Virus record (IMG/VR): IMGVR_UViG_3300050015_000082
Coordinates: 1-44,224 of that record
Length of the DNA stretch: 44,224 nucleotides
DNA from: a virus
Reading direction: 5' to 3' (one strand)
A program made the translations under genes and the position numbers. The first letter of the stretch is position 1; the number at the start of each line of letters is the position of its first letter. The notes under the pieces were generated by a model. That model worked only from the letters and a program-made list of their open reading frames with translations, was not told the origin of the DNA and did no database searches. Shown piece by piece: positions 1 to 44,224 of this stretch.

Positions 1-635
1 ACGGCTGCTTTTGCCAACTCAAACATGGCAGCACGGTCGAGGCTGAGTTCCGATCCATCATCGGGAAATTCTCCCACGTTGCTCTTGAGAATAGGATAAT
101 TCTCCCACTCTTGGAGGGTTTTGAGTAAGCATCCCATACGCACAGCACGTGACCCGTCTTCATAAAGAACGGCCCATACTTGGTAGAGATAAAGGCTAGA
201 AGAGAATGAGCGCAGCAAATGGATTTTCTTACCGCTCAGGTCGGCACCGCTCAGGTCGGCACCGCTCAGGTTGGCACCGCTCAGGTCGGCATCGCGCAGG
301 TCGGCACGGTTCAGGTCGGCATCGCGCAGGTCGGCACCGCGCAGGTAGGCACCGCTCAGGTCGGCACCGCTCAGGTAGGCACCGCTCAGGTAGGCACCGC
401 GCAGGTAGGCACCGCTCAGGTTGGCACCGCTCAGGTAGGCACCGCTCAGGTTGGCACCGCGCAGGTCGGCACGGTTCAGGTCGGCACCGCGCAGGTTGGC
501 ACGGTTCAGGTCGGCACCGCGCAGGTCGGCACGGTTCAGGTTGGTTTTCTCCTTGATGGCCTCGATCAGCGCGTCTTTTATGGTGAGTGCGGATGAGACA
601 AAGATTACTGCACCGTAAATGCTTTTAATTTCCAC
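1..635 (-). CDS. Pentapeptide-repeat protein, paralog A. This is the 5' 635 nt; the 3' end is cut by the window edge and continues at 44123..44224 if the contig is circular, giving 220 aa in total.
   Basis: The minus frame is open from GTG 635..633 (preceded by AGGGAGA) to nt 1. It translates as [31 protein letters not shown], then about 21 A(D/N/Y)L(S/R/N)(G/R/D) pentapeptides, then a C-terminal domain almost identical to paralog B. It is absent from the ORF track because it has no in-window stop. Confidence 0.8.
   Translation of the reverse strand, partial: MEIKSIYGAVIFVSSALTIKDALIEAIKEKTNLNRADLRGADLNRANLRGADLNRADLRGANLSGAYLSGANLSGAYLRGAYLSGAYLSGADLSGAYLRGADLRDADLNRADLRDADLSGANLSGADLSGADLSGKKIHLLRSFSSSLYLYQVWAVLYEDGSRAVRMGCLLKTLQEWENYPILKSNVGEFPDDGSELSLDRAAMFELAKAA
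233..545 (-). repeat. Coding tandem array of about 21 imperfect 15-nt units (plus strand caggtcggcaccgc[t/g]-like)
   Basis: 15-nt periodicity is directly visible. It encodes the pentapeptide repeats of paralog A. There are no unique spacers. Confidence 0.9.
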
Positions 636-687
636 GGTTTTTCTCCCTTTCCTATTTTCTGGTTGACAAGGTAACCGGACAAGCGCG

Positions 688-958
688 GCCCTTTCCTCCC
701 GGATTGGGCCTTTCTGTTTGTGGTGTCATTTTTCTGGAATGGTCATGCGGAGAACGGCTGCTTTTGCCAACTCAAACATGGCAGCACGGTCGAGGCTGAG
801 TTCCGATCCATCATCGGGAAATTCTCCCACGTTGCTCTTGAGAATAGGATAATTCTCCCACTCTTGGAGGGTTTTGAATAAGCATCCCATACGCACAGCA
901 CGTGACCCGTCTTCATAAAGAACGGCCCATACTTGGTAGAGATAAAGGCTAGAAGAGA
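688..958. repeat. Duplicated 3' module of the pentapeptide-repeat genes (C-terminal domain coding plus about 40 nt of 3' flank), copy B
   Basis: 754..958 equals 1..205 with one mismatch (878 a vs 125 g). 688..753 equals 44085..44150 with one mismatch. Confidence 0.9.
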
Positions 959-1523
959 ATGAGCGCAGCGAATGGATTTTCTTACTGCGCAGGTTGGCAC
1001 CGCTCATGTAGGCACCGCTCAGGTTGGCACCGCTCAGGTTGGCACCGCTCAGGTCGGCACCGCGCAGGTCGGCACCGCGCAGGTTGGCACGGTTCAGGTC
1101 GGCACCGCGCAGGTCGGCACGGTTCAGGTCGGCATCGCGCAGGTCGGCACGGTTCAGGTCGGCATCGCGCAGGTCGGCACGGTTCAGGTCGGCATCGCGC
1201 AGGTCGGCACCGCGCAGGTCGGCACCGCTCAGGTCGGCACCGCGCAGGTAGGCACCGCTCAGGTTGGCATCGCTCAGGTAGGCACCGCTCAGGTCGGCAC
1301 CGCTCAGGTAGGCACCGCTCAGTTTGGCACCGCTCAGGTCGGCATCGCGCAGGTAGGCACCGCTCAGGTTGGCATCGCTCAGGTAGGCACCGCTCAGGTC
1401 GGCACCGCGCAGGTCGGCACCGCGCAGGTCGGTTTTTGCCTTAATGGCCTCGATCAGCGCGTCTTTTATGGTGAGTGCGGATGAAACAAAGACTACTGCA
1501 TCGTAAATGTTCTTGATTTCCAT
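726..1523 (-). CDS. Pentapeptide-repeat protein, paralog B (265 aa)
   Basis: ORF 726..1562. The start was moved to ATG 1523 ([30 protein letters not shown]) by alignment with paralog A. About 30 consecutive A(D/N/Y)LXX repeats are followed by a non-repeat C-terminal domain of about 85 aa. Confidence 0.85.
986..1432 (-). repeat. Coding tandem array of about 30 imperfect 15-nt units
   Basis: Same 15-nt unit as 233..545. It encodes the repeats of paralog B. Confidence 0.9.
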
Positions 1524-1524
1524 A

Positions 1525-1716
1525 TCAGTTCCCTTCTTGCGGGTTGATGATACGTTCCACATCGATGCGGTTGATGCGCCAGAACTTCAGACCCAGCCGA
1601 TGCGCCTTGAGATGATCCGTGAGAATCCAGCGCAGGATAGTCGATGGGGAGAAGCCGGTGATCTTCGCGACTTCCGTGATGCTGTATTCGTCCTTGATCG
1701 GTATACTGTTTTTCAT
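1525..1716 (-). CDS. Small HTH DNA-binding protein (excisionase/MerR-like HTH type)
   Basis: 63 aa. [47 protein letters not shown] fits the excisionase-type HTH pattern. Its ATGA overlaps the upstream gene. Confidence 0.6.
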
Positions 1717-1955
1717 AGTTCCTCTTTCATGACGGCGTATTCCACAGGCAGGATTGCAACGCGAATACCTGTGCCGAATTTAGCTTCGAGCAAGGGAATC
1801 AGCCGCCGCTTTGCCTTGGTCGCTTCCTTGCGGTCTGGGCGGATATTGAGTGTAAATTCGTCTGCAAGTCGAACCCCGTTACCGTCTTCTAAGTGATTCC
1901 CTTGAATGAACAGGCCGCTCACGGGGATTGCGATCAAAACATAACCCTTTGCCAT
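1713..1955 (-). CDS. Hypothetical protein (80 aa)
   Basis: ORF 1713..1991. The start is set at ATG 1955, preceded by AAGAAAGGA. Confidence 0.5.
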   Translation of the reverse strand: MAKGYVLIAIPVSGLFIQGNHLEDGNGVRLADEFTLNIRPDRKEATKAKRRLIPLLEAKFGTGIRVAILPVEYAVMKEEL

Positions 1956-2084
1956 AACGTCCTTTCTTAAAACAGGTGCAAAGCATTGCACCTCGCTAGA
2001 AGCAGTGTGTTGAATGGTCCATGCCCGGTTTACCTGTCTATCCCCACAGCGGGACCGTGTAGGGGCAAAAGCGGGGCAGCACGG

Positions 2085-2303
2085 CTACTTGTCGAAGTAT
2101 CCAGCCTCGTTCATGCAGCACAGGATGCCGGCGACGATGATTCCCAACTCCAAAGCGATTACCCACCATCGGTCGTACCAGAGCACAGACCGGATGCTGA
2201 CGTTGGGCCCCTCGTGCAGTACATTGGCGAGCGGGTACTCGTGGGAGTGGTCGTAGAGCGGTTTGGGGCGGTTAATGGAGTGGGTGCGGTTGAGGATGGT
2301 CAT
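2085..2303 (-). CDS. Small membrane protein (72 aa)
   Basis: The ORF has one hydrophobic segment, WWVIALELGIIVAGILCC. Confidence 0.5.
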   Translation of the reverse strand: MTILNRTHSINRPKPLYDHSHEYPLANVLHEGPNVSIRSVLWYDRWWVIALELGIIVAGILCCMNEAGYFDK

Positions 2304-2341
2304 TCTGCGGGTTCCTTTCTGATGTATTCGACGGCCCGGCG

Positions 2342-2773
2342 CTAATACTTTTCGTAGTTAGCGATTTGGTCAGCCTCCGAAGCTTTTGCTGTACCAATCT
2401 TTGCAACGTATTTTGTGTAATCAGGTACGCCACTGCACTCGTTGGTAGGTTCGCAGCACGACGGCTGCTTGCGCCCGCGTATGAGTCGCTTCCAATCGCA
2501 CGTTTCGCACCCTCTCTTGGTTGGGGCTAGCTTCTCCGCGTTGGCCAGGGCCTTACGCGCCTTCATAAACTCAGGGTCAAGGGTGGGATGCGTGTAAACA
2601 AGTGCGCACCGTTCGAGCATCACCGTAAGCGCCTTCAGTATCTCCTCGTGTGAGGCTTGCAGGGCGGCGAGCTTTTCATCTATAAGTTGTTGCGCCGCAT
2701 GGAGGTATAGACAATCGACGCCCCAATCGTCCTTATGGCCAATCCGTGCCATATCTTCCTCAGTAATGTTCAT
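2342..2773 (-). CDS. Hypothetical protein (143 aa), Cys-containing C-terminus
   Basis: Clean ORF. Its ATGA overlaps the upstream ORF end at 2770. Confidence 0.6.
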   Translation of the reverse strand: MNITEEDMARIGHKDDWGVDCLYLHAAQQLIDEKLAALQASHEEILKALTVMLERCALVYTHPTLDPEFMKARKALANAEKLAPTKRGCETCDWKRLIRGRKQPSCCEPTNECSGVPDYTKYVAKIGTAKASEADQIANYEKY

Positions 2774-2985
2774 TTCTCCTCTTTCCTACGCTCAGACTTC
2801 CGGCGTTCGTGGCCGAGCCAGCGCGTATGTCGAATGATGTTTGTTACCTGCCAGAGGCCTACGCCGAGCAGAAAGCCAACAGCGAGAATCAGCACATCGC
2901 GAGCGTTTACCAGGGAAGGCCAGCTTTCTGCGCGAAATGCACAACAGCCCAGATGAGCAGCCCTCCGACAGCCTCGGCTGCACAC
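2770..2985 (-). CDS. Possible small membrane protein, start uncertain
   Basis: GTG-initiated ORF that overlaps the 3' end of 2907..3290 by 79 nt. It has a TM-like segment, VLILAVGFLLGVGLWQV. No RBS was seen. Confidence 0.25.
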   Translation of the reverse strand: MCSRGCRRAAHLGCCAFRAESWPSLVNARDVLILAVGFLLGVGLWQVTNIIRHTRWLGHERRKSERRKEEK

Positions 2986-3290
2986 ATTACGAGCAACGCG
3001 CGCATCATGCGGACGGCTTGCGGGTCTGCGATGAGCACGGGAGCATCCTCAGCGTCTGGTCGATGCCAGGCACCGCGCTCGTCGTAGCCTGCGTTTGTGA
3101 TCTGCTCGTCTTCGATCTGGTCAGTCTCGGCCATGATCTTGGCTACTTCCGCCCTGATCTGTGCGCGTTCGGCCAGTTCTATCAGTTGCAGTGGGCTAAT
3201 GATGATCGTCTCTGGCTCAGGATGACTGGCCAGGTAGTAGGCAAATTCCAGCGCATCTTTGCGGGTCGGTGTGAGTTCAATCTCTTGCAT
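2907..3290 (-). CDS. Hypothetical protein with a C-terminal TM segment (127 aa)
   Basis: ORF 2907..3443. The start is set at ATG 3290 (MQEIELT), preceded by AAAGGAAATCCA. The upstream in-frame extension is Arg-rich and spans a structured intergenic element. Confidence 0.55.
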   Translation of the reverse strand: MQEIELTPTRKDALEFAYYLASHPEPETIIISPLQLIELAERAQIRAEVAKIMAETDQIEDEQITNAGYDERGAWHRPDAEDAPVLIADPQAVRMMRALLVMCAAEAVGGLLIWAVVHFAQKAGLPW

Positions 3291-3322
3291 TGGATTTCCT
3301 TTCTGTAGAGCGTCTTGCGCTC

Positions 3323-3392
3323 CCTTTACGGCTCCAGAAGAATGCTCCGGAACAAGCTCATTGCTGTGGCCATTGGAGCGGAGCCGTAAAGG
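3323..3392. promoter_or_regulatory. 13-bp perfect inverted repeat (CCTTTACGGCTCC / GGAGCCGTAAAGG) separated by 44 nt
   Basis: Arms at 3323..3335 and 3380..3392, in the 124-nt gap between two minus-strand genes. A second hairpin, GGCAGG-n6-CCTGCC, follows at 3391..3408. Confidence 0.5.
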
Positions 3393-3414
3393 CAGGGCAA
3401 GACCTGCCGGGGTA

Positions 3415-3744
3415 CTACGAGGCCTCCTTCTTCCGCATTGCACGCCATTCAGTAATCATGGCCGCACGTTCGGTGGTAAGTTCTTCGATGGTGATGGTGC
3501 GCCGGTGGCGCTCGGGCACATTCTTGGTGATCTCCTGTGCCGCCTCTATTCCTTTGTCGTTCTTGACGAGAACAGTTTCCTTGACCTGGTGGTATGTGGT
3601 GGACAAGAGGCCGATGCGACGAATGCGACGCGCGAGAGATGTTCCCATATGATGCTCCTTTTCAGGCTGTGCAGCCCTATCCTCCGCTGCCGGTTGAGTG
3701 CAAAGCATTGCAACATTTTTTGACTTGTCAACGATGATTTTCAT
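3415..3744 (-). CDS. Hypothetical protein (109 aa)
   Basis: ORF with a strong RBS (AAGGAGATACGATCG before ATG 3744). Confidence 0.6.
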   Translation of the reverse strand: MKIIVDKSKNVAMLCTQPAAEDRAAQPEKEHHMGTSLARRIRRIGLLSTTYHQVKETVLVKNDKGIEAAQEITKNVPERHRRTITIEELTTERAAMITEWRAMRKKEAS

Positions 3745-3777
3745 CGATCGTATCTCCTTGAATCAAAGTGCGCTGTA

Positions 3778-3981
3778 CTACAGGGTGAGCGCCTCGGCCT
3801 TGCGGAAGAAGTTCACAGTCTCGCATGGGCTAAGCTGAATCCACCAGTTCCCGTCTGAGCTATTCGACTTGGCAAGCAGAGCGGTAGAGAATCGCTCGGT
3901 GGCCTTAAACGCGAACCGATAAGCCGTTTCAGATCGGTAATGTTCAATCTCTCGCTGTACCCTGATAGCGTCAAACTTCAT
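3778..3981 (-). CDS. Hypothetical protein (67 aa), first gene of the leftward block
   Basis: ORF with GGAGCAATCAA before ATG 3981. Confidence 0.6.
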   Translation of the reverse strand: MKFDAIRVQREIEHYRSETAYRFAFKATERFSTALLAKSNSSDGNWWIQLSPCETVNFFRKAEALTL

Positions 3982-4038
3982 TTGATTGCTCCATGAGGCT
4001 GGTTGCCTCTGTTCGATCTGTGATAAGAGTACAGCGTT

Positions 4039-4079
4039 AAAAGAGTGAATGCAGGCGAAAACGTACGAAAAGAGTGAAT
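4039..4079. repeat. Exact 12-nt direct repeat AAAAGAGTGAAT x2 (4039..4050, 4068..4079) in the divergent control region
   Basis: Read directly from the sequence. The second copy abuts the predicted leftward -10 box. Confidence 0.6.
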
Positions 4080-4108
4080 ATTATCGTATGGTGTGATGGA
4101 CAGCACAA
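4080..4108 (-). promoter_or_regulatory. Candidate sigma70-type leftward promoter (TTGTGC-17-GATAAT)
   Basis: The minus strand reads TTGTGC tgtccatcacaccatac GATAAT, about 95 nt upstream of ATG 3981. Confidence 0.4.
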
Positions 4109-4285
4109 TCTTTCGCCTAGTATTCTCCATAAATAAGAGGAAAAGTAGGAATTGCGCTAGAATACTCGCATGGTAAGGACAATGGCTAAGCCAATCCCCA
4201 AGCCTCGCGTTTCCCTGGTGGTGGCTGATCCTGCCGGAAAAGAGGGATGCATAATGCCAGGGGTATCATATAGAGAGGTGTAAGC

Positions 4286-4771
4286 ATGGCAATTAGGCCT
4301 ATAGACGAGAGCAAGGCAAGCCACAGGGGATCAGCGGATCGCATACGTAAGCTCAAGATTGCGCATCCCGATATGTCCGTCAAAGAGATAGCTAAGAGAG
4401 CAAAGTGTACTCCTGATAATGTTTATTCAGTCCTGAAACGCTTTCTCGGACGCAATTCCCCGGAACAACTCAAGCAATATCAAGAACATAAAGCAGATAT
4501 ATTTGATGCCGTGGGAATGCAGGCGCTACTATCTATAACTCCCTCGAAACTGGCAAAGGCGAACGTGGTCCAAGCTGCAACCGTGTTTGGTATTGCGTTT
4601 GACAAGTCCCAACTCGTTCGGGGCCAGGCGACCGGCATCAATGTAACGGTTCTGATGGATGTGGTTGAGGCGATCAAGGCGCGCAAGGCGTCAGAGCAGG
4701 AGAGTTACCAGCGGTCTATCAATATGCGTCAAGTGACTGATATGGATAGCGTTGCGGGCGCAAGGCCGTAG
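4286..4771 (+). CDS. HTH protein, candidate small terminase subunit (161 aa)
   Basis: N-terminal HTH (MSVKEIAKRAKCTPDNVYSVLKR). It is the first gene of the late block, about 1 kb upstream of TerL. The call rests on position and architecture only. Confidence 0.45.
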   Translation: MAIRPIDESKASHRGSADRIRKLKIAHPDMSVKEIAKRAKCTPDNVYSVLKRFLGRNSPEQLKQYQEHKADIFDAVGMQALLSITPSKLAKANVVQAATVFGIAFDKSQLVRGQATGINVTVLMDVVEAIKARKASEQESYQRSINMRQVTDMDSVAGARP

Positions 4772-4795
4772 GGCAAAACTGCCATAGGATAGTAT

Positions 4796-4877
4796 CACCG
4801 AGTGCCCAGCGATGCCGCTGAGGGCATCCTAGAGGGCTATTTCATTCGCATTTCATTCGCTTTAGGGGTGCTCGGTG
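4796..4877 (+). other. Nested stem-loop element in the 335-nt non-coding gap
   Basis: A 12-bp outer stem pairs 4796..4807 with 4866..4877. It includes two G.U pairs that exist only in plus-sense RNA. The inner hairpin is GATGCC-n6-GGCATC (4811..4828). Confidence 0.4.
4839..4860 (+). repeat. Tandem 11-mer ATTTCATTCGC x2
   Basis: Read directly from the sequence. It lies inside the loop of the 4796..4877 element. Confidence 0.7.
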
Positions 4878-5002
4878 CAAACTAGCTGACTACAGAGGGG
4901 CTCCACTCAAGGGCAATGATGGCAACGATTTATCGCGCTGCGGACTGGCCGAGCGGGTCCTACTTTTTGGCCGACCCCCATGCCCCCATTCGACCGGGTG
5001 GC

Positions 5003-5038
5003 AGTGTGGAGGTTCCTATCCCGCTCCCACATTTTTTT
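5003..5038 (+). terminator. Candidate intrinsic terminator
   Basis: The GTGTGGAG / CTCCCACA stem has one bulge and a 12-nt loop, and is followed by TTTTTTT (5032..5038). Confidence 0.4.
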
Positions 5039-5052
5039 CGTAAAAGAGTTCC

Positions 5053-5106
5053 CATTGGAGACTGATTTAGTATCCATTAGAGACGCAATTCGTATACAAT
5101 AGAGAC
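5053..5106 (+). repeat. Three phased 10-bp direct repeats CA(T/A)T(G/A)GAGAC at exact 22-bp spacing
   Basis: cattggagac 5053..5062, cattagagac 5075..5084, caatagagac 5097..5106. The last repeat abuts ATG 5107. Confidence 0.55.
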
Positions 5107-5535
5107 ATGGCAATAGCTTGGGTTGAATGCTGGAAATGTGAACTATGCGGGCATCGGTGGATCAAGACTGGTGACGCGCCCAGGCTGTGCTCAAAGTGCA
5201 AGAAGACGGGTTGGAACATGCTAGCGGGTGAAGTGATAGACAAGTCGCGTAGGTCGTCCATAAATGATGCTCCGATGGGAACGGTCGTGAAATCCACTTC
5301 TGAGGATAAAGAACCTCAGCCCGCTCCAACATACGTTTCCGATCTCCGCTCCATCTGCTCTGGCAACATACCAAATCCTGAGTATGTGGAGACATGCCTA
5401 GTGAGCGATGTCTTGCCAGAGTGCTGCGAGTGTGGGCGCAAGCTGGTAGGCAAGGAAATAAAGGGACGTGGTGTGGTGTGGGCGTGCGCTAAGCAAGGGT
5501 GCCCGATGTACGGTCTGGAGCAGAAGCCGAGATGA
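5107..5535 (+). CDS. Double zinc-ribbon-like protein (142 aa)
   Basis: Has CWKCELCG...CSKCKK at the N-terminus and CCECG...CAKQGC at the C-terminus. Confidence 0.6.
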   Translation: MAIAWVECWKCELCGHRWIKTGDAPRLCSKCKKTGWNMLAGEVIDKSRRSSINDAPMGTVVKSTSEDKEPQPAPTYVSDLRSICSGNIPNPEYVETCLVSDVLPECCECGRKLVGKEIKGRGVVWACAKQGCPMYGLEQKPR

Positions 5536-5774
5536 ACGAGTACGAAAACGGTTGCCCGATACTGGAGGATGAAGTGCTTCGAGATGAAGAGTACATGTGC
5601 CCGACCTGCGGCCGTGTGTGCGGGAGCCTGACGGAATATCACAAGCATGCTAAGAGGGAGCATCCAGACCGAGGAATGATTAAAGGCGTAGTCATCATCA
5701 CGTCTTTTGTGCTCCTGCAGCTCTACTGGCCGAGTGTGGTGATGTGGCTTATAACGGGCAAGTGGCCGTGGTGA
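5532..5774 (+). CDS. C2H2 zinc-finger protein with a C-terminal TM segment (80 aa)
   Basis: The start is set at ATG 5532 (ATGA overlap). YMCPTCGRVCGSLTEYHKHAKREH fits C-X2-C-X12-H-X4-H. The TM segment is VVIITSFVLLQLYWPSVVMWLI. Confidence 0.55.
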   Translation: MNEYENGCPILEDEVLRDEEYMCPTCGRVCGSLTEYHKHAKREHPDRGMIKGVVIITSFVLLQLYWPSVVMWLITGKWPW

Positions 5775-5789
5775 TCAAAGGGGGTTTCA

Positions 5790-7505
5790 ATGGCTAGACG
5801 CGATACAAGTCAACCGATCCCCGATTTACTTGAGGGCTACATCCCGGATGACCCGGCAAGTCTTGCGGTAGTCGAGTCGCGCGTCATAGCGCAAACGAAG
5901 CTGGCGTTTCTTGAGACGCCTCCGACTCAGGAATCGTTCATTCGCATCAAGAACAATCGCGGTCGGACTCCGAGGGTTCGGGTTTTCGAGGCTGGAAATC
6001 AATCAGGAAAAACTGTGGGCGGGGTGGCTGAGGACATTGCGCACGCGATGGGGTTTAGACCGTGGCTGTCAAAGAGCGATCCTGATTACCGGATACCAAT
6101 TCGAGTTCCGAATTCAGGGTTTGTTGGCTGCGAGGTAGCGGGACAAAACCTCATCCAAAGGATTGAGCCGCTGTTTATGGAGTTCATTCCAAGGTATTGC
6201 GGCGTGGTCCCTACCCGGTACTCGGATGGAGCAATCAAGAGCCTGACGTTGACGTATGACTTCAACGGAAACTCCTGTGGGAGCGTAATCAACTTCCGAT
6301 CGTACATTCAGCCAGCCGACAGCTATGAGGGCGTGGTGAGCCACTGGGGGCACTTTGACGAGCCGCCCCCTGTCGACATCCTTACCGCCGCAACCCGAGG
6401 CCTGATGTCCACGAATGGCCCTCTATGGCTCACCATGACGCCTTTGAAAGAGCCGTACATCTACGATCTGTTTTCAATTAAGGCATTCAACAATGGGGGT
6501 AGCGATCAGGAAGTAGCTATTTTTCGATGCTCGACATGGGAGAACTGCCAGGACTGGTGCCGGGATTGCAATGTGACGATTATCGAAAACGATCCTGACA
6601 GATTGGAACCTGGGCAGACCAGGCCGGTATCGCATTGCCCATCTTGCGGAAAAGTGATGGGGTTCATGCCCCGCGCCGGAATCGAGAACTACCTCAAGAA
6701 GATTTCCGACCCTGACGAGCGCGAGGCCCGCGAAGAGGGGAAGTGGAAGCACCTATCGGGTCTGGTGTACAAGGAACTTGATAGAGAGGTCCATCTCTAC
6801 GAGGACTTCCAGATTCCCAACAATTGGATGCGGATTGAGGTTCTGGACCCGCACGATGCAAGGCCATGCTGCTGGCTGTTTGGAGCCGTAAGCCCTGAAG
6901 AAATTACTGTAAATGGAACATCCGCAAACAGAATCTATTGGTATTCATATTTGAGGCCCAGCGGAAACATCGAGTCGATTTGCCGACAGGTGAGGGTGAA
7001 GAGGGCGGAACACAACTACAAAGAACCGGCTATGCTCATCATCGACGTAAAGTTTGCGGCGGCGGAAAAGCCTTTGCATGGCGAGGTGTTTCCTTCGTGG
7101 GAGGAAGAGCTTGAAAAAGCAGGCATGAAGCATATCGTCCATTCCTGCTCCGCGCCTGGAGACGTAAACCTGGGACACAAGCGAGTGAAGGAATACATCG
7201 CTCCTCACTACTCATCAGTGCGCGGGAAGAGCTTTCCTGGGATGATGTGGGCAAAGGATGGCTGCAAGGGCGACGGTGGTCCTATTCAGCACATGTGGAA
7301 CTATATGTGGGACGAGAAGAAGGATGAAAAGCCCCAAGAGAAGTACAAGGATTTTTGCGACGCAGTTCGATACGCCGCTTTGGAGCAGCCGACCTACACA
7401 GCTCCGCAACCGGACATCGATCCTGAATTAGCGCGGAGGCTTCTGGCGGCTCAGGACAATCAACCGAACGCAAACCCGCTCTTCTACGGGTTGGGGGTGA
7501 AATGA
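5790..7505 (+). CDS. terL: Terminase large subunit (571 aa)
   Basis: Walker A-like GNQSGKT and Walker B-like WGHFDEPP. Size and position upstream of the portal also fit. Confidence 0.8.
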   Translation: MARRDTSQPIPDLLEGYIPDDPASLAVVESRVIAQTKLAFLETPPTQESFIRIKNNRGRTPRVRVFEAGNQSGKTVGGVAEDIAHAMGFRPWLSKSDPDYRIPIRVPNSGFVGCEVAGQNLIQRIEPLFMEFIPRYCGVVPTRYSDGAIKSLTLTYDFNGNSCGSVINFRSYIQPADSYEGVVSHWGHFDEPPPVDILTAATRGLMSTNGPLWLTMTPLKEPYIYDLFSIKAFNNGGSDQEVAIFRCSTWENCQDWCRDCNVTIIENDPDRLEPGQTRPVSHCPSCGKVMGFMPRAGIENYLKKISDPDEREAREEGKWKHLSGLVYKELDREVHLYEDFQIPNNWMRIEVLDPHDARPCCWLFGAVSPEEITVNGTSANRIYWYSYLRPSGNIESICRQVRVKRAEHNYKEPAMLIIDVKFAAAEKPLHGEVFPSWEEELEKAGMKHIVHSCSAPGDVNLGHKRVKEYIAPHYSSVRGKSFPGMMWAKDGCKGDGGPIQHMWNYMWDEKKDEKPQEKYKDFCDAVRYAALEQPTYTAPQPDIDPELARRLLAAQDNQPNANPLFYGLGVK

Positions 7506-7930
7506 TCCAACGTGTTCATTACGAAGAGATTCTTAAGAACAAGGAAATTCTGGCCGAGTATGCAAAGGACTGTCTTGTCGATGGGTACGAACCTCAAGAA
7601 CAAATCTACGAGGCCATGGACAAGGCCGGAATGCTCTACTGCCTGGGAGCCTACATTGAGGGGCAACTCGTTGGATTCGCATCGCTTGTTGTAAGCATAA
7701 TGCCTCACAATGGGAAGAAGATAGCGGCAATTGAGAGCATCTTTGCCCTGCCAGAATACAGAAAGTACGGTATCGGTTTTCATCTTGTTCGGGCGGCAAG
7801 GGACGAGGCAAAACAGTTGGGGTGCGAGTTGATCGTATACTTGCCAAGAATCGGAAGCGCATTCGACAAGATTCTTGAAAACAGGGACAGTTGCACAAAA
7901 ACCCATGTGCAGTACACGGAATGGTTATGA
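7502..7930 (+). CDS. GNAT-family N-acetyltransferase (142 aa)
   Basis: Motif A-like segment ALPEYRKYGIGFHLVRAARDEAKQLG. The ATGA overlaps terL. Confidence 0.65.
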   Translation: MIQRVHYEEILKNKEILAEYAKDCLVDGYEPQEQIYEAMDKAGMLYCLGAYIEGQLVGFASLVVSIMPHNGKKIAAIESIFALPEYRKYGIGFHLVRAARDEAKQLGCELIVYLPRIGSAFDKILENRDSCTKTHVQYTEWL

Positions 7931-8382
7931 GCCTACAGGTCATTCAAAAAGCGCTCCAGCCGGCCACGAAGGAGGCTCTCGACTGGCTAAAGGGCGTGAA
8001 CCACGAAATTCTCAAGTACGAGCAGTGCCCAGTCCACACCCAGCATCTGATCCACGGCGGCATGTACGCGCGGACAATTGTTCTTGAGCCGGATACGAAG
8101 ATGGTTGGATCGATCATCATCAAGCCAACTATCCTGATCGTGAATGGAAGGACTTCCGTACTCTCTGGTGGAGAAAGGATCGAACTGGATGGATACAGCG
8201 TTCTTGCGGGCGATGCAGGACGTAAACAGTTCTTCTGGACACACAGCCAAGTCGAGATGACCATGCTGGTTGCAACCTCCGCAAAAACGGTAGAAGATGC
8301 TGAGAATGAAGTCTTTGGAGAGGCAGACTTGCTGATTTCTCGCCGGGATGGATCGGATTCGTGTATTATCACTGGTGAGTGA
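7927..8382 (+). CDS. Hypothetical protein (151 aa), possibly a beta-barrel/cupin-like fold
   Basis: ORF 7891..8382, with the start set at the ATGA overlap at 7927. The fold guess is weak. Confidence 0.55.
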   Translation: MSLQVIQKALQPATKEALDWLKGVNHEILKYEQCPVHTQHLIHGGMYARTIVLEPDTKMVGSIIIKPTILIVNGRTSVLSGGERIELDGYSVLAGDAGRKQFFWTHSQVEMTMLVATSAKTVEDAENEVFGEADLLISRRDGSDSCIITGE

Positions 8383-8388
8383 GGAAAG

Positions 8389-8664
8389 ATGGCAGGAAGC
8401 ATATCGGCGACGACCGCAGCTCTGATAGTTGCTGGAACGACGGTGGCAGCTACTGGCGCGACACTCGGTTACGAAATGTCGCAGTCTACTCCCACTGCCC
8501 CATCAGCCCAGACGACCGCCGAGCAGCAGGCCAAGGCTTCTCAGGAGGCTTCACTTGCCCAGGCTGAGGCTTTGACGAAGAGGCGCGGGATGGCCTCAAC
8601 GCAACTTACATCTCCTCTCGGCACTAGTAGTACAGCCGCAGTCGGAAAGGCCACGCTGGGATAG
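8389..8664 (+). CDS. Small Ala/Thr-rich protein whose N-terminus is paralogous to 19530..20024
   Basis: MAGSISATTAALIVAGTT matches MAGSISATTATLIAGGAS. Candidate virion/ejection-associated protein. Confidence 0.55.
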   Translation: MAGSISATTAALIVAGTTVAATGATLGYEMSQSTPTAPSAQTTAEQQAKASQEASLAQAEALTKRRGMASTQLTSPLGTSSTAAVGKATLG

Positions 8665-8666
8665 AT

Positions 8667-10535
8667 ATGGCATATCCAATTCTCGGATCGTCGAGCAACT
8701 ACCCAGGGTCTGAGGGGTACTATCCATCTGGACTCGGTGATCGTACCGATGAGCAAAAAGCCAAAGACTGCATCAAATATCTTGTTATTCTGGCCCAGCA
8801 GCGCATCTACTGGGAGCCCGAAATAGATAACATTATTAGGTTTGTGAATCATGGACGCCGTGGGGTGTGGGACAAGGATTTGTGGCCCGGCCAACAGACC
8901 GGCATGGCAATCTTCGCCGACACGGCCATGCTTGCTAGGAATCAGCTTGTCGATGGAATGGTGGGGAATATCGTTCCTCGCAATCTGGAATGGTTTGCTC
9001 TGGAGATACCTGGGAAGCTGAATTTTCCTCGGACATCCGGAATGAGGGCGTGGAACGGGCAGAGAGTTGATTCTTATCCTCAAGTGCAGAAGTGGATTCA
9101 GGAATCCCAAGAGTCCATGTACTCAGCCTTCAACCGTAGCAACTTCTACGACGTGGTTCCCGAGTTCATCTCCGATGGTGCTACCTGCGGAACTGCTCAC
9201 CTCGTGGTAGAGGAAGACATTCCACGCGCTGCGATAAACTTTGTCGTCCCCCACTTTCGGGAGTGCTTCATAGCGGAAAACCAATACGGTCAGGTAGATA
9301 CAAACTATCGTGTCTACAAAATGACCCTGCGGCAGATTTCGCAAAAGTTCGGATGGGAGAAGATGTGCAAGATCGAGCCGAACTTCAAGAAAGATTACGA
9401 GTCGAACATGCACGCCGAGCGCGAAGTCCTTCATGCTGTATATCCGCGTGAGGACTATCATCCTGGGCGGGTGCATGCAAAAGGAAAAAAGTGGGAATCG
9501 GTGTGGGTCTACCGCAAGGGTGGAAAAATTCTTACTGTTTCAGGTTCGGTCGCTTCACTTGCCGGAGATGACACCCAAGTTGCCAATGAGGGTGGGTACG
9601 ACACCAGGCCGATCATCACATGGCGCTGGAGAAAGAACAACGACGAAATATACGGTCGCGGGCCAGCGCATGACGCATGGGTCTCTATCGCCCTTGATAA
9701 TCAGATGGGTAGAACCAATCTGGTAACGGCCCAACGCGCTGCCGAGCCCCCGCTTGTCGCTGCATCCGATTTGAGGAATTCGATTCAGCGTGGCCCGAAT
9801 GGGATCACGTACATCGAAAGAAACCGTGGAGACATTCGGCTTTCCATGCCCCAACCGCTTCATACCGGGGTCCAAAGTCTGCCGTTCAACGTCGAGTTTC
9901 AGGATCGCCTGAAAGCAACAATCAACTCCTACTTCCACACTGACGTATTTATGATGATGTCGCAGCTTGCCAATGCCGGCAAGACAGAGCGCATGGTCAC
10001 TGAGCAGATCATGGAGTTGCAGGGCGAGAAGGCGGCAATACTAGGAACTAGGGTAGGAAACCTCCAGGCCGAAGCGTTCAATCCTCTAATTGAGAGGGTC
10101 TACTCTATCGAAGCCGCGGCAGGACGCATACCTGATCCTCCAGACATTTTGATGGAAACCAGACACAATGGGGTGGAGGTTCAGTATCTTGGCCCTCTTT
10201 CTCAGGCTCAGACCAGGCTAACAAAGGTCCGGTCGATTCAGTCCGGCCTGCAACTCGTTACATCCATTGCTCAGTTGAACCCGACTTCAGTCGATATGGT
10301 GGACTACGATCAGGCAGCAAAGGAAGCTCTTGAAGCCGTATCATTCCCCGCTACGTGCCTCCGTGATTCAAAGCAGGTTACCGCGATTCGCCAGCAGAGG
10401 AACCAGATTCAGAATCAGGAACGCATGGCCGAAACGGTTCCGAAGATGGCAAAGGCGGCGGCTTCTCTATCGAGGGCACCTGAGTCCGGATCAATTCTCA
10501 AAGAGCTGATGGGGGGCGAAGATGGCGCCCAGTGA
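8667..10535 (+). CDS. Portal protein (622 aa)
   Basis: Called from size and its position between terL and the scaffold/capsid genes. No diagnostic motif can be cited. Confidence 0.65.
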   Translation: MAYPILGSSSNYPGSEGYYPSGLGDRTDEQKAKDCIKYLVILAQQRIYWEPEIDNIIRFVNHGRRGVWDKDLWPGQQTGMAIFADTAMLARNQLVDGMVGNIVPRNLEWFALEIPGKLNFPRTSGMRAWNGQRVDSYPQVQKWIQESQESMYSAFNRSNFYDVVPEFISDGATCGTAHLVVEEDIPRAAINFVVPHFRECFIAENQYGQVDTNYRVYKMTLRQISQKFGWEKMCKIEPNFKKDYESNMHAEREVLHAVYPREDYHPGRVHAKGKKWESVWVYRKGGKILTVSGSVASLAGDDTQVANEGGYDTRPIITWRWRKNNDEIYGRGPAHDAWVSIALDNQMGRTNLVTAQRAAEPPLVAASDLRNSIQRGPNGITYIERNRGDIRLSMPQPLHTGVQSLPFNVEFQDRLKATINSYFHTDVFMMMSQLANAGKTERMVTEQIMELQGEKAAILGTRVGNLQAEAFNPLIERVYSIEAAAGRIPDPPDILMETRHNGVEVQYLGPLSQAQTRLTKVRSIQSGLQLVTSIAQLNPTSVDMVDYDQAAKEALEAVSFPATCLRDSKQVTAIRQQRNQIQNQERMAETVPKMAKAAASLSRAPESGSILKELMGGEDGAQ

Positions 10536-10743
10536 GATCGACCAGGCCTATCGGAACGTGTTTGGATCAGCAGAGGGATTGTCAGTCTTGGGTGACATCT
10601 TGACACATGGTCACTTTGGGCTGACACTTGATGGTGAAAACAGAGATCAGATAGCGGAGTACAATTTCGCTTTGATGATCGCAACCAGGGCCGGGGTGTT
10701 TGAAGGTATCTATCGGCAACTCGGGCTCGTAAAGGGAGAGTGA
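10522..10743 (+). CDS. Small protein, Bbp19-like by recall (73 aa)
   Basis: AYRNVFGSAEGLSVLGDILTHGHF resembles the small conserved protein found after the portal in BPP-1-type phages. This is from memory only. Confidence 0.45.
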   Translation: MAPSEIDQAYRNVFGSAEGLSVLGDILTHGHFGLTLDGENRDQIAEYNFALMIATRAGVFEGIYRQLGLVKGE

Positions 10744-10744
10744 C

Positions 10745-11158
10745 ATGGCAGCACCTTACTACGATTGCGTGATGTGGCCCGGTGGGGACGGTCTTCGAGT
10801 TCCTACAGAGGTTTTGGGAAGCGCTGGGCGCGGAACTCCCGGAGCGACTATCGCTGTTCTCAAGGCAGTGTCGCATAGCTACGGAGCCGCCGCCACAGAC
10901 TGGAATCTCAATTCTGCTGAAACGGCTGGGTCTGTGTATTCCGTAACCAGCGCAAGCGGCGCGGCAAAGGCCGTTTTCCCGGCTTACATTCCCGGCAAGG
11001 TGTTCATTGTCAACAATGGTTCTGGCCAGGCCATTACCTTCAAGGTGACCGGCAAAGCGGGCATCGTCGTTGCGAACGCGAAGGCCGCGACCTTGTTCAT
11101 GGATGCGGTTGCTGGCGACGTTCAACGCGCAACTGCCGACACAACGCCGACTTCGTAG
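10745..11158 (+). CDS. Hypothetical virion-module protein (137 aa)
   Basis: Clean ORF, tightly packed after the previous gene. Confidence 0.55.
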   Translation: MAAPYYDCVMWPGGDGLRVPTEVLGSAGRGTPGATIAVLKAVSHSYGAAATDWNLNSAETAGSVYSVTSASGAAKAVFPAYIPGKVFIVNNGSGQAITFKVTGKAGIVVANAKAATLFMDAVAGDVQRATADTTPTS

Positions 11159-11167
11159 GGGTGACGC

Positions 11168-11335
11168 ATGGCTGGAACGGGAAAGAGTGGCGGTAAGGCT
11201 TCCCCGGCTGCTCTAGGCCGGGGAGACTATCAAGAGGAGTTGCGTTCCAACTTCACGCGGTGGGCTGGGAAAAAGACACCGTATCCGAAGTCGGATATGC
11301 CTCCTGCGAAAGTGATCTTCAAGAAGAGTTCTTGA
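11168..11335 (+). CDS. 55-aa basic protein that shares the scaffold C-terminal motif
   Basis: Below the ORF-track cutoff. AGGGG lies 8 nt before the ATG. Sequence: MAGTGKSGGKASPAALGRGDYQEELRSNFTRWAGKKTPYPKSDMPPAKVIFKKSS. Its PYPKSDMPPAK matches PYPKSNMPPAK at the scaffold C-terminus. Confidence 0.45.
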   Translation: MAGTGKSGGKASPAALGRGDYQEELRSNFTRWAGKKTPYPKSDMPPAKVIFKKSS

Positions 11336-11387
11336 CGTACTGAATCGAAAGTGCTTAACTTGAAAACGAGGTTGGAACAAAAACTTT

Positions 11388-12116
11388 ATGCCTGAAGCAA
11401 TAGCAGAAACGCAACCGCAGCAGGAGTCCTTAGGATGGAGGGCTGGCCTTCCCGATCCCCTCAAGCAGAACGAATCGTTTAAGAACTTCAAGACCGTGGG
11501 AGATTTCGCAAACCATTATCTTGAAGTGTCCGCAAATGCTTCGAACCTTGAGAAGAAACTTGGAGACTATGTTCCCAAACTTCCGGATAACGCGACGGAT
11601 GCGGAAAGAAACATGTACTTCGATGCCCTTGGCAGGCCGAAATCTGCTGACGAGTACAAGCTCGGCGGGGAAGGCAAGAACGCCGTTCAGTGGGATGCGC
11701 AGTGGAAGCAGAATTTTCACTCTCTCGGCTTGACTCAAAGTCAGGCTGCTGGTTTGGATGGGATGATCAACACGTCCTTGCAGGCCGTGGTAGATGCCCA
11801 CAATGCCAAGCTGCAAGGGGAGTACAAGATTGCTGAGACGGCGCTCAAGACGGAATGGGGCAGCAAGTACGATACCAACGTGGAACTAGCCAAGAGACTT
11901 TACAGCAAGCAACTTGGTAGCGAGTTCGATAAGGACTTTGCGGCTGGAACCGATGCGACCAGACTTTCGACCATTAAGATGCTGGTGAAAATGGCAAGTT
12001 TGACTGGGGAGGATAATTCTCCGCAGTCAACACAGCGTCCAACAGTCAATGGAGTCAACAACCCCTATCCGAAGAGCAACATGCCTCCGGCAAAGGGTAC
12101 ATCGTTTCCTGTCTAG
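11388..12116 (+). CDS. Scaffolding protein (242 aa)
   Basis: Helical and charged, and lies immediately upstream of the major capsid gene. Confidence 0.55.
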   Translation: MPEAIAETQPQQESLGWRAGLPDPLKQNESFKNFKTVGDFANHYLEVSANASNLEKKLGDYVPKLPDNATDAERNMYFDALGRPKSADEYKLGGEGKNAVQWDAQWKQNFHSLGLTQSQAAGLDGMINTSLQAVVDAHNAKLQGEYKIAETALKTEWGSKYDTNVELAKRLYSKQLGSEFDKDFAAGTDATRLSTIKMLVKMASLTGEDNSPQSTQRPTVNGVNNPYPKSNMPPAKGTSFPV

Positions 12117-12134
12117 TGACAGAGAGGACCGCAA

Positions 12135-13193
12135 ATGGCAGACGTAAATCAACTTCCTTGGACTACTTTCGGTGACATCGTACAGAACTATGCCACCATC
12201 GACGCGAATTCGCCATGGGTGAATGTTGCGCGAGTTCTCGACCGGACCACTCCGCTTTTGAGCGTTTTGCCGATGGTCCCATCCAACCAGATCATGTCCA
12301 ACATCGCCACGCGCACCGACTCTTTGCCGGTTGCCTCAACGCGGCGCTGGAACGCCTTTGCAACTCCTACGGCGTCCAAGAACACGCCTCTCAATGATGG
12401 CATCATGAACCTCGAAGACTATTCCGAGGTTGACAAGCAGATGTGCGCCATCCAAAACAACCCGACCGCGTGGCGCATGGACCAGGACGCCAACCACATC
12501 GAAGGCATCCGCCAGAAGGCTGAATCCCTTTTCTGGTATGGAAGCCTCGCACAAGACCCAGGCGCTATCAATGGACTCGCCACCCGGTTCAACAATCTGG
12601 AATCCTATCCCAACGGAGATCAGTCCTGGCAACCGAACGTCCTTAGCAACGGCGGATCGGGATCAGTCACGAGCATCTGGGCAGTTGAGTTCGGCCCTCA
12701 GAAAGTGTACGGCATCTACCCACCGAACATGCCAGGTGGGCTGATGGTTGAGGACTTGGGCGAGATTACCAAGCAGGGTTCGACAGCCAACGTCACCAAT
12801 GGCAATCCCGTGCAGAACGGTTACATGCAGATGTACCTTACTCACCTGCACTGGATGTTTGGCCTCCAGATTGCCGATGAGCGTTGCGTGCAGCGTATCG
12901 CCAACGTGAATCCGACCATCCTCTCAAACCCTGGTGACTTCGATGAGAATGTTCTGATCGATGCTCTGGAATTCCTTCCTGGCGGGGGCAATGCGCCTGG
13001 GACGGTGATTTTTGTGAACCGTGCAATTTCGGCTCAGATCAACATCCGTTCCACGTCTCAGAAGCTCAACGCCTACTACACGCAGGACCCTGCCAGCGGG
13101 GATGTGTTTGGAAGCCGCCGAATCACTCGGTTCCAGGGTATCCCGATTCTTCTTGCTGAAAAGCTTATCAACACCGAAACCGCTGTGAGTTAA
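12135..13193 (+). CDS. Major capsid protein (352 aa)
   Basis: Called from position after the scaffold, size, and a strong RBS (GAGAGGACC). Confidence 0.65.
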   Translation: MADVNQLPWTTFGDIVQNYATIDANSPWVNVARVLDRTTPLLSVLPMVPSNQIMSNIATRTDSLPVASTRRWNAFATPTASKNTPLNDGIMNLEDYSEVDKQMCAIQNNPTAWRMDQDANHIEGIRQKAESLFWYGSLAQDPGAINGLATRFNNLESYPNGDQSWQPNVLSNGGSGSVTSIWAVEFGPQKVYGIYPPNMPGGLMVEDLGEITKQGSTANVTNGNPVQNGYMQMYLTHLHWMFGLQIADERCVQRIANVNPTILSNPGDFDENVLIDALEFLPGGGNAPGTVIFVNRAISAQINIRSTSQKLNAYYTQDPASGDVFGSRRITRFQGIPILLAEKLINTETAVS

Positions 13194-13202
13194 GGAGATA
13201 TC

Positions 13203-13703
13203 ATGCCACAGACTGATTCAATTCAATGGCTTCATGGAACGCCCTCCGCGGCAAGCAATGTGTTTACGGCCACGGCGACTACCGACTACTCCGACAACGA
13301 GTTGGACTTTGGCGCACCCGCTACGGGTGGCAGCTATCCGTATCTCCCTGAGTTCCCATCGCTGACAGAGAAGGGCTACACCTTTCCTCCTGAAGTGGTT
13401 GGAAACGGTGGGGTGGAGATGGGTATCCACCTCGCCATCTCCGCTCCGGTTTTGGTTACTGGCGGAATGACGGCCGGAGTGGTCAACGCTTTGACCTCGG
13501 CAACTACCGGGGCGACGACGGTGATTGCAAGCCGAACGTTTACTCCGGCCCAACTCGCAATTGCCGGAGCGCATTATTTCATTCCGGTGTCTGGAGCTGC
13601 CATACTGGAATTCTTGCGATGCAATTTCGTCGCCACGTCTTTCGCGGCGGATTCTGGAACGGCATGGGCATGGTACGGTCCAAAGACAGGTGGAGAAAAG
13701 TAA
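13203..13703 (+). CDS. Candidate head decoration/cement protein (166 aa)
   Basis: Lies immediately after the capsid gene with a strong RBS (TAAGGAGATATC). Function is assigned by position only. Confidence 0.4.
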   Translation: MPQTDSIQWLHGTPSAASNVFTATATTDYSDNELDFGAPATGGSYPYLPEFPSLTEKGYTFPPEVVGNGGVEMGIHLAISAPVLVTGGMTAGVVNALTSATTGATTVIASRTFTPAQLAIAGAHYFIPVSGAAILEFLRCNFVATSFAADSGTAWAWYGPKTGGEK

Positions 13704-14212
13704 TGCCAATCATTGAAGCGATGTGTCTTCATGACGCGTTTGACAGCTCTCAGTGCCTCTACTACGAGCGGGGTAGAACGTACCCTATCGACACTGAGAG
13801 CGAAGTTGCCAACATGACGGCTCGTCCCCTATCTTCGGGAAAAGTAGACCCGAAGACAGGGGAGATTATCGCCGTGAAGGTTGCTCGAAAGCCCATACCC
13901 TGTTTCGAGTTTGACCGGGCCGCACCGCTTGGAGCCGTTGGAAATATGGTCCCAAGCGACTACACCTGCAAAAAGTGCGGAACGGACTGCAAGTCACTCA
14001 ACGGACTTGGAACCCACAACCGCCAGAATCATCCTCCGGAAGTATTCAAGGACGGTACCGAGGAAGAGCAGATCGCGCCACGTCCTGACGGAAGGAAGAA
14101 GAAGAATAAGACCTTCACTTGCAAAACGTGCGGGGAAGTCCTTCCTAACCTCTGGGGGCTGCGAGTCCACAACAAGATCCACGAAAAGGCTGCGGTCACC
14201 GAGGCCGCTTAG
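13703..14212 (+). CDS. Protein with two classical C2H2 zinc fingers (169 aa)
   Basis: The start is set at ATG 13703, which overlaps the previous TAA by one nt. Fingers: YTCKKCGTDCKSLNGLGTHNRQNH and FTCKTCGEVLPNLWGLRVHNKIH. Confidence 0.6.
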   Translation: MPIIEAMCLHDAFDSSQCLYYERGRTYPIDTESEVANMTARPLSSGKVDPKTGEIIAVKVARKPIPCFEFDRAAPLGAVGNMVPSDYTCKKCGTDCKSLNGLGTHNRQNHPPEVFKDGTEEEQIAPRPDGRKKKNKTFTCKTCGEVLPNLWGLRVHNKIHEKAAVTEAA

Positions 14213-14223
14213 GGCGGTGACCT

Positions 14224-14991
14224 TTGAATTATTCTGCTTCGAGCATTAGCAATCTCGCCCTCGGACGCATAGGCGCTCGGGGGCAGATTGTTGACCTCAA
14301 TGAGAACAGCCCCAACGCCGTCAAATGCTTGGCTGTGTGGGATGCCATTTTTCAGGAGGTATTATCGGAGCGGGATTGGCGTTTCGCTAAAACTCGTCAG
14401 CAGCTTCAACTCTCTCCAGTCACCCCTCTCTATACGTGGCATCACGCTTGGGCATTGCCGGCCGATTTTCTACGCTTTGTACGTCCTCGCCGCCGCCAGA
14501 ACAGTTGTAATGACTTCTTCTGGAACTACGGTCCGGAGGGCGGATGGGGATGGTACAACCGCCAAGACCCGCCATTCTGGCCCTCTGGTTACGACTACCG
14601 AGTAGAGACGCTTACGGCGGGATGGGATTTCTCTGTCAATCCCCCAGTTCCCTTCCCCCCTCCGTTTCCAACAGGGAAATACGTTCTCACAAACTACAGC
14701 GGACACAACAGCGGCGGTCCAAATCTTCCCGCTGCGATCACCTACATCCAACTCATCACCGACTACTCGCAGTTGATGCCGGGGTTCGTGAACTGTCTTG
14801 CATGGAGGCTGGCTCAAGAGCTGTCGATCAACATCACCGAGGATAAGGGCAAGTGGCAGATCGCGCGAGACGAGTACAGGGATAGCCTGAATTCCGCTGA
14901 GGCGCAGAATGAAACCAGCGATTTTGAGTCCGACGAAGATGGATCTGATTCCTGGGTAAGCGCTGGCCGCTGGGCGGAAAGGTGGCAGTGA
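14224..14991 (+). CDS. Head-to-tail adaptor / tail tubular protein A-like (T7 gp11-like), TTG start (255 aa)
   Basis: The N-terminus ISNLALGRIGARGQIVDLNENSPNAVKCLAVWDAIFQEVLSERDWRF parallels the T7 gp11 N-terminal pattern as I recall it. Position before the nozzle gene also fits. Confidence 0.5.
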   Translation: MNYSASSISNLALGRIGARGQIVDLNENSPNAVKCLAVWDAIFQEVLSERDWRFAKTRQQLQLSPVTPLYTWHHAWALPADFLRFVRPRRRQNSCNDFFWNYGPEGGWGWYNRQDPPFWPSGYDYRVETLTAGWDFSVNPPVPFPPPFPTGKYVLTNYSGHNSGGPNLPAAITYIQLITDYSQLMPGFVNCLAWRLAQELSINITEDKGKWQIARDEYRDSLNSAEAQNETSDFESDEDGSDSWVSAGRWAERWQ

Positions 14992-17900
14992 GTGCCTAAG
15001 AGTTATCCTGTCCGAAACTCCATGAATGCCGGGGAATTTTCAGAACTTATATCTGGATTCCGAGAAGATATTCAGAAGTTTTCGAGCGGTTGCAAAATCC
15101 TCGAAAACGCAGTCCCGCTAGTCGAGGGCGGCGCAAAGAAGATGCCGGGGACGTACTTCGCGGGATCGACTGCGAACGGCGGTGCAATGTTCACCGCGTC
15201 AATCGCTGGCACTACCATGACTGTCACAGCGGTCAATTATGGCGTCCTACAGGTAGGGCAGACGATTGTGGGGGTTGGGGTAGCCTCTGGTACCACCGTA
15301 AGCGCCTACGGCACAGGGACTGGCGGCACGGGCACTTATACGATCACGCCTACTCAGACGGTAGCCAGTGAGACAATGCAGACGGCCAGCGACGGCAAAA
15401 GCCGATTGGTTCCATTCCAGTTCTCAACTTCCCAAGGAGCGGTTTTAGAACTGTCAGCGGGAATCATTCGGGTATGGGAAGGAGCCACTGAGGGGGATTG
15501 GTTTCTTGGTCTGGTTTCTAATCAGCTTTCGGGAGACTACGACCCGACAGTCTTATATTCCCCTGGCGATAAGGTTTCCGTCGGTCAATCCTGCCCAATT
15601 GGGTTGATCACTAATCCGGGAAGTCCAGTATTCTCTGTATCGCTCCTATCGGGAGGATCGGGATACGGTACACCGGGATCGACCGTGTCTCTTAGTTTTT
15701 TTGGCACTGGGTCTGGAGCGGCTGGATATGCGACTGTTGGCTATAGTTTTGGAAACATCGTTTCAGTCACTTTGACTTCTGGAGGGTCCGGTTATACCTC
15801 TACACCATCCGTGTCTGTCTCCGGTCCAGGCAGCGGCGCATATGTCTCTGCCACAGTGGGAGGCGGATATGCGATCTCAGGTTCCATTGTCTTAACAGCT
15901 CCGTATGGCGAACATATTTCGGGAGTAACAGCCACGGTATCTACGAACACGTCAAATGCCCTCAGCGTGACTATTACCGGAAGTTCTCCGGCGCAGGGGA
16001 TCAATATTGCTCTTGCGAATGCGACTCCCGCCAACAACAGCGCTGTGAATATTCAGGCTGCGATCCGGTCTCTGGTGTCTTTGAATTCAGCATCGAGCAA
16101 CTTCATCGATCTGTCTAAGTGGACTGTGACTCCAGACCCAACGTATTATGCGTCACCGTGGATAACGTTTCCGACCGGGAAAACTTTCTCGTTCATTGGC
16201 CCCGCCGAATACTTCTCGTGTTCCGCTATAAACCAAAACGATCATTTCCCATTTGCTGTTGTAGTTTCGGTTATCGGCGGGATTCCATCAGTGGCAGTGA
16301 TACAAAACTCCTCATATTGGACGATCATCTCCGCTCCGCCCATTCCGCCTATACCGATTGAGTTGACTACTCCATATGCTGAATCTGATTTATTTGCTCT
16401 TGATTGCAGTACGCAGAGTGCTGACGTTCTATGGATTTTTCACTCAAGTTACCCCCCAGCATGTGTAGAACGGTTCGGGCCTAATTTGTGGAAGTACAGT
16501 CTATCGCTTCCCGGCCAGCAACCGGGGGAACCTGCGTATCGAGGAACGCTGGATGTGGTGAAGACCGGGTACAGTGCTCTTGGACAAAATATTAGCCTCA
16601 TCTCGCAAGCAAATCCATGTACTGTAGTTCTGGCAAGTTCAAGTTCGTCTCGGCCATTCCAAGTTGGCGACCGAATCTATATCAATCTTGGTGCTGGACT
16701 TGTCGAACTTAACGAGGGCGAATTCCTTGTACGCTCTATTGCTTATGGGCCTGTTTCAATCCCAGTCGTTGACGCATCGGGAACGGGATCGACCGTTACA
16801 GCGATTGGGTGGTACATGACTCTCACCGATCCTGATTCCGGGACAGCGATTGACTCGACTAGCTATTTGCAATATCAGGGTGGAGGTTTCGCGGTAAAGG
16901 TTGTATCCATGTTTGCGGCGGCGGGAGACTATCCGGCTTGTGGAACTCTCTACCAGGAGAGGCTATGCGTTGGTGGAACAAATAATAATCCAACACAGAT
17001 CAAAGGGTCTGTAGAGGGCGATTACCCGGACTTCATCTGCGACCCAAATGAGGATGACTACGCGATTCAATATACGCTGGTGTCTAATCAGGTCAACCAG
17101 TTGCTCAACATGATCGGAACTCCCAACGCGCTCTTGGCTGGAACGTCTGGAGGGGTATGGGTTATTCAAGGATCGAATGGTTCATCCTCGTCTCTAAGCC
17201 AGACGAATGTGAGCGCGGTTGTCCAGTCAACTCTAGGCATAGCGGCATTGCAGCCTCAACTTGTTAACGGGTCTGCGATCTTTGTTTCTAGGTCAACCAG
17301 GATAGTTACGTTCCTTCTTTACAGTTTCCAGTCGAACACCTGGGAGAACATCGACCTGACCCGACTTAACAGGAGCATCACGATAGGCTCAAGTGAGTCT
17401 ACTTCAGGGATTGCGCAGACGGCATTTCAGATGGAGCCTTATCCAATCTTCTGGGCAGTTCGCAATGATGGGCAGTTGCTCGGGTTGGTGTTCAATACGC
17501 AGGATCAGGTGTTTGGATGGTTCCGAATCAACATGGTTCCCGAAGGCGGATACATCGAGTCCGCAGCGGTCATCACCGGATCTGGCCAAGAGGATCAGCT
17601 TGTCGTGGTTGTCAACCGAACCGTCAATGGAGTAGTTCAAAGGTACGTTGAATACTTCATGCCTCAGGAGATTTTCAGCCAACTACCCAATGCTTTCTTT
17701 GTGCATTCTGGCCAGCAGCTGCAGGGCGTAGGGCCTTTTGAAATCACTGGAATCACGAACACCAATCCTCCAGTGGTCACGGTCCCAGGGCATACATTCA
17801 CAGACGGCATGACGGTTCAAATCACCCAGGTCAACGGAATGGTTAGCCCAACCGGGCAAGCGATCAACCAAGACGCAACGGAAGCGTATACGGTCACTGG

Positions 17901-18456
17901 AGTGTCGGGGAATACGTTTGAGTTGCAGGGAATGGACACATCGACTTGGACTCCGTATGTGAGCGGAGGGTCAGTGTCGCAGGTCTTCAATCAGGTTACC
18001 GGGGTAAGCTACCTTCTTGGGAATACCGTAGTCGCTGTGGGCGATGGGGCGATCATTCTTGATCAGACCGAGGTAACCTCTGACGCGATCACATTCGACT
18101 ACTACGCCAATCTCATCACTATCGGAATACCCTATGACACGACCATCCAGCCGACGAACCCCGTGCTGAGTTCTCAGGGAGCCACCAGTAGAGGGATGCC
18201 GCAGAAGTTGAACAGGGTTACGCTCTCCCTGTATCAGTCGATGGGCGGTCAGTACGGAAACGATCTTGACCACATGTACGACATCACCTATGGGCAAGGA
18301 ACGAAGTTGAAGACCCCACAAATGAGCACAGGTGAATTCACGCGCGATATGGATTGCGACTGGACGGAAGAGAGTACATTCATTGTGAGGCAGAGCGATC
18401 CTCTTCCGTTTTGTTTAAGGGGAATAATTTTCCGTCTGTCAGCCAATCAAGACTAA
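14992..18456 (+). CDS. Nozzle / tail tubular protein B-like (T7 gp12-like) with large insertions, GTG start (1154 aa)
   Basis: Called from position and size. It has inserted Gly/Thr-rich modules, including SGGSGY..P..V...G.GSGA motifs at about 15640..15870. Confidence 0.5.
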   Translation: MPKSYPVRNSMNAGEFSELISGFREDIQKFSSGCKILENAVPLVEGGAKKMPGTYFAGSTANGGAMFTASIAGTTMTVTAVNYGVLQVGQTIVGVGVASGTTVSAYGTGTGGTGTYTITPTQTVASETMQTASDGKSRLVPFQFSTSQGAVLELSAGIIRVWEGATEGDWFLGLVSNQLSGDYDPTVLYSPGDKVSVGQSCPIGLITNPGSPVFSVSLLSGGSGYGTPGSTVSLSFFGTGSGAAGYATVGYSFGNIVSVTLTSGGSGYTSTPSVSVSGPGSGAYVSATVGGGYAISGSIVLTAPYGEHISGVTATVSTNTSNALSVTITGSSPAQGINIALANATPANNSAVNIQAAIRSLVSLNSASSNFIDLSKWTVTPDPTYYASPWITFPTGKTFSFIGPAEYFSCSAINQNDHFPFAVVVSVIGGIPSVAVIQNSSYWTIISAPPIPPIPIELTTPYAESDLFALDCSTQSADVLWIFHSSYPPACVERFGPNLWKYSLSLPGQQPGEPAYRGTLDVVKTGYSALGQNISLISQANPCTVVLASSSSSRPFQVGDRIYINLGAGLVELNEGEFLVRSIAYGPVSIPVVDASGTGSTVTAIGWYMTLTDPDSGTAIDSTSYLQYQGGGFAVKVVSMFAAAGDYPACGTLYQERLCVGGTNNNPTQIKGSVEGDYPDFICDPNEDDYAIQYTLVSNQVNQLLNMIGTPNALLAGTSGGVWVIQGSNGSSSSLSQTNVSAVVQSTLGIAALQPQLVNGSAIFVSRSTRIVTFLLYSFQSNTWENIDLTRLNRSITIGSSESTSGIAQTAFQMEPYPIFWAVRNDGQLLGLVFNTQDQVFGWFRINMVPEGGYIESAAVITGSGQEDQLVVVVNRTVNGVVQRYVEYFMPQEIFSQLPNAFFVHSGQQLQGVGPFEITGITNTNPPVVTVPGHTFTDGMTVQITQVNGMVSPTGQAINQDATEAYTVTGVSGNTFELQGMDTSTWTPYVSGGSVSQVFNQVTGVSYLLGNTVVAVGDGAIILDQTEVTSDAITFDYYANLITIGIPYDTTIQPTNPVLSSQGATSRGMPQKLNRVTLSLYQSMGGQYGNDLDHMYDITYGQGTKLKTPQMSTGEFTRDMDCDWTEESTFIVRQSDPLPFCLRGIIFRLSANQD

Positions 18457-18573
18457 CAGACGGAAGCCTTGCCCAACCTTACCACACACTACCAGACCGG
18501 GCCATGCCGTTCCTTGCCATACCATGCCGCACCACACCTGTCCATTCACTACACAGGCACACATAGCCGTTCC

Positions 18574-19194
18574 TTAGTTCAATTCTACTACGTCGAATCC
18601 TACCACCTGGAATCGACCAAACGATGGTCGAAAGTCGCCCACACCAACAATACGCCCCGCATACTGGAGGGTATCGTTTAGTAAATGAGGAGAGATGTAT
18701 TCCGGCAAGAGAACCTGCAAGGATACGGAGCACTTCCACCCTGAAAGCATTGCGGGGCGAACTCGCGTGATAGCACTCCGCTGAATCACAACGCGGCGTC
18801 GATCAAGATAGTCCGGTTCCTTGACTCCGAGATCGCACATTTCCCATATGGTTGCGATGCCAGCCTTGAATAGGTCCATAGCCGACTTACGGGGAGAGCG
18901 CGGGTCTTGCCGAAACTTGGCCGCGTGAATGATGGTCTGACGGAAATACTCAGAAGGGATGGCGACGTTACCATTCTCGTAGCGGTAGATGTAGCTCTCG
19001 ATGTTGTCCGTCTTCTTCGACTTCGATCCCTTGGCGGCGTTAGCCTTCTCCTCAACAGCCTCGCAACTCCATCGATGAAACAGAATAGCGGCAGTTCCTT
19101 CGATTCTCGCTTCGATCATGTAAGGGACGGAAATCTTGATGTCCGTCTTTGCATCGTTTGTTACGTTGCTCAATGCCGATACCTTGTTTTCCAT
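18574..19194 (-). CDS. Orphan 206-aa protein on the opposite strand to the virion module
   Basis: ORF 18574..19254. The start is set at ATG 19194 (MENKVSAL), 1 nt after the stop of the RHH ORF. I recognise no named motif. Confidence 0.65.
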   Translation of the reverse strand: MENKVSALSNVTNDAKTDIKISVPYMIEARIEGTAAILFHRWSCEAVEEKANAAKGSKSKKTDNIESYIYRYENGNVAIPSEYFRQTIIHAAKFRQDPRSPRKSAMDLFKAGIATIWEMCDLGVKEPDYLDRRRVVIQRSAITRVRPAMLSGWKCSVSLQVLLPEYISPHLLNDTLQYAGRIVGVGDFRPSFGRFQVVGFDVVELN

Positions 19195-19195
19195 T

Positions 19196-19348
19196 TCATA
19201 CCTCGATTTTTGTGATTTTGTGTTTTTCTGCAAGCTCTCTGATCGCCGTTTCAATAACTGCCGAACGATGCAATCCGAGTGTTTTAGAAAGCAAAGAAAT
19301 CAAATTCAAACATGACCCAGTAAGGCGGAAACTTGTTGGAATACTCAT
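19196..19348 (-). CDS. Arc/CopG-like ribbon-helix-helix protein (50 aa)
   Basis: Not in the ORF track. AAGGAG lies 5 nt before ATG 19348. MSIPTSFRLTGSCLNLISLLSKTLGLHRSAVIETAIRELAEKHKITKIEV fits a strand-helix-helix pattern. Confidence 0.55.
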   Translation of the reverse strand: MSIPTSFRLTGSCLNLISLLSKTLGLHRSAVIETAIRELAEKHKITKIEV

Positions 19349-19435
19349 CGATTCTCCTTAAAACTTCCCTTACCATTGCCAACCGGACCTGACCCCGCCT
19401 CACCATTCCCAACCCATCCTTTACAGAATGTTTAA

Positions 19436-19464
19436 ATGGTATCGCAAATGCGCTACGATGTCAA
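19436..19464 (-). promoter_or_regulatory. Candidate sigma70-type promoter of the minus-strand cassette (TTGACA-17-TACCAT)
   Basis: The minus strand reads TTGACA tcgtagcgcatttgcga TACCAT, about 80 nt upstream of ATG 19348. Confidence 0.5.
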
Positions 19465-19529
19465 GGATTATTTTAATACGGTTCTCCGAACGACTACTAG
19501 GTATATCATGTTCAAATAGAGGGCGAAAG

Positions 19530-20024
19530 ATGGCGGGAAGCATCTCGGCAACCACGGCAACTCTGATAGCTGGCGGGGCTTCATCTCTCATGTCCGGCGT
19601 TGGGAAGTACGAGCAGGGACAGCAGCAGCAGAAAGCATACGACTACAACGCCTCAATCACTGAGCAGAACACAGCTAACCAGGTCGTTGCCAATCAGCAG
19701 AAGTTTTCGTCTCTGGTAGGCCGTCAGGCAACCTCTTACGCAGGAGCAGGAGTGGATATTGCTTCCGGCTCCCCGCTCCTCATCATGGCTGCTACTGCCG
19801 CGCGCGGAGCGCAAGAGGGAGAACAGATTGAGCAGTCAGGTACGGAACAGGCGAACCTCCAACGCTACTACGGAAAGATGGCGGCGTTCAGCGGAATTAC
19901 TGGTGGCATAGGATCGTTCCTGAGCGGAATGACCTCCGACCTGTCTTCCTACGAAAAACTGACAAGCAATCCTAAACCAACGTCTTCAGCGTTTCCGGGC
20001 TTAGGAGAGGGGATTGAAGGCTGA
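19530..20024 (+). CDS. Internal virion/ejection protein candidate (164 aa)
   Basis: The start is set at ATG 19530 (GAGGGCGAAAG before it). The N-terminus is paralogous to 8389..8664. It occupies the position of T7 gp13/14. Confidence 0.55.
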   Translation: MAGSISATTATLIAGGASSLMSGVGKYEQGQQQQKAYDYNASITEQNTANQVVANQQKFSSLVGRQATSYAGAGVDIASGSPLLIMAATAARGAQEGEQIEQSGTEQANLQRYYGKMAAFSGITGGIGSFLSGMTSDLSSYEKLTSNPKPTSSAFPGLGEGIEG

Positions 20025-21811
20025 TGCCGCGCATACCAGGAGTGCCTGAACTCGAACCGGTAAACCAACCAACAATGTCGCCGCAAGAGGCATCTCGTGG
20101 AGCCGAGGCCGTCTCCCAACTTGGGGCTGATGCCAATCAGTCTGTTCTATCCGCATTCGATCTTGAGATGTACATCAAGAAAGCACAGCAGCACGTTGAC
20201 TCCTTGGCTGCGCAGAATGACATTGCAAAGGCTTACGCTGATACTCAGAACCAACTGTCCAAGACTCAGAACTCCCGCGACGTGGACGGGGTGATTGAGA
20301 GCGCAAACCAGAATCTAAACGAGGTATCAAAGCGTTGGTCAACCTCGCCAGCAGCGATCCAAATTCAGCAGAGCGCCGATTCTCTCAGGCCGGACCTTAG
20401 CCACATTGGTACTGCTCGCCAAGTTGATCTGATGGGTAAGGAATTCAAGATCACCATCGACCGGCAGGCCGAAGTCCTGGCAGGGAGCTATGCACAGGAT
20501 AGGGCATCTGGCGGGTCTGGAGACATGTCTCTGGGCGCATTCTCTACAGCGGTACAGGGAGGCGTAGAAACTGGCCTTGTAGGAAACGTAGAGGCTGGGG
20601 AGTATGTTCGTCAGTTCCGGCAAAAAGGGCAAGAGCTTCAAATCAAAAATGCGATCTCAAATGCTAATCCGGAAGTAAACACGAAGATTTACGAGGACAT
20701 CGACAAGCACCGCGACATGTTCCCCGATGTAACGCAGGAGCAGTTGGACGTTCTCAAGGGGCAAGCTCTATCGGCATTCGAGGCGCACACAAAGCAGAAG
20801 GACTGGACTGAAGGGCAGATGGCCATCAAAACTCAGCTTGTTCCCAAGATCAACCAGTTCACGAATCCGGCTACGGGGAAGTTCGATGAGGGAGCGGCAC
20901 TGAAGGATAACGCGGATCGGTTGACGAAAGGCGAGATCACCGAAACGCAGTCGGGGGTTCTGGCACAGGGCTTTGCCTCACATGAGGCGCAGTTGAATGT
21001 CGGCTACAAGCAACAGGCAGAGAAAACCAAAAACGACATTGTGGACCTATTCCACAAGCGCAAGTATGCCGAGGCTACTTCCGCATTGGAGCAACACAAA
21101 CTAGACCCTGAATTTCAGGATATGTATGAGGGGCTGACAAAATACGGCGATTCGATGCGCCGCGAGGACCGTGCCGAGTATCGCGCCGATAGGTCATTCC
21201 AGATAGAGCAGGAGCAGGACAACAGTAACCGCACATTCTCTTCGCTGTTGAGCGACATGGCGCATGGGAAGATTTACACCGACTCTCAACTCATGCAGAT
21301 GGTAAATGGGAAGGGTTCTGTAAATCCTGGGCAGATGAGATGGCAAGAGGCTCAGGAATCCATGCAGGCCATGCGTAAGTACGAATCCGATCCTCAGTTC
21401 CAATCTGCGGTAAAGATGCTTGATGAAGGCTTTCCTGAAGCCGAGCAGACCCGAAAGCAGCGCCTTGCTCAGACGCACATGAGCGCACAAGGAAAGCAGG
21501 CCGAGCAGTCTGAAATCAATGCGAGAATAGAGGACCGAAAGTCTCTGACGTTTAAGGCGTGGCAAGCCAGGATCAACCAGAATCCGAACGAGGACAAGAT
21601 CGCTGCGATGAAAGAGGTCATGGCGCCTCAGATTCAGCAGCAGATTAGCCAGCAGATAGACGCCGCATTTGGTACGCAGCAGGCTCCTCCGTCAAGGGGA
21701 ATTCTCGATATGTTCCGTTCCTCTGGTACCACCAAAGAGGGAGCAACGAAGACGAATAGTGCTGGCGACAAATTGAAGTACACGGGGGGTAAATGGGTAT
21801 TGCAGCCATAA
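20024..21811 (+). CDS. Internal core/ejection protein candidate, Gln-rich helical (595 aa)
   Basis: Position and size are analogous to T7 gp15. No motif can be cited. Confidence 0.5.
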   Translation: MPRIPGVPELEPVNQPTMSPQEASRGAEAVSQLGADANQSVLSAFDLEMYIKKAQQHVDSLAAQNDIAKAYADTQNQLSKTQNSRDVDGVIESANQNLNEVSKRWSTSPAAIQIQQSADSLRPDLSHIGTARQVDLMGKEFKITIDRQAEVLAGSYAQDRASGGSGDMSLGAFSTAVQGGVETGLVGNVEAGEYVRQFRQKGQELQIKNAISNANPEVNTKIYEDIDKHRDMFPDVTQEQLDVLKGQALSAFEAHTKQKDWTEGQMAIKTQLVPKINQFTNPATGKFDEGAALKDNADRLTKGEITETQSGVLAQGFASHEAQLNVGYKQQAEKTKNDIVDLFHKRKYAEATSALEQHKLDPEFQDMYEGLTKYGDSMRREDRAEYRADRSFQIEQEQDNSNRTFSSLLSDMAHGKIYTDSQLMQMVNGKGSVNPGQMRWQEAQESMQAMRKYESDPQFQSAVKMLDEGFPEAEQTRKQRLAQTHMSAQGKQAEQSEINARIEDRKSLTFKAWQARINQNPNEDKIAAMKEVMAPQIQQQISQQIDAAFGTQQAPPSRGILDMFRSSGTTKEGATKTNSAGDKLKYTGGKWVLQP

Positions 21812-24800
21812 ACATCGATCCCTCTACTGGCGAGAGAGTACAGAACGTCCGCATTGACCCCACAACCGGGGAGCGAGTTCAGAGTGCGCCCACCTATGAC
21901 CCATCGAGCATTCCTACTGGGTCTTCCGATGACGCATGGAAAGCGGCGGTGCGATCTCGCACCATCGGCGTTGAACCTGGGTATGCCTACCAAAACAAAG
22001 ATGAGATTGACAAGCAACTCCGCGAACGTGATCCGAACTACGACAACACGGAACTCGACCCGACAATCGCCAACGACATTAAGGTAGGCCTTGAGGGTTC
22101 CGTGTTCGGCCTGCACGATAGGGAGAAACTTCCAGAAGAACTTCGCAACCCTGGCTTGATCGACAGGTTCGTTTCTGGATTGGCTCAGACAGTAGCAGAC
22201 GCTCCGTGGATGATTGCCGGTGGAACCGCAGGGGGTATTGCTGGTGCTGCGGCAGGTTCGGAGGTACCTATCGTCGGGAACGTCACCGTGGGGGCAATAG
22301 GAGCCGGAGCGGGCGCATTTGCTCTGCCAGCCGCAATGCGCGAGGCTTTGGTTGAAGGAATCAAGAATGGCGAAGTGAAGGATTTCTCCGACCTACTGAG
22401 ACGCTCTGCCAAGGTTCTTATTGAGGGCGGCAAGGGGGCAATCACCGGAGCGGCTACAGAGTTGGCCGGGGGAATTCCTGTTGGAAGCATGGTGGCCAAG
22501 AGTGCTCTCGCTACCACTGGGGTACGGTCTGTCTATCAAGCAGCAGCTCTGACCACCACGGCAGACGTTCTCGAAGGCAAGATTCCCACTGCTGGAGACT
22601 TCGCAGGCAATGCAGCGCTTATCGTTCCCTTGAACCTCATTACGCGCGGATACTCAATGAGCAAGGGGCAAGCAAGAGACGCATTGCTAGACGTATACAA
22701 GAAGGACGGACGGACCCCGCAGGAATCGAAAACCATACTCGATGCTCAGCCTCCCGTGAAGCCAGACCTCCCGCCTGGACTTCGCCCAGCAATTAAGGTT
22801 GGTGATTCGTTTATTGAGGGAGACGAAGGAGAGACGCATTCTGAACTGTCTGAGAGGTTGGGTGAGAAGCCTGTCACGATGTCCGAACTGGAGTCCGATC
22901 CTTCACTTGCTTCAAAAGTTCTCAGCACTCCAGAGATTCACGAGCAGGATGTTATAGATGCGGCATGGGTGACATGGGACGACGCTTTACGCAATGCGCA
23001 CGATCCTCGATTAGAGGATGAATCAAACATCGGAATAGAAGATCAGCGCCTTCAGGCAAGTCGAGGCAATCTGAAGTCCGGCAGGGGGTTCATAGACCAT
23101 GAAAGTGGCAAGTTTCTTTCTCGCTCTGAAGCTCGCCGATGGATGGAGAAAAATGAGCCAGATGTGCATGAGATGTGGCTTGAATCGCAGATGGGAGACA
23201 AACAGGCGGAACTCCATTCCGAGGATTACTCATCGGCACGAAGCCGTGTACAGAACCGCAATCTGGCTGAGGGTGATGAGACCATTTCCAACTTTTCTCC
23301 GCAGAATGCGGAACGTCTTGCGGCGGCACGGAAGGACTTGAACGAGATCAAAGCGGGAAATTCGTCCAAGGGGTACATCAAAGAAGTTCTGAGAACTCTA
23401 TTCTCCGGACAGCGCGATACGAGGATTGTGGATACTACGCAGTTGCGAGACATTCTCCAGAAGGAAATCCCGGATTACAAAGTCCAGCAAGCCTTGACGT
23501 ACTATCGAGACTATAAGGGTCGCCCAGAAGCATTGCAGGCGGCAATCGATAGGTACGACGCTGGAGAAAATGAGGCGCAAAAGGCACTTAATGAATCTCG
23601 TAGGATTGCGCAGAATCCATCCCCAGAACTTATAGAGGCTGATCGTAAGTACACGCAGTACATGACGGAAGCGTTAGAGGAAAAGAGGCAACTTGGAATT
23701 GGAGACAGCAGCATTGATCCTGCTAAATATGTTCCTCACGACTTGAAAAGAGTGGAGGATGAACAGTCATTTGGCGGTGGAAAGAAACCAATGGCTACGT
23801 CCTCCGCAAGGACCATGAAAAGAAAATATGCCACGCTCGATGAAGCTGTGGATGCTGGCGAGGAAAAACTAGAGGCCCGTTCGGTAAACGCCATAGATTT
23901 GCTGTCAATTTATGGGGATGACCACGCTAGACTGGTTGCCACTAATCTTCTTTCTACCGAGCTTATAAACACGAAGCTGGGAGAATATGGAACGCGAGAT
24001 GATCGCCCAGCCGGATGGGTAGAGCTCGATCCGAGGGGCAGAACGTTCGAGTTGAGGCAGGGTCCAGTATCTCGCTCACTATACGTTCCAAAAGATGTAG
24101 CCGACGCGATGAAGCCTTTATTCGAGCAGGGATTGAAAGGAACCGCTTTGGCTCCACTGCTCAAGACGCAGGGATACGTCAAGATGCTGGAGTTGGGCTT
24201 GTCCTTCTTTCACATGAAGGCGTTGAGCATCACGGCGTTCAATAACCAAAGCCTGACTCAGTTCACCAAGTCCCTCGTATCCGATACCAAGTCTCCGGAG
24301 TTTGCCTCAGCGGAGCGGGAGTGGGCAGCAGACGGCCTCACAACCACCAAGACCAGCACGCCCTACGAAGCCTACAAAGGGCTGAACAAGTCAAGCATCC
24401 CAACAGGGTTAGACAAACTGGCGAACGCGCCTATTATCAAGCAGGTTGATGCTGCTTTCAAGTGGACAACGAAAGAGACGTTCGATGTAATCCAGAGGAA
24501 ATTCAAGGTGGAGGACGCCTCTCGGAAAGCAGCGGCATGGATGGCGAAACACCCCGACGCTACAACTTCAGAACTGTTCTCGGCGCGGCGCTCGATTGCG
24601 AAAGAAGTCAATGCAGCCTATGGCGGGCTGAATTGGGATGTGCTTGGGGCGGGCAAAACCGTGAGGGATGTATCTCGCCTGTTCTTGCTGGCTCCAGACT
24701 GGACCTATTCAAACGTGTTGAATGCCAAGTATGCCTTCGAGGGTGGCCCTGCTGGCGATGCGGCTCGGATGTTCTGGATGAAGTCATTCGCTACTGGAAT

Positions 24801-25377
24801 CTCTATGACGGCGGCGGCGAGTATAGCCATCGGCGGAAAGTACGACCCTACCGACATCAAGCATCTCGACCAGGTTTACCTCGGGACCGATAAGGACGGC
24901 AAGGAGATGTATGCCGACTGGTTCTTTGCGGGCGCTCCGAGGGATGCCATGACGCTGATGAAGAATGTCGCCAGTGAATCTCCTATCGGAGGCACGGCGC
25001 GGTTCGTAGTCGGCAAGGCTTCCCCACTACTCGGAATGGCGTTCGGTTTATCATCGAACAATGCCGGTGGAAAGCCAATCACTTCCGCAGATGATACCGT
25101 TGGGGAGAAGTTTGGCAAGCAGTCTGAGTATGTGGCCAGCAGGGTTCTTCCGATCAGCGGTGTAAGCGCATTCAAGACGGTGAGCGATGCGCTGACAGAC
25201 CCCGACCACGAATACACCTACCGCGACCTTCTGGAGCTTGCGGCGGATACGATTGGATCGCAGACGATTCACTACGGCGACGGGGACAACGGGGCGGCAC
25301 CGAAATCGAAATCGGTTCTTTCGGGAGAAAGCAAGAGCGGGACTCGAAAGACGAAGAGGTTTAGCATACTGAAATGA
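21793..25377 (+). CDS. Large internal core/ejection protein candidate (1194 aa)
   Basis: Position and size are analogous to T7 gp16. It has a Gly/Ala-rich hydrophobic segment near aa 140-260. No lysozyme motif was seen. Confidence 0.5.
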   Translation: MGIAAINIDPSTGERVQNVRIDPTTGERVQSAPTYDPSSIPTGSSDDAWKAAVRSRTIGVEPGYAYQNKDEIDKQLRERDPNYDNTELDPTIANDIKVGLEGSVFGLHDREKLPEELRNPGLIDRFVSGLAQTVADAPWMIAGGTAGGIAGAAAGSEVPIVGNVTVGAIGAGAGAFALPAAMREALVEGIKNGEVKDFSDLLRRSAKVLIEGGKGAITGAATELAGGIPVGSMVAKSALATTGVRSVYQAAALTTTADVLEGKIPTAGDFAGNAALIVPLNLITRGYSMSKGQARDALLDVYKKDGRTPQESKTILDAQPPVKPDLPPGLRPAIKVGDSFIEGDEGETHSELSERLGEKPVTMSELESDPSLASKVLSTPEIHEQDVIDAAWVTWDDALRNAHDPRLEDESNIGIEDQRLQASRGNLKSGRGFIDHESGKFLSRSEARRWMEKNEPDVHEMWLESQMGDKQAELHSEDYSSARSRVQNRNLAEGDETISNFSPQNAERLAAARKDLNEIKAGNSSKGYIKEVLRTLFSGQRDTRIVDTTQLRDILQKEIPDYKVQQALTYYRDYKGRPEALQAAIDRYDAGENEAQKALNESRRIAQNPSPELIEADRKYTQYMTEALEEKRQLGIGDSSIDPAKYVPHDLKRVEDEQSFGGGKKPMATSSARTMKRKYATLDEAVDAGEEKLEARSVNAIDLLSIYGDDHARLVATNLLSTELINTKLGEYGTRDDRPAGWVELDPRGRTFELRQGPVSRSLYVPKDVADAMKPLFEQGLKGTALAPLLKTQGYVKMLELGLSFFHMKALSITAFNNQSLTQFTKSLVSDTKSPEFASAEREWAADGLTTTKTSTPYEAYKGLNKSSIPTGLDKLANAPIIKQVDAAFKWTTKETFDVIQRKFKVEDASRKAAAWMAKHPDATTSELFSARRSIAKEVNAAYGGLNWDVLGAGKTVRDVSRLFLLAPDWTYSNVLNAKYAFEGGPAGDAARMFWMKSFATGISMTAAASIAIGGKYDPTDIKHLDQVYLGTDKDGKEMYADWFFAGAPRDAMTLMKNVASESPIGGTARFVVGKASPLLGMAFGLSSNNAGGKPITSADDTVGEKFGKQSEYVASRVLPISGVSAFKTVSDALTDPDHEYTYRDLLELAADTIGSQTIHYGDGDNGAAPKSKSVLSGESKSGTRKTKRFSILK

Positions 25378-25387
25378 GAGGAAATCG

Positions 25388-25828
25388 ATGAAGATTCAGA
25401 AAGAAATAATTGACGCGGCAACTCTGGCAGCATTCGACCTGGAGAACTTCGACGAAAATCATCGGATGGATGAGGGTGAATGGACGCTGATGCTCGGCAC
25501 GGGGCGTGTTTGCATTTACACGGCGCGAGACGAACAAGAAGGAATCGCAGCAATTCTTGCATTAAAGGCCCCAGCGATTGAGGTTGGATTGTGGTACTTT
25601 TACTCGGTCGCCGTGTCCGAAAAGTATCGCCGGATGAACCTTGGAACCAGGCTGTTCCATGAGGCCATTGACTCAGAAATAGCTACCGGAAAAATCAATT
25701 CCCATTGCCACGTAGATAACGAGGCGTCGATTGGATTCCACAAGTCTTTGGGATTCCATGCCGTTCAATATGTCCCTGATTTCTACGGAGACTATGAGGA
25801 TGCTATCATGTGGGAGCGGATGCGTTGA
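25388..25828 (+). CDS. GNAT-family acetyltransferase (146 aa)
   Basis: VAVSEKYRRMNLGTRLFHEAI (a degenerate motif A) and NEASIGFHKSLGFHAV. RBS is GAGAGGAAATCG. Confidence 0.6.
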   Translation: MKIQKEIIDAATLAAFDLENFDENHRMDEGEWTLMLGTGRVCIYTARDEQEGIAAILALKAPAIEVGLWYFYSVAVSEKYRRMNLGTRLFHEAIDSEIATGKINSHCHVDNEASIGFHKSLGFHAVQYVPDFYGDYEDAIMWERMR

Positions 25829-25910
25829 GATCAATCTATCTGAATTCGTGGGCACACGCTTGGGACTGCATAAGCGAGGAACTTGGGCTGGATAACTGGA
25901 TGGCGAGTTG

Positions 25911-27170
25911 ATGGCAGAATCCTACAAGTCGAAGAGCGTGGCGGTAGTAGATAACGGATGTTACCCGGAACTGGCATCCAAGCTGAGCGAGAGCTTCGGC
26001 AAGGTTTACTATACCTCGCCCTGGGTAGCAGACTACCCCTCTTCGTACAAGACAGAACTGGCGAAGGGCTTCCCCGACTTTGAGCAGGTCAAGGACATCT
26101 GGGACATCGTTGACGATGTGGACCTGTTCGTGTTTCCAGATCAGCACCAGGGGCCGTTGCAGAACTACCTACAGAGGCAAGGGAAGCGCGTGTGGGGTTC
26201 CCGCGATGGAGACGAACTAGAACTGTACCGTGAGGAGGCCAGAGAATTCTTTGACAGCCTTGGGATCGTTCAGCCTCCCTATGAAGTGGTCCAGGGCATG
26301 ACCGCCCTACGAAAGTACATCAAGAGTCGTGACAAGGAAAAACTATGGGTGAAGATCAGCCGAACGAGGGGCGACACAGAGACTTTCTCGGTTGAGGGAT
26401 ACGAACTGAGCAAGGGGCACCTTGACGAGTTGGAAGCAGGGCTTGGTCCGCTTGCAGAATATAGGCCGTTCATTGTCGAGGAGAACCAGCCGGACACCTT
26501 CGACCTTGCCATTGACACGTACTGTATAGATGGTCAGTTTCCCTCCAAGAGCTTGCTTGGGAATGAGCAGAAGGACCAGGGATACATAGGAGTAGTCAAG
26601 GACTGGAAGCAGTTTCCGAAGCAGATGCGCGAGAACTATGAGAAGCTGAGTCCGGCACTCAAGGAATATGGATACAGGAACTTCTTTGCCATGGAGCATC
26701 GAACAGGCAAGCAAGGAATGTTCTTGAGCGACCCGTGCCTACGTGTGGGATCTCCCATCTTCGAGCTTGAAATGGAGATGATTGGAAACTTTGCAGAGAT
26801 TCTGTGGGAGGGCGCAGATGGAAAGCTCATCGAGCCAGAGTACCGCGCAAAGTACGGATACGAGATTTTCGTGCAAAGCGAATGGGTTGATGAACATCCC
26901 CTGCTAGTTAGCTTTCCAGACAAGTACCGGGATCAGATCAAGTTCCGCTACTCCGCTCAATTCCCCGATGGTCTATGGGTATTGCCTCAGAAGGCTGGAC
27001 CGATCTTTGGTGCAATCGTTGCCTACGGAGACAGCATAGACGACTGTGTAGGCCAGGCCGAAGATATCGCCGGTCAGATCAAGGGGCAGAATGTCGAATC
27101 GTTCACAGGTAGCGCAGAGGCGTTGAAGAAGAATCTGGAAGAGATGGAAGCATTTGGCGTAAAATTCTGA
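25911..27170 (+). CDS. ATP-grasp fold enzyme (PurD/RimK-like ligase architecture, 419 aa)
   Basis: LWVKISRTRGDTETFSV is a Lys/Gly-loop-like segment. FIVEENQPDTFDLAIDTYCIDG and GYRNFFAMEHRTGKQGMFLSDPCLRVGSP are metal/ATP-site-like segments, and all three occur in the order expected for an ATP-grasp fold. Confidence 0.6.
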   Translation: MAESYKSKSVAVVDNGCYPELASKLSESFGKVYYTSPWVADYPSSYKTELAKGFPDFEQVKDIWDIVDDVDLFVFPDQHQGPLQNYLQRQGKRVWGSRDGDELELYREEAREFFDSLGIVQPPYEVVQGMTALRKYIKSRDKEKLWVKISRTRGDTETFSVEGYELSKGHLDELEAGLGPLAEYRPFIVEENQPDTFDLAIDTYCIDGQFPSKSLLGNEQKDQGYIGVVKDWKQFPKQMRENYEKLSPALKEYGYRNFFAMEHRTGKQGMFLSDPCLRVGSPIFELEMEMIGNFAEILWEGADGKLIEPEYRAKYGYEIFVQSEWVDEHPLLVSFPDKYRDQIKFRYSAQFPDGLWVLPQKAGPIFGAIVAYGDSIDDCVGQAEDIAGQIKGQNVESFTGSAEALKKNLEEMEAFGVKF

Positions 27171-27183
27171 TTAGGAGAAGTCT

Positions 27184-27540
27184 ATGAAAAACAAATGGTT
27201 TCTAGGAGCGCTCTCGGTAGCGATTCTGACGATGGCAGTAGTCGTTATCCTGCCGCCAGCTAATGTTCATGGTCAGGCAATCGGATACACGGCAACTGGC
27301 CAGCAGGCCGTAATTGCAACCGCTACGGTAGTGAGTGGAATAAGCTACGGAACGGTGTGCATCAAGGCATTGAGCACAAACAGCATCAGCGTGTTCGTTG
27401 GCGGGCCGGGAGTAACGACTTCCACAGGCTTCGAGCTTACGGCAACTCAAGTTCCATATTGCGCTACCGTAAACAAGCTACCGTTTTATGTCATAGCCTC
27501 AACAACCGGAGCTTCTGTTTCTTGGATTGAAAATCGATAG
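27184..27540 (+). CDS. Small protein with an N-terminal signal/anchor sequence (118 aa)
   Basis: N-terminus MKNKWFLGALSVAILTMAVVVILPPANVHGQ. RBS is AGGAGAAGTCT. Confidence 0.6.
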   Translation: MKNKWFLGALSVAILTMAVVVILPPANVHGQAIGYTATGQQAVIATATVVSGISYGTVCIKALSTNSISVFVGGPGVTTSTGFELTATQVPYCATVNKLPFYVIASTTGASVSWIENR

Positions 27541-27549
27541 GAGTCGCGT

Positions 27550-30500
27550 ATGAAACGTATAGCCGTCTTTCTTTTAGCTCTTCTCCCGGTCGCGGCACAT
27601 GCCACTGTGACTACGCAAGCCATCAGCGTATCTTTTACCTGCACCGGGAGTACGGGACCCTATCCATTTGGGTTTCCAATCAGCACCGCAGCGGCTTTGA
27701 CTGTAACGCAGAACGGAGCAGTTCTGGCGTCTACGGCCTATACGATTTCTCCAGTGAATAACGATTATACAAATGGCGGGAGCGTTACGCTTAACACGGC
27801 GTGTGCTTCTGGTGGGAACCTTCTGCTTCTAAAAAGGCAAACTCCACTGACTCAAACCAGTGTATTCACAGACAACATGCCAGTGCCGATGAAGAGCTTC
27901 GAGCGTGGCTTGGACAAGTTGACGGAAATCGCACAAGAGCAAAATGCTGCAATTGGCAATGTTGTGCCATGGCCTACGACGGCGGGGATTCCTTACTGGG
28001 CAAGCGGCCTATCGTGGGCGGGCGCGTACAACGCGAGCAATCCGATACCGGCAAATTACTTGCCATCAATTGCTAGTTTAGGAGGAGTCGCCAACAACGC
28101 TCCCGCTCTCGCTGCCCCGACATTGTGCATCGACACATCTTTCAACGGCGCATCCTATGCATGTTCAACTACACCTACCTTCACTCCTGTCAACGGGACT
28201 CGAATCATGTTCATTCCGAGCGTTGATTCACTTTTGAACGCGACCGTATCAGTGAATTCAGGTAGACCCGCGTCGATCATGACCCCGACCTTTGGCGGGG
28301 GCACTACTATCCTCGCTGATCAACTTATCGACGGCCAAGTGGTATCGCTCGTGTACAGGACGAGTTTAGGGGGATGGTGGCAAATCGACGGAGGGGATGG
28401 GACCAGGCAGGTGAACGAGGGCGGCACAGGCGCGACCACAGCAGCAGGGGCGCTGGCGAACCTTGGCGCGGCAGGAACAGATCTTGCCAACACCTTTACG
28501 CTGTCGCAGGCGTTCAATCACCCATTGGACTCTACCGGGAACACGTTCTTTCAGTGCGGGTTGACAACTCCTCAATTCTGCCAGCTAACGTTTCAAGACT
28601 ATGCTGGAGGTTATGTTGGATACGTAGCCGCCTATGGAAGTGGTGCCACAAGCCAAATTGGATTGACCACCGGTGCAGGTGGGATGGTTATCGATCATCT
28701 AGGCAAAGGGACATTCGCGCAAGGACTCTCTACATCGTCTTTTGCTCTCAACGGTGGCACATCCATGACCGGCAACCAGGGGACCGGCGCATACGTGCAG
28801 CACTCGGACGGGACGGGAACCAACTCACTAGCGGCGTTCAATGCAGACGGGAGTACGAAGGATAGCGGCATCACCGTAACCGGCTCCGGTTCATCGCAGG
28901 TGGTCACGGCGCCGGGAAGTTTCGCGGCACCCACTGTGGTGCTTAGCGGCGCGACTGGAACACAGTGTCTGCATGAAGTCTCTGGGTCAATCCTGCCCAC
29001 TGGAAGCGATTGCGGGTCAGGCGGCGGCGGTGGATTGCCAACGGGTTGGGTTGATCCTGTGACCAGCTACAACGCGGCGGGTGTAGCAACGACAACGACC
29101 GGCACTATCTCGGCCTCGTCTAACAGTTTGGTTGTGGCATCCTCAACCGGATGGACCGCAGGCATGGGAATTGCGGTGTCGGGGTCTGGAGCAAAAGGGG
29201 GTGTCTACGCGTTCACTGTGACTGCACCGGGATCGTACACGGTCTGCCCGACAGCCTTCAGCTTCACGGGCGGCGGCGGTGCCAGCGCGGCGGGAACTCC
29301 AACGTGTCACTGGACACCTTCCACGGGCGTCTACACGGTGACTGGCGGCATAATTACGAATGTCGGCAGCGGCTACACTACCGCCCCGACCATAGGATTC
29401 ACCGGAGGCACCGGAAGCGGTGCGGCTGCTACAGCGATCATCACGTCTGAGTTAGTCACCACTGTTTCCGTAATCAGCGGGACTACATTTACTTTGGCGG
29501 CGAATGCCTCAACCGCGGTGAGCGGTGCAACCATCCAGCACGACGATACAGCGGCCCTGAACGCGGCGAACGCCTCAGGATACAACGTCTATTGGAGGCC
29601 CGGAACCTACAATGTCACCGGCCCGATCAACGTCAGTTCGGTGTTTAAGTTGCTTGGTGCGGGCGGCCAGACGACCATCAACAACCGTGGCAGAACCAAC
29701 AACGTGATCAATGTTACCTACTCGGTTTATTCCACGAGCGGTGTAGCCTTGCCACCGGGGCCGGAGATAAGCGGGTTCCAGATTGTGCAAGACCCGAGCA
29801 TCACGCCGGTCTCGGGGTGCGGGCTGCAATGGGGATCGGGCGCCATAAACCCCTATACAGAAGGGGTGCGCATGCGCGACATTGGCATGACCAATACCTG
29901 GGCCGGACTCTGTGCCATCGACGGCACCGCACTTAATTTTCTGCACGATATCAGGGTGCAGAACACGGTCAGCGGTTGGGGGATTTACTACAACTCAAGG
30001 TCTCCAGGCGGTGACAATAACTTTGACGGCGTGTCGCTGTGGCTGAATGCCGGACTCTACATCATCAACGGTGCCACTAACCCGTACACCAACCTGAAAA
30101 CCAACACGGGGGGCATGACCACTCCGGTCATCTTCGGGTCTGGAATAATCATGGATCAGCGATTTGATAATCCGTCACTTGACGGTCTGACAACCACCGG
30201 ATGTTCGATGGACTTTACGGCAGCAAATATTAACACGGTAACCATCACTTCGGGAGACTGGGGAGGCGCCACAGCTTTCTGTGCTCCGCAGAATGTGGGC
30301 AGTTTAACAGCGACTGGCTTTCTGAATTCCAGCTCTATAGGTCGTTTTGCAATCAATCAAATGCCGAATCTGACTATCTACAGTGCTGTCCCCGGCACCG
30401 GAATCACTCTCACGAACGGGACGCATACCGGCGCACAGCTATTTGCGAGTGGCTCTCTGGCTGACACCGGGATTCTCGTTTTAGCGACCGGAGGAACAAA

Positions 30501-30951
30501 CACCATACATCTGTCGGGAGCATCTAGCGATGCTAGTTGGTTCAACAACGGCGGGTGTGTGGCGATAGGGGGGACGACGTGCGCTCTCGGTGCGCTTGAA
30601 GTGTACGGCACTGTTGCAACCTACGCCGAGAGCGGCAACTCTCCGACCATCAGTTCTTTTTCTGGAACCAAATATGCTCAGTTTTACTACAACAGCCCCA
30701 GCGATGCGATGTTAGTTCAACTGGTGGGGTCTGCGACAGGTGGCGTAAAGATACAGAACTATACCTCTGGTGCTTATATCAACCTGCTCAGCACCAACTA
30801 CTTTGGCATCGGGAAAACGCCATCCTACTACCTCGACGTGAACGGGGATGTGAACACTGGCGGCGTCTTCCGGACCGGCGGAACTGCTGGCGTGACGAAG
30901 ACTTGTACAACCTACCCGACAGTAGCCGGGGGAATTGTGACGGGATGCTGA
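27550..30951 (+). CDS. Tailspike-like beta-helix protein with a Sec-type N-terminal signal-like sequence (1133 aa)
   Basis: N-terminus MKRIAVFLLALLPVAAHATV. A pectate-lyase-type start motif, QHDDTAALNAANASGYNVYWRPGTYNVTGPI, lies at about 29533..29620. It occupies the position of T7 gp17. Confidence 0.6.
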   Translation: MKRIAVFLLALLPVAAHATVTTQAISVSFTCTGSTGPYPFGFPISTAAALTVTQNGAVLASTAYTISPVNNDYTNGGSVTLNTACASGGNLLLLKRQTPLTQTSVFTDNMPVPMKSFERGLDKLTEIAQEQNAAIGNVVPWPTTAGIPYWASGLSWAGAYNASNPIPANYLPSIASLGGVANNAPALAAPTLCIDTSFNGASYACSTTPTFTPVNGTRIMFIPSVDSLLNATVSVNSGRPASIMTPTFGGGTTILADQLIDGQVVSLVYRTSLGGWWQIDGGDGTRQVNEGGTGATTAAGALANLGAAGTDLANTFTLSQAFNHPLDSTGNTFFQCGLTTPQFCQLTFQDYAGGYVGYVAAYGSGATSQIGLTTGAGGMVIDHLGKGTFAQGLSTSSFALNGGTSMTGNQGTGAYVQHSDGTGTNSLAAFNADGSTKDSGITVTGSGSSQVVTAPGSFAAPTVVLSGATGTQCLHEVSGSILPTGSDCGSGGGGGLPTGWVDPVTSYNAAGVATTTTGTISASSNSLVVASSTGWTAGMGIAVSGSGAKGGVYAFTVTAPGSYTVCPTAFSFTGGGGASAAGTPTCHWTPSTGVYTVTGGIITNVGSGYTTAPTIGFTGGTGSGAAATAIITSELVTTVSVISGTTFTLAANASTAVSGATIQHDDTAALNAANASGYNVYWRPGTYNVTGPINVSSVFKLLGAGGQTTINNRGRTNNVINVTYSVYSTSGVALPPGPEISGFQIVQDPSITPVSGCGLQWGSGAINPYTEGVRMRDIGMTNTWAGLCAIDGTALNFLHDIRVQNTVSGWGIYYNSRSPGGDNNFDGVSLWLNAGLYIINGATNPYTNLKTNTGGMTTPVIFGSGIIMDQRFDNPSLDGLTTTGCSMDFTAANINTVTITSGDWGGATAFCAPQNVGSLTATGFLNSSSIGRFAINQMPNLTIYSAVPGTGITLTNGTHTGAQLFASGSLADTGILVLATGGTNTIHLSGASSDASWFNNGGCVAIGGTTCALGALEVYGTVATYAESGNSPTISSFSGTKYAQFYYNSPSDAMLVQLVGSATGGVKIQNYTSGAYINLLSTNYFGIGKTPSYYLDVNGDVNTGGVFRTGGTAGVTKTCTTYPTVAGGIVTGC

Positions 30952-30952
30952 A

Positions 30953-31240
30953 ATGAGAAAGACGATTTTGATTATGATGCTGCTTTGTTCCTTCGTGGCT
31001 CTAGCGCAGGACAAGCCCCTCCCACCAGCGCCGAACCCCGCTCCCCAACTCACAGCCACCGAGAAACTGGCGGTGGCTCAGCTTGCACAGGAATTGAAGG
31101 CCGCGCAGGACGCGCAACAGAAGTTCGCCAAGGATTTGCAGGACGTCCAGGATGATTTCAAAAAGGCGCATCCGGGATGGAAGTTCGATCCTGAGAAGGG
31201 CGTTATCCCGTGGACGCTTCCCACAGAGCCGAAGAAGTAA
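30953..31240 (+). CDS. Small secreted coiled-coil protein (95 aa)
   Basis: Signal-like N-terminus MRKTILIMMLLCSFVALAQD. Confidence 0.55.
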   Translation: MRKTILIMMLLCSFVALAQDKPLPPAPNPAPQLTATEKLAVAQLAQELKAAQDAQQKFAKDLQDVQDDFKKAHPGWKFDPEKGVIPWTLPTEPKK

Positions 31241-31334
31241 CGCAGCTGAATAGGCGCTACGGTGCCTGAGCAGGACCCGTCAAATTTCAGTAATCGAGCG
31301 GCGGAGTTGTAGAGTACGAGGGCCAGGAGATGAG

Positions 31335-31826
31335 ATGCAACGCCAGAACGAGCAAGGCCAGATGTGCCAAGTACCATGTAGAAAAGTGCAGGAGGTAAGC
31401 GAGAAGATGGCTGCTATGGTTCCCAAACTCGACGCTGCGCTAGAAGGCGTTGCCAACTTCAAAGCGTTTCAGCGAGACGCCCGCGACTTCTTCACTGAGC
31501 ACCGCGTTCTCGCAACAGCGGAAGAAAGCCAGCGCAATAAGCGTGATCAGGAAATCAAGGACGCGCTCGCTGCGCACTATGCGCAAATCAATCAGGACAA
31601 CGAATTATTGAGCAATAGAATCGCCAAGCGCAACCTATTCGTAGGTGTCGCGTCATTCTTCGCGTCTCTTGCCATGATCGCTCTGGCAATAGCGGCCATT
31701 GTGGTTTCGGTATGGGTCAGCCACCACGCAATGAACAATCCAGGGGAAATTCTCCATTACTTTCATACTGCGCAGCGGTATACTGCTCAAAGGGAATCTC
31801 CCCCACAGTTCGCAACAAAGGAGTAA
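31335..31826 (+). CDS. Membrane protein with a C-proximal TM segment (163 aa; alternative start 31407)
   Basis: TM segment LFVGVASFFASLAMIALAIAAIVVSVWV. AGGAG precedes ATG 31335. Confidence 0.5.
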   Translation: MQRQNEQGQMCQVPCRKVQEVSEKMAAMVPKLDAALEGVANFKAFQRDARDFFTEHRVLATAEESQRNKRDQEIKDALAAHYAQINQDNELLSNRIAKRNLFVGVASFFASLAMIALAIAAIVVSVWVSHHAMNNPGEILHYFHTAQRYTAQRESPPQFATKE

Positions 31827-31829
31827 TCT

Positions 31830-32015
31830 ATGTCACAACCTCCAATCGGACCAGGAACACCACCTCCGGGCGGCCCACCAGTACCCTGCGTAGAAGCGCC
31901 TCTACCCACCACGCTCGAAAGCGCCGTAGCTGAAGTGAAGCGCCTACGCGTACTTCAGGCTGAGTCGGATGACCTGATCGCGTTGATGCGCGTACAACTG
32001 AAAGGGAAAGTGTAA
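31830..32015 (+). CDS. Pro-rich small protein (61 aa)
   Basis: Strong RBS (AAAGGAGTAATCT). Confidence 0.5.
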   Translation: MSQPPIGPGTPPPGGPPVPCVEAPLPTTLESAVAEVKRLRVLQAESDDLIALMRVQLKGKV

Positions 32016-32332
32016 TGAACAATTTCATCGCATGGGTTCGCAGTAAGAGCAAAACCACCCACGCAATCGGGCTAGCCATTGCCGGTTTCGCGGTCACCTA
32101 TGACTCTTCGCCGCAACTTCAGAACTACATCGGGACGCTGTTCACTGGCTACCCGGTTATCGTCACCCACCTGGGAATCCTCTGTGCCAACATCGCAGCC
32201 GGGCTGACGATCTGGCGCAATTATTCTCACGGCTTGAGCGATGCTGGCGCAGTAGCCTACGGCAAAGCCATCCTCAACAAACCAGACGCTCCGACGCCGA
32301 CGCAAGTCGAAGCGGCCACAACCACCAAGTGA
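32015..32332 (+). CDS. Holin candidate (105 aa, 2-3 TM segments)
   Basis: Hydrophobic segments AIGLAIAGFAV and YPVIVTHLGILCANIAAGLTIW. It sits in the lysis-like cluster. Confidence 0.4.
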   Translation: MNNFIAWVRSKSKTTHAIGLAIAGFAVTYDSSPQLQNYIGTLFTGYPVIVTHLGILCANIAAGLTIWRNYSHGLSDAGAVAYGKAILNKPDAPTPTQVEAATTTK

Positions 32333-32343
32333 AAGAAGGTTCT

Positions 32344-32766
32344 ATGCAACGATTCTTTTCTGTACTAGCGGCCTCCGCGCTGGCTTTAGGGCTGGCAACC
32401 GGATGCGCCAACAAGACAGCGCCCCTACCCACGAATGCTATCAACGCCACAGACGCGGGCCTGAATGCCAACCTCCAGTTTGCCCACGCCTTCCTCGCAA
32501 AGTACCAGCAGGACGTAGTAGCGGGCATCCATGTTCCCACCGCCGATGAGAAGACGGTGATGAACAAGGCCATCAACTCTCTCAACTTTGCCGACACCCT
32601 CTACTGTGGGGCGTCCGCCGTGGGCCAGACGTGCGCTCAAGGGAGCTACCACGCCCTGCTCCTGCTCAACCCCTCAGCAGGGGAGCCGCAGCAGCTTATA
32701 GACGCTCTGGCGGCGGTTACGGCCAACCTTAACGCGCTTCAGGCGCTGATCGGACAGGTGAAATAG
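32344..32766 (+). CDS. Lipoprotein (140 aa), o-spanin-like by position
   Basis: N-terminus MQRFFSVLAASALALGLATGC carries a lipobox (LATG|C). Confidence 0.55.
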   Translation: MQRFFSVLAASALALGLATGCANKTAPLPTNAINATDAGLNANLQFAHAFLAKYQQDVVAGIHVPTADEKTVMNKAINSLNFADTLYCGASAVGQTCAQGSYHALLLLNPSAGEPQQLIDALAAVTANLNALQALIGQVK

Positions 32767-32768
32767 CC

Positions 32769-33107
32769 ATGCTTTTGATGACCATCCTCTCGCTTATCGG
32801 CACCTTGCTCCCGACAGTTCTGAAATACACAGGACTGTCAGCCAACATCGACAACCTGATTGCGGCGGCTGTTGCGGCTATTGGCCCCATCGTGACGGCC
32901 ATCCAAGCCAAGCAGCCCGTCTCAGACACCATCCTGACCGTGCTCGAAGACACTTTGGCGGTCCTGGCATCCGATACCAGCCTTGACCCGGTAATTTCGG
33001 CAGATATCGCTGAAGGCGTGCGTGACCTGTCGGCCGGCATCGCCGCTTACAAGGCCGCTCAGATCAATACCGACCCGTCTACTCTGACGCCGATCCCAAC
33101 GGTGTAG
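32769..33107 (+). CDS. Membrane-associated protein (112 aa)
   Basis: Hydrophobic N-terminus MLLMTILSLIGTLLPTVL. RBS is AGGTGA. Confidence 0.5.
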   Translation: MLLMTILSLIGTLLPTVLKYTGLSANIDNLIAAAVAAIGPIVTAIQAKQPVSDTILTVLEDTLAVLASDTSLDPVISADIAEGVRDLSAGIAAYKAAQINTDPSTLTPIPTV

Positions 33108-33171
33108 TTTCCTCCTGAAGCATTGCACGACTGGGCCTGCCGTGGGGTGGGCCACTCTTTTGAGGTAATCG

Positions 33172-33519
33172 ATGATTTCATTTATGGAAGCAATTGCTCG
33201 GCAAGAGGGGTTTAACTTACCTGGCAGTCGTCCGCAGCGCAGGAATAACCCTGGTGACATTGAGGAAGGCAAATTTGCGCAGACCCACGGCGCTCTGCCT
33301 TCGGATGGCAACCGTTTCGCCGCGTGGCCTACGCCGGAAGCGGGCTTTGCCGCCATGCGCACCCTGCTTACATCTCGGTATCTTGGCTTGACGGTAGAAC
33401 AGGCGCTGAACAAGTGGGCACCGCCGACCGAAAACAACGTGAATGCTTATTTGAAGAATGTATCTTCTTGGTGTGGTCTACAGTCCGCTGACATTCTGAC
33501 CACTGAGAATATAGGCTAA
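33172..33519 (+). CDS. Conserved-looking 115-aa protein (EGF...NNPGD motif). Last late gene and a possible lysis enzyme.
   Basis: RBS is GAGGTAATCG. I recall the AIARQEGF...RRNNPGDI motif from phage proteins but cannot name the family. Confidence 0.5.
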   Translation: MISFMEAIARQEGFNLPGSRPQRRNNPGDIEEGKFAQTHGALPSDGNRFAAWPTPEAGFAAMRTLLTSRYLGLTVEQALNKWAPPTENNVNAYLKNVSSWCGLQSADILTTENIG

Positions 33520-33567
33520 TTCTTCCCCGGAAAGAGAGGACGTGCAAGCGCCAGAGCAGCAGCAAAA

Positions 33568-33607
33568 GAGAGGCCCTACCTCAAGGCAAAGAGAGGTAGG
33601 GCCTTTT
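33568..33607. terminator. Bidirectional intrinsic terminator between the convergent late and early blocks
   Basis: An 11-bp perfect stem, GGCCCTACCTC (33572..33582) / GAGGTAGGGCC (33593..33603), is followed by TTTT on the plus strand and preceded by AAAAGAGA. Confidence 0.75.
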
Positions 33608-33635
33608 CCCTCTCCCGCGCCCTGGTGCGCGTTGG

Positions 33636-33830
33636 CTATACAATGCGCTCGATTACAACTTTACGGATGTGCACTTCCGACTGGTCCGGCACATCGTAGT
33701 GTTGGCGCTCAAACTCAGCCTTACTCGCCCGCGCCTGTTCCTCGGTGGCGGTATGATGGGCAGCGCCATACGCGCCATCTCTGAACCAGTAAATCGCTGT
33801 TTCGTAGTGGGTCGAACTCTTCCAACTCAT
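33636..33830 (-). CDS. Hypothetical protein (64 aa)
   Basis: Last ORF of the early block, just before the terminator. Confidence 0.5.
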   Translation of the reverse strand: MSWKSSTHYETAIYWFRDGAYGAAHHTATEEQARASKAEFERQHYDVPDQSEVHIRKVVIERIV

Positions 33831-33890
33831 CCGCTCATCCTTTCGTTGCGCGTTGGCTTCAAGCGGCTACTGGCGCGCTGTGGTTGCCGG

Positions 33891-34073
33891 TTACTCCCAA
33901 GGGTTCTCGCCTGTCACTTCGACAAACGCACGTTTCAGTCGCGCCACAGCATCAGGTAGAGCCGCCTTCAGCGCCTTCACGTGGAATTCGGCAGGCAGCG
34001 GCAATTTAAGCGCGTGGGCGAGATTGTCCACTTCGTCTATTGCCTTCCCAAGTTCATTGTTGGGGTCTTCCAT
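33891..34073 (-). CDS. Hypothetical protein (60 aa)
   Basis: ORF 33891..34157, with the start set at ATG 34073, preceded by GGAGGAACGAC. Confidence 0.5.
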   Translation of the reverse strand: MEDPNNELGKAIDEVDNLAHALKLPLPAEFHVKALKAALPDAVARLKRAFVEVTGENPWE

Positions 34074-34105
34074 GTCGTTCCTCCGGTTGCACTCCATGCA
34101 GGCCC

Positions 34106-34354
34106 TCAGCGCGTGGGCGGTGCGGGTAGTTCGCGCCAATGCGTGACTGTAAGGCAATCCTCAAGCGGCGTGCAATCCGTGCGCGTCCAATGCGTTCCAT
34201 CCTTCCAATAGATCAACGCATCCGAGTATATGAATTTGTCTCCCTTAAGCCTTATTGAGCACCACACCCTATCACCATCGTTGGGGAGTCGAACGGATAC
34301 GCTGATCCACCCGCCGTTCGCGTCCTGCTCATTCTGCTCGATAAATCGGCTCAT
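34106..34354 (-). CDS. DUF551-like protein (82 aa)
   Basis: GGWISVSVRLPNDGDRVW...THWRELPAPP matches the DUF551 pattern as I recall it. Confidence 0.5.
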   Translation of the reverse strand: MSRFIEQNEQDANGGWISVSVRLPNDGDRVWCSIRLKGDKFIYSDALIYWKDGTHWTRTDCTPLEDCLTVTHWRELPAPPTR

Positions 34355-34632
34355 CGCCCCATCCTCCTACCGTTGATCTGCTCAACATTGTCTCGCTCTT
34401 CCCGCTCCCACCCGAGGTTAACGGGCTCCGCGCCCAGGCCCTTCGAGTACGTGACGCCCATGGCGCCATCCAGACGGCTAGCGACCGGCTTGGTTGCATC
34501 CAGAGCCCTCATTCGCGCCCGCCACTCGTCCAGCATGATTGGCCGGTCCCTGTGGCACATGTAGAGCCAGCGGACGCCCCCGAAAGCGAGCACGACCGGT
34601 ATTGCGGCGATGAGGATGCTGAGGAGGGTCAT
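34351..34632 (-). CDS. N-terminal TM protein (93 aa)
   Basis: This is the C-terminal part of the composite ORF 34351..35076. The start is at the ATGA overlap at 34632 (MTLLSILIAAIPVVLAFGGV). Confidence 0.5.
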   Translation of the reverse strand: MTLLSILIAAIPVVLAFGGVRWLYMCHRDRPIMLDEWRARMRALDATKPVASRLDGAMGVTYSKGLGAEPVNLGWEREERDNVEQINGRRMGR

Positions 34633-34913
34633 TGTTCGCTCCTGTGTGCCGCGTGTACCTTCCCCGCCGCCCGCGCTGTACCGTCCAATGCCCTGCGCTC
34701 TGTCTGGTACGAATGCAGTCCGTGACCAGCTACGAGGCAGCAAGGGGTGTGCAATTCGTACTCCACACCGTCGATGGTAACGTTGCCCTCGCAGATGCAT
34801 CCGGTAAGCGGAGCCGGTACGAACGAGGCGGATTCGGCCTTGCGCGCTGCGTGGCCGTCGTTCATGTCTTGGAAGCGATCTGACTGCTCTGCATAACCAT
34901 TGAAATGGGCCAT
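34629..34913 (-). CDS. Hypothetical Cys-containing protein (94 aa)
   Basis: ORF with start ATG 34913, overlapping the upstream stop (TGATG). Confidence 0.5.
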   Translation of the reverse strand: MAHFNGYAEQSDRFQDMNDGHAARKAESASFVPAPLTGCICEGNVTIDGVEYELHTPCCLVAGHGLHSYQTERRALDGTARAAGKVHAAHRSEQ

Positions 34914-35242
34914 CACTTGATCGCCTCCAGCACGTCATTGATTGCCGTTCCGTCCATGACCATCGCTGTTGTGTAGCGCATGACCAGAATCCCCATCTTC
35001 GCCGCTGCGTTGTATTTGTGACAGTCGCCAATGAAACCACCCATACGCTGATGGCGACCACCCATCCCGCCTTCAATCTCCACAGCTAACCTGCGCTCGG
35101 GAAAGTAAAAGTCAAATCTCCATTTGCGTGTGGGATGGAACACGAATTCGCGCTCTGGGGAAAGGTTCTCGACTCGGCAATGAAGTGCGAACGCGCACTC
35201 ACCTGGGCTCAACTTCTTTGGTACGCCATTACGCTCGCTCAT
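34913..35242 (-). CDS. PD-(D/E)XK (Vsr/DUF559-like) endonuclease candidate (109 aa)
   Basis: WRFDFYFPERRLAVEIEGGMGGRH...DCHKYNAAAKMGILVMRY fits the pattern of small Vsr-like phage nucleases. Confidence 0.5.
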   Translation of the reverse strand: MSERNGVPKKLSPGECAFALHCRVENLSPEREFVFHPTRKWRFDFYFPERRLAVEIEGGMGGRHQRMGGFIGDCHKYNAAAKMGILVMRYTTAMVMDGTAINDVLEAIK

Positions 35243-35267
35243 TTCGTCTCCTCACTCGGTGCTGTCA

Positions 35268-35696
35268 TCATGCCATCTCTTTCGGTTTACCTGCGTTATA
35301 CGGAATGAATCTGCTACCAACAATACAGTTGCAAATAAAATGCGCCGCTCCATTCTGCCAGTGTCCGTCTACTTCTATTCGTTCATCCTTCTTCCATCTC
35401 TTATGCTCATGGTCAAAGGTTGTGTCCTCTTCGGTCATGTAGCCTGGGCAGTGCGGGATGAACCCATAGAAGCAGCAAATCTCACTCTGCCGGTCGCGCA
35501 TCGCCCACTTTCGCCGTAGGTATTCTGCCTTCCCCGCTGCGGTCAACTGATTGCAAATCTCGCGGGAGTCTTCCATCACCCGCACAGCTACCGGCTCTCG
35601 CATATCCTTCGCATCAGGAAACGGCTTGCGGCGAGGCTTCAAACGCTTCTTTGGGATCGGGACTGTGCTGCGCGGTAATGGCTTGCGTGGCCTCAT
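35268..35696 (-). CDS. HNH-like endonuclease candidate (142 aa)
   Basis: The start is set at the ATGA overlap at 35696. It has FDHEH...NGAAHFICN and a basic N-terminus. Confidence 0.4.
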   Translation of the reverse strand: MRPRKPLPRSTVPIPKKRLKPRRKPFPDAKDMREPVAVRVMEDSREICNQLTAAGKAEYLRRKWAMRDRQSEICCFYGFIPHCPGYMTEEDTTFDHEHKRWKKDERIEVDGHWQNGAAHFICNCIVGSRFIPYNAGKPKEMA

Positions 35697-36169
35697 CCGT
35701 TCTTCTCCCCATGCTCCATACGCCACTTCTCAAACCAGAATACCAGCGGCGCTGTGTTAATACTTACAACCCCGAAGCGTTCCGCGTGCCTGAAAGTAGA
35801 CGAGTTTGAGCGTAGACAGTCCACTATCCGATGGTGCAGCCATTCCCGCCATCCATCTAGAGAATTGGCTCCCTTGTCGATATTGCACGGAGCACAGGAT
35901 GGAAAAAGGTTCCCTATATGGTCATTTTCAGGCCGCATCATTGTTGATTTAATGGCGTCATTGGGAACGAACTCTAAACTCTGAGTATCTTTGTTGAAGT
36001 GGGGTTTTAATGCGTGATATTTCAACCATTGAGGCGTTTTCCACCATTCCCGATATATTGGATCGACGTGATCAGCGTGCCACTTCGCCCCGAGTTCGCA
36101 CCCACAATAGGCGCACCGGCCTCCAAGCATCATGCGCAGTGCTTCGCGCTCTTGCTTATTTAGGTTCAT
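35693..36169 (-). CDS. HNH endonuclease (158 aa)
   Basis: The start is set at ATG 36169 (MNLNK). It has CAYCG...HADHVDPI...NLFPSCAPCNIDKG. Confidence 0.7.
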   Translation of the reverse strand: MNLNKQEREALRMMLGGRCAYCGCELGAKWHADHVDPIYREWWKTPQWLKYHALKPHFNKDTQSLEFVPNDAIKSTMMRPENDHIGNLFPSCAPCNIDKGANSLDGWREWLHHRIVDCLRSNSSTFRHAERFGVVSINTAPLVFWFEKWRMEHGEKNG

Positions 36170-36267
36170 GCCTTCTTCTCCTTCTTTGCCTTTTCGGCGG
36201 CCAATTTCGATTGGATAGCCGCTACTTGACGCCAAATCAACGGAAGATTTACTGGAGGTTTGCTCAT
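36166..36267 (-). CDS. 33-aa coupled micro-ORF
   Basis: Sequence MSKPPVNLPLIWRQVAAIQSKLAAEKAKKEKKA, with ATGA overlaps at both ends. It is below the ORF-track cutoff. Confidence 0.35.
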   Translation of the reverse strand: MSKPPVNLPLIWRQVAAIQSKLAAEKAKKEKKA

Positions 36268-36440
36268 GAGGATATTCCCAAAAGAATGCGCCGACACTCC
36301 TCCGTCTTACAGAGCCCAAACTGGACGATAAACGTCTTTAGAATAGCCTTCTTCTTGTTGCTCAACCTGTACCGCTCGGCATAGGCGTCCATCACCGCAT
36401 CTTTGGGCCTGCCACCTGAATGTTTTTGACGTACAATCAT
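36264..36440 (-). CDS. 58-aa basic protein
   Basis: Sequence MIVRQKHSGGRPKDAVMDAYAERYRLSNKKKAILKTFIVQFGLCKTEECRRILLGISS. It starts at the conserved junction and has ATGA overlaps at both ends. Confidence 0.4.
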   Translation of the reverse strand: MIVRQKHSGGRPKDAVMDAYAERYRLSNKKKAILKTFIVQFGLCKTEECRRILLGISS

Positions 36441-37066
36441 GCCTTCTGCTCCTCCTTTGCTATGGAAATGAGCAAATCACGGAATGCGGGAGGAGTTCCA
36501 ATACGCGGAGCACTATTCTTTCCGCCTCCACGAGAACCCAATTCACCTAAACGCTTTGCTCTTTTCAACCCCATACGCTCGACTACAGCGGGATCGAGAT
36601 GCGCTTCACTTTCTCCCCATTCCAGTTCGGGAAGTGCGACATGATAAGCGAGTAGAAGTGTAGGTTTTCTGGCGTAATGTCCATAGCGTCCCTGCTCTAT
36701 ACAGCAAGTAAAACCACCGCAATTGTCGGCAGTAATCCATCCACCCTTGCGAGACGGGACTTTCACCCCAAAGCAAGGCCATGCGTGGCTTCCCCAAGGA
36801 TGTTCAAGGACGCCACCCCACTTTCTTACGGAAGCAAGCGCGGAAGCGAAGCATCCACCATCATCGCCCTTAATTTTGCGTTCACCGGTGAGCTTGATAT
36901 GAAGTGGTTGTCCTGCCCAAAACTTTCCCCATCGCTGGCAGGGAGGATGAGCCACCACGCGATAAGGTCCGGCGTACTGTCGTGCATCCCGTTCTTCATC
37001 CCATGGGTCCACATCCTCAAGATTCCAATAACACCCGTTTTTCATTACGAATAATGCTGCAATCAT
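36437..37066 (-). CDS. C5-cytosine-methyltransferase-like core without a recognisable AdoMet motif I (209 aa)
   Basis: AHPPCQRWGKFWAG resembles motif IV (PPCQ). GGVLEHPWG lies about 45 aa later at the ENV position. RYGHYARKPTLLL sits at the QxRxR position. No FxGxG motif is present at the N-terminus. Confidence 0.4.
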   Translation of the reverse strand: MIAALFVMKNGCYWNLEDVDPWDEERDARQYAGPYRVVAHPPCQRWGKFWAGQPLHIKLTGERKIKGDDGGCFASALASVRKWGGVLEHPWGSHAWPCFGVKVPSRKGGWITADNCGGFTCCIEQGRYGHYARKPTLLLAYHVALPELEWGESEAHLDPAVVERMGLKRAKRLGELGSRGGGKNSAPRIGTPPAFRDLLISIAKEEQKA

Positions 37067-37281
37067 GCCTTCTGCTCCTCACCGTTCCCGAAATCTTGCG
37101 CCCAGATAGCGCGAATCTTGTCAGCCGTATTCTTCCACGCCTCCGCTTCTGTTGCTCCGTGGCCCTCGACTTTTTCATTCTTGAACGGGCTAAAGCGGCG
37201 AATCGTTACCATCCCCGGCCAATCTAGCACCGCACGGGCACTCTTCCAAACAGACTTGACAACCATCTCATCGTCACTCAT
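37063..37281 (-). CDS. Hypothetical protein (72 aa)
   Basis: Coupled ORF between two conserved junctions. Confidence 0.5.
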   Translation of the reverse strand: MSDDEMVVKSVWKSARAVLDWPGMVTIRRFSPFKNEKVEGHGATEAEAWKNTADKIRAIWAQDFGNGEEQKA

Positions 37282-37544
37282 TGTTCTCCTTCAGAATCGA
37301 ACACATCCCTATATCCACACAGCTTTGAATCTTCTTCACACGCTTCGCACTCTTCATCGAAAGTTATTCCGTGCGGGCAAACATCTGTCTCATCTGGCGC
37401 GTCAATGTCATCCTCAAGATGAACGCAACCGAGATCACAGCCGTCATGGATGCACTCAATATGGCAATCGCAAGCGCAATCCTCGAACTCACAAGCCGAA
37501 CAGCAACCATGAGCACATTCGGCGGAAACTGTGGAATCGTTCAT
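37278..37544 (-). CDS. Cys/His-rich, strongly acidic protein (88 aa)
   Basis: 14 Cys residues plus many His/Asp/Glu (AECAHGCCSACEFEDCACDCHIECIHDGCDLGC...). Confidence 0.6.
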   Translation of the reverse strand: MNDSTVSAECAHGCCSACEFEDCACDCHIECIHDGCDLGCVHLEDDIDAPDETDVCPHGITFDEECEACEEDSKLCGYRDVFDSEGEQ

Positions 37545-38221
37545 GCCTTCTTCTCCTCAAGCCAGTTCTCGTACCGCACCGCGTTCTCACTGATATACGT
37601 CTCAGCGATGTACTCGATTGCCTCTGGCTGTGTCTTTGCATCCAAGGCCAAGGCCATCGTTACCGCCAAATCGAACCGGCTCTTCCCATCCTTGGGCAGC
37701 ATCACCGGCTCAGCGTGTTCTAGCTTCTGGTGGTGCTTCTCATTCAGGTAATCTAGCAAACCCCTCTTGGTGGAGGTCTGCGCAGTCTGCAATACGTCTG
37801 GCTTGGTGCGCACCTTCTCCGACACGCCGGGACTGGAGAGCAGCATCAGGTTAGACACGCTGATCTTGTTGATCGTCTCTATCGGCACGCCGGCCAAGGA
37901 CTCATCAGCCGCCTTAGCTGCCTTGGCATACCGCGGCTGGTCAGGAAAGAAGCACTCCGTCCAACGGTCAAGCGACTTGAATGGGCGGTCCATTTCTGGG
38001 TCCACATCGTCCTTCCACGTTTCCAACTCTCGCACCATCCGAAAGCATTGCAGCCGCACATGGAAGATAGTGTCGAGCGCGTGCTCCTCAGCCCCCACCA
38101 GCGAGGTCAGGATGGCCTTCAGGCGCGTTCCTGCCTCTGCCCTGCCCAATTGCCTTATGGCCTGAAAATCAGGGCCTAGAATCATCGATGCCTTAGGTGC
38201 AAAGCTTTGCATCTCGTTCAT
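37541..38221 (-). CDS. Hypothetical protein (226 aa), the second-largest early protein after the ERF-like annealase
   Basis: Clean coupled ORF. No motif was recognised. Confidence 0.6.
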   Translation of the reverse strand: MNEMQSFAPKASMILGPDFQAIRQLGRAEAGTRLKAILTSLVGAEEHALDTIFHVRLQCFRMVRELETWKDDVDPEMDRPFKSLDRWTECFFPDQPRYAKAAKAADESLAGVPIETINKISVSNLMLLSSPGVSEKVRTKPDVLQTAQTSTKRGLLDYLNEKHHQKLEHAEPVMLPKDGKSRFDLAVTMALALDAKTQPEAIEYIAETYISENAVRYENWLEEKKA

Positions 38222-38592
38222 GCCTTCACCGCCGCTTTCTGTTTTCTGATTCCCTTCAACCCGTTTCCCATCTCTTCCAACACATCCGCCGCCGTTCCCG
38301 TCCCGGCGATCACTGCCTTGATAGCGGCCTCACACGCTGCGATGATTCTAGCCTTCTGCCCTGATTCGGTTGCGTCCATCACTCGCGCCTGGTCAGTCAG
38401 TGGCCGATTGTCCATGATTACCTTCATCAGCCCCCCACACAGCTTTGGTGACCCGTCGCTGTTGCACTCTATCGGTCCTGTTGGAATTCCCCCGCAGAAC
38501 CGAACCGTTGAGGCACCTGGTAGAAGAAACCCGGACATGAAGATGTGGCAAAGTGGGCACTGCCAGAGTACGTGCTTGCGGTCATTGCTCAT
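38218..38592 (-). CDS. Hypothetical protein with an N-terminal Cys cluster (124 aa)
   Basis: Has WQCPLCH...FCGG...CNS...CGG. Confidence 0.55.
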   Translation of the reverse strand: MSNDRKHVLWQCPLCHIFMSGFLLPGASTVRFCGGIPTGPIECNSDGSPKLCGGLMKVIMDNRPLTDQARVMDATESGQKARIIAACEAAIKAVIAGTGTAADVLEEMGNGLKGIRKQKAAVKA

Positions 38593-38840
38593 TTCCCCAC
38601 CAGCCTATACCTGCAAGTGTGCGAGTGCGGCAACCGCTCCGTAATGATCTGGTGCGCCCCGTACTTGTCCAGCCGCAGGTCACGTATCCTGCTAGAAATT
38701 GTGCTGTCGGACACCCACCGTCCCGTCAGTGCCTCGATGCGCTGGCGTAGCGTGTAGGGCGTATGCCATGCGTGATGCTCTCTCAGGAGGCTAAGCACTT
38801 CGCCATTGAGGGCGGTCGGGTCTATCTCGGTGTTGTTCAT
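38589..38840 (-). CDS. Winged-helix DNA-binding protein (83 aa)
   Basis: LSLLREHHAWHTPYTLRQRIEALTGRWVSDSTISSRIRDLRLDKYGAHQI fits a wHTH pattern. Confidence 0.5.
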   Translation of the reverse strand: MNNTEIDPTALNGEVLSLLREHHAWHTPYTLRQRIEALTGRWVSDSTISSRIRDLRLDKYGAHQIITERLPHSHTCRYRLVGK

Positions 38841-39019
38841 GGAAGTTTCACCTTTCTCAGAGCATTGCGGCTTGTCACAACCCTAAACTTATCTTGAAAT
38901 TCCAGCAGGCAAGAGTTCATGGTCCCACGGCATATTACCCGGCAGAGTTTCCCCTTACGGTCAAGAGGCCTCATCGGTGACGGTCCCCATGCGTAATAGT
39001 AGGGGTATTCGTTGCTCAT
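38837..39019 (-). CDS. Hypothetical protein (60 aa)
   Basis: This is the C-terminal part of ORF 38837..39211. The start is at the ATGA overlap at 39019 (MSNEYPYYYAWG). Confidence 0.45.
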   Translation of the reverse strand: MSNEYPYYYAWGPSPMRPLDRKGKLCRVICRGTMNSCLLEFQDKFRVVTSRNALRKVKLP

Positions 39020-39306
39020 GGCTTCACCACTTCTCTGTTGAGTCGCTTCCCAATTGCCAGCACAGTACGCTTCGATACCCCAAACCGCTGGCGTGCGATC
39101 TTCCGCGAATGATATGCGGCGAGAGATGCGCGGCATCCAGCGCACATGCCCTCTTCTTTTAGCATAGGTCCATCTCCCATGCCGTAGTTTGCCCAGTGAA
39201 GAGAGATACATTCAGAGCTTTCCTTTAGGCCGGTTCCGATCTCATCCCGGTTCTTCTCCCATTGGGTGCAGGGGTTAGCCTTCATGATGGCGGTCCACTG
39301 CTTCAC
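39016..39306 (-). CDS. Hypothetical protein, start uncertain (GTG 39306 or ATG 39285)
   Basis: The ORF ends in an ATGA overlap. The C-terminus is HTH-like (RQRFGVSKRTVLAIGKRL). Confidence 0.45.
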   Translation of the reverse strand: MKQWTAIMKANPCTQWEKNRDEIGTGLKESSECISLHWANYGMGDGPMLKEEGMCAGCRASLAAYHSRKIARQRFGVSKRTVLAIGKRLNREVVKP

Positions 39307-39355
39307 AGCTTCACGATCAGCAGCATAGTTTGCACAGGCTTGCTCGGCGGTGATT

Positions 39356-39721
39356 TTAATGTCCTCTCCTTTTCTTCTTCAGGTCCAGAAGCGCAAACAG
39401 CGACATTTGCGGCTTGGCGTCACCGTCTGGTACTTCCTGCACCCGCTTGAGTTTCTTCTTTGGAAGCGGTCCATCAGGATTGCAGGGCATCGGTGTTCCG
39501 TTCACATCTACACCGGGGAAAAGTCCACGCACCCGGCTGTTGTACTCCTTGAGCGCAAATGGAGTTTTGATTAGAAGCTCGTATATGTTCTCTGGAACCC
39601 CAAAATACATCAGAATCCCTGTGTTGAAGCGGAGCGCCAAGGTCCCTTCTACTGGCTCATAGGAACACGCTAGAAGAACGTGGTTGCGGTCCGTGACTCC
39701 GTGCCATCCTCTATAGCCCAT
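39356..39721 (-). CDS. KTSC-domain protein (121 aa)
   Basis: VEGTLALRFNTGILMYFGVPENIYELLIKTPFALKEYNSRV matches the KTSC pattern as I recall it. Confidence 0.5.
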   Translation of the reverse strand: MGYRGWHGVTDRNHVLLACSYEPVEGTLALRFNTGILMYFGVPENIYELLIKTPFALKEYNSRVRGLFPGVDVNGTPMPCNPDGPLPKKKLKRVQEVPDGDAKPQMSLFALLDLKKKRRGH

Positions 39722-39728
39722 AAACCCC

Positions 39729-40046
39729 TCACGGTATGATTTCAGTCATCAAATGTCTTGGATCAACTCGCACCAAGCGCATCGTAGGCGAGCCGTTTTC
39801 GATGAAATTCCACCACGGGTGTTGCCAGTTTCCATCAGCATCACACGGGAACGGCTCTTTCTTCGGCTGCTTCGCTTCCCACTTCGCCGCACCCGCGGTA
39901 AACGCGCTCTGTGCTTTCTGAGGCGTTCTGACGGGCGGTTTGGTCCACTGGCATACATGGAGCGTTTCGCCTGCGTAGAGCCGCCATTTGCCATCCGTCT
40001 GGACCCATCGTAGGTCGTCTATCGAACATCGCTTACACTGGCTCAT
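39729..40046 (-). CDS. Hypothetical protein (105 aa)
   Basis: This is the C-terminal part of the composite ORF 39729..40400. The start is at ATG 40046 (MSQCKRCSIDDLRW). Confidence 0.5.
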   Translation of the reverse strand: MSQCKRCSIDDLRWVQTDGKWRLYAGETLHVCQWTKPPVRTPQKAQSAFTAGAAKWEAKQPKKEPFPCDADGNWQHPWWNFIENGSPTMRLVRVDPRHLMTEIIP

Positions 40047-40093
40047 TGCATCTCGTAGGGTTGCGGGGCAGCTTGCACTGCCCCTGGGGTGAA

Positions 40094-40390
40094 TTATTCG
40101 CCGACGCCGTCGCCGTATACGGAGCCGGAGCCGTAACCGGAGCCGGAGCCGTAGCCGTCGCCGGAGCCGGAGCCGTCGCCGGAGCCGGAGCCGTAGCCGA
40201 CGCCGACGCCGTAGCCGGAGCCGACGCCGGAGCCGTAGCCGTCGCCGTAGCCGTAGCCGACGCCGTCGCCGTCGCCGTAGCCGGAGCCGGAGCCGGAGCC
40301 GGAGCCGTCGCCGGAGCCGTAGCCGTAACCGGAGCCGGAGCCGACGCCGGAGCCGTCGCCGTAGCCGGAGCCGTCGCCTAGTTTCGCCAT
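40094..40390 (-). CDS. (Gly-X)n low-complexity acidic protein (98 aa)
   Basis: MAKLGDGSGYGDGSGVGSG..., where X is S/Y/D/V. It has its own ATG with AAGGG upstream. GC-rich third codon positions favour this frame over the RL and AV/AG frames. Confidence 0.5.
   Translation of the reverse strand: MAKLGDGSGYGDGSGVGSGSGYGYGSGDGSGSGSGSGYGDGDGVGYGYGDGYGSGVGSGYGVGVGYGSGSGDGSGSGDGYGSGSGYGSGSVYGDGVGE
40097..40380. repeat. About 46 consecutive GCCGNN hexamers (plus strand)
   Basis: 6-nt periodicity is directly visible. The array is open in three of the six frames. Confidence 0.9.
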
Positions 40391-40674
40391 ATCGGGACAC
40401 CCTTGATTGAGTCCTCCGCTTTCGGAGTTACATCAAGAATTTCAATGGCTTCGGTGAGCGTGACTGATGGGACCGCGATGGGAAACTTGCATTCCTTCGG
40501 CTTGGAGGTTCCATCGACTGCGAGTTGCGAAAGCGATGCGGCACCGGACCAATACCACAACCGTCGCGCATCTGCGAGTTGCACTTCCTTCCCATCGCGG
40601 GAAACGAGCGTACCGGCAAAGACTCCGGCGCTATAGGTACGAACGATTACGTACTTCTTCTTCGAGCCTGGCAT
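40378..40674 (-). CDS. Conserved-looking hypothetical protein (98 aa)
   Basis: RBS is AGAAGGGAACTGAA. VIVRTYSAGVFAGTL...ARRLWYWSGAASLSQLA recalls a widespread phage family that I cannot name. Confidence 0.55.
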   Translation of the reverse strand: MPGSKKKYVIVRTYSAGVFAGTLVSRDGKEVQLADARRLWYWSGAASLSQLAVDGTSKPKECKFPIAVPSVTLTEAIEILDVTPKAEDSIKGVPIWRN

Positions 40675-40695
40675 TTCAGTTCCCTTCTTGGTTGA

Positions 40696-40872
40696 CTACT
40701 TCAGTTCGTCCACGGCCCTCGCTACAAGTTGCGAGATAAACTTCCCCTCATGTAGGCAGTTCTTGTCGATGTGTGCTGTGAGTTTATCCCACGATGCTTG
40801 CGGGATATGCACGTACCGACTGACAAATCCGGGCTTCGTGCGCGTCTTCTTTGCTGCTGTTGCTTCAGGCAT
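40696..40872 (-). CDS. Ribbon-helix-helix (CopG/Arc-like) protein (58 aa)
   Basis: Not in the ORF track. RBS is GAGGAGAGCAGCA. Sequence: MPEATAAKKTRTKPGFVSRYVHIPQASWDKLTAHIDKNCLHEGKFISQLVARAVDELK. Confidence 0.5.
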   Translation of the reverse strand: MPEATAAKKTRTKPGFVSRYVHIPQASWDKLTAHIDKNCLHEGKFISQLVARAVDELK

Positions 40873-40901
40873 TGCTGCTCTCCTCGGGTGAATCAGAACG
40901 G

Positions 40902-41555
40902 TTATACGTTAAGCTCTTCGATCATCTGCTCGACTTCGGCGTTTATCTTGCATACTTCCGCTTCCAGTTCGGCCACGCGCTTTTCATCGTAGGCAACCGG
41001 AATCACGAGCAACTGAAGGTGTGCAGGGAGACGCGAATCGAAGCAAACAAAATCCCACTTTTCGCGCTCACAGCACACCATATTCCATTGAATCTGGTCG
41101 GCGTACTCTTGCGGAACTTCACGCGACTTCCAGATTCCCAGATGCCGCCCTGTGGTAAGGCATTTGATCTCAATCCCCGAATCGTCGCCAACAAGTCCAT
41201 CGGGCGATCCTCCGGTAAAGTCCAGCGCCGGGTGAACCGCGAAGCATACAGGCTCCACCATCAGGCTGCACCGCTGCTCGTATGCGGACCGGGCATATTC
41301 CTCCTGCTCTGCTCCCCACTTCATTTCGTTCGTGACGAAGTGGTTTGAGGAAAGGCCGGTCAGCCGTTCGGAAAGCAACTCTATCGCGTAGTCAGAACGG
41401 GCTTTTAGCGGGATACCTTCTTTGCTCTTCTGCTTGCTGTAGGCCATCACGTCGCCAAGGCGAGACGCCGTTATGCGGCCACACCGTAGCTTCATCCACT
41501 CCATTGTCGGCTGTCCATCGGGGCCGTGCTGTTCTCCAAAGACGATTCTAGGCAT
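40902..41555 (-). CDS. YqaJ-type (lambda Exo-like) recombination exonuclease (217 aa)
   Basis: Has WMKLRCGRITASRLGDVM, GGSPDGLV and IEIKC motifs, and lies adjacent to an annealase. Confidence 0.7.
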   Translation of the reverse strand: MPRIVFGEQHGPDGQPTMEWMKLRCGRITASRLGDVMAYSKQKSKEGIPLKARSDYAIELLSERLTGLSSNHFVTNEMKWGAEQEEYARSAYEQRCSLMVEPVCFAVHPALDFTGGSPDGLVGDDSGIEIKCLTTGRHLGIWKSREVPQEYADQIQWNMVCCEREKWDFVCFDSRLPAHLQLLVIPVAYDEKRVAELEAEVCKINAEVEQMIEELNV

Positions 41556-42312
41556 GGGGAGCCGCCTTCGCCAGTTGCTTGAACCGCTCGTTCTTGGCTT
41601 CCCCGAACACCCGCAGAGCTTCCGTATCTTTTGCGTCGGTTGCGGCCTTGGATGCGGCCAGATATACCCGCTTGAGCGACTCTACATCTGGCGCGGTTGC
41701 GATGGCGTCCAAGTAGGGCTTGACTGCGTCTTCCGGTATGCCCTCCTTCTCCAGCGCGTCAATGCCCACCGCGATGTTGAAGATCGCTAACAACAAATAC
41801 CGCTTCGAGCGCGAAGAAGCGATAGCATCGGCATCCGTTGCGGTTGCCATTGCTCCACCTTTCGGGCCGGTTGTGCTTGGCGTGATCTCGCTGTAGTAGG
41901 GACGTGATACTCCGCACCGCGACAACATGGCCTCAATCCGCACCTTGCCTGGAGCTATCGGGGAAACCTCTGAGAATGTGATGTTGAACCGCGCTGCTGT
42001 GTAGATGGGACGGATAGCCCTGTCAAGCTGCGCATAATCTGCCCAATTGGAGTTTGTATCGTTCCGGTGGACATTCGGAGCGATGCGTCCGATCTTCTGC
42101 TGGCAATCGTTTAGCGCATCGTCAAAGTCAATCTTTGCCTGCCGCTCCTGCGCCTCCCAATCGAACCGGACCATTGACTGCTGAAGCGCCACCAGTTCTT
42201 TCAGGACTTCTGGAGCTACATTCTTAGTAAGCGCCTCCTGAATCAGTGAAAGCGGAGTGATCTCCCTCTTTTGAATTGCGGTCGGCTCCTGAATTGCGAT
42301 CTCGTTGCTCAT
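41548..42312 (-). CDS. ERF-family single-strand annealing protein (254 aa)
   Basis: NWADYAQLDRAIRPIYTAARF and AIASSRSKRYLLLAIFNIAVG resemble ERF signature segments. It is paired with the YqaJ exonuclease. Confidence 0.55.
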   Translation of the reverse strand: MSNEIAIQEPTAIQKREITPLSLIQEALTKNVAPEVLKELVALQQSMVRFDWEAQERQAKIDFDDALNDCQQKIGRIAPNVHRNDTNSNWADYAQLDRAIRPIYTAARFNITFSEVSPIAPGKVRIEAMLSRCGVSRPYYSEITPSTTGPKGGAMATATDADAIASSRSKRYLLLAIFNIAVGIDALEKEGIPEDAVKPYLDAIATAPDVESLKRVYLAASKAATDAKDTEALRVFGEAKNERFKQLAKAAPHA

Positions 42313-42476
42313 GCCACTCCATTCTGTTCGCGCTCATCGCGCTCTGTCTCAGCGTCGTCTATGCGCCGGTCGCGCTCTTCGTCGGGGTCGCGCTCAATAC
42401 GCTTGCGAGAACCGCCCCAAGGCTCATCGGGATTAGAGAACCACGGCATATCATGTTCACTGGTGTATTGGATCAT
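42309..42476 (-). CDS. Acidic small protein (55 aa)
   Basis: ORF 42309..42548, with the start set at the ATGA overlap at 42476 (MIQYTSEHDMPWF...). Confidence 0.45.
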   Translation of the reverse strand: MIQYTSEHDMPWFSNPDEPWGGSRKRIERDPDEERDRRIDDAETERDEREQNGVA

Positions 42477-42778
42477 GGCTTTACCAGCTCCGCGAACTCC
42501 GGTTTGAGAACTGCAACCAATTTGTTGTCCACGATGGATTGATTGCACACGTCATGCTTGTACAGGAGATGCTTCACGATCAGCGTTCCAAACTGTTGAT
42601 TCAGGTACACGATGTTATGGGATGGCACTATTTCGAGCTTTGCGCGTGTATCAGCAAGCATGATGTCCTTTGCCTGCTCTGCACTCTCGCCGTAAATATC
42701 GATCATGCCTTTCTGTGCCAAGGTTGGGTTCATTTCGCACCAATCGGCATACGCTCGTAATGATTCTGCAAATGTCAT
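42473..42778 (-). CDS. Hypothetical protein (101 aa)
   Basis: Clean coupled ORF. Confidence 0.55.
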   Translation of the reverse strand: MTFAESLRAYADWCEMNPTLAQKGMIDIYGESAEQAKDIMLADTRAKLEIVPSHNIVYLNQQFGTLIVKHLLYKHDVCNQSIVDNKLVAVLKPEFAELVKP

Positions 42779-42915
42779 GGTCTCTGCTCCTTCTTCGCTT
42801 CCCGTTTTGCCTTCCGGAACGCCCGCCAGCGCCTACGCTGAGCCTTGGCGATCCTCTCGCGCCCCTTGTCTGTCAGAGCGTAAATCCGCTTTGGTACTGC
42901 CGTTTTTTTTCCCAT
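42775..42915 (-). CDS. 46-aa basic protein, possibly translated from a leaderless mRNA
   Basis: Sequence MGKKTAVPKRIYALTDKGRERIAKAQRRRWRAFRKAKREAKKEQRP. There is no SD, and the promoter-like boxes end 6 nt before the ATG. Confidence 0.4.
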   Translation of the reverse strand: MGKKTAVPKRIYALTDKGRERIAKAQRRRWRAFRKAKREAKKEQRP

Positions 42916-42921
42916 GTGTTG

Positions 42922-42950
42922 AAGTTACTCTGCTGTAAGATCGTTGTCAA
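42922..42950 (-). promoter_or_regulatory. Candidate sigma70-type promoter (TTGACA-17-TAACTT)
   Basis: The minus strand reads TTGACA acgatcttacagcagag TAACTT caacac ATG. Confidence 0.4.
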
Positions 42951-43004
42951 TAGGAAGATGCAAGTAAGTTGTGGGTAACTTCACTTTTCTGTAAAATCCG
43001 CAAA

Positions 43005-43217
43005 TTACCGTGGAGATAGCCCACAACCCCTGTCTAAGGCGTCGTAGAAAGTATCCCGAGCTTTGCCGAATCCGATAAAACCACTCAACCAGCCAATGTG
43101 GAAGTAGTACATCCCATCTTTTCCGCGAAACGCTGGTACCAACCGCTGTAAGTTAAAATCTACGGTGATCGTAAAGCGTGGACCCTCTCTAAGAAGTGGC
43201 CTTTCTGTTGGATACAT
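43005..43217 (-). CDS. Hypothetical protein (70 aa)
   Basis: ORF in the early block. Confidence 0.45.
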   Translation of the reverse strand: MYPTERPLLREGPRFTITVDFNLQRLVPAFRGKDGMYYFHIGWLSGFIGFGKARDTFYDALDRGCGLSPR

Positions 43218-43239
43218 CTCCCCCTAGTGGGGCCAAACC

Positions 43240-43506
43240 CTAAAACGGGTACCATTCACTTTCACACTTCTCAGAGCAGCATGAAGAATCACCTTTAAAC
43301 CACATCCGCTTTCCACACACGGAGCACTTGCGGTTAATGCAGGCAAACACGTCACCGATGAAGTAGCGAAGCCTTACAAGCCAATCCATGCGTCCGATCT
43401 GAATAAAATCGGCATCGTAGAGAGCGGCTCCGCAGCGGAGGCATCCGGGATACTCGTTTGAGCACCAGCATCCCCACAAATGGCAAGCAATTCTAAACTG
43501 TTTCAT
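43240..43506 (-). CDS. Cys-rich zinc-ribbon-like protein (88 aa), first early gene
   Basis: The start is set at ATG 43506, preceded by AAAGGAAAAACG. It has CLRCG...CSVCG...CCSEKC. Confidence 0.55.
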   Translation of the reverse strand: MKQFRIACHLWGCWCSNEYPGCLRCGAALYDADFIQIGRMDWLVRLRYFIGDVFACINRKCSVCGKRMWFKGDSSCCSEKCESEWYPF

Positions 43507-43922
43507 CGTTTTTCCTTTCTGACACACTTGCGGCTGCCCCGTAGGGACCAGTAGCCCCTGCATCAGTAGAGTGAAACCTGAAAGCCAATCAGCAAGGTTT
43601 TACGGGTTCTTTCAATGTCCCTTTTCGTACCGGACGCCAGCCGCCAACGCTACCCGGAAAGCCCGCCTCTCAGCGGGGGAACCCTTACCCGCTGATTTGC
43701 CCTCCCCCGTGGTCTCGGCGGCGCGGCGACAAGGCCATCATCGGCACCAAGATTGCTTTTGCAGGGCGTAAACTTCCAGATTTGTTTGTTGGGCACTTGA
43801 CAGACTCGCTGCATCTTGTAGGTGCGTACCCACCAGCGAGACGGCATTCCACCGCTGGCACCATCCAGGCGCAGGAGTGCGTGAACGATTTAATCCGGGT
43901 TATCGGGGAAATATTCACTCAA

Positions 43923-44026
43923 TCCTTTCCTTGACAGTTGAAATCCTATCGCAGATGGTGTATAAAGTCAATAGCGGGGTGTTGCCGAGCATCCCGGTCA
44001 CTCTCCTTCCTTGACAGTTTGAGAAT
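43923..44026 (+). repeat. Two direct repeats of about 22 nt, TCC(T)TTCCTTGACAGTT(T)GA(A/G)AAT (43923..43946, 44004..44026). A third CTTGACAG lies at 43796..43803.
   Basis: Read directly from the sequence, in the 560-nt non-coding region. Confidence 0.65.
43938..43966 (+). promoter_or_regulatory. Strong sigma70-like promoter candidate (TTGAAA-17-TATAAA) facing the 3' end of the pentapeptide-repeat gene
   Basis: TTGAAA 43938..43943, a 17-nt spacer, then TATAAA 43961..43966. Confidence 0.45.
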
Positions 44027-44083
44027 GGCACCCCGCAATCCATTTGAAGGCCAGACACGACAACTTGAGCTGGTCAGCAGATT

Positions 44084-44120
44084 GGCCCTTTCCTCCTGGA
44101 TTGGGCCTTTCTGTTTGTGG
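44084..44120 (+). terminator. Weak terminator-like hairpin (GGCCC-n14-GGGCC + TTTCTGTTTG). An identical copy lies at 688..722.
   Basis: A 5-bp GC stem is followed by a T-rich tract on the plus strand only. Confidence 0.3.
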
Positions 44121-44224
44121 TGTCATTTTTCTGGAATGGTCATGCGGAGAACGGCTGCTTTTGCCAACTCAAACATGGCAGCACGGTCGAGGCTGAGTTC
44201 CGATCCATCATCGGGAAATTCTCC
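44085..44224. repeat. Copy A of the duplicated 3' module, including the 74-nt terminal overlap (44151..44224 = 1..74)
   Basis: Direct comparison of the window ends. It also matches 688..827. Confidence 0.9.
44123..44224 (-). CDS. 3' end (C-terminal 33 codons plus stop) of a pentapeptide-repeat protein gene, most simply paralog A across the circular junction
   Basis: Stop TGA at 44125..44123. The sequence is identical to the 3' end of paralog B (…[11 protein letters not shown]). Confidence 0.75.
   Translation of the reverse strand, partial: GEFPDDGSELSLDRAAMFELAKAAVLRMTIPEK

What the first reader, a model, noticed from the sequence alone, without database searches (positions are those of the whole stretch)
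1..1523. Tandem pentapeptide-repeat paralogs with near-identical flanks but different repeat numbers (about 21 vs about 30)
Seen: two adjacent minus-strand genes encode proteins with a shared N-terminal cap of about 30 aa ((M/V)EIK(N/S)IY...[13 protein letters not shown]). This is followed by an uninterrupted A(D/N/Y)LXX array and then a shared C-terminal domain of about 85 aa. The 3' 205 nt of the coding region plus about 65 nt of downstream flank are virtually identical at the nucleotide level, with one mismatch in each segment. The arrays differ in both length and unit order. Established: pentapeptide-repeat proteins form right-handed quadrilateral beta-helices. Several of them (MfpA, Qnr, AlbG/McbG) act as B-DNA mimics that bind gyrase or other DNA-handling enzymes. 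Phage DNA mimics such as Ocr block restriction systems. Inference: the phage may carry two DNA-mimic rods of different length for anti-defence or topoisomerase modulation. These would be kept homogenised at the ends by gene conversion while the arrays expand and contract.
Basis: partly seen in the sequence, partly recalled or inferred. Interest (0 to 1): 0.68.

Follow-up and report, generated by a model that had tools for sequence, protein, structure and literature searches.

The report
Tandem phage pentapeptide-repeat gene pair
A 44-kb uncultivated phage carries two adjacent early genes that each join a rod-shaped pentapeptide-repeat helix (21 or 30 repeats) to a conserved, undescribed end domain; the repeats change length quickly, the function is unknown, and DNA mimicry is not supported.

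Summary
The window is a circular 44,150-nt podovirus-like phage contig with a 74-nt end overlap. Two neighbouring minus-strand early genes encode pentapeptide-repeat proteins (PRPs): 726..1523 (265 aa, 30 units) and join(44123..44150,1..635) (220 aa, 21 units). A 299-nt 3' block is 99% identical between them, but the 5' caps are only 89% identical (Fisher p=5e-5), so the 3' end was recently homogenised or swapped. The arrays show no synonymous variation at all. Relatives use different codon sets, have 4-34 units, and differ in length between otherwise identical genes. That is concerted evolution with rapid expansion and contraction. The conserved part of the family is the 85-aa C-terminal domain. 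Its AF2 model has pLDDT 95, it has no Pfam, PHROG or PDB match, and it falls in 227 clusters, all uncultivated. In relatives it follows pentapeptide, hexapeptide (LbH) or other repeats. The DNA-mimic reading is weak: net charge is -2 and -6, there are no Qnr loops, Qnr and MfpA model scores are far below cut-off, and some relatives have a single coil. Only this phage, of 78 loci, has two copies. No independent assembly spans the junction between them. The likeliest role is an early host-interaction accessory protein. Interest is moderate.

The parts
726..1523 (-). PRP gene 2, 265 aa. N-cap is 1434..1523, the 30-unit pentapeptide array is 984..1433, the C-terminal domain is 729..983 and the stop codon is 726..728.
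   Evidence: ORF and translation. Pfam PF00805 E=2.5e-56. AF2 model pLDDT 89 with a regular beta-helix over residues 31-180. The whole array is reproduced without gaps in an independent JGI contig, L074, at 99.77% identity.
1..635 (-). PRP gene 1, 5' 635 nt (GTG start at 635). N-cap is 546..635, the 21-unit array is 231..545 and the first part of the C-terminal domain is 1..230.
   Evidence: Translation across the circular junction gives a 220-aa protein that ends with the same ...RMTIPEK as gene 2. Pfam PF00805 E=1.8e-41.
44123..44150 (-). PRP gene 1, last 25 coding nt plus the stop codon (44123..44125). It continues from position 1 across the circular junction.
   Evidence: 74-nt terminal overlap and the reconstruction of gene 1.
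687..985 (.). Copy A of the 299-nt homogenised block: the 39-nt 3' flank plus 260 nt of coding sequence of gene 2.
   Evidence: An ungapped comparison at offset 753 shows 3 mismatches, at 700, 878 and 970.
44084..44224 (.). Copy B of the homogenised block, first part. It continues at 1..232, and 44151..44224 repeats 1..74.
   Evidence: The Logan unitig L075 ends exactly 30 nt past the copy-specific base 44097, which is a k=31 graph branch.
636..686 (-). Unique 51-nt spacer between the 3' flank of gene 2 and the start of gene 1. It carries the ribosome-binding region of gene 1 and resembles the sequence upstream of the single PRP gene in relatives L003 and L005.
   Evidence: This is the only sequence that joins the two copies. 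It was not found in other public assemblies.
1525..1716 (-). Excisionase-type HTH gene directly upstream of gene 2, with adjoining stop and start codons (CTGATATG).
   Evidence: PHROG 66. TIGR01764 at 34.5 bits against a cut-off of 28.8. HTH_17 genes are the commonest upstream neighbour in relatives.
40902..42312 (-). Phage recombination module further down the same leftward gene cluster: YqaJ exonuclease at 40902..41555 and an Erf-like annealing protein at 41548..42312. It could drive repeat recombination.
   Evidence: PHROG 155. Pfam PF09588 E=8.6e-23. Erf-like and YqaJ genes recur near the PRP gene in relatives.

Best explanation
These are two tandem paralogues of an uncharacterised, phage-specific early-gene family. 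Each protein has three parts:
- a small N-terminal cap (a beta-hairpin plus a helix);
- an uninterrupted right-handed pentapeptide beta-helix, about 5 coils in gene 1 and 7.5 coils in gene 2;
- a conserved 85-aa alpha/beta C-terminal domain with the motifs VRMGC...W and [12 protein letters not shown].

Shown:
- The C-terminal domain defines the family. The rod in front of it varies in length (4-34 units) and even in type (pentapeptide, LbH hexapeptide, Cys-rich and other repeats).
- The arrays evolve in concert, through repeated amplification and loss of 15-nt or 30-nt units. Only surface-facing residues vary.
- The 3' 299 nt of the two copies were recently made identical, while their 5' ends remain as different from each other as from other phages.

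Inferred:
- The length changes arise by slippage or unequal recombination, possibly helped by the phage's own Erf and YqaJ genes.
- The shared 3' block reflects gene conversion, or a crossover within the arrays that brought in a second 5' module.
- Functionally, the proteins are cytoplasmic accessory factors made early in infection. The C-terminal domain binds a host or phage partner, and the rigid helix acts as a length-adjustable spacer or steric rod. Two lengths with one shared C-terminal domain would give two reach variants, or a heterodimer, against the same target. The target is most plausibly a DNA-processing or defence complex, judging by gene neighbourhood.
For: Phage identity and early-operon position:
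- Terminase, portal/adaptor, capsid and tail genes lie on the + strand. The PRP genes lie in a minus-strand block of small genes with an HTH gene, Erf, YqaJ and HNH genes.

Architecture:
- Pfam PF00805.
- AF2 full-length model at pLDDT 89.
- Foldseek matches to solved PRPs at E down to 1e-14. phmmer PDB matches stop by query residue 186, short of the C-terminal domain.

C-terminal domain:
- AF2 pLDDT 94.9.
- No Pfam, PHROG, NCBIfam, PADLOC or PDB match.
- 227 clusters at E<=1e-3 among 1.84 billion proteins; C-terminal in nearly all of the 150 best matches listed.
- The N-terminal partner is a pentapeptide array in most. It is Hexapep in P0157, P0178 and P0182, and other repeat types in P0146, P0174 and P0089.
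- BFVD structural matches, with weak E-values but probability 0.87-1.0, are to other phage beta-solenoid proteins.

Array turnover:
- 51 units have invariant third codon positions and one 15-mer per peptide type.
- The phage's own codon usage is nearly even, giving P about 1e-131 under independent draws.
- Codon sets are lineage-specific across 60+ relatives.
- L021 and L022 are identical except for 24 against 15 units.
- A 75-nt exact self-match at a 30-nt shift marks a recent amplification in gene 2.
- Cultured Barba phages and P22-like prophages show the same length variation. Phage L and ST64T differ by one 15-bp unit (PMC8022706).

Partial homogenisation:
-.
- 5'-module swapping in relatives, P0002 against P0003.

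Context:
- A P22-like phage has its PRP gene between ral and sie/cIII/kil/arf/erf.
- Erf-like and YqaJ genes recur near the PRP gene in relatives.
Against: - There is no experimental or homology-based clue to the partner or activity of the C-terminal domain, so the binding-module and spacer roles are inference only.
- Neighbouring genes in relatives are highly variable, with no consistent link to known anti-defence genes. An Acb2/Tad1-like gene lies about 6 kb away in one locus only.
- No independent assembly covers the junction between gene 2 and gene 1.
- None of the other 77 loci with the domain has two copies, so the pair could be very recent, transient or an assembly product.
- The window's ends lie inside the duplicated block, which is typical of repeat-limited assemblies.
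- Exact internal repeats of up to 75 nt make the unit counts uncertain for short-read data. The gene 2 array is, however, reproduced in L074.
Confidence: 0.6

Rival explanations
1. The two proteins are B-DNA mimics of different length, like Qnr, MfpA or AlbG, or functionally like Ocr. They would bind gyrase, topoisomerase, restriction enzymes or other DNA-handling defence enzymes.
For: - The pentapeptide helix fold is the one used by MfpA, Qnr and AlbG, and the full-length model aligns to them (Foldseek E 6e-9 to 1e-5).
- The genes are early and lie in the same leftward gene cluster as the recombination genes.
- A P22-like phage has its PRP gene next to the restriction-alleviation gene ral.
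- The gene 2 array has 23 acidic residues over about 36 A.
Against: - Net charge is only -2 and -6, with almost as many Arg/Lys as Asp/Glu.
- There are no loop insertions in the arrays.
- Qnr and MfpA curated models score 60-65 bits against cut-offs of 240-360.
- The closest solved sequences are cyanobacterial or designed PRPs, not Qnr or MfpA.
- Relatives with 4-7 units (1-2 coils) keep the same end domains.
- The same C-terminal domain follows LbH and other repeats, so the conserved function does not depend on a DNA-like pentapeptide surface.
Confidence: 0.15
2. Assembly artefact. The phage has one PRP gene, and the sample holds two allelic variants (a MEIKN-type gene with 30 units and a VEIKS-type gene with 21 units) that the assembler joined in tandem through their shared 3' block. 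Alternatively, the unit counts are wrong.
For: - The contig starts and ends inside the duplicated block (1-74 = 44151-44224 = 754-827).
- The repeats contain exact matches of 124, 91 and 75 nt.
- No other assembly contains the junction.
- All 77 other loci carry a single copy.
- Many relatives' contigs break at this gene.
- P0001 looks like a collapsed version of the L003 array.
Against: - The 51-nt spacer (636..686) is joined on one side to the 3' flank of gene 2, carrying copy-specific base C700, and on the other side to the gene 1 cap. A simple mixture of alleles would form a bubble in the graph, not this junction.
- The only other way to traverse the graph gives a 753-nt circle, which is not plausible.
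- Logan unitigs from SRR35915826 end exactly k-1 = 30 nt into the shared sequences, at 1455 and 44127. This fits two contexts present in that sample, though not necessarily on one molecule.
- The gene 2 array is reproduced gap-free in a separate JGI sample (L074).
Confidence: 0.12
3. The proteins act for the phage against other phages (superinfection exclusion or defence), or serve as cytoskeletal or structural scaffolds, rather than acting against host defence.
For: - In the P22-like early-left operon, the PRP gene sits among superinfection-exclusion genes.
- Weak structural matches of the C-terminal domain include a bactofilin-like 'polymer-forming cytoskeletal protein' of a Bacillus phage.
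- One weak PHROG hit is to a tail fibre family, E=4e-4 over the repeats only.
Against: - No PADLOC defence model matches.
- No signal peptide or membrane segment is evident in the sequence.
- The genes lie outside the + strand structural module.
- No integrase was found among the ORFs scanned, so a lysogenic exclusion role has no support here.
Confidence: 0.1

Closest known systems
Early-left-operon pentapeptide-repeat gene of P22-like phages (orf232 of phage L / ST64T; Salfasec13b_046) and gp043 of Rheinheimera Barba phages
   Same: - It is a phage early accessory gene.
- The architecture is N-cap, uninterrupted pentapeptide array and a 75-85-aa non-repeat C-terminal domain.
- Array length varies between near-identical phages: 215 against 195 aa in Barba phages, 6-40 units in prophages, and a 15-bp difference between L and ST64T.
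- It lies near Erf-type recombination genes.
- Its function is also unknown.
   Different: - Its C-terminal domain (GCQxHxxxxW...MDxxALxF) is not demonstrably homologous. There is only an 18-column local match around VR(M/A)GC....EW, with hhalign probability 56-65%.
- tblastn with the window's domain finds nothing in 50,697 cultured-phage records.
- Those phages carry one copy of this gene, not a tandem pair that shares a 3' end.
Qnr / MfpA / AlbG / McbG topoisomerase-protecting pentapeptide proteins
   Same: Right-handed quadrilateral beta-helix of A(D/N)LXX units, of comparable length (5-7.5 coils against about 8-9). Structural alignment E 6e-9 to 1e-5.
   Different: - It scores far below the curated family cut-offs.
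- It has no loops A and B.
- It ends in an 85-aa alpha/beta domain rather than a short dimerisation helix.
- The surface is nearly neutral.
- It is phage-borne with a hypervariable length.
- No link to quinolones or toxins is evident.
Ocr / ArdA-type phage and plasmid DNA-mimic anti-restriction proteins
   Same: Early expression from a mobile element. An elongated rigid shape is the only shared physical feature.
   Different: - Ocr and ArdA are highly acidic and have non-solenoid folds (my own knowledge; see also PMC7261183 and PMC2731889, listed).
- Here pI is 5.0-5.6 and net charge is -2 and -6.
Cyanobacterial pentapeptide proteins (Np275/Np276, HetL, Alr5209)
   Same: These are the best sequence and structure matches for the array.
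   Different: The similarity covers the repeats only. They lack the N-cap and C-terminal domain and have a cellular, not viral, context.
Coding minisatellites and contingency loci in microbial surface or host-interaction genes
   Same: In-frame tandem DNA repeats that are homogenised within a lineage, change copy number quickly and vary mainly at exposed residues.
   Different: Here the repeat builds a folded beta-helix in a cytoplasmic phage protein. No phase-variation switch (frameshifting on/off) is evident in the window. One Barba isolate does carry a frameshifted copy.

Membership tests
Pentapeptide-repeat proteins (Pfam PF00805, Rfr fold) | Tandem A(D/N)LXX units that score above the Pfam gathering threshold | tested here: met
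   139.7 and 187.2 bits against a cut-off of 20.2. There are 21 and 30 perfect-register units, with A at position 1 in 49/51 and L at position 3 in 50/51.
Pentapeptide-repeat proteins (Pfam PF00805, Rfr fold) | Right-handed quadrilateral beta-helix, four units per coil | tested here: met
   The AF2 model (pLDDT 89) has one beta-bridge every 5 residues over residues 31-180. Foldseek matches solved PRPs at E 1e-14 to 1e-5. This is a prediction, not a solved structure.
Qnr family | Score above the curated NCBIfam Qnr cut-off | tested here: not met
   NF033086 scores 59.7 bits against 240. The QnrA, B, S and other subfamily models score 40-68 bits against 425-500.
Qnr family | Two loops (A and B) that interrupt the helix and are needed for gyrase protection (established knowledge) | tested here: not met
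   Both arrays are uninterrupted runs of 5-residue units.
MfpA-type DNA mimic | Score above the curated MfpA cut-off | tested here: not met
   NF000349 scores 65.2 bits against 360.
MfpA-type DNA mimic | Predominantly electronegative surface that imitates B-DNA, and binding to gyrase | tested here: inconclusive
   Array net charge is -2 and -6, from 13 acidic against 11 basic residues and 23 against 17. No electrostatic surface map could be computed here. Gyrase binding cannot be tested with these tools.
Ocr/ArdA-type DNA mimics | Very acidic protein with arrays of carboxylates that replace phosphates | tested here: not met
   pI is 5.55 and 4.98, and net charge is -2 and -6 for 220 and 265 aa.
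Proposed family: phage beta-solenoid proteins with the VRMGC / EFPDDGSE C-terminal domain (no database name) | C-terminal about 85-aa domain that matches the family profile | tested here: met
   45 homologues at E 1e-12 to 1e-44. 227 clusters in the profile search. Both window copies score E about 5e-40 against the profile. Invariant residues are Y14, M32, G33, C34, W42, N51, P56, S60 and R66.
Proposed family: phage beta-solenoid proteins with the VRMGC / EFPDDGSE C-terminal domain (no database name) | Domain preceded by a repeat solenoid, in a viral early or accessory region | tested here: met
   64 IMG/VR viral loci. Phage contexts with small genes and HTH, helicase, Erf and YqaJ genes. The repeats are pentapeptide or Hexapep.
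P22-like orf232-type early-left PRP | Homologous C-terminal domain (GCQxHxxxxW...MDxxALxF) | tested here: inconclusive
   hhalign gives probability 56-65%, E 6e-5 to 1e-4, over 18 columns only. The Barba sequence gives probability 6%.
Diversity-generating retroelement target | Variation confined to template adenines, with a nearby reverse transcriptase and template repeat | tested here: not met
   The variable array positions are G/A/T, A/C, G/A, G/C and G/A. No reverse transcriptase appeared among the ORFs scanned. Not every small ORF was scanned.

The most novel reading that the evidence does not exclude
The 85-aa C-terminal domain is a new phage effector or docking module that evolution mounts on interchangeable beta-solenoid rods. 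Rod length would be a rapidly tunable trait, a molecular ruler or steric probe, under diversifying selection in an arms race with a host complex. On this reading the phage keeps two rod lengths on one homogenised head so that it covers two target geometries or forms heterodimers.
Probability: 0.15. Interest if true: 0.8.

Novelty: new variant of a known kind. Interest (0 to 1): 0.45.

Why it matters
Phage pentapeptide-repeat genes are common, are often annotated, and none that I could find has been characterised. This locus shows three things.

- One such family is defined by an undescribed C-terminal domain, not by the repeats. The domain is a candidate for a new Pfam/DUF entry: 227 clusters, a confident fold model and no structural relative.
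- The rod in front of that domain can be exchanged between solenoid types and changes length on very short evolutionary timescales. The changes leave a clean signature of concerted evolution, with variation only at surface positions.
- These arrays routinely break short-read assemblies, so their diversity is under-recorded.

If the C-terminal domain proves to be a host-targeting module, the family would be a natural example of a length-adjustable protein scaffold. It would also be a new class of early phage accessory factor. If not, the locus remains a well-documented case of repeat dynamics and partial gene conversion in a phage.

Tried and rejected
- **Finding the window or its junction elsewhere.** Exact look-ups of gene 2 (265-aa and 278-aa forms) and of the ORF at 43685-43918 found nothing. 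Two junction or spacer patterns had no match in JGI metagenome contigs, and the junction pattern also had none in IMG/VR. Only neighbouring genes gave contigs (L073, L074 and L075).
- **Naming the C-terminal domain.** It has no match in Pfam as a single sequence or across all 33 members, or in PHROGs, NCBIfam, PADLOC, PDB by sequence or PDB by fold. The weak DUF7017 hit (E=0.14) and Birna_VP5 hit (E=0.029) were discarded as chance.
- **Cultured-phage homologues of the domain.** tblastn with two divergent members found none.
- **Whole-genome relatives among cultured phages.** Megablast of 24 kb found none. The DNA hits of the arrays to Salmonella, Rheinheimera and Ralstonia phages are repeat-to-repeat matches, not orthology.
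- **Homology between this C-terminal domain and the P22-like or Barba one.** Only a local motif matches, so I did not claim homology.
- **DGR-type targeted mutagenesis.** Rejected.
- **Codon bias as the cause of array uniformity.** Rejected.
- **The + strand ORFs inside the arrays** (206..556, 219..596, 959..1444, 972..1484). These are reading-frame echoes of the repeats and are open only within them.
- **Sigma-70 promoter and terminator scans.** They gave no more sites than shuffled sequence.
- **Literature searches.** None found a functional study of a phage PRP of this type.
Full report
**1. What the window is**

The first 74 nt of the window repeat its last 74 nt, so it reads as a circular contig of 44,150 nt. 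On the + strand it encodes a large terminase, a portal/head-tail adaptor, a major capsid protein and tail tube proteins. On the minus strand it encodes small early-type genes, including an excisionase-type HTH protein, an Erf-like annealing protein, a YqaJ exonuclease and an HNH endonuclease. It has no close relative among 50,697 cultured-phage records. The finding lies in the minus-strand early block and crosses the circular junction.

**2. The observation**

- Gene 2 (726..1523, minus strand) encodes 265 aa: a 30-aa cap ([30 protein letters not shown]), 30 uninterrupted pentapeptide units and an 85-aa C-terminal domain.
- Gene 1 starts with GTG at 635 and, read across the junction, ends at 44123. 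It encodes 220 aa with the same three parts and 21 units.
- Tandem Repeats Finder and Pfam agree with this.
- The two copies share a 299-nt block with 3 mismatches: 260 coding nt plus a 39-nt 3' flank.
- The + strand ORFs inside the arrays are frame echoes of the repeat.

**3. Is the two-copy arrangement real?**

I could not see reads. The points against it are these:

- The contig ends lie inside the duplicated block.
- Exact repeats reach 124, 91 and 75 nt.
- No other public assembly contains the 51-nt spacer that joins the copies.
- None of the other 77 loci with this domain has two copies.

The points for it are these:

- The spacer is unique sequence. It is bounded by copy-specific bases, which a mixture of alleles would not create.
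- The only alternative path through the graph is a 753-nt circle.
- An independent JGI contig (L074, sample 3300050014) reproduces the HTH gene and the whole 30-unit array of gene 2 with 3 substitutions and no gap.
- Two Logan unitigs from SRR35915826 are 100% identical to the window and stop exactly 30 nt (k-1 for k=31) into the sequences shared by the two copies, at 1455 and 44127. Both contexts therefore exist in that sample.

I put the artefact reading at about 0.12.

**4. What the proteins are**

The arrays are textbook pentapeptide repeats. The AF2 model (pLDDT 89) gives a regular beta-helix over residues 31-180, preceded by a hairpin-plus-helix cap. It aligns to solved PRPs.

The more informative part is the C-terminal domain:

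- Searched alone, it finds only proteins with the same layout.
- A profile search of 1.84 billion representatives finds 227 clusters. In nearly all of the 150 best matches listed, the domain lies at the C-terminus.
- It has no match in Pfam, PHROGs, NCBIfam, PADLOC or PDB by sequence.
- Its model is very confident: pLDDT 94.9, with four strands, a short helix, the conserved [12 protein letters not shown] loop and a long helix. It still has no PDB fold match at E<=0.001.
- In most members the domain follows pentapeptide units. In P0157, P0178 and P0182 it follows bona fide hexapeptide (LbH) repeats, and in others it follows Cys-rich, GDYFTA-type or GYQDV-type repeats. One member has a phage zinc-finger N-terminus.
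- BFVD gives weak-E but high-probability structural matches to the C-termini of other phage solenoid proteins.

The domain is therefore the constant module and the rod is exchangeable. Every member found is from uncultivated viruses or MAG contigs. Three of the six MAG contigs are binned as Acidobacteriota.

**5. How the arrays evolve**

- In the 51 units of the two genes, every pentapeptide type is encoded by a single 15-mer, and all third codon positions are invariant apart from one Lys codon. Variation sits at five first or second codon positions and gives D/N/Y, S/R/N and G/R/D at the outward-facing positions.
- The phage's late genes use synonymous codons almost evenly, so this uniformity is common descent of the units, not codon bias.
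- Across relatives, each lineage has its own codon set and little third-position variation. One subgroup is an exception, with old, degenerate arrays. That is concerted evolution.
- Unit numbers range from 4 to 34.
- L021 and L022 encode identical proteins except for 24 against 15 units.
- A 6-unit relative is reproduced in three samples.
- Gene 2 contains a 30-nt block repeated exactly 3.5 times.
- The same behaviour appears in cultured systems. Barba phage isolates of one species have PRP genes of 215 and 195 aa, plus one frameshifted copy. P22-like prophages have 6-40 units on near-identical C-termini. Phages L and ST64T, which are >99.9% identical, differ by one 15-bp unit in early-left orf232 (PMC8022706).
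- Many contigs of relatives end at the array, so short-read data under-record this diversity. Some short arrays, such as P0001 against L003, may be assembly collapses.

**6. The relation between the two copies**

- The caps differ at 10 of 93 nt. That is as much as either differs from the single-copy orthologues in L003 and L005 (7-11 of 93).
- The last 258 nt differ at 2 positions between the copies, but at 32-39 positions from those orthologues (Fisher p=4.7e-5).
- A simple recent duplication does not explain this. Either an older or imported second copy had its 3' end converted, or a crossover inside the arrays placed a foreign 5' module on a duplicated 3' end.
- Module swapping of this kind is visible in relatives. 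P0002 and P0003 share the C-terminal domain and a same-sized 96-aa downstream gene, but have different caps.
- Gene 1 keeps the upstream spacer seen in L003 and L005. Gene 2 abuts the HTH gene, an arrangement confirmed by L073 and L074.
- The phage's Erf and YqaJ genes could catalyse such events. That is inference.

**7. Function**

Nothing identifies a partner. The context says early, cytoplasmic and accessory:

- HTH_17 genes are the commonest upstream neighbour, and Erf-like and YqaJ genes recur nearby.
- In a P22-like phage, the analogous PRP gene lies between ral and the sie/cIII/kil/arf/erf genes.

The DNA-mimic idea is weakened by several results:

- The charge is near neutral.
- The arrays lack Qnr-type loops.
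- Curated Qnr and MfpA model scores are a quarter or less of the cut-offs.
- Some relatives have one or two coils.
- The rod type is interchangeable.

My best reading, as inference, is that the C-terminal domain is the specific binding or effector module and the helix is a rigid, length-adjustable spacer or steric element. A tandem pair on one homogenised head would give two reaches, or a heterodimer, against one target. The target is plausibly a DNA-processing or defence complex. I give the structural and evolutionary description high confidence and the functional part low confidence.

**8. Comparison with known systems, and novelty**

The locus belongs to the pentapeptide-repeat superfamily. 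It is not a Qnr or MfpA member and is not Ocr-like. Its closest analogue is the uncharacterised early-left PRP of P22-like phages. Homology of the C-terminal domains is limited to an 18-column motif, so I do not claim membership. Literature searches found no functional study of such phage proteins.

I rate it a new variant of a known kind, for three reasons: a new C-terminal domain family, interchangeable solenoids, and a partially homogenised tandem pair that is unique among 78 loci. Interest is moderate at 0.45. The evolutionary pattern is clean and the domain is new, but repeat-length lability in phage PRPs has been noted before, and the biology remains unknown.

Noticed in passing
window 40106-40378 (ORF 39729-40400, minus strand): A second coding tandem repeat: about 45 copies of a 6-nt unit (GCCGTA on the + strand). 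The ORF that stays open through it reads (RL/RR)n and continues into a Cys-containing C-terminal part. Another frame reads GYGSG-type repeats. The true frame is unclear, and there is no Pfam hit.
   Followed up: partly
window 43928-43939 and 44008-44019: The 12-mer TCCTTGACAGTT occurs twice, 80 nt apart, in the intergenic region just downstream of PRP gene 1 (0.15 matches expected by chance). It contains TTGACA on the + strand, antisense to the PRP genes. It could be an operator or promoter element. No canonical -10 hexamer lies at the right spacing.
   Followed up: partly
window 20024-30951: Four large + strand ORFs (595, 1194, 420 and 1133 aa) have no PHROG or Pfam match. They are presumably internal virion or tail proteins of an undescribed type.
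   Followed up: partly
window 13619-14212: A 197-aa ORF within the structural module has weak C2H2 zinc-finger-like Pfam hits (E about 4e-6, near the cut-off). This is unusual for a phage structural region.
   Followed up: no
L080 (Rheinheimera phage Barba22A gp043): The annotated 168-aa 'pentapeptide' protein is a frameshifted version of the 195-215-aa protein of sister isolates. After the array it reads [11 protein letters not shown].... This is either a real array indel or a sequencing error.
   Followed up: partly
P0018; also loci L084-L163: One family member fuses a phage zinc-finger DNA-binding domain (PF24623) to the C-terminal domain with only 2-3 pentapeptide units. Separately, 24 of 80 enterobacterial prophage loci with the P22-type PRP gene are cut by a contig end at the array, and NCBI labels many of these proteins 'partial'.
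   Followed up: partly
window 1525-1716: The excisionase-type HTH protein also matches the PADLOC model mad1 (mads_1) at E=5e-8. This is probably generic HTH similarity. No integrase was found among the ORFs scanned.
   Followed up: no
window 5052-5106: A short 22-nt tandem repeat (2.5 copies) lies just upstream of the small ORF that precedes the terminase gene.
   Followed up: no

What the first reader, a model, noticed from the sequence alone, without database searches (positions are those of the whole stretch)
18457..19529. Opposite-strand Arc-like RHH + 206-aa orphan cassette with its own promoter, embedded between the nozzle and ejection-protein genes
Seen: within the 29-kb plus-strand late block (4286-33519), this 1.07-kb segment is the only part coded on the minus strand. 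It has TTGACA-17-TACCAT (19464..19436), a G-rich leader of about 80 nt, and AAGGAG 5 nt before an ATG. That ATG opens a 50-aa ORF missed by the ORF track, with a strand-helix-helix pattern typical of ribbon-helix-helix repressors and antitoxins. A 206-aa ORF starts 1 nt after its stop. Both flanks (18466..18573 and 19355..19428) are C-rich and G-poor on the plus strand and share words (CCTTACCA, CCAACC, ACCGGACC / ACCAGACCGGG). A hairpin, CCGTCTGT-n15-ACAGACGG (18432..18462), spans the nozzle stop codon. Established: phage P22 keeps its immI module (Arc and Mnt RHH repressors plus the Ant antirepressor) inside the late region between the ejection and tailspike genes. RHH-plus-effector pairs are also typical of toxin-antitoxin and abortive-infection modules. 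Inference: this is a self-regulated accessory module, possibly an antirepressor, a TA/exclusion system or an anti-defence gene. I cannot place the 206-aa protein in any family. Its C-terminal GVG-x5-FG-x-F loop and the segment IPSEYFRQTIIHAAK are only faintly reminiscent of RAMP (Cas5/6/7) proteins, so that comparison is speculation.
Basis: partly seen in the sequence, partly recalled or inferred. Interest (0 to 1): 0.78.

Follow-up and report, generated by a model that had tools for sequence, protein, structure and literature searches.

The report
Phage VIPR RNA-guided silencing cassette
The opposite-strand cassette is a phage VIPR system, a small Cas7-like protein with its pentanucleotide-repeat guide RNA genes and a ribbon-helix-helix regulator; this kind of RNA-guided DNA silencer used in phage-versus-phage conflict was first described in 2026 preprints, so it is a new example of a known kind.

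Summary
The 206-aa "orphan" is a Vipr protein. A family profile matches the solved SUSP1 Vipr (PDB 36pp, E 5.6e-10) and hhalign to the wV8 ortholog gives 98% probability. Its AlphaFold model matches Cas7/Csm3, and the seven SUSP1 residues named in the structure paper for contacting the guide's GGY bases or the target backbone align to columns that are invariant in the 31 relatives aligned.

The two "C-rich flanks" are, on the minus strand, the only GG-period-5 tracts in the 44-kb window. They have 11 and 16 GGYNN units, which is the signature of VIPR guide RNAs (vrRNAs). The same tracts flank vipr in 77 of 80 related viral loci: 3476 units on the vipr strand against 59 opposite, position 3 a pyrimidine in 87%, NN positions unbiased.

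The 50-aa ORF is a ribbon-helix-helix protein. It is probably an autorepressor acting on an inverted repeat inside the TTGACA-17-TACCAT promoter, and it occurs only in the closest relatives.

The 1.06-kb cassette is an insertion. The nearest phage relative joins the nozzle stop codon directly to the internal-virion-protein start.

No target of either guide was found, and there is no self-target. TA, antirepressor and anti-defence readings are not supported.

The parts
18457..19520 (-). Whole VIPR cassette, a 1.06-kb insertion between the stop codon of the tail tubular B/nozzle gene and the Shine-Dalgarno sequence of the internal-virion-protein gene.
   Evidence: The closest phage relative L089 (88% aa identity over the C-terminal 299 aa of the nozzle protein) reads stop-GGGTAAAG-ATG with nothing in between. 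L091 and L104 are the same.
19436..19464 (-). Sigma-70-type promoter TTGACA-17-TACCAT. Its spacer holds an imperfect inverted repeat, GTAGCGCA-tt-TGCGATAC (19456..19439, 7 of 8 pairs), which is the putative RHH operator.
   Evidence: Promoter scan. A homologous promoter with an inverted repeat is present in L003, L085 (perfect 9-bp arms), L002 and L006, and the half-site changes together with the RHH N-terminal strand. The operator role is an inference.
19365..19419 (-). Upstream vrRNA repeat tract in the 5' leader, 11 pentamers: GGATG GGTTG GGAAT GGTGA GGCGG GGTCA GGTCC GGTTG GCAAT GGTAA GGGAA. No structured 3' tail was detected.
   Evidence: for the tract. The fold of the leader is not significant (z = -0.4).
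19196..19348 (-). 50-aa ribbon-helix-helix protein, a candidate operon autorepressor or accessory (vap-like) gene.
   Evidence: Pfam RHH_3 E 3.2e-4, 21.0 bits against a cut-off of 21.6. phrog_3887 transcriptional regulator. A profile of 5 orthologs matches CopG at E 0.0095. AF2 gives strand 6-8, helix 11-24, helix 28-43 at pLDDT 83. RHH proteins (TacA, CopG, Arc, VapB) are prominent among the Foldseek hits, but no hit reaches E <= 0.001.
18574..19194 (-). vipr gene, encoding a 206-aa single-RRM RAMP (Cas7-like) protein with the G-loop GVGDFRPSFGRF.
   Evidence: Profile against PDB 36pp 'SUSP1 Vipr protein', E 5.6e-10. hhalign to wV8 gp096 gives 98% probability, E 1.3e-13. AF2 pLDDT is 80, and Foldseek top hits come from type VII CRISPR-Cas and type III Csm complexes (several entries named Csm3) at E about 1e-6. 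phrog_4652.
18464..18573 (-). Downstream vrRNA repeat tract of 22 in-register pentamers. Six are degenerate (18573..18544). Then come 16 units (18543..18464): GGACA GGTGT GGTGC GGCAT GGTAT GGCAA GGAAC GGCAT GGCCC GGTCT GGTAG TGTGT GGTAA GGTTG GGCAA GGCTT.
   Evidence: Position 3 is a pyrimidine in 13 of 15 GG units.
18430..18465 (-). Terminal hairpin that caps the downstream vrRNA (candidate 3' tail or transcript end). It overlaps the last codons and the stop codon of the convergent nozzle gene.
   Evidence: In L083, the same phage lineage, both arms have changed in a compensatory way (CCGTCTGT/ACAGACGG to CGGCTCTC/GAGAGCCG) while the nozzle peptide RLSANQD is kept.

Best explanation
The cassette is a VIPR (Viral Interference Programmable Repeat) system carried as a moron by a podophage that has a T7-like virion module.

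Proposed mechanism:
1. A host-RNAP promoter drives one minus-strand transcript that holds, in order, a leader-embedded vrRNA tract, the RHH gene, vipr, and a second vrRNA tract closed by a hairpin.
2. Vipr protomers bind one GGY each and polymerise along the GGYNN repeats.
3. The exposed NN dinucleotides read double-stranded DNA with a one-nucleotide skip (target xNNxNN...).
4. The bound filament blocks transcription of a competing phage, prophage or satellite.
5. The RHH dimer most likely binds the inverted repeat inside the promoter and autoregulates the operon.

Shown here: homology of the protein to a solved Vipr; the RAMP fold; conservation of the residues the structure paper names for contacting GGY or the target backbone; the repeat tracts and their family-wide association with vipr; the insertion.

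Inferred from the published SUSP1 and P. fulva work: RNP formation, the 1-nt-skip reading and transcriptional silencing. Inferred from comparative sequence only: RHH autoregulation. The target is unknown.
For: **Protein**
- A profile of 31 relatives matches PDB 36pp 'SUSP1 Vipr protein' at E 5.6e-10 over residues 28-200.
- hhalign to the Felixounavirus wV8 ortholog gives 98% probability.
- SUSP1 residues H17, K33, E71, R138, D177, W178 and R179 contact GGY or the target backbone (bioRxiv 10.64898/2026.04.26.720927). They align to H40, K55, E82, R146, D187, F188 and R189, all invariant in the 31-sequence alignment A1.
- The AF2 model matches subunits of type VII and type III (Csm3) CRISPR complexes, E about 1e-6, TM about 0.5. 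BFVD hits include a phage protein named 'Cas system-associated RAMP superfamily protein'.

**Guides**
- The only two GG-period-5 tracts in the window flank vipr on its own strand.
- In 77 of 80 IMG/VR loci that encode relatives, such tracts occur on the vipr strand; most lie directly next to vipr. There are 3476 GG units on that strand against 59 on the other. Position 3 is C 43% and T 44%, and positions 4 and 5 are unbiased. This is the GGY/NN code of bioRxiv 10.64898/2026.04.26.720920.
- There is no self-target, as the paper also reports.

**Locus**
- It is minimal and phage-borne, with a small DNA-binding accessory gene.
- It is an insertion relative to the nearest phage relatives.
- The same genotype is present in two further sequencing runs.
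Against: - No target was found with the 1-nt-skip rule. Exact scans gave nothing in IMG/VR, JGI metagenomes or GTDB genomes. Hits to 9-unit seeds extend at chance level. Mismatched targets could not be searched in the collections.
- The upstream tract has a pyrimidine at position 3 in only 7 of 10 units and no recognisable 3' tail. It might be a leader rather than a guide.
- The downstream tract has degenerate units.
- There are no expression, RNP or binding data for this clade. It is only distantly related to the two systems tested experimentally: a single-sequence tblastn reaches the SUSP1 clade only at E 2e-3.
- The RHH is absent from most relatives, so it is not a core component.
Confidence: 0.87

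Rival explanations
1. It is a decayed or repurposed VIPR locus. The Vipr protein is intact, but the guides no longer direct inter-phage targeting. For example, the leader tract could serve as a Vipr-binding site that autoregulates translation or stability of the operon mRNA, or the system could tune the phage's own or the host's genes through imperfect matches.
For: Both tracts have degenerate units, and the upstream tract has a pyrimidine at position 3 in only 7 of 10 units. It sits between the promoter and the RHH ribosome-binding site without a tail. No external target was found.
Against: The protein is under strong constraint, with 54 invariant columns in 31 relatives. The downstream tract has 15 good GG units of 16 and a hairpin maintained by compensatory changes. 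There is no self-match of 80% or more. Exact-match scans are a weak test for targets.
Confidence: 0.08
2. It is an RHH antitoxin plus toxin (TA or abortive-infection) pair.
For: The gene order, a small RHH followed by a larger ORF 1 nt after its stop, is typical of TA operons. Foldseek lists RHH antitoxins (TacA, VapB, AtaR) among the hits for the small protein.
Against: The large protein is a Vipr/RAMP homolog and has no PADLOC hit. Most of its relatives lack any RHH partner, whereas nearly all carry GGYNN arrays.
Confidence: 0.02
3. It is a P22 immI-like antirepressor module (an Arc/Mnt-type RHH controlling an Ant-like effector) or an anti-defence gene.
For: It lies inside the late region, and it has an Arc-like RHH with an operator-like inverted repeat in its promoter.
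Against: The Pfam, PHROG and NCBIfam scans returned no antirepressor family for the 206-aa protein. Its family assignment and the flanking guide arrays explain the whole cassette.
Confidence: 0.02
4. It is a fragment of a CRISPR-Cas system (a solo Cas7 with a mini-array).
For: The best PDB fold matches are chains of type VII CRISPR-Cas and type III Csm complexes.
Against: Sequence identity to those chains is about 10%. There are no CRISPR repeats or spacers, only 5-nt period tracts, and no other ORF lies within the 1.06-kb insert. At sequence level the protein matches Vipr, not Cas7.
Confidence: 0.01

Closest known systems
Type II VIPR of Escherichia phage SUSP1 and other Felixounavirus phages (e.g. 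wV8 gp096/gp095), and the P. fulva prophage VIPR (bioRxiv 10.64898/2026.04.26.720920 and .720927; PDB 36pp)
   Same: Homologous Vipr protein of about 200 aa in which the residues named for GGY and target-backbone contacts are conserved. GGYNN repeat tracts lie on the same strand both upstream and downstream of the coding genes. The locus is a minimal two-gene locus, it is phage-borne, and it has no self-target.
   Different: The relationship is distant: the profile E-value is 5.6e-10, and single-sequence tblastn gives only E 2e-3 over 73 aa. The accessory gene is a 50-aa RHH placed upstream of vipr, rather than the 146-aa gp095 placed downstream. The upstream tract sits inside the mRNA leader without a tail. 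The downstream guide ends in a simple hairpin, not the ~40-nt conserved 3' tail, predicted to include a pseudoknot, that the paper describes for the SUSP1 clade. There is one downstream guide instead of an array of three. The VIPR type (I-VII) could not be assigned here.
Class 1 CRISPR backbone subunits (Cas7: Csm3 of type III-A; Cas7 of type VII)
   Same: Foldseek places the model among subunits of type VII and type III complexes (E about 1e-6). Per the VIPR papers, RAMPs share an RRM core, a glycine-rich loop and a thumb, and one protomer binds per guide repeat unit.
   Different: Sequence identity is about 10%. There is no CRISPR array, no other cas genes and no adaptation module. The guide is a 5-nt tandem repeat that carries 2 specificity bases per unit, not a contiguous spacer.
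CopG / Arc / Mnt ribbon-helix-helix repressors (P22 immI; plasmid pMV158 CopG)
   Same: The 50-aa protein has the strand-helix-helix topology. A profile of it and its orthologs matches CopG (E 0.0095). Its own promoter carries an inverted repeat in the spacer, the classic autorepressor layout.
   Different: The Pfam RHH_3 score is 21.0, just under the cut-off of 21.6. The gene it controls is a Vipr, not an antirepressor or replication gene. DNA binding has not been tested.

Membership tests
VIPR system | Encodes a Vipr protein homologous to characterised Viprs | tested here: met
   Profile against PDB 36pp SUSP1 Vipr, E 5.6e-10, covering residues 28-200. hhalign against wV8 gp096, probability 98%, E 1.3e-13.
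VIPR system | Single-RRM RAMP fold with a glycine-rich loop and a thumb | tested here: met
   AF2 pLDDT 80. Foldseek top hits are chains of type VII CRISPR-Cas and type III Csm complexes, probability 1.00. The G-loop GVGDFRPSFGRF is invariant or nearly so. The thumb was assigned by alignment of R146 to SUSP1 R138, not by inspection of the structure.
VIPR system | Residues that bind the GGY bases and the target backbone are conserved (SUSP1 H17, K33, E71, R138, D177, W178, R179) | tested here: met
   They align to H40, K55, E82, R146, D187, F188 (aromatic for W) and R189, all invariant in A1.
VIPR system | Intergenic regions flanking vipr on its strand hold tandem YNNGG (GGY/NN) repeats, at least 4 units | tested here: met
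   11 units at 19419..19365 and 16 units at 18543..18464. These are the only such tracts in the window, and shuffles never reach them. Family-wide, 77 of 80 loci have them and position 3 is Y in 87%.
VIPR system | GGY conserved while NN varies between related loci | tested here: met
   Across 3476 units, positions 4 and 5 are near-uniform while position 3 is C or T. Between the window and L083 the flanks are 84-85% identical, but the arrays are 108 and 199 nt long and share only a core of about 55 nt. Within that shared core, substitutions are not confined to NN.
VIPR system | Conserved structured 3' tail after the repeat tract | tested here: inconclusive
   The downstream tract ends in a 13-14-bp hairpin with compensatory changes in L083. 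The upstream tract has no significant structure. Across the clade, sequences after arrays fold only slightly better than controls.
VIPR system | Accessory vap gene next to vipr | tested here: inconclusive
   An RHH gene is present and translationally adjacent. It occurs only in the closest relatives found: 4 further loci with a complete gene, plus the two truncated contigs L083 and L084. A Zn-ribbon ORF replaces it in 3 others. The words 'ribbon' and 'RHH' do not occur in the text of the classification paper. I could not check whether it equals one of vap1-6.
VIPR system | Guides have DNA targets that follow the 1-nt-skip rule, at least 80% NN match, in competing mobile elements | tested here: inconclusive
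   Full-length and 9-unit patterns gave no exact hits beyond chance in viral, metagenome and genome collections. Searches that tolerate mismatches were possible only on about 0.6 Mb of held sequence.
VIPR system | No self-targeting | tested here: met
   No match with 3 or fewer mismatches in the window. With a 1-nt skip, no site in the window reaches 17 of 22 (upstream guide) or 22 of 32 (downstream guide).
VIPR system | vrRNAs are expressed, co-purify with Vipr and silence transcription | not testable with these tools
   Needs sRNA-seq, pull-down and reporter assays.
Ribbon-helix-helix repressors (CopG/Arc/MetJ superfamily) | N-terminal strand followed by two helices, with sequence match to RHH profiles | tested here: met
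   AF2 gives strand 6-8, helix 11-24, helix 28-43. RHH_3 E 3.2e-4, just under the gathering score. The ortholog profile matches CopG at E 0.0095.
Toxin-antitoxin / abortive infection pair | The partner protein belongs to a toxin or defence-effector family | tested here: not met
   No PADLOC, Pfam or NCBIfam hit. The partner is a Vipr.

The most novel reading that the evidence does not exclude
This lineage could be a VIPR variant that the seven published types do not cover. It would be a self-contained 1.06-kb mobile cassette in which a small nucleic-acid-binding protein gates the operon from an operator inside the promoter. That protein is an RHH here and is swapped for a 4-Cys zinc ribbon in sister loci. 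One guide would be embedded in the mRNA leader, so that guide production, Vipr synthesis and repression are coupled in a single transcript. The cassette would hop into a moron hot spot between the nozzle and internal-virion-protein genes of T7-like virion modules.
Probability: 0.3. Interest if true: 0.45.

Novelty: new member of a known kind. Interest (0 to 1): 0.42.

Why it matters
VIPR is a newly reported way of reading DNA with RNA: gapped NN reading by a Cas7-like filament, proposed to be older than CRISPR. This locus shows a compact, autonomously promoted version riding as a moron inside the virion-gene block of an environmental podophage.

The clade is very large and entirely unannotated in the databases searched. 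There are 6740 relatives at E <= 0.001 among 90%-identity clusters and 2658 among the 50%-identity representatives. None has a Pfam domain on record, and the one GenBank phage copy is labelled an HTH regulator.

The locus also adds candidate regulatory and accessory partners (an RHH, or alternatively a zinc ribbon) and a clean insertion-versus-empty-site comparison. It is useful for annotation and for choosing further VIPR systems to test, but it does not change the published picture.

Tried and rejected
**Family libraries for the 206-aa protein.** Pfam, NCBIfam and PADLOC gave nothing. Only phrog_4652 ('unknown function') matched.

**Target search with the published 1-nt-skip rule.**
- Full 11-unit patterns for both guides gave 0 hits in viral contigs, metagenome contigs and genome contigs.
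- Four 9-unit seeds were scanned in viral contigs.
  - Two gave nothing.
  - One gave 2 hits that extend at chance level.
  - One gave 3 hits.
    - All 3 lie in one family of homologous contigs, L105-L107.
    - They match 20 of 22 NN over the 11 clean units, but the skip base falls on codon position 2, the flanks match at chance, and the contigs are unrelated to this phage.
    - I rejected this as indistinguishable from chance.

**Self-target and all-held-loci search with skips of 0-3 nt.** Only the guide genes themselves matched, at skip 3.

**Rfam on the cassette.** Nothing meaningful and no hammerhead ribozyme.

**Homolog search for the RHH.** Only the protein itself was found. Its orthologs had to be found by tblastn in fetched loci.

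**A general hairpin tail after arrays in this clade.** Not supported.

**A conserved accessory gene across the clade.** None was found beyond the RHH (5 loci) and the Zn-ribbon (3 loci). The largest 'cluster' was made of spurious ORFs that translate the arrays.

**VIPR type assignment.** Not possible, because no supplementary data of the paper are held.
Full report
**1.

The minus strand of 18457..19529 carries a 50-aa ORF (19196..19348) and a 206-aa ORF (18574..19194) whose ATG lies one base after the first ORF's stop. TTGACA-17-TACCAT at 19464..19436 is the only sigma-70-like site in 18300..19650. AAGGAG lies 5 nt before the 50-aa ORF's ATG. An inverted repeat spans the stop codon of the upstream + strand gene.

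The neighbours are a T7 gp12-like tail protein (14992..18456, phrog_376, E 1e-121) and an internal virion protein (19530..20024, phrog_418). Portal, major head and gp11-like tail genes lie upstream. So "between the nozzle and ejection-protein genes" is right. No other minus-strand ORF that I tested in the late block has a family hit.

**2. The 206-aa protein is a Vipr**

It has no Pfam, NCBIfam or PADLOC hit, only phrog_4652 of unknown function. It is not an orphan: 6740 relatives at E <= 0.001 were found among 90%-identity clusters, none with a Pfam domain on record and none with an informative name. A profile search found 2658 relatives among representatives of 50%-identity clusters.

An alignment of 31 relatives (A1) has 54 invariant columns, including QDPRSPRKSA and GDFRP..GR. 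A profile of A1 matches one solved structure, PDB 36pp chain D, 'SUSP1 Vipr protein', at E 5.6e-10 over residues 28-200. hhalign of A1 against the ortholog in Felixounavirus wV8 (gp096) gives 98% probability and E 1.3e-13.

The AlphaFold2 model has pLDDT 80. Its best PDB matches are chains of type VII CRISPR-Cas and type III Csm complexes, several of them entries named Csm3, at E about 1e-6 and TM about 0.5. In BFVD it matches uncharacterised viral proteins and a phage protein named as a RAMP superfamily protein.

Two 2026 preprints describe this family (bioRxiv 10.64898/2026.04.26.720920 and .720927):
- VIPR systems consist of a Vipr protein, a minimal RAMP, plus vrRNAs made of 9-16 YNNGG (GGY/NN) repeats followed by a 3' tail.
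- One Vipr protomer binds each repeat.
- The NN bases read double-stranded DNA, skipping every third target base.
- Binding silences transcription of rival phages, prophages or satellites.

The structure paper names seven SUSP1 residues that hold the GGY bases or the target backbone: H17, K33, E71, R138, D177, W178 and R179. These align to H40, K55, E82, R146, D187, F188 and R189 of the window protein. All seven are invariant in A1.

**3. The "C-rich flanks" are the guide genes**

Read on the minus strand, the two flanks are the only places in the 44-kb window where GG recurs every 5 nt in at least 7 of 10 consecutive units. The observed maximum is 10 of 10. In 200 shuffles the maximum is 7, and the plus strand of the real sequence never exceeds 6.

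- **Upstream tract (19419..19365).** It has 11 units and lies between the promoter and the RHH ribosome-binding site. Position 3 is a pyrimidine in 7 of 10 GG units.
- **Downstream tract.** It starts right after the vipr stop codon. Six degenerate in-register units (18573..18544) are followed by 16 units (18543..18464) with a pyrimidine at position 3 in 13 of 15. It runs into the hairpin.

The association holds across the family. Of 80 IMG/VR loci encoding relatives, 77 have such runs on the vipr strand, and most lie directly next to vipr. There are 3476 GG units on that strand against 59 on the opposite strand. Position 3 is C 43%, T 44%, A 9%, G 4%, and positions 4 and 5 are unbiased. The wV8 locus and the only GenBank phage with a close relative, DSL-LC04, show the same tracts.

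The hairpin is functional rather than accidental. L083 is a contig of the same phage lineage, with a Vipr 92% identical in protein, and there both arms differ in a compensatory way. The changes on the coding arm are synonymous for the nozzle C-terminus RLSANQD. It is not a canonical intrinsic terminator in either direction.

**4. The 50-aa protein is an RHH, probably the operon's autorepressor**

- Pfam RHH_3 gives E 3.2e-4, scoring 21.0 bits against a cut-off of 21.6.
- A profile of five orthologs matches CopG at E 0.0095.
- A single-sequence AF2 model gives strand-helix-helix at pLDDT 83.
- Foldseek returns no hit at E <= 0.001, as expected for so small a domain, but RHH proteins (TacA, CopG, Arc, VapB) are prominent among its hits.

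Complete orthologs occur only next to the closest Viprs: L002, L003, L006 and L085. The truncated contigs L083 and L084 carry its 3' end. Sister loci L004, L005 and L086 have a 47-aa four-cysteine zinc-ribbon ORF instead, and most of the clade has no conserved partner.

All five RHH promoters carry an inverted repeat in the -35/-10 spacer. The half-site changes together with the N-terminal strand of the protein: PTSFRL or PTSIRL goes with GTAGCGCA, and SVGYRL or SVAYRM goes with TATAC or GTATAG. That supports an operator, but it remains an inference.

In the relatives the RHH gene is leaderless and the repeat tract lies between the RHH gene and vipr. In the window the tract has moved into the leader.

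**5. The cassette is an insertion**

Sixteen IMG/VR loci encode relatives of the nozzle C-terminus, and none has the cassette. In the closest, L089 (88% aa identity), the nozzle stop is followed by GGGTAAAG and the ATG of the internal virion protein. L091 and L104 are alike. L090 and L092-L094 hold a different ORF of about 140 aa at the same junction. The insert is window ~18457..19520. The identical sequence occurs in two further public runs.

**6. Targets**

I used the published query rule: replace each GGY by one wildcard and search both strands.
- There is no self-target.
- 11-unit patterns give no exact match in the viral, metagenome or genome collections.
- 9-unit seeds gave only hits that extend at chance level.
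- One seed hit three homologous contigs, matching 20 of 22 NN over the clean units. The skip base falls on codon position 2, and the contigs are unrelated to this phage, so I treat the hit as chance.

The collections could be scanned only for exact matches, so the target remains unknown.

**7. Verdict**

The cassette is a VIPR system, and all sequence-level membership criteria are met. The expression, RNP and silencing steps are inferred from the SUSP1 and P. fulva experiments, which concern a distant clade.

The TA, antirepressor and anti-defence readings are not supported.

Because VIPR was described in 2026, this is a new member of a known kind. Three features are specific to this lineage: RHH gating, a guide embedded in the leader, and insertion into a moron hot spot of a T7-like virion module. 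Whether these match one of the seven published types could not be checked, because no supplementary data of the paper are held.

Noticed in passing
L090 4400-4860; L092-L094 equivalent; compare window 18457..19520: The junction between the nozzle and internal-virion-protein genes is a moron hot spot. Four relatives carry a different + strand ORF of about 140 aa (no Pfam hit) where the window carries the VIPR cassette. Three relatives have an empty site.
   Followed up: partly
L004 2834-2977, L005, L086 (about 5834-5980): In close Vipr relatives (75-82% identity) the RHH is replaced by a 47-aa four-cysteine zinc-ribbon ORF behind a consensus promoter (weak PF08274 hit, E 5e-4). This suggests interchangeable small accessory or regulator genes.
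   Followed up: partly
L001 (GenBank OR003939, phage DSL-LC04) 11706-12612: This is the only close homolog in the GenBank phage (INPHARED) collection searched (WJZ48083.1, 55% identity). It is annotated 'helix-turn-helix transcriptional regulator', yet three GGYNN arrays lie directly upstream. The annotation is probably wrong.
   Followed up: partly
L082 (phage wV8, NC_012749) 1911-1968 and 3304-3361: The 'DR_4' direct-repeat features annotated in the wV8 record lie at the 3' ends of the GGYNN tracts that flank gp096 (Vipr) and gp095.
   Followed up: no
window 18439..18564(-), 18479..18739(-); L108 1652-1777: Translating vrRNA arrays yields spurious W/G/R-rich ORFs. A 41-aa gene was called on one of them in a public assembly, and such ORFs cluster across 29 loci. 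This is an annotation artefact to watch for.
   Followed up: yes
L105 1717-1742, L106 1923-1948, L107 3524-3549: A 9-unit seed from the downstream guide matches a 99-aa ORF in three homologous IMG/VR contigs, with 20 of 22 NN over the 11 clean units. The skip base falls on codon position 2 and the flanks match at chance, so it cannot be told from a chance hit.
   Followed up: yes
window 18300..19650, + strand: Plus-strand late transcripts would have to cross the cassette antisense to reach the genes from 19530 onward. No + strand promoter or terminator was detected there. The antisense RNA could in principle interfere with the guides late in infection.
   Followed up: no
L002, L003, L006, L085 promoters: In the relatives the RHH genes are leaderless (ATG 6-7 nt after the -10 hexamer) and the repeat tract lies between the RHH gene and vipr. 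In the window the tract and a Shine-Dalgarno sequence sit between the promoter and the RHH gene, which is a local rearrangement.
   Followed up: partly
L002, L003, L006, L083, L085 downstream arrays: Small GC hairpins such as GGAACGGGCC-nnnn-GGCCGG punctuate the long arrays. They may mark boundaries between individual vrRNAs. The window has GGAACGGCATGGCCCGG at the corresponding place, which looks like a decayed copy.
   Followed up: partly
window 40902..42312(-): The minus-strand early region encodes a RecE-like exonuclease (phrog_149/434) and an Erf-like annealing protein (phrog_155). The PHROG scans of the 28 window ORFs tested returned no RNA polymerase family. The phage therefore seems to combine a T7-like virion module with a lambdoid-type recombination module.
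   Followed up: no

What the first reader, a model, noticed from the sequence alone, without database searches (positions are those of the whole stretch)
25388..27170. GNAT acetyltransferase + ATP-grasp ligase pair between the ejection proteins and the tailspike
Seen: a 146-aa GNAT-like ORF starts 10 nt after the 1194-aa core protein. A 419-aa ORF follows 82 nt later. Its three conserved segments (LWVKISRTRGDTETFSV; FIVEENQPDTFDLAIDTYCIDG; FFAMEHRTGKQGMFLSDPCLRVGSP) occur in the order of the ATP-grasp fold. A second GNAT (7502..7930) sits right after terL. Established: ATP-grasp enzymes catalyse ATP-dependent carboxylate-amine ligation (PurD, RimK, D-Ala-D-Ala ligase, cyanophycin synthetase, TTL-like glutamylases). 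GNATs acylate amines. RimK/RimI-type enzymes modify proteins post-translationally. Inference: this may be a two-enzyme ligation/acylation module that modifies virion or ejection proteins, a host envelope or peptidoglycan precursor, or a small metabolite. Its placement in the structural module, at the slot where podoviruses carry accessory genes, is unusual. I know of no described function for such a pair in that slot.
Basis: partly seen in the sequence, partly recalled or inferred. Interest (0 to 1): 0.72.

Follow-up and report, generated by a model that had tools for sequence, protein, structure and literature searches.

The report
Core phage ATP-grasp ligase, incidental GNAT
The two genes are real, but they are not a conserved pair: the 419-aa protein is an intact PurD-like ATP-grasp enzyme from a very large, unnamed phage family that is a core late gene here and is often coupled in relatives to amine-making decarboxylases, whereas the GNAT is a rare, mobile accessory gene that happens to sit beside it.

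Summary
Observation confirmed. The ORFs, the gaps (10 and 82 nt) and the three quoted segments are exact. Both GNATs pass Pfam's cutoff. The 419-aa protein models confidently (pLDDT 88) as a full-length ATP-grasp closest to PurD (TM 0.73; family profile vs Aquifex PurD E 1e-11).

Interpretation partly supported. The ATP/Mg/catalytic residues are near-invariant across 150 diverse relatives, but the classical Asn ligand is always Cys, Thr or Ala. In a sample drawn independently of the ATP-grasp, 25 of 27 related T7-like loci carry the ATP-grasp and 1 of 27 carries a GNAT. GNAT homologs also occur in other slots.

The ATP-grasp family has at least 1,325 clusters at 50% identity and no Pfam, PHROG or NCBIfam model. 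It always lies in morphogenesis modules and carries inteins at five or more catalytic motifs. Its recurrent partners are pyruvoyl decarboxylases (AdoMetDC-like, and once the unrelated PvlArgDC; 31 of 76 loci, with overlapping genes), an unknown 125-aa protein (24 of 76), and HAD or acylphosphatase fusions.

Best reading: a late-expressed ATP-dependent carboxylate-amine ligase using a polyamine-type amine. The acceptor is unknown.

The parts
21793..25377 (+). 1194-aa internal virion (gp16-like core/ejection) protein. It is the conserved gene upstream of the variable slot.
   Evidence: ORF. Homologs lie in the same position in about 28 related loci (cluster C1). No family-library hit.
25388..25828 (+). 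146-aa GNAT acetyltransferase, RimI/Naa-like. It is a rare accessory gene occupying the variable slot between the core protein and the ATP-grasp gene.
   Evidence: PF00583 at 44.9 bits, above the 20.7 cutoff. Nearest PDB sequences are N-alpha-acetyltransferases, E 6e-5. Only 32 close homologs. Present in 1 of 27 independently sampled relatives.
25628..25645 (+). GNAT 'motif A'-like loop R-R-M-N-L-G. This is the expected acetyl-CoA pyrophosphate-binding loop, with the first Gly of Q/RxxGxG/A replaced by Asn.
   Evidence: Read directly from the translation. It lies within the Pfam-aligned region 25-123. Its function is inferred.
25829..25910 (.). 82-nt spacer between the GNAT and ATP-grasp genes.
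   Evidence: No promoter- or terminator-like site above chance and no composition shift.
25911..27170 (+). 419-aa PurD-like ATP-grasp enzyme (alternative TTG start at 25908). It is a core late gene of the clade.
   Evidence: AF2 pLDDT 88. Foldseek top hit PurD, E 6e-19, TM 0.73. Family profile vs Aquifex PurD E 1e-11. 1,325 representative clusters. Present in 25 of 27 independently sampled relatives.
26229..26231 (+). R107, which aligns with the Lys of PurD 'LEGSK' (ATP phosphate contact).
   Evidence: Alignment. R in 144 of 150 representatives.
26343..26393 (+).
   Evidence: (K148 147/150; R153 148/150; E157 147/150). An intein is inserted at RGD|TETF in P0251.
26469..26534 (+).
   Evidence: E190 in 138 of 150 and D202 in 150 of 150. 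Coordinates.
26565..26573 (+). E219-Q-K221 motif. In the profile alignment with Aquifex PurD it falls on a poorly conserved stretch (PurD 'LLDEDKG'), which does not fix a residue-level equivalence. An intein insertion site in three relatives.
   Evidence: E219 in 150 of 150 and K221 in 149 of 150. Inteins lie after EVKD in P0198, P0229 and P0237.
26682..26756 (+).
   Evidence: D274/C276/R278 align with E/N/R of PurD 'LEFNVRLGDP'. E262 in 143, D274 in 143 and R278 in 143 of 150. Position 276 is C 75, T 55, A 10, never N. Inteins lie at DP|C, DPC|C and DPALR|C.
27184..27540 (+). 118-aa ORF with a hydrophobic N-terminus. It is a variable accessory gene between the ATP-grasp and the spike.
   Evidence: Homologs only in L020 and L031. 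No family hit.
27550..30951 (+). 1133-aa tailspike or fibre. Its N-terminal ~130 aa are conserved among relatives.
   Evidence: Residues 1-130 match at 42-73% identity downstream of the ATP-grasp in about 24 loci.
7502..7930 (+). Second GNAT, overlapping the end of terL. It is not a paralog of the first GNAT.
   Evidence: PF00583 at 51.8 bits. BLASTP vs the first GNAT gives E 0.09.

Best explanation
The stretch holds two independent genes rather than a two-enzyme module. SHOWN: (1) 25911..27170 encodes a four-domain, PurD-like ATP-grasp protein whose nucleotide, Mg and catalytic residues are conserved across a very large unnamed phage family. (2) That family is a core gene of this T7-like lineage and always sits inside virion-morphogenesis modules, also in two other phage architectures. 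(3) 25388..25828 encodes a RimI/Naa-like GNAT that occupies a variable slot. In relatives that slot is empty or holds an unknown 125-aa protein (C5), an AdoMetDC-like pyruvoyl decarboxylase, or an HNH-C5 fusion. INFERRED mechanism: the enzyme binds ATP between the B-loop (R153-F159) and the central domain (K148, R107, E190). It holds Mg through E262 and D274, and phosphorylates a carboxylate to an acyl-phosphate stabilised by R278, and perhaps by K221. An amine then attacks to give an amide plus phosphate. The amine is most likely a polyamine-type product of amino-acid decarboxylation (agmatine, putrescine or a decarboxylated-SAM-like compound). This follows because in 31 of 76 relatives a pyruvoyl decarboxylase gene overlaps the ATP-grasp gene, and two unrelated decarboxylase families fill that role. 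The window phage encodes no decarboxylase, so it would draw the amine from the host pool. The carboxylate partner (a small molecule or a virion protein) is not known. The GNAT most likely acts separately, plausibly as a protein N-terminal acetyltransferase, and its adjacency is an accident of where accessory genes are tolerated.
For: Fold: AF2 pLDDT 88. Foldseek top 50 are all PurD, biotin carboxylase or PurK, best TM 0.73. Profile-sequence homology to PurD across the N, A and C domains, E 1e-11. Residues: E104, R107, K148, R153, E157, E190, D202, E219, K221, E262, D274 and R278 are conserved in 138-150 of 150 representatives. Importance: 1,325 clusters at 50% identity. LAGLIDADG-type inteins are inserted in five or more of these motifs. 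Core status: 25 of 27 loci sampled through IVP-A carry it. Late-module placement in three architectures. Amine link: AdoMet_dc PF02675 in cluster C4 (28.2 bits, above the 25 cutoff) in 29 loci. Two more canonical AdoMet_dc (E 5e-17) and one PvlArgDC PF01862 (E 5e-45) in slot ORFs. These genes overlap the ATP-grasp gene by 1-22 nt. The pyruvoyl Ser and catalytic Cys are invariant in C4. Acyl-phosphate chemistry: N-terminal fusions to acylphosphatase PF00708 (E 2e-15) and to HAD phosphatase (E 6e-8). Precedents: the ATP-grasp HsvC ligates L-Val to amidinospermidine (PMC6187163). Phage SpeD homologs act as arginine or ornithine decarboxylases (PMC9992855 and PMC10407285). GNAT independence.
Against: No biochemical data exist, and there is no cultured phage: only two Aquificae UViGs appear among 50,697 GenBank phage records. 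The window phage and most of its closest clade lack any decarboxylase (0 of 27; 5 of 35 T7-like loci), so the amine link rests on more distant relatives at about 40-45% identity. The classical Asn Mg ligand is missing (C/T/A). The C4 decarboxylases have Asp where the T. maritima enzyme has the His68 described as essential for self-processing (PMC10407285), so their activity is itself unproven. Constant placement among structural genes would fit a protein substrate just as well. Gene calling in the loci was a simple greedy ORF picker, and IMG/VR returns only the best 80 loci per scan.
Confidence: 0.55

Rival explanations
1. The GNAT and the ATP-grasp form one two-step ligation and acylation module acting on the same target (a virion or ejection protein, an envelope precursor or a metabolite).
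For: The two genes are adjacent and co-oriented in the window, with no terminator between them. The same IVP-C, GNAT, ATP-grasp order recurs in L017, L094 and the P0395 contig. The GNAT sits exactly where other phages place the decarboxylase or C5 partner.
Against: A GNAT is near the ATP-grasp in 3 of 76 loci and in 1 of 27 independently sampled loci. None of 36 other slot ORFs is a GNAT. The closest relative, L004, has C5 instead. GNAT homologs at 57-64% identity sit elsewhere without an ATP-grasp. The GNAT family has 32 members, against hundreds to thousands for the ATP-grasp.
Confidence: 0.08
2. The ATP-grasp is a protein-modifying ligase of the RimK, TTL or graspetide type. It adds amino acids or amines to, or cross-links, a virion protein (capsid, portal, internal protein or spike) during assembly.
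For: It is invariably placed in morphogenesis modules, next to internal virion proteins and the spike, or between terL and portal, or between portal and capsid. It is a core gene. The small conserved C5 protein, with its invariant acidic 'EPGD' stretch, could be a substrate or adaptor.
Against: The nearest structures are all small-molecule or carrier enzymes. RimK, LysX and TTL are absent from the PDB top 50, and viral TTL-like hits reach only TM 0.36 or less. The full PurD-type N and C domains are retained. The decarboxylase, acylphosphatase and HAD partners point to metabolite chemistry. No conserved poly-acidic tail or precursor peptide was seen beside it.
Confidence: 0.2
3. It takes part in post-replicative hypermodification of phage DNA (or RNA) just before packaging, for example by appending an amino acid or amine to a modified base.
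For: Late expression beside terL and portal in some lineages. Some N-terminal fusions resemble PNKP-type HAD phosphatases (21 bits, below the cutoff). Known thymidine hypermodification pathways combine kinase, transferase and decarboxylase steps (my own knowledge, not tested here).
Against: No hydroxymethylase, nucleotide-metabolism or polymerase gene was found among the window ORFs scanned. There is no nucleic-acid-binding domain. The HAD_PNKP hit is weak.
Confidence: 0.07
4. It is a bona fide purine-biosynthesis auxiliary gene (PurD or PurK), as annotated for the Thermocrinis virus homolog.
For: PurD is the closest structure and the only significant sequence relative. The TGBSV homolog is annotated as phosphoribosylaminoimidazole carboxylase.
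Against: No GARS_N/A/C or purD/purK model hit, even at E 0.1. Identity to PurD is 12-16%. The PurD 'NTGGMG' loop is not conserved. It is never next to purine genes and always lies in structural modules. PurK scores only E ~0.1.
Confidence: 0.03
5. It is a catalytically dead ATP-grasp fold recruited as a structural or assembly protein.
For: Its position among structural genes. The loss of the canonical Asn ligand.
Against: Near-invariance of exactly the ATP, Mg and catalytic residues over 150 clusters at 31% mean identity. Inteins target those motifs. Fusions to phosphatases.
Confidence: 0.04

Closest known systems
PurD (glycinamide ribonucleotide synthetase, phosphoribosylamine-glycine ligase)
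   Same: Same four-domain architecture (N, B, A, C). Best structural match (TM 0.73) and the only significant sequence relative (E 1e-11). Shared Lys, Arg and acidic Mg ligands, and the '..E/D-x-x-x-R-x-G-x-P' motif.
   Different: Only 12-16% identity. No GARS Pfam or NCBIfam hit. The Asn ligand is replaced by Cys, Thr or Ala. The PRA-phosphate loop is absent. The gene lies in virion modules rather than purine operons.
Biotin carboxylase and PurK (carboxyphosphate-forming ATP-grasp enzymes)
   Same: Next-best structural matches (E 1e-15 to 1e-14). The TGBSV homolog is annotated as PurK. The E262/D274/R278 spacing resembles biotin carboxylase E276/E288/R292, and from memory PurK and PurT also lack the Asn (my own knowledge, not tested).
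   Different: Lower TM (0.5-0.6). Sequence similarity is not significant (PurK E ~0.1). No biotin-carrier or purE partner.
ATP-grasp ligases that acylate polyamines: HsvB/HsvC of phevamine A, and glutathionylspermidine or trypanothione synthetase
   Same: The proposed chemistry (carboxylate plus polyamine amine, through an acyl-phosphate). They cluster with amine-producing or amine-modifying enzymes. A glutathionylspermidine synthetase homolog clusters with homospermidine synthase in phage Motura (PMC6187163; PMC9992855; PMC2427367, listed).
   Different: No detected sequence or top-ranked structural relation to these families. The substrates here are unknown. The context is a virion module, not a metabolite operon.
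Phage AdoMetDC/SpeD homologs and the virus-encoded polyamine enzymes described by Li, Michael and co-workers
   Same: The recurrent neighbour (cluster C4) is an AdoMet_dc-family pyruvoyl protein with the Ser and Cys conserved. Phage homologs are known to act as arginine or ornithine decarboxylases. Phage GNAT spermidine acetyltransferases are also known.
   Different: Those papers do not mention an ATP-grasp partner ('ATP-grasp' occurs 0 times). C4 has Asp in place of the essential His. The window's GNAT resembles RimI/Naa enzymes, and no SpeG-type model or structure appeared among its hits.
RimK/RimI (ribosomal protein S6 glutamylation and S18 acetylation)
   Same: The GNAT's weak best matches are RimI (28.7 bits) and archaeal or eukaryotic N-alpha-acetyltransferases.
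   Different: RimI scores far below its 86.4-bit cutoff. The ATP-grasp is PurD-like, not RimK-like. RimK and RimI are not themselves a functional pair, and the two genes here are not co-conserved.

Membership tests
ATP-grasp superfamily | Three-part alpha/beta fold with a flexible B (lid) domain that grasps ATP | tested here: met
   AF2 model pLDDT 88. 555 PDB matches with E<=0.001, and the top 50 are all ATP-grasp enzymes.
ATP-grasp superfamily | Conserved Lys (plus a second basic residue) contacting the ATP phosphates | tested here: met
   K148 aligns with the PurD 'VVKADG' Lys, and R107 with the 'LEGSK' Lys. Conserved in 147 and 144 of 150.
ATP-grasp superfamily | Mg ligand triad: acidic, acidic, Asn | tested here: inconclusive
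   E262 and D274 are conserved (143 of 150 each). The Asn position is C, T or A in all members and never N. The effect on catalysis is unknown.
ATP-grasp superfamily | Catalytic Arg four residues after the second acidic ligand | tested here: met
   R278 aligns with the PurD Arg. Conserved in 143 of 150.
ATP-grasp superfamily | ATP-dependent ligation through an acyl-phosphate | not testable with these tools
   Needs an enzyme assay. Acylphosphatase and HAD fusions are circumstantial.
PurD (GAR synthetase) orthologs | Match to the GARS_N/GARS_A/GARS_C or purD models above their cutoffs | tested here: not met
   No Pfam or NCBIfam hit at E<=0.1.
PurD (GAR synthetase) orthologs | Conserved substrate loop (NTGGMG) and a purine-pathway context | tested here: not met
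   The loop aligns to a non-conserved 'degyvgvv' stretch. The neighbours are virion genes.
RimK/TTL-type protein-modifying ATP-grasp | Closest structural or sequence relatives are RimK, LysX or TTL | tested here: not met
   Absent from the PDB top 50. Viral TTL-like hits have TMq 0.24-0.36.
GNAT superfamily (25388..25828) | Acetyltransf_1 domain above the gathering score | tested here: met
   44.9 bits against a 20.7 cutoff.
RimI (S18 alanine acetyltransferase) equivalog | TIGR01575 score above its cutoff | tested here: not met
   28.7 bits against an 86.4 cutoff. There is only a resemblance to N-alpha-acetyltransferases.
SpeG/BltD polyamine N-acetyltransferase | Best similarity to characterised polyamine acetyltransferases | tested here: not met
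   None among the NCBIfam or PDB hits, which are RimI, AAC(6') and Naa10/50.
Conserved two-gene GNAT + ATP-grasp module | Co-occurrence of the two genes across relatives | tested here: not met
   3 of 76 loci. 1 of 27 independently sampled loci against 25 of 27 for the ATP-grasp alone. The GNAT also occurs elsewhere.
Decarboxylase + ATP-grasp gene pair (proposed here) | A pyruvoyl decarboxylase gene adjacent to or overlapping the ATP-grasp gene | tested here: not met
   Not met in the window, which has no C4 or C5 hit anywhere. Met in 31 of 76 relatives with two unrelated decarboxylase families.

The most novel reading that the evidence does not exclude
This ATP-grasp family, together with its pyruvoyl-decarboxylase and C5 partners, forms a previously undescribed late-stage phage pathway. 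The pathway would make an amide conjugate of agmatine, putrescine or a related amine. The product could be a free molecule co-packaged with or needed for DNA condensation and ejection, or a covalent 'polyaminylation' of a virion protein. It would be essential for producing infectious particles in a very large group of uncultivated soil and freshwater podoviruses.
Probability: 0.25. Interest if true: 0.8.

Novelty: new variant of a known kind. Interest (0 to 1): 0.58.

Why it matters
Enzymes embedded in phage structural modules are usually sporadic 'morons'. Here a metabolic-type ligase is a core late gene in a family with more than a thousand sequence clusters, yet no curated library recognises it and no cultured phage carries it. 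Its coupling to amine-generating decarboxylases ties it to polyamine biology, where virus-encoded decarboxylases and acetyltransferases have been characterised. The two such surveys read here do not mention an ATP-grasp ligase of this family. If the chemistry is confirmed, it would define a new virus-encoded conjugation step and explain a large block of viral 'dark matter'. It would also give a marker gene, intein hosts included, for a major uncultivated podovirus lineage. For annotation, the result warns against reading gene adjacency in one genome as a functional pair.

Tried and rejected
1. Pfam, PHROGs, NCBIfam and PADLOC scans of the 419-aa protein gave no hit. Single-sequence phmmer against PDB sequences gave only noise.

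2. The first genome-contig scan, with patterns from A1, found nothing. Alignment A2 was too diverse for pattern extraction. The second scan gave only 4 loci, so host assignment stays loose: Acidobacteria and Opitutaceae MAGs and a Bradyrhizobium prophage.

3. The Iyer et al. 2009 amidoligase survey (PMC3268129) is not held. Later papers from the same group mention only RNA-ligase and R2K ATP-grasp families in phages.

4. The Aquificae virus paper does not discuss the homolog.

5. I tested whether the GNAT is a SpeG-like polyamine acetyltransferase, which would have fitted the polyamine theme. I rejected this: its relatives are RimI/Naa-type.

6. I tested whether the two window GNATs are paralogs. 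They are not.

7. I looked for a cassette signature around the GNAT (GC content, promoter, terminator) and found none.

8. The C5 structure (pLDDT 95.6) has no PDB fold match. The best hits have E 0.3 and only a faint zincin-like resemblance, so C5 stays unassigned.

9. My recollection that PurK and PurT also lack the Asn ligand could not be tested, because the profile does not reach them significantly.

10. A single-protein IVP-A scan gave only 4 loci and was replaced by an alignment-based scan.

11. Cytochrome oxidase subunit 4 hits cover a short stretch (residues 80-129) and are treated as spurious.
Full report
OBSERVATION. A 1194-aa protein ends at 25377. A 146-aa ORF runs 25388..25828, 10 nt later. 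A 419-aa ORF runs 25911..27170, 82 nt after that, with an in-frame TTG at 25908. Then come a 118-aa ORF and an 1133-aa spike-like protein. The three quoted peptide segments are present at residues 145-161, 187-208 and 258-282. The surroundings form a T7-type structural module: terL, portal (PF12236), scaffold-like ORF, capsid (PF20911), tail tube A and B, and three internal virion proteins. Both GNATs pass Pfam's gathering score, and they are not paralogs of each other.

IS THE 419-aa PROTEIN AN ATP-GRASP? No curated library recognises it (Pfam, PHROGs, NCBIfam, PADLOC). An AlphaFold model built on 51 homologs is confident (pLDDT 88, pTM 0.87). Foldseek places it full-length on PurD/GAR synthetases (2yw2_A, E 6e-19, TM 0.73/0.72), followed by biotin carboxylases and PurK. 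Viral TTL-like and other ATP-grasp models match far less well. A family profile reaches Aquifex PurD by sequence alone, at E 9e-5 with the close alignment A1 and E 1e-11 with the broad alignment A2. That alignment spans the N-terminal part and the A and C domains.

The alignments give residue equivalences. R107 matches the Lys of 'LEGSK'. K148 matches the Lys of 'VVKADG'. D274-P-C276-L-R278-V-G-S-P matches 'E-F-N-V-R-L-G-D-P'. Across 150 representatives of 50%-identity clusters, E104, R107, K148, R153, E157, E190, D202, E219, K221, E262, D274 and R278 are each conserved in 138-150 sequences. The position of the canonical Asn ligand is Cys (75), Thr (55) or Ala (10), and never Asn. The protein is not a PurD ortholog: no GARS models hit, the substrate loop is not conserved, and the genomic context is wrong.

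HOW BIG AND HOW IMPORTANT IS THE FAMILY? There are 422 hits in the 90%-clustered collection, all unnamed. There are 1,325 representatives at 50% identity, 813 of them with E<=1e-30, and 298 IMG/VR contigs. Among 50,697 GenBank phage records only two Aquificae UViGs match. About a dozen representatives are 760-800 aa and carry homologous LAGLIDADG-type inteins. These are inserted at five or more different sites, all within the conserved motifs: after D71-x-F, RGD|TETF, before A200-IDT, EVKD|, and DP|C, DPC|C or DPALR|C. This pattern is typical of catalytically essential proteins.

IS THE GNAT + ATP-GRASP PAIR CONSERVED? No. In loci fetched through the ATP-grasp (90 loci, 76 non-redundant), the order is fixed in the T7-like relatives: tube B, IVP-A, IVP-B, IVP-C, [slot], ATP-grasp, [variable], spike. 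The slot holds a GNAT only in the window and L017, with another GNAT 1.5 kb upstream in L050. None of 36 further slot ORFs is a GNAT by Pfam. The closest relative, L004, has IVP-C 90% and ATP-grasp 87% identical, and it carries an unrelated 125-aa gene there.

To remove ascertainment bias I sampled loci through IVP-A instead. Of 27 non-redundant loci with at least 7 kb downstream, 25 carry the ATP-grasp, 8 carry C5 and 1 carries a GNAT. From the GNAT's side the family is small, with 32 members. Two contexts repeat the window's order, and two place the GNAT upstream of a portal-sized gene with no ATP-grasp nearby. No promoter, terminator or composition signal sets the GNAT apart. The GNAT's nearest solved relatives are protein N-alpha-acetyltransferases at E 6e-5. 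RimI scores 28.7 bits against a cutoff of 86.4, and nothing resembles SpeG.

WHAT DOES THE ATP-GRASP TRAVEL WITH? Neighbour clustering shows two recurrent small genes immediately upstream.

Cluster C4 (29 loci by HMM) is an AdoMet_dc-family pyruvoyl protein: PF02675 at 28.2 bits against a 25 cutoff, and two more canonical members at E 5e-17. Its pyruvoyl Ser and catalytic Cys are invariant. It has Asp where the T. maritima enzyme has the His68 described as essential (PMC10407285).

In L056 the gene overlapping the 3' end of the ATP-grasp is instead a PvlArgDC arginine decarboxylase (PF01862, E 5e-45). That family is unrelated to AdoMetDC but performs the same type of amine-producing reaction. 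These decarboxylase genes overlap the ATP-grasp gene by 1-22 nt. In total, 31 of 76 loci have a pyruvoyl decarboxylase adjacent.

Cluster C5 (24 loci; 506 homologs; no Pfam domain) has a confident model (pLDDT 95.6) with no PDB fold match, and an invariant H10/H48-E49-x-x-E52/E96-H97 pattern. Starting from C5, the ATP-grasp is adjacent in two of three independent contexts.

Several ATP-grasp representatives carry N-terminal fusions to HAD phosphatases (P0159, E 6e-8) or to an acylphosphatase (P0162, E 2e-15).

In other architectures the gene lies between terL and portal, or between portal and capsid. It is therefore always in a late morphogenesis module.

The window itself encodes no C4 or C5. 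No nucleotide-modifying genes were found among the ORFs scanned.

MECHANISM. Shown: an ATP-grasp fold with a conserved catalytic apparatus; core-gene status; late-module placement; operonic coupling in many relatives to amine-generating decarboxylases.

Inferred: an ATP-dependent carboxylate-amine ligation through an acyl-phosphate, using a polyamine-type amine (agmatine, putrescine or a dcSAM-like compound). In the window phage the host would supply the amine. The carboxylate partner is unknown.

Precedents: the ATP-grasp HsvC condenses L-Val with amidinospermidine (PMC6187163). In searching for the E-64 gene clusters, which contain an ATP-grasp enzyme, the authors reasoned that the clusters might also encode a dedicated decarboxylase (PMC12568646). 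Phage SpeD homologs act as arginine or ornithine decarboxylases, and a phage glutathionylspermidine synthetase homolog clusters with homospermidine synthase (PMC9992855 and PMC10407285). Those two polyamine papers do not mention an ATP-grasp partner.

The main caveat is that the decarboxylase link comes mostly from relatives about 40-45% identical to the window protein. In the window's own clade the partner is C5 or nothing. A protein substrate therefore remains a serious rival.

VERDICT. The domain calls are right, but the 'pair' is not a functional unit. The notable object is the ATP-grasp family itself: a new, very large, phage-specific branch of PurD-like ATP-grasp enzymes of unknown substrate, which is a core gene in virion modules. 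I rate it a new variant of a known kind, with interest 0.58.

Noticed in passing
Proteins P0122, P0124, P0142, P0153, P0185, P0198, P0229, P0237, P0248, P0251 (relatives of window 25911..27170): Homologous inteins of about 350 aa with LAGLIDADG-type blocks sit at five or more different sites of the same ATP-grasp family. Each lies in an invariant motif, with Cys or Ser as the +1 residue. The conserved Cys at 276/277 serves as the +1 nucleophile in several. This suggests the intein has moved between sites within one host gene.
   Followed up: partly
L004:5305-5679 and cluster C5 (e.g. L003, L006, L007, L015, L016, L019; fused to HNH in L029:9117-9992): A family of 125-aa proteins (506 homologs, no Pfam domain) with an invariant H10, H48-E49-x-x-E52, E96-H97 pattern. 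Its model is very confident (pLDDT 95.6) yet has no PDB fold match. It occupies the window's GNAT slot in about 30% of close relatives, and its gene often overlaps the ATP-grasp gene.
   Followed up: partly
Cluster C4 (e.g. L046, L044, L072, upstream of the ATP-grasp); L056:9293-9853: AdoMetDC-like pyruvoyl proteins with Ser and Cys conserved, but an invariant Asp where the T. maritima enzyme has the His68 reported as essential. In one locus the unrelated PvlArgDC takes the equivalent place.
   Followed up: partly
P0158, P0159, P0167, P0192, P0193, P0162 (N-termini): ATP-grasp family members with N-terminal HAD-phosphatase or acylphosphatase domains fused on.
   Followed up: partly
window 726..1562 (-): A 277-aa pentapeptide-repeat protein (PF00805, E 3e-56) in the early or accessory region. 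Such proteins can mimic DNA, so it may be an anti-restriction or gyrase-protection function.
   Followed up: no
window 14992..18456 (+), residues 933-998: The tail tube B protein contains an insertion matching the ubiquitin-E1 FCCH domain (PF16190, E 1e-10). The same domain is flagged in relatives L002 and L003.
   Followed up: no
window 27550..27640 (+) and spike genes of relatives: The conserved ~130-aa spike N-terminus begins with a signal-peptide-like stretch (MKRIAVFLLALLPVAAHA). Many relatives place 1-3 extra genes with signal-peptide-like N-termini between the ATP-grasp and the spike, for example the ~180-aa 'AWAVGTCxVTDVTSTQ' family (cluster C8, 12 loci).
   Followed up: no
L009:6766-8922 and 11593-17352: One relative has spike genes with the conserved N-terminal domain on both sides of the ATP-grasp gene.
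   Followed up: no
window 7502..7930 (+); contexts of P0409 and P0418 (L095): The second GNAT overlaps the terL stop codon. In other phages, homologs of the FIRST GNAT sit in a comparable pre-portal position. GNATs therefore appear to move between at least two permissive slots of the late operon.
   Followed up: partly
L036 (Bradyrhizobium oligotrophicum S58 chromosome, 5725808-5746990): A prophage-like region with terL, an ATP-grasp homolog (35% identity) and portal. The ATP-grasp reading frame looks interrupted: ORFs 9986..10585 and 10808..11413 share the frame of the match, and a 541-aa ORF lies in another frame. It may be a decaying copy or a sequencing or frame artefact.
   Followed up: no
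window 40902..41555 (-), 39356..39721 (-): A YqaJ-type recombination exonuclease and a KTSC-domain protein on the opposite strand. No polymerase turned up among the ORFs scanned, so a T7-like virion module may be combined with a lambdoid-style early region.
   Followed up: no
L089 (+1 gene after the ATP-grasp), and other slot ORFs in A6: Other single-locus neighbours of the ATP-grasp include a PAPS-reductase-family protein (E 5e-15), a DHHA1 phosphoesterase domain (E 2e-9) and an Acb2/Tad1-hairpin (anti-CBASS/Thoeris sponge-like) domain (E 2e-6).
   Followed up: no
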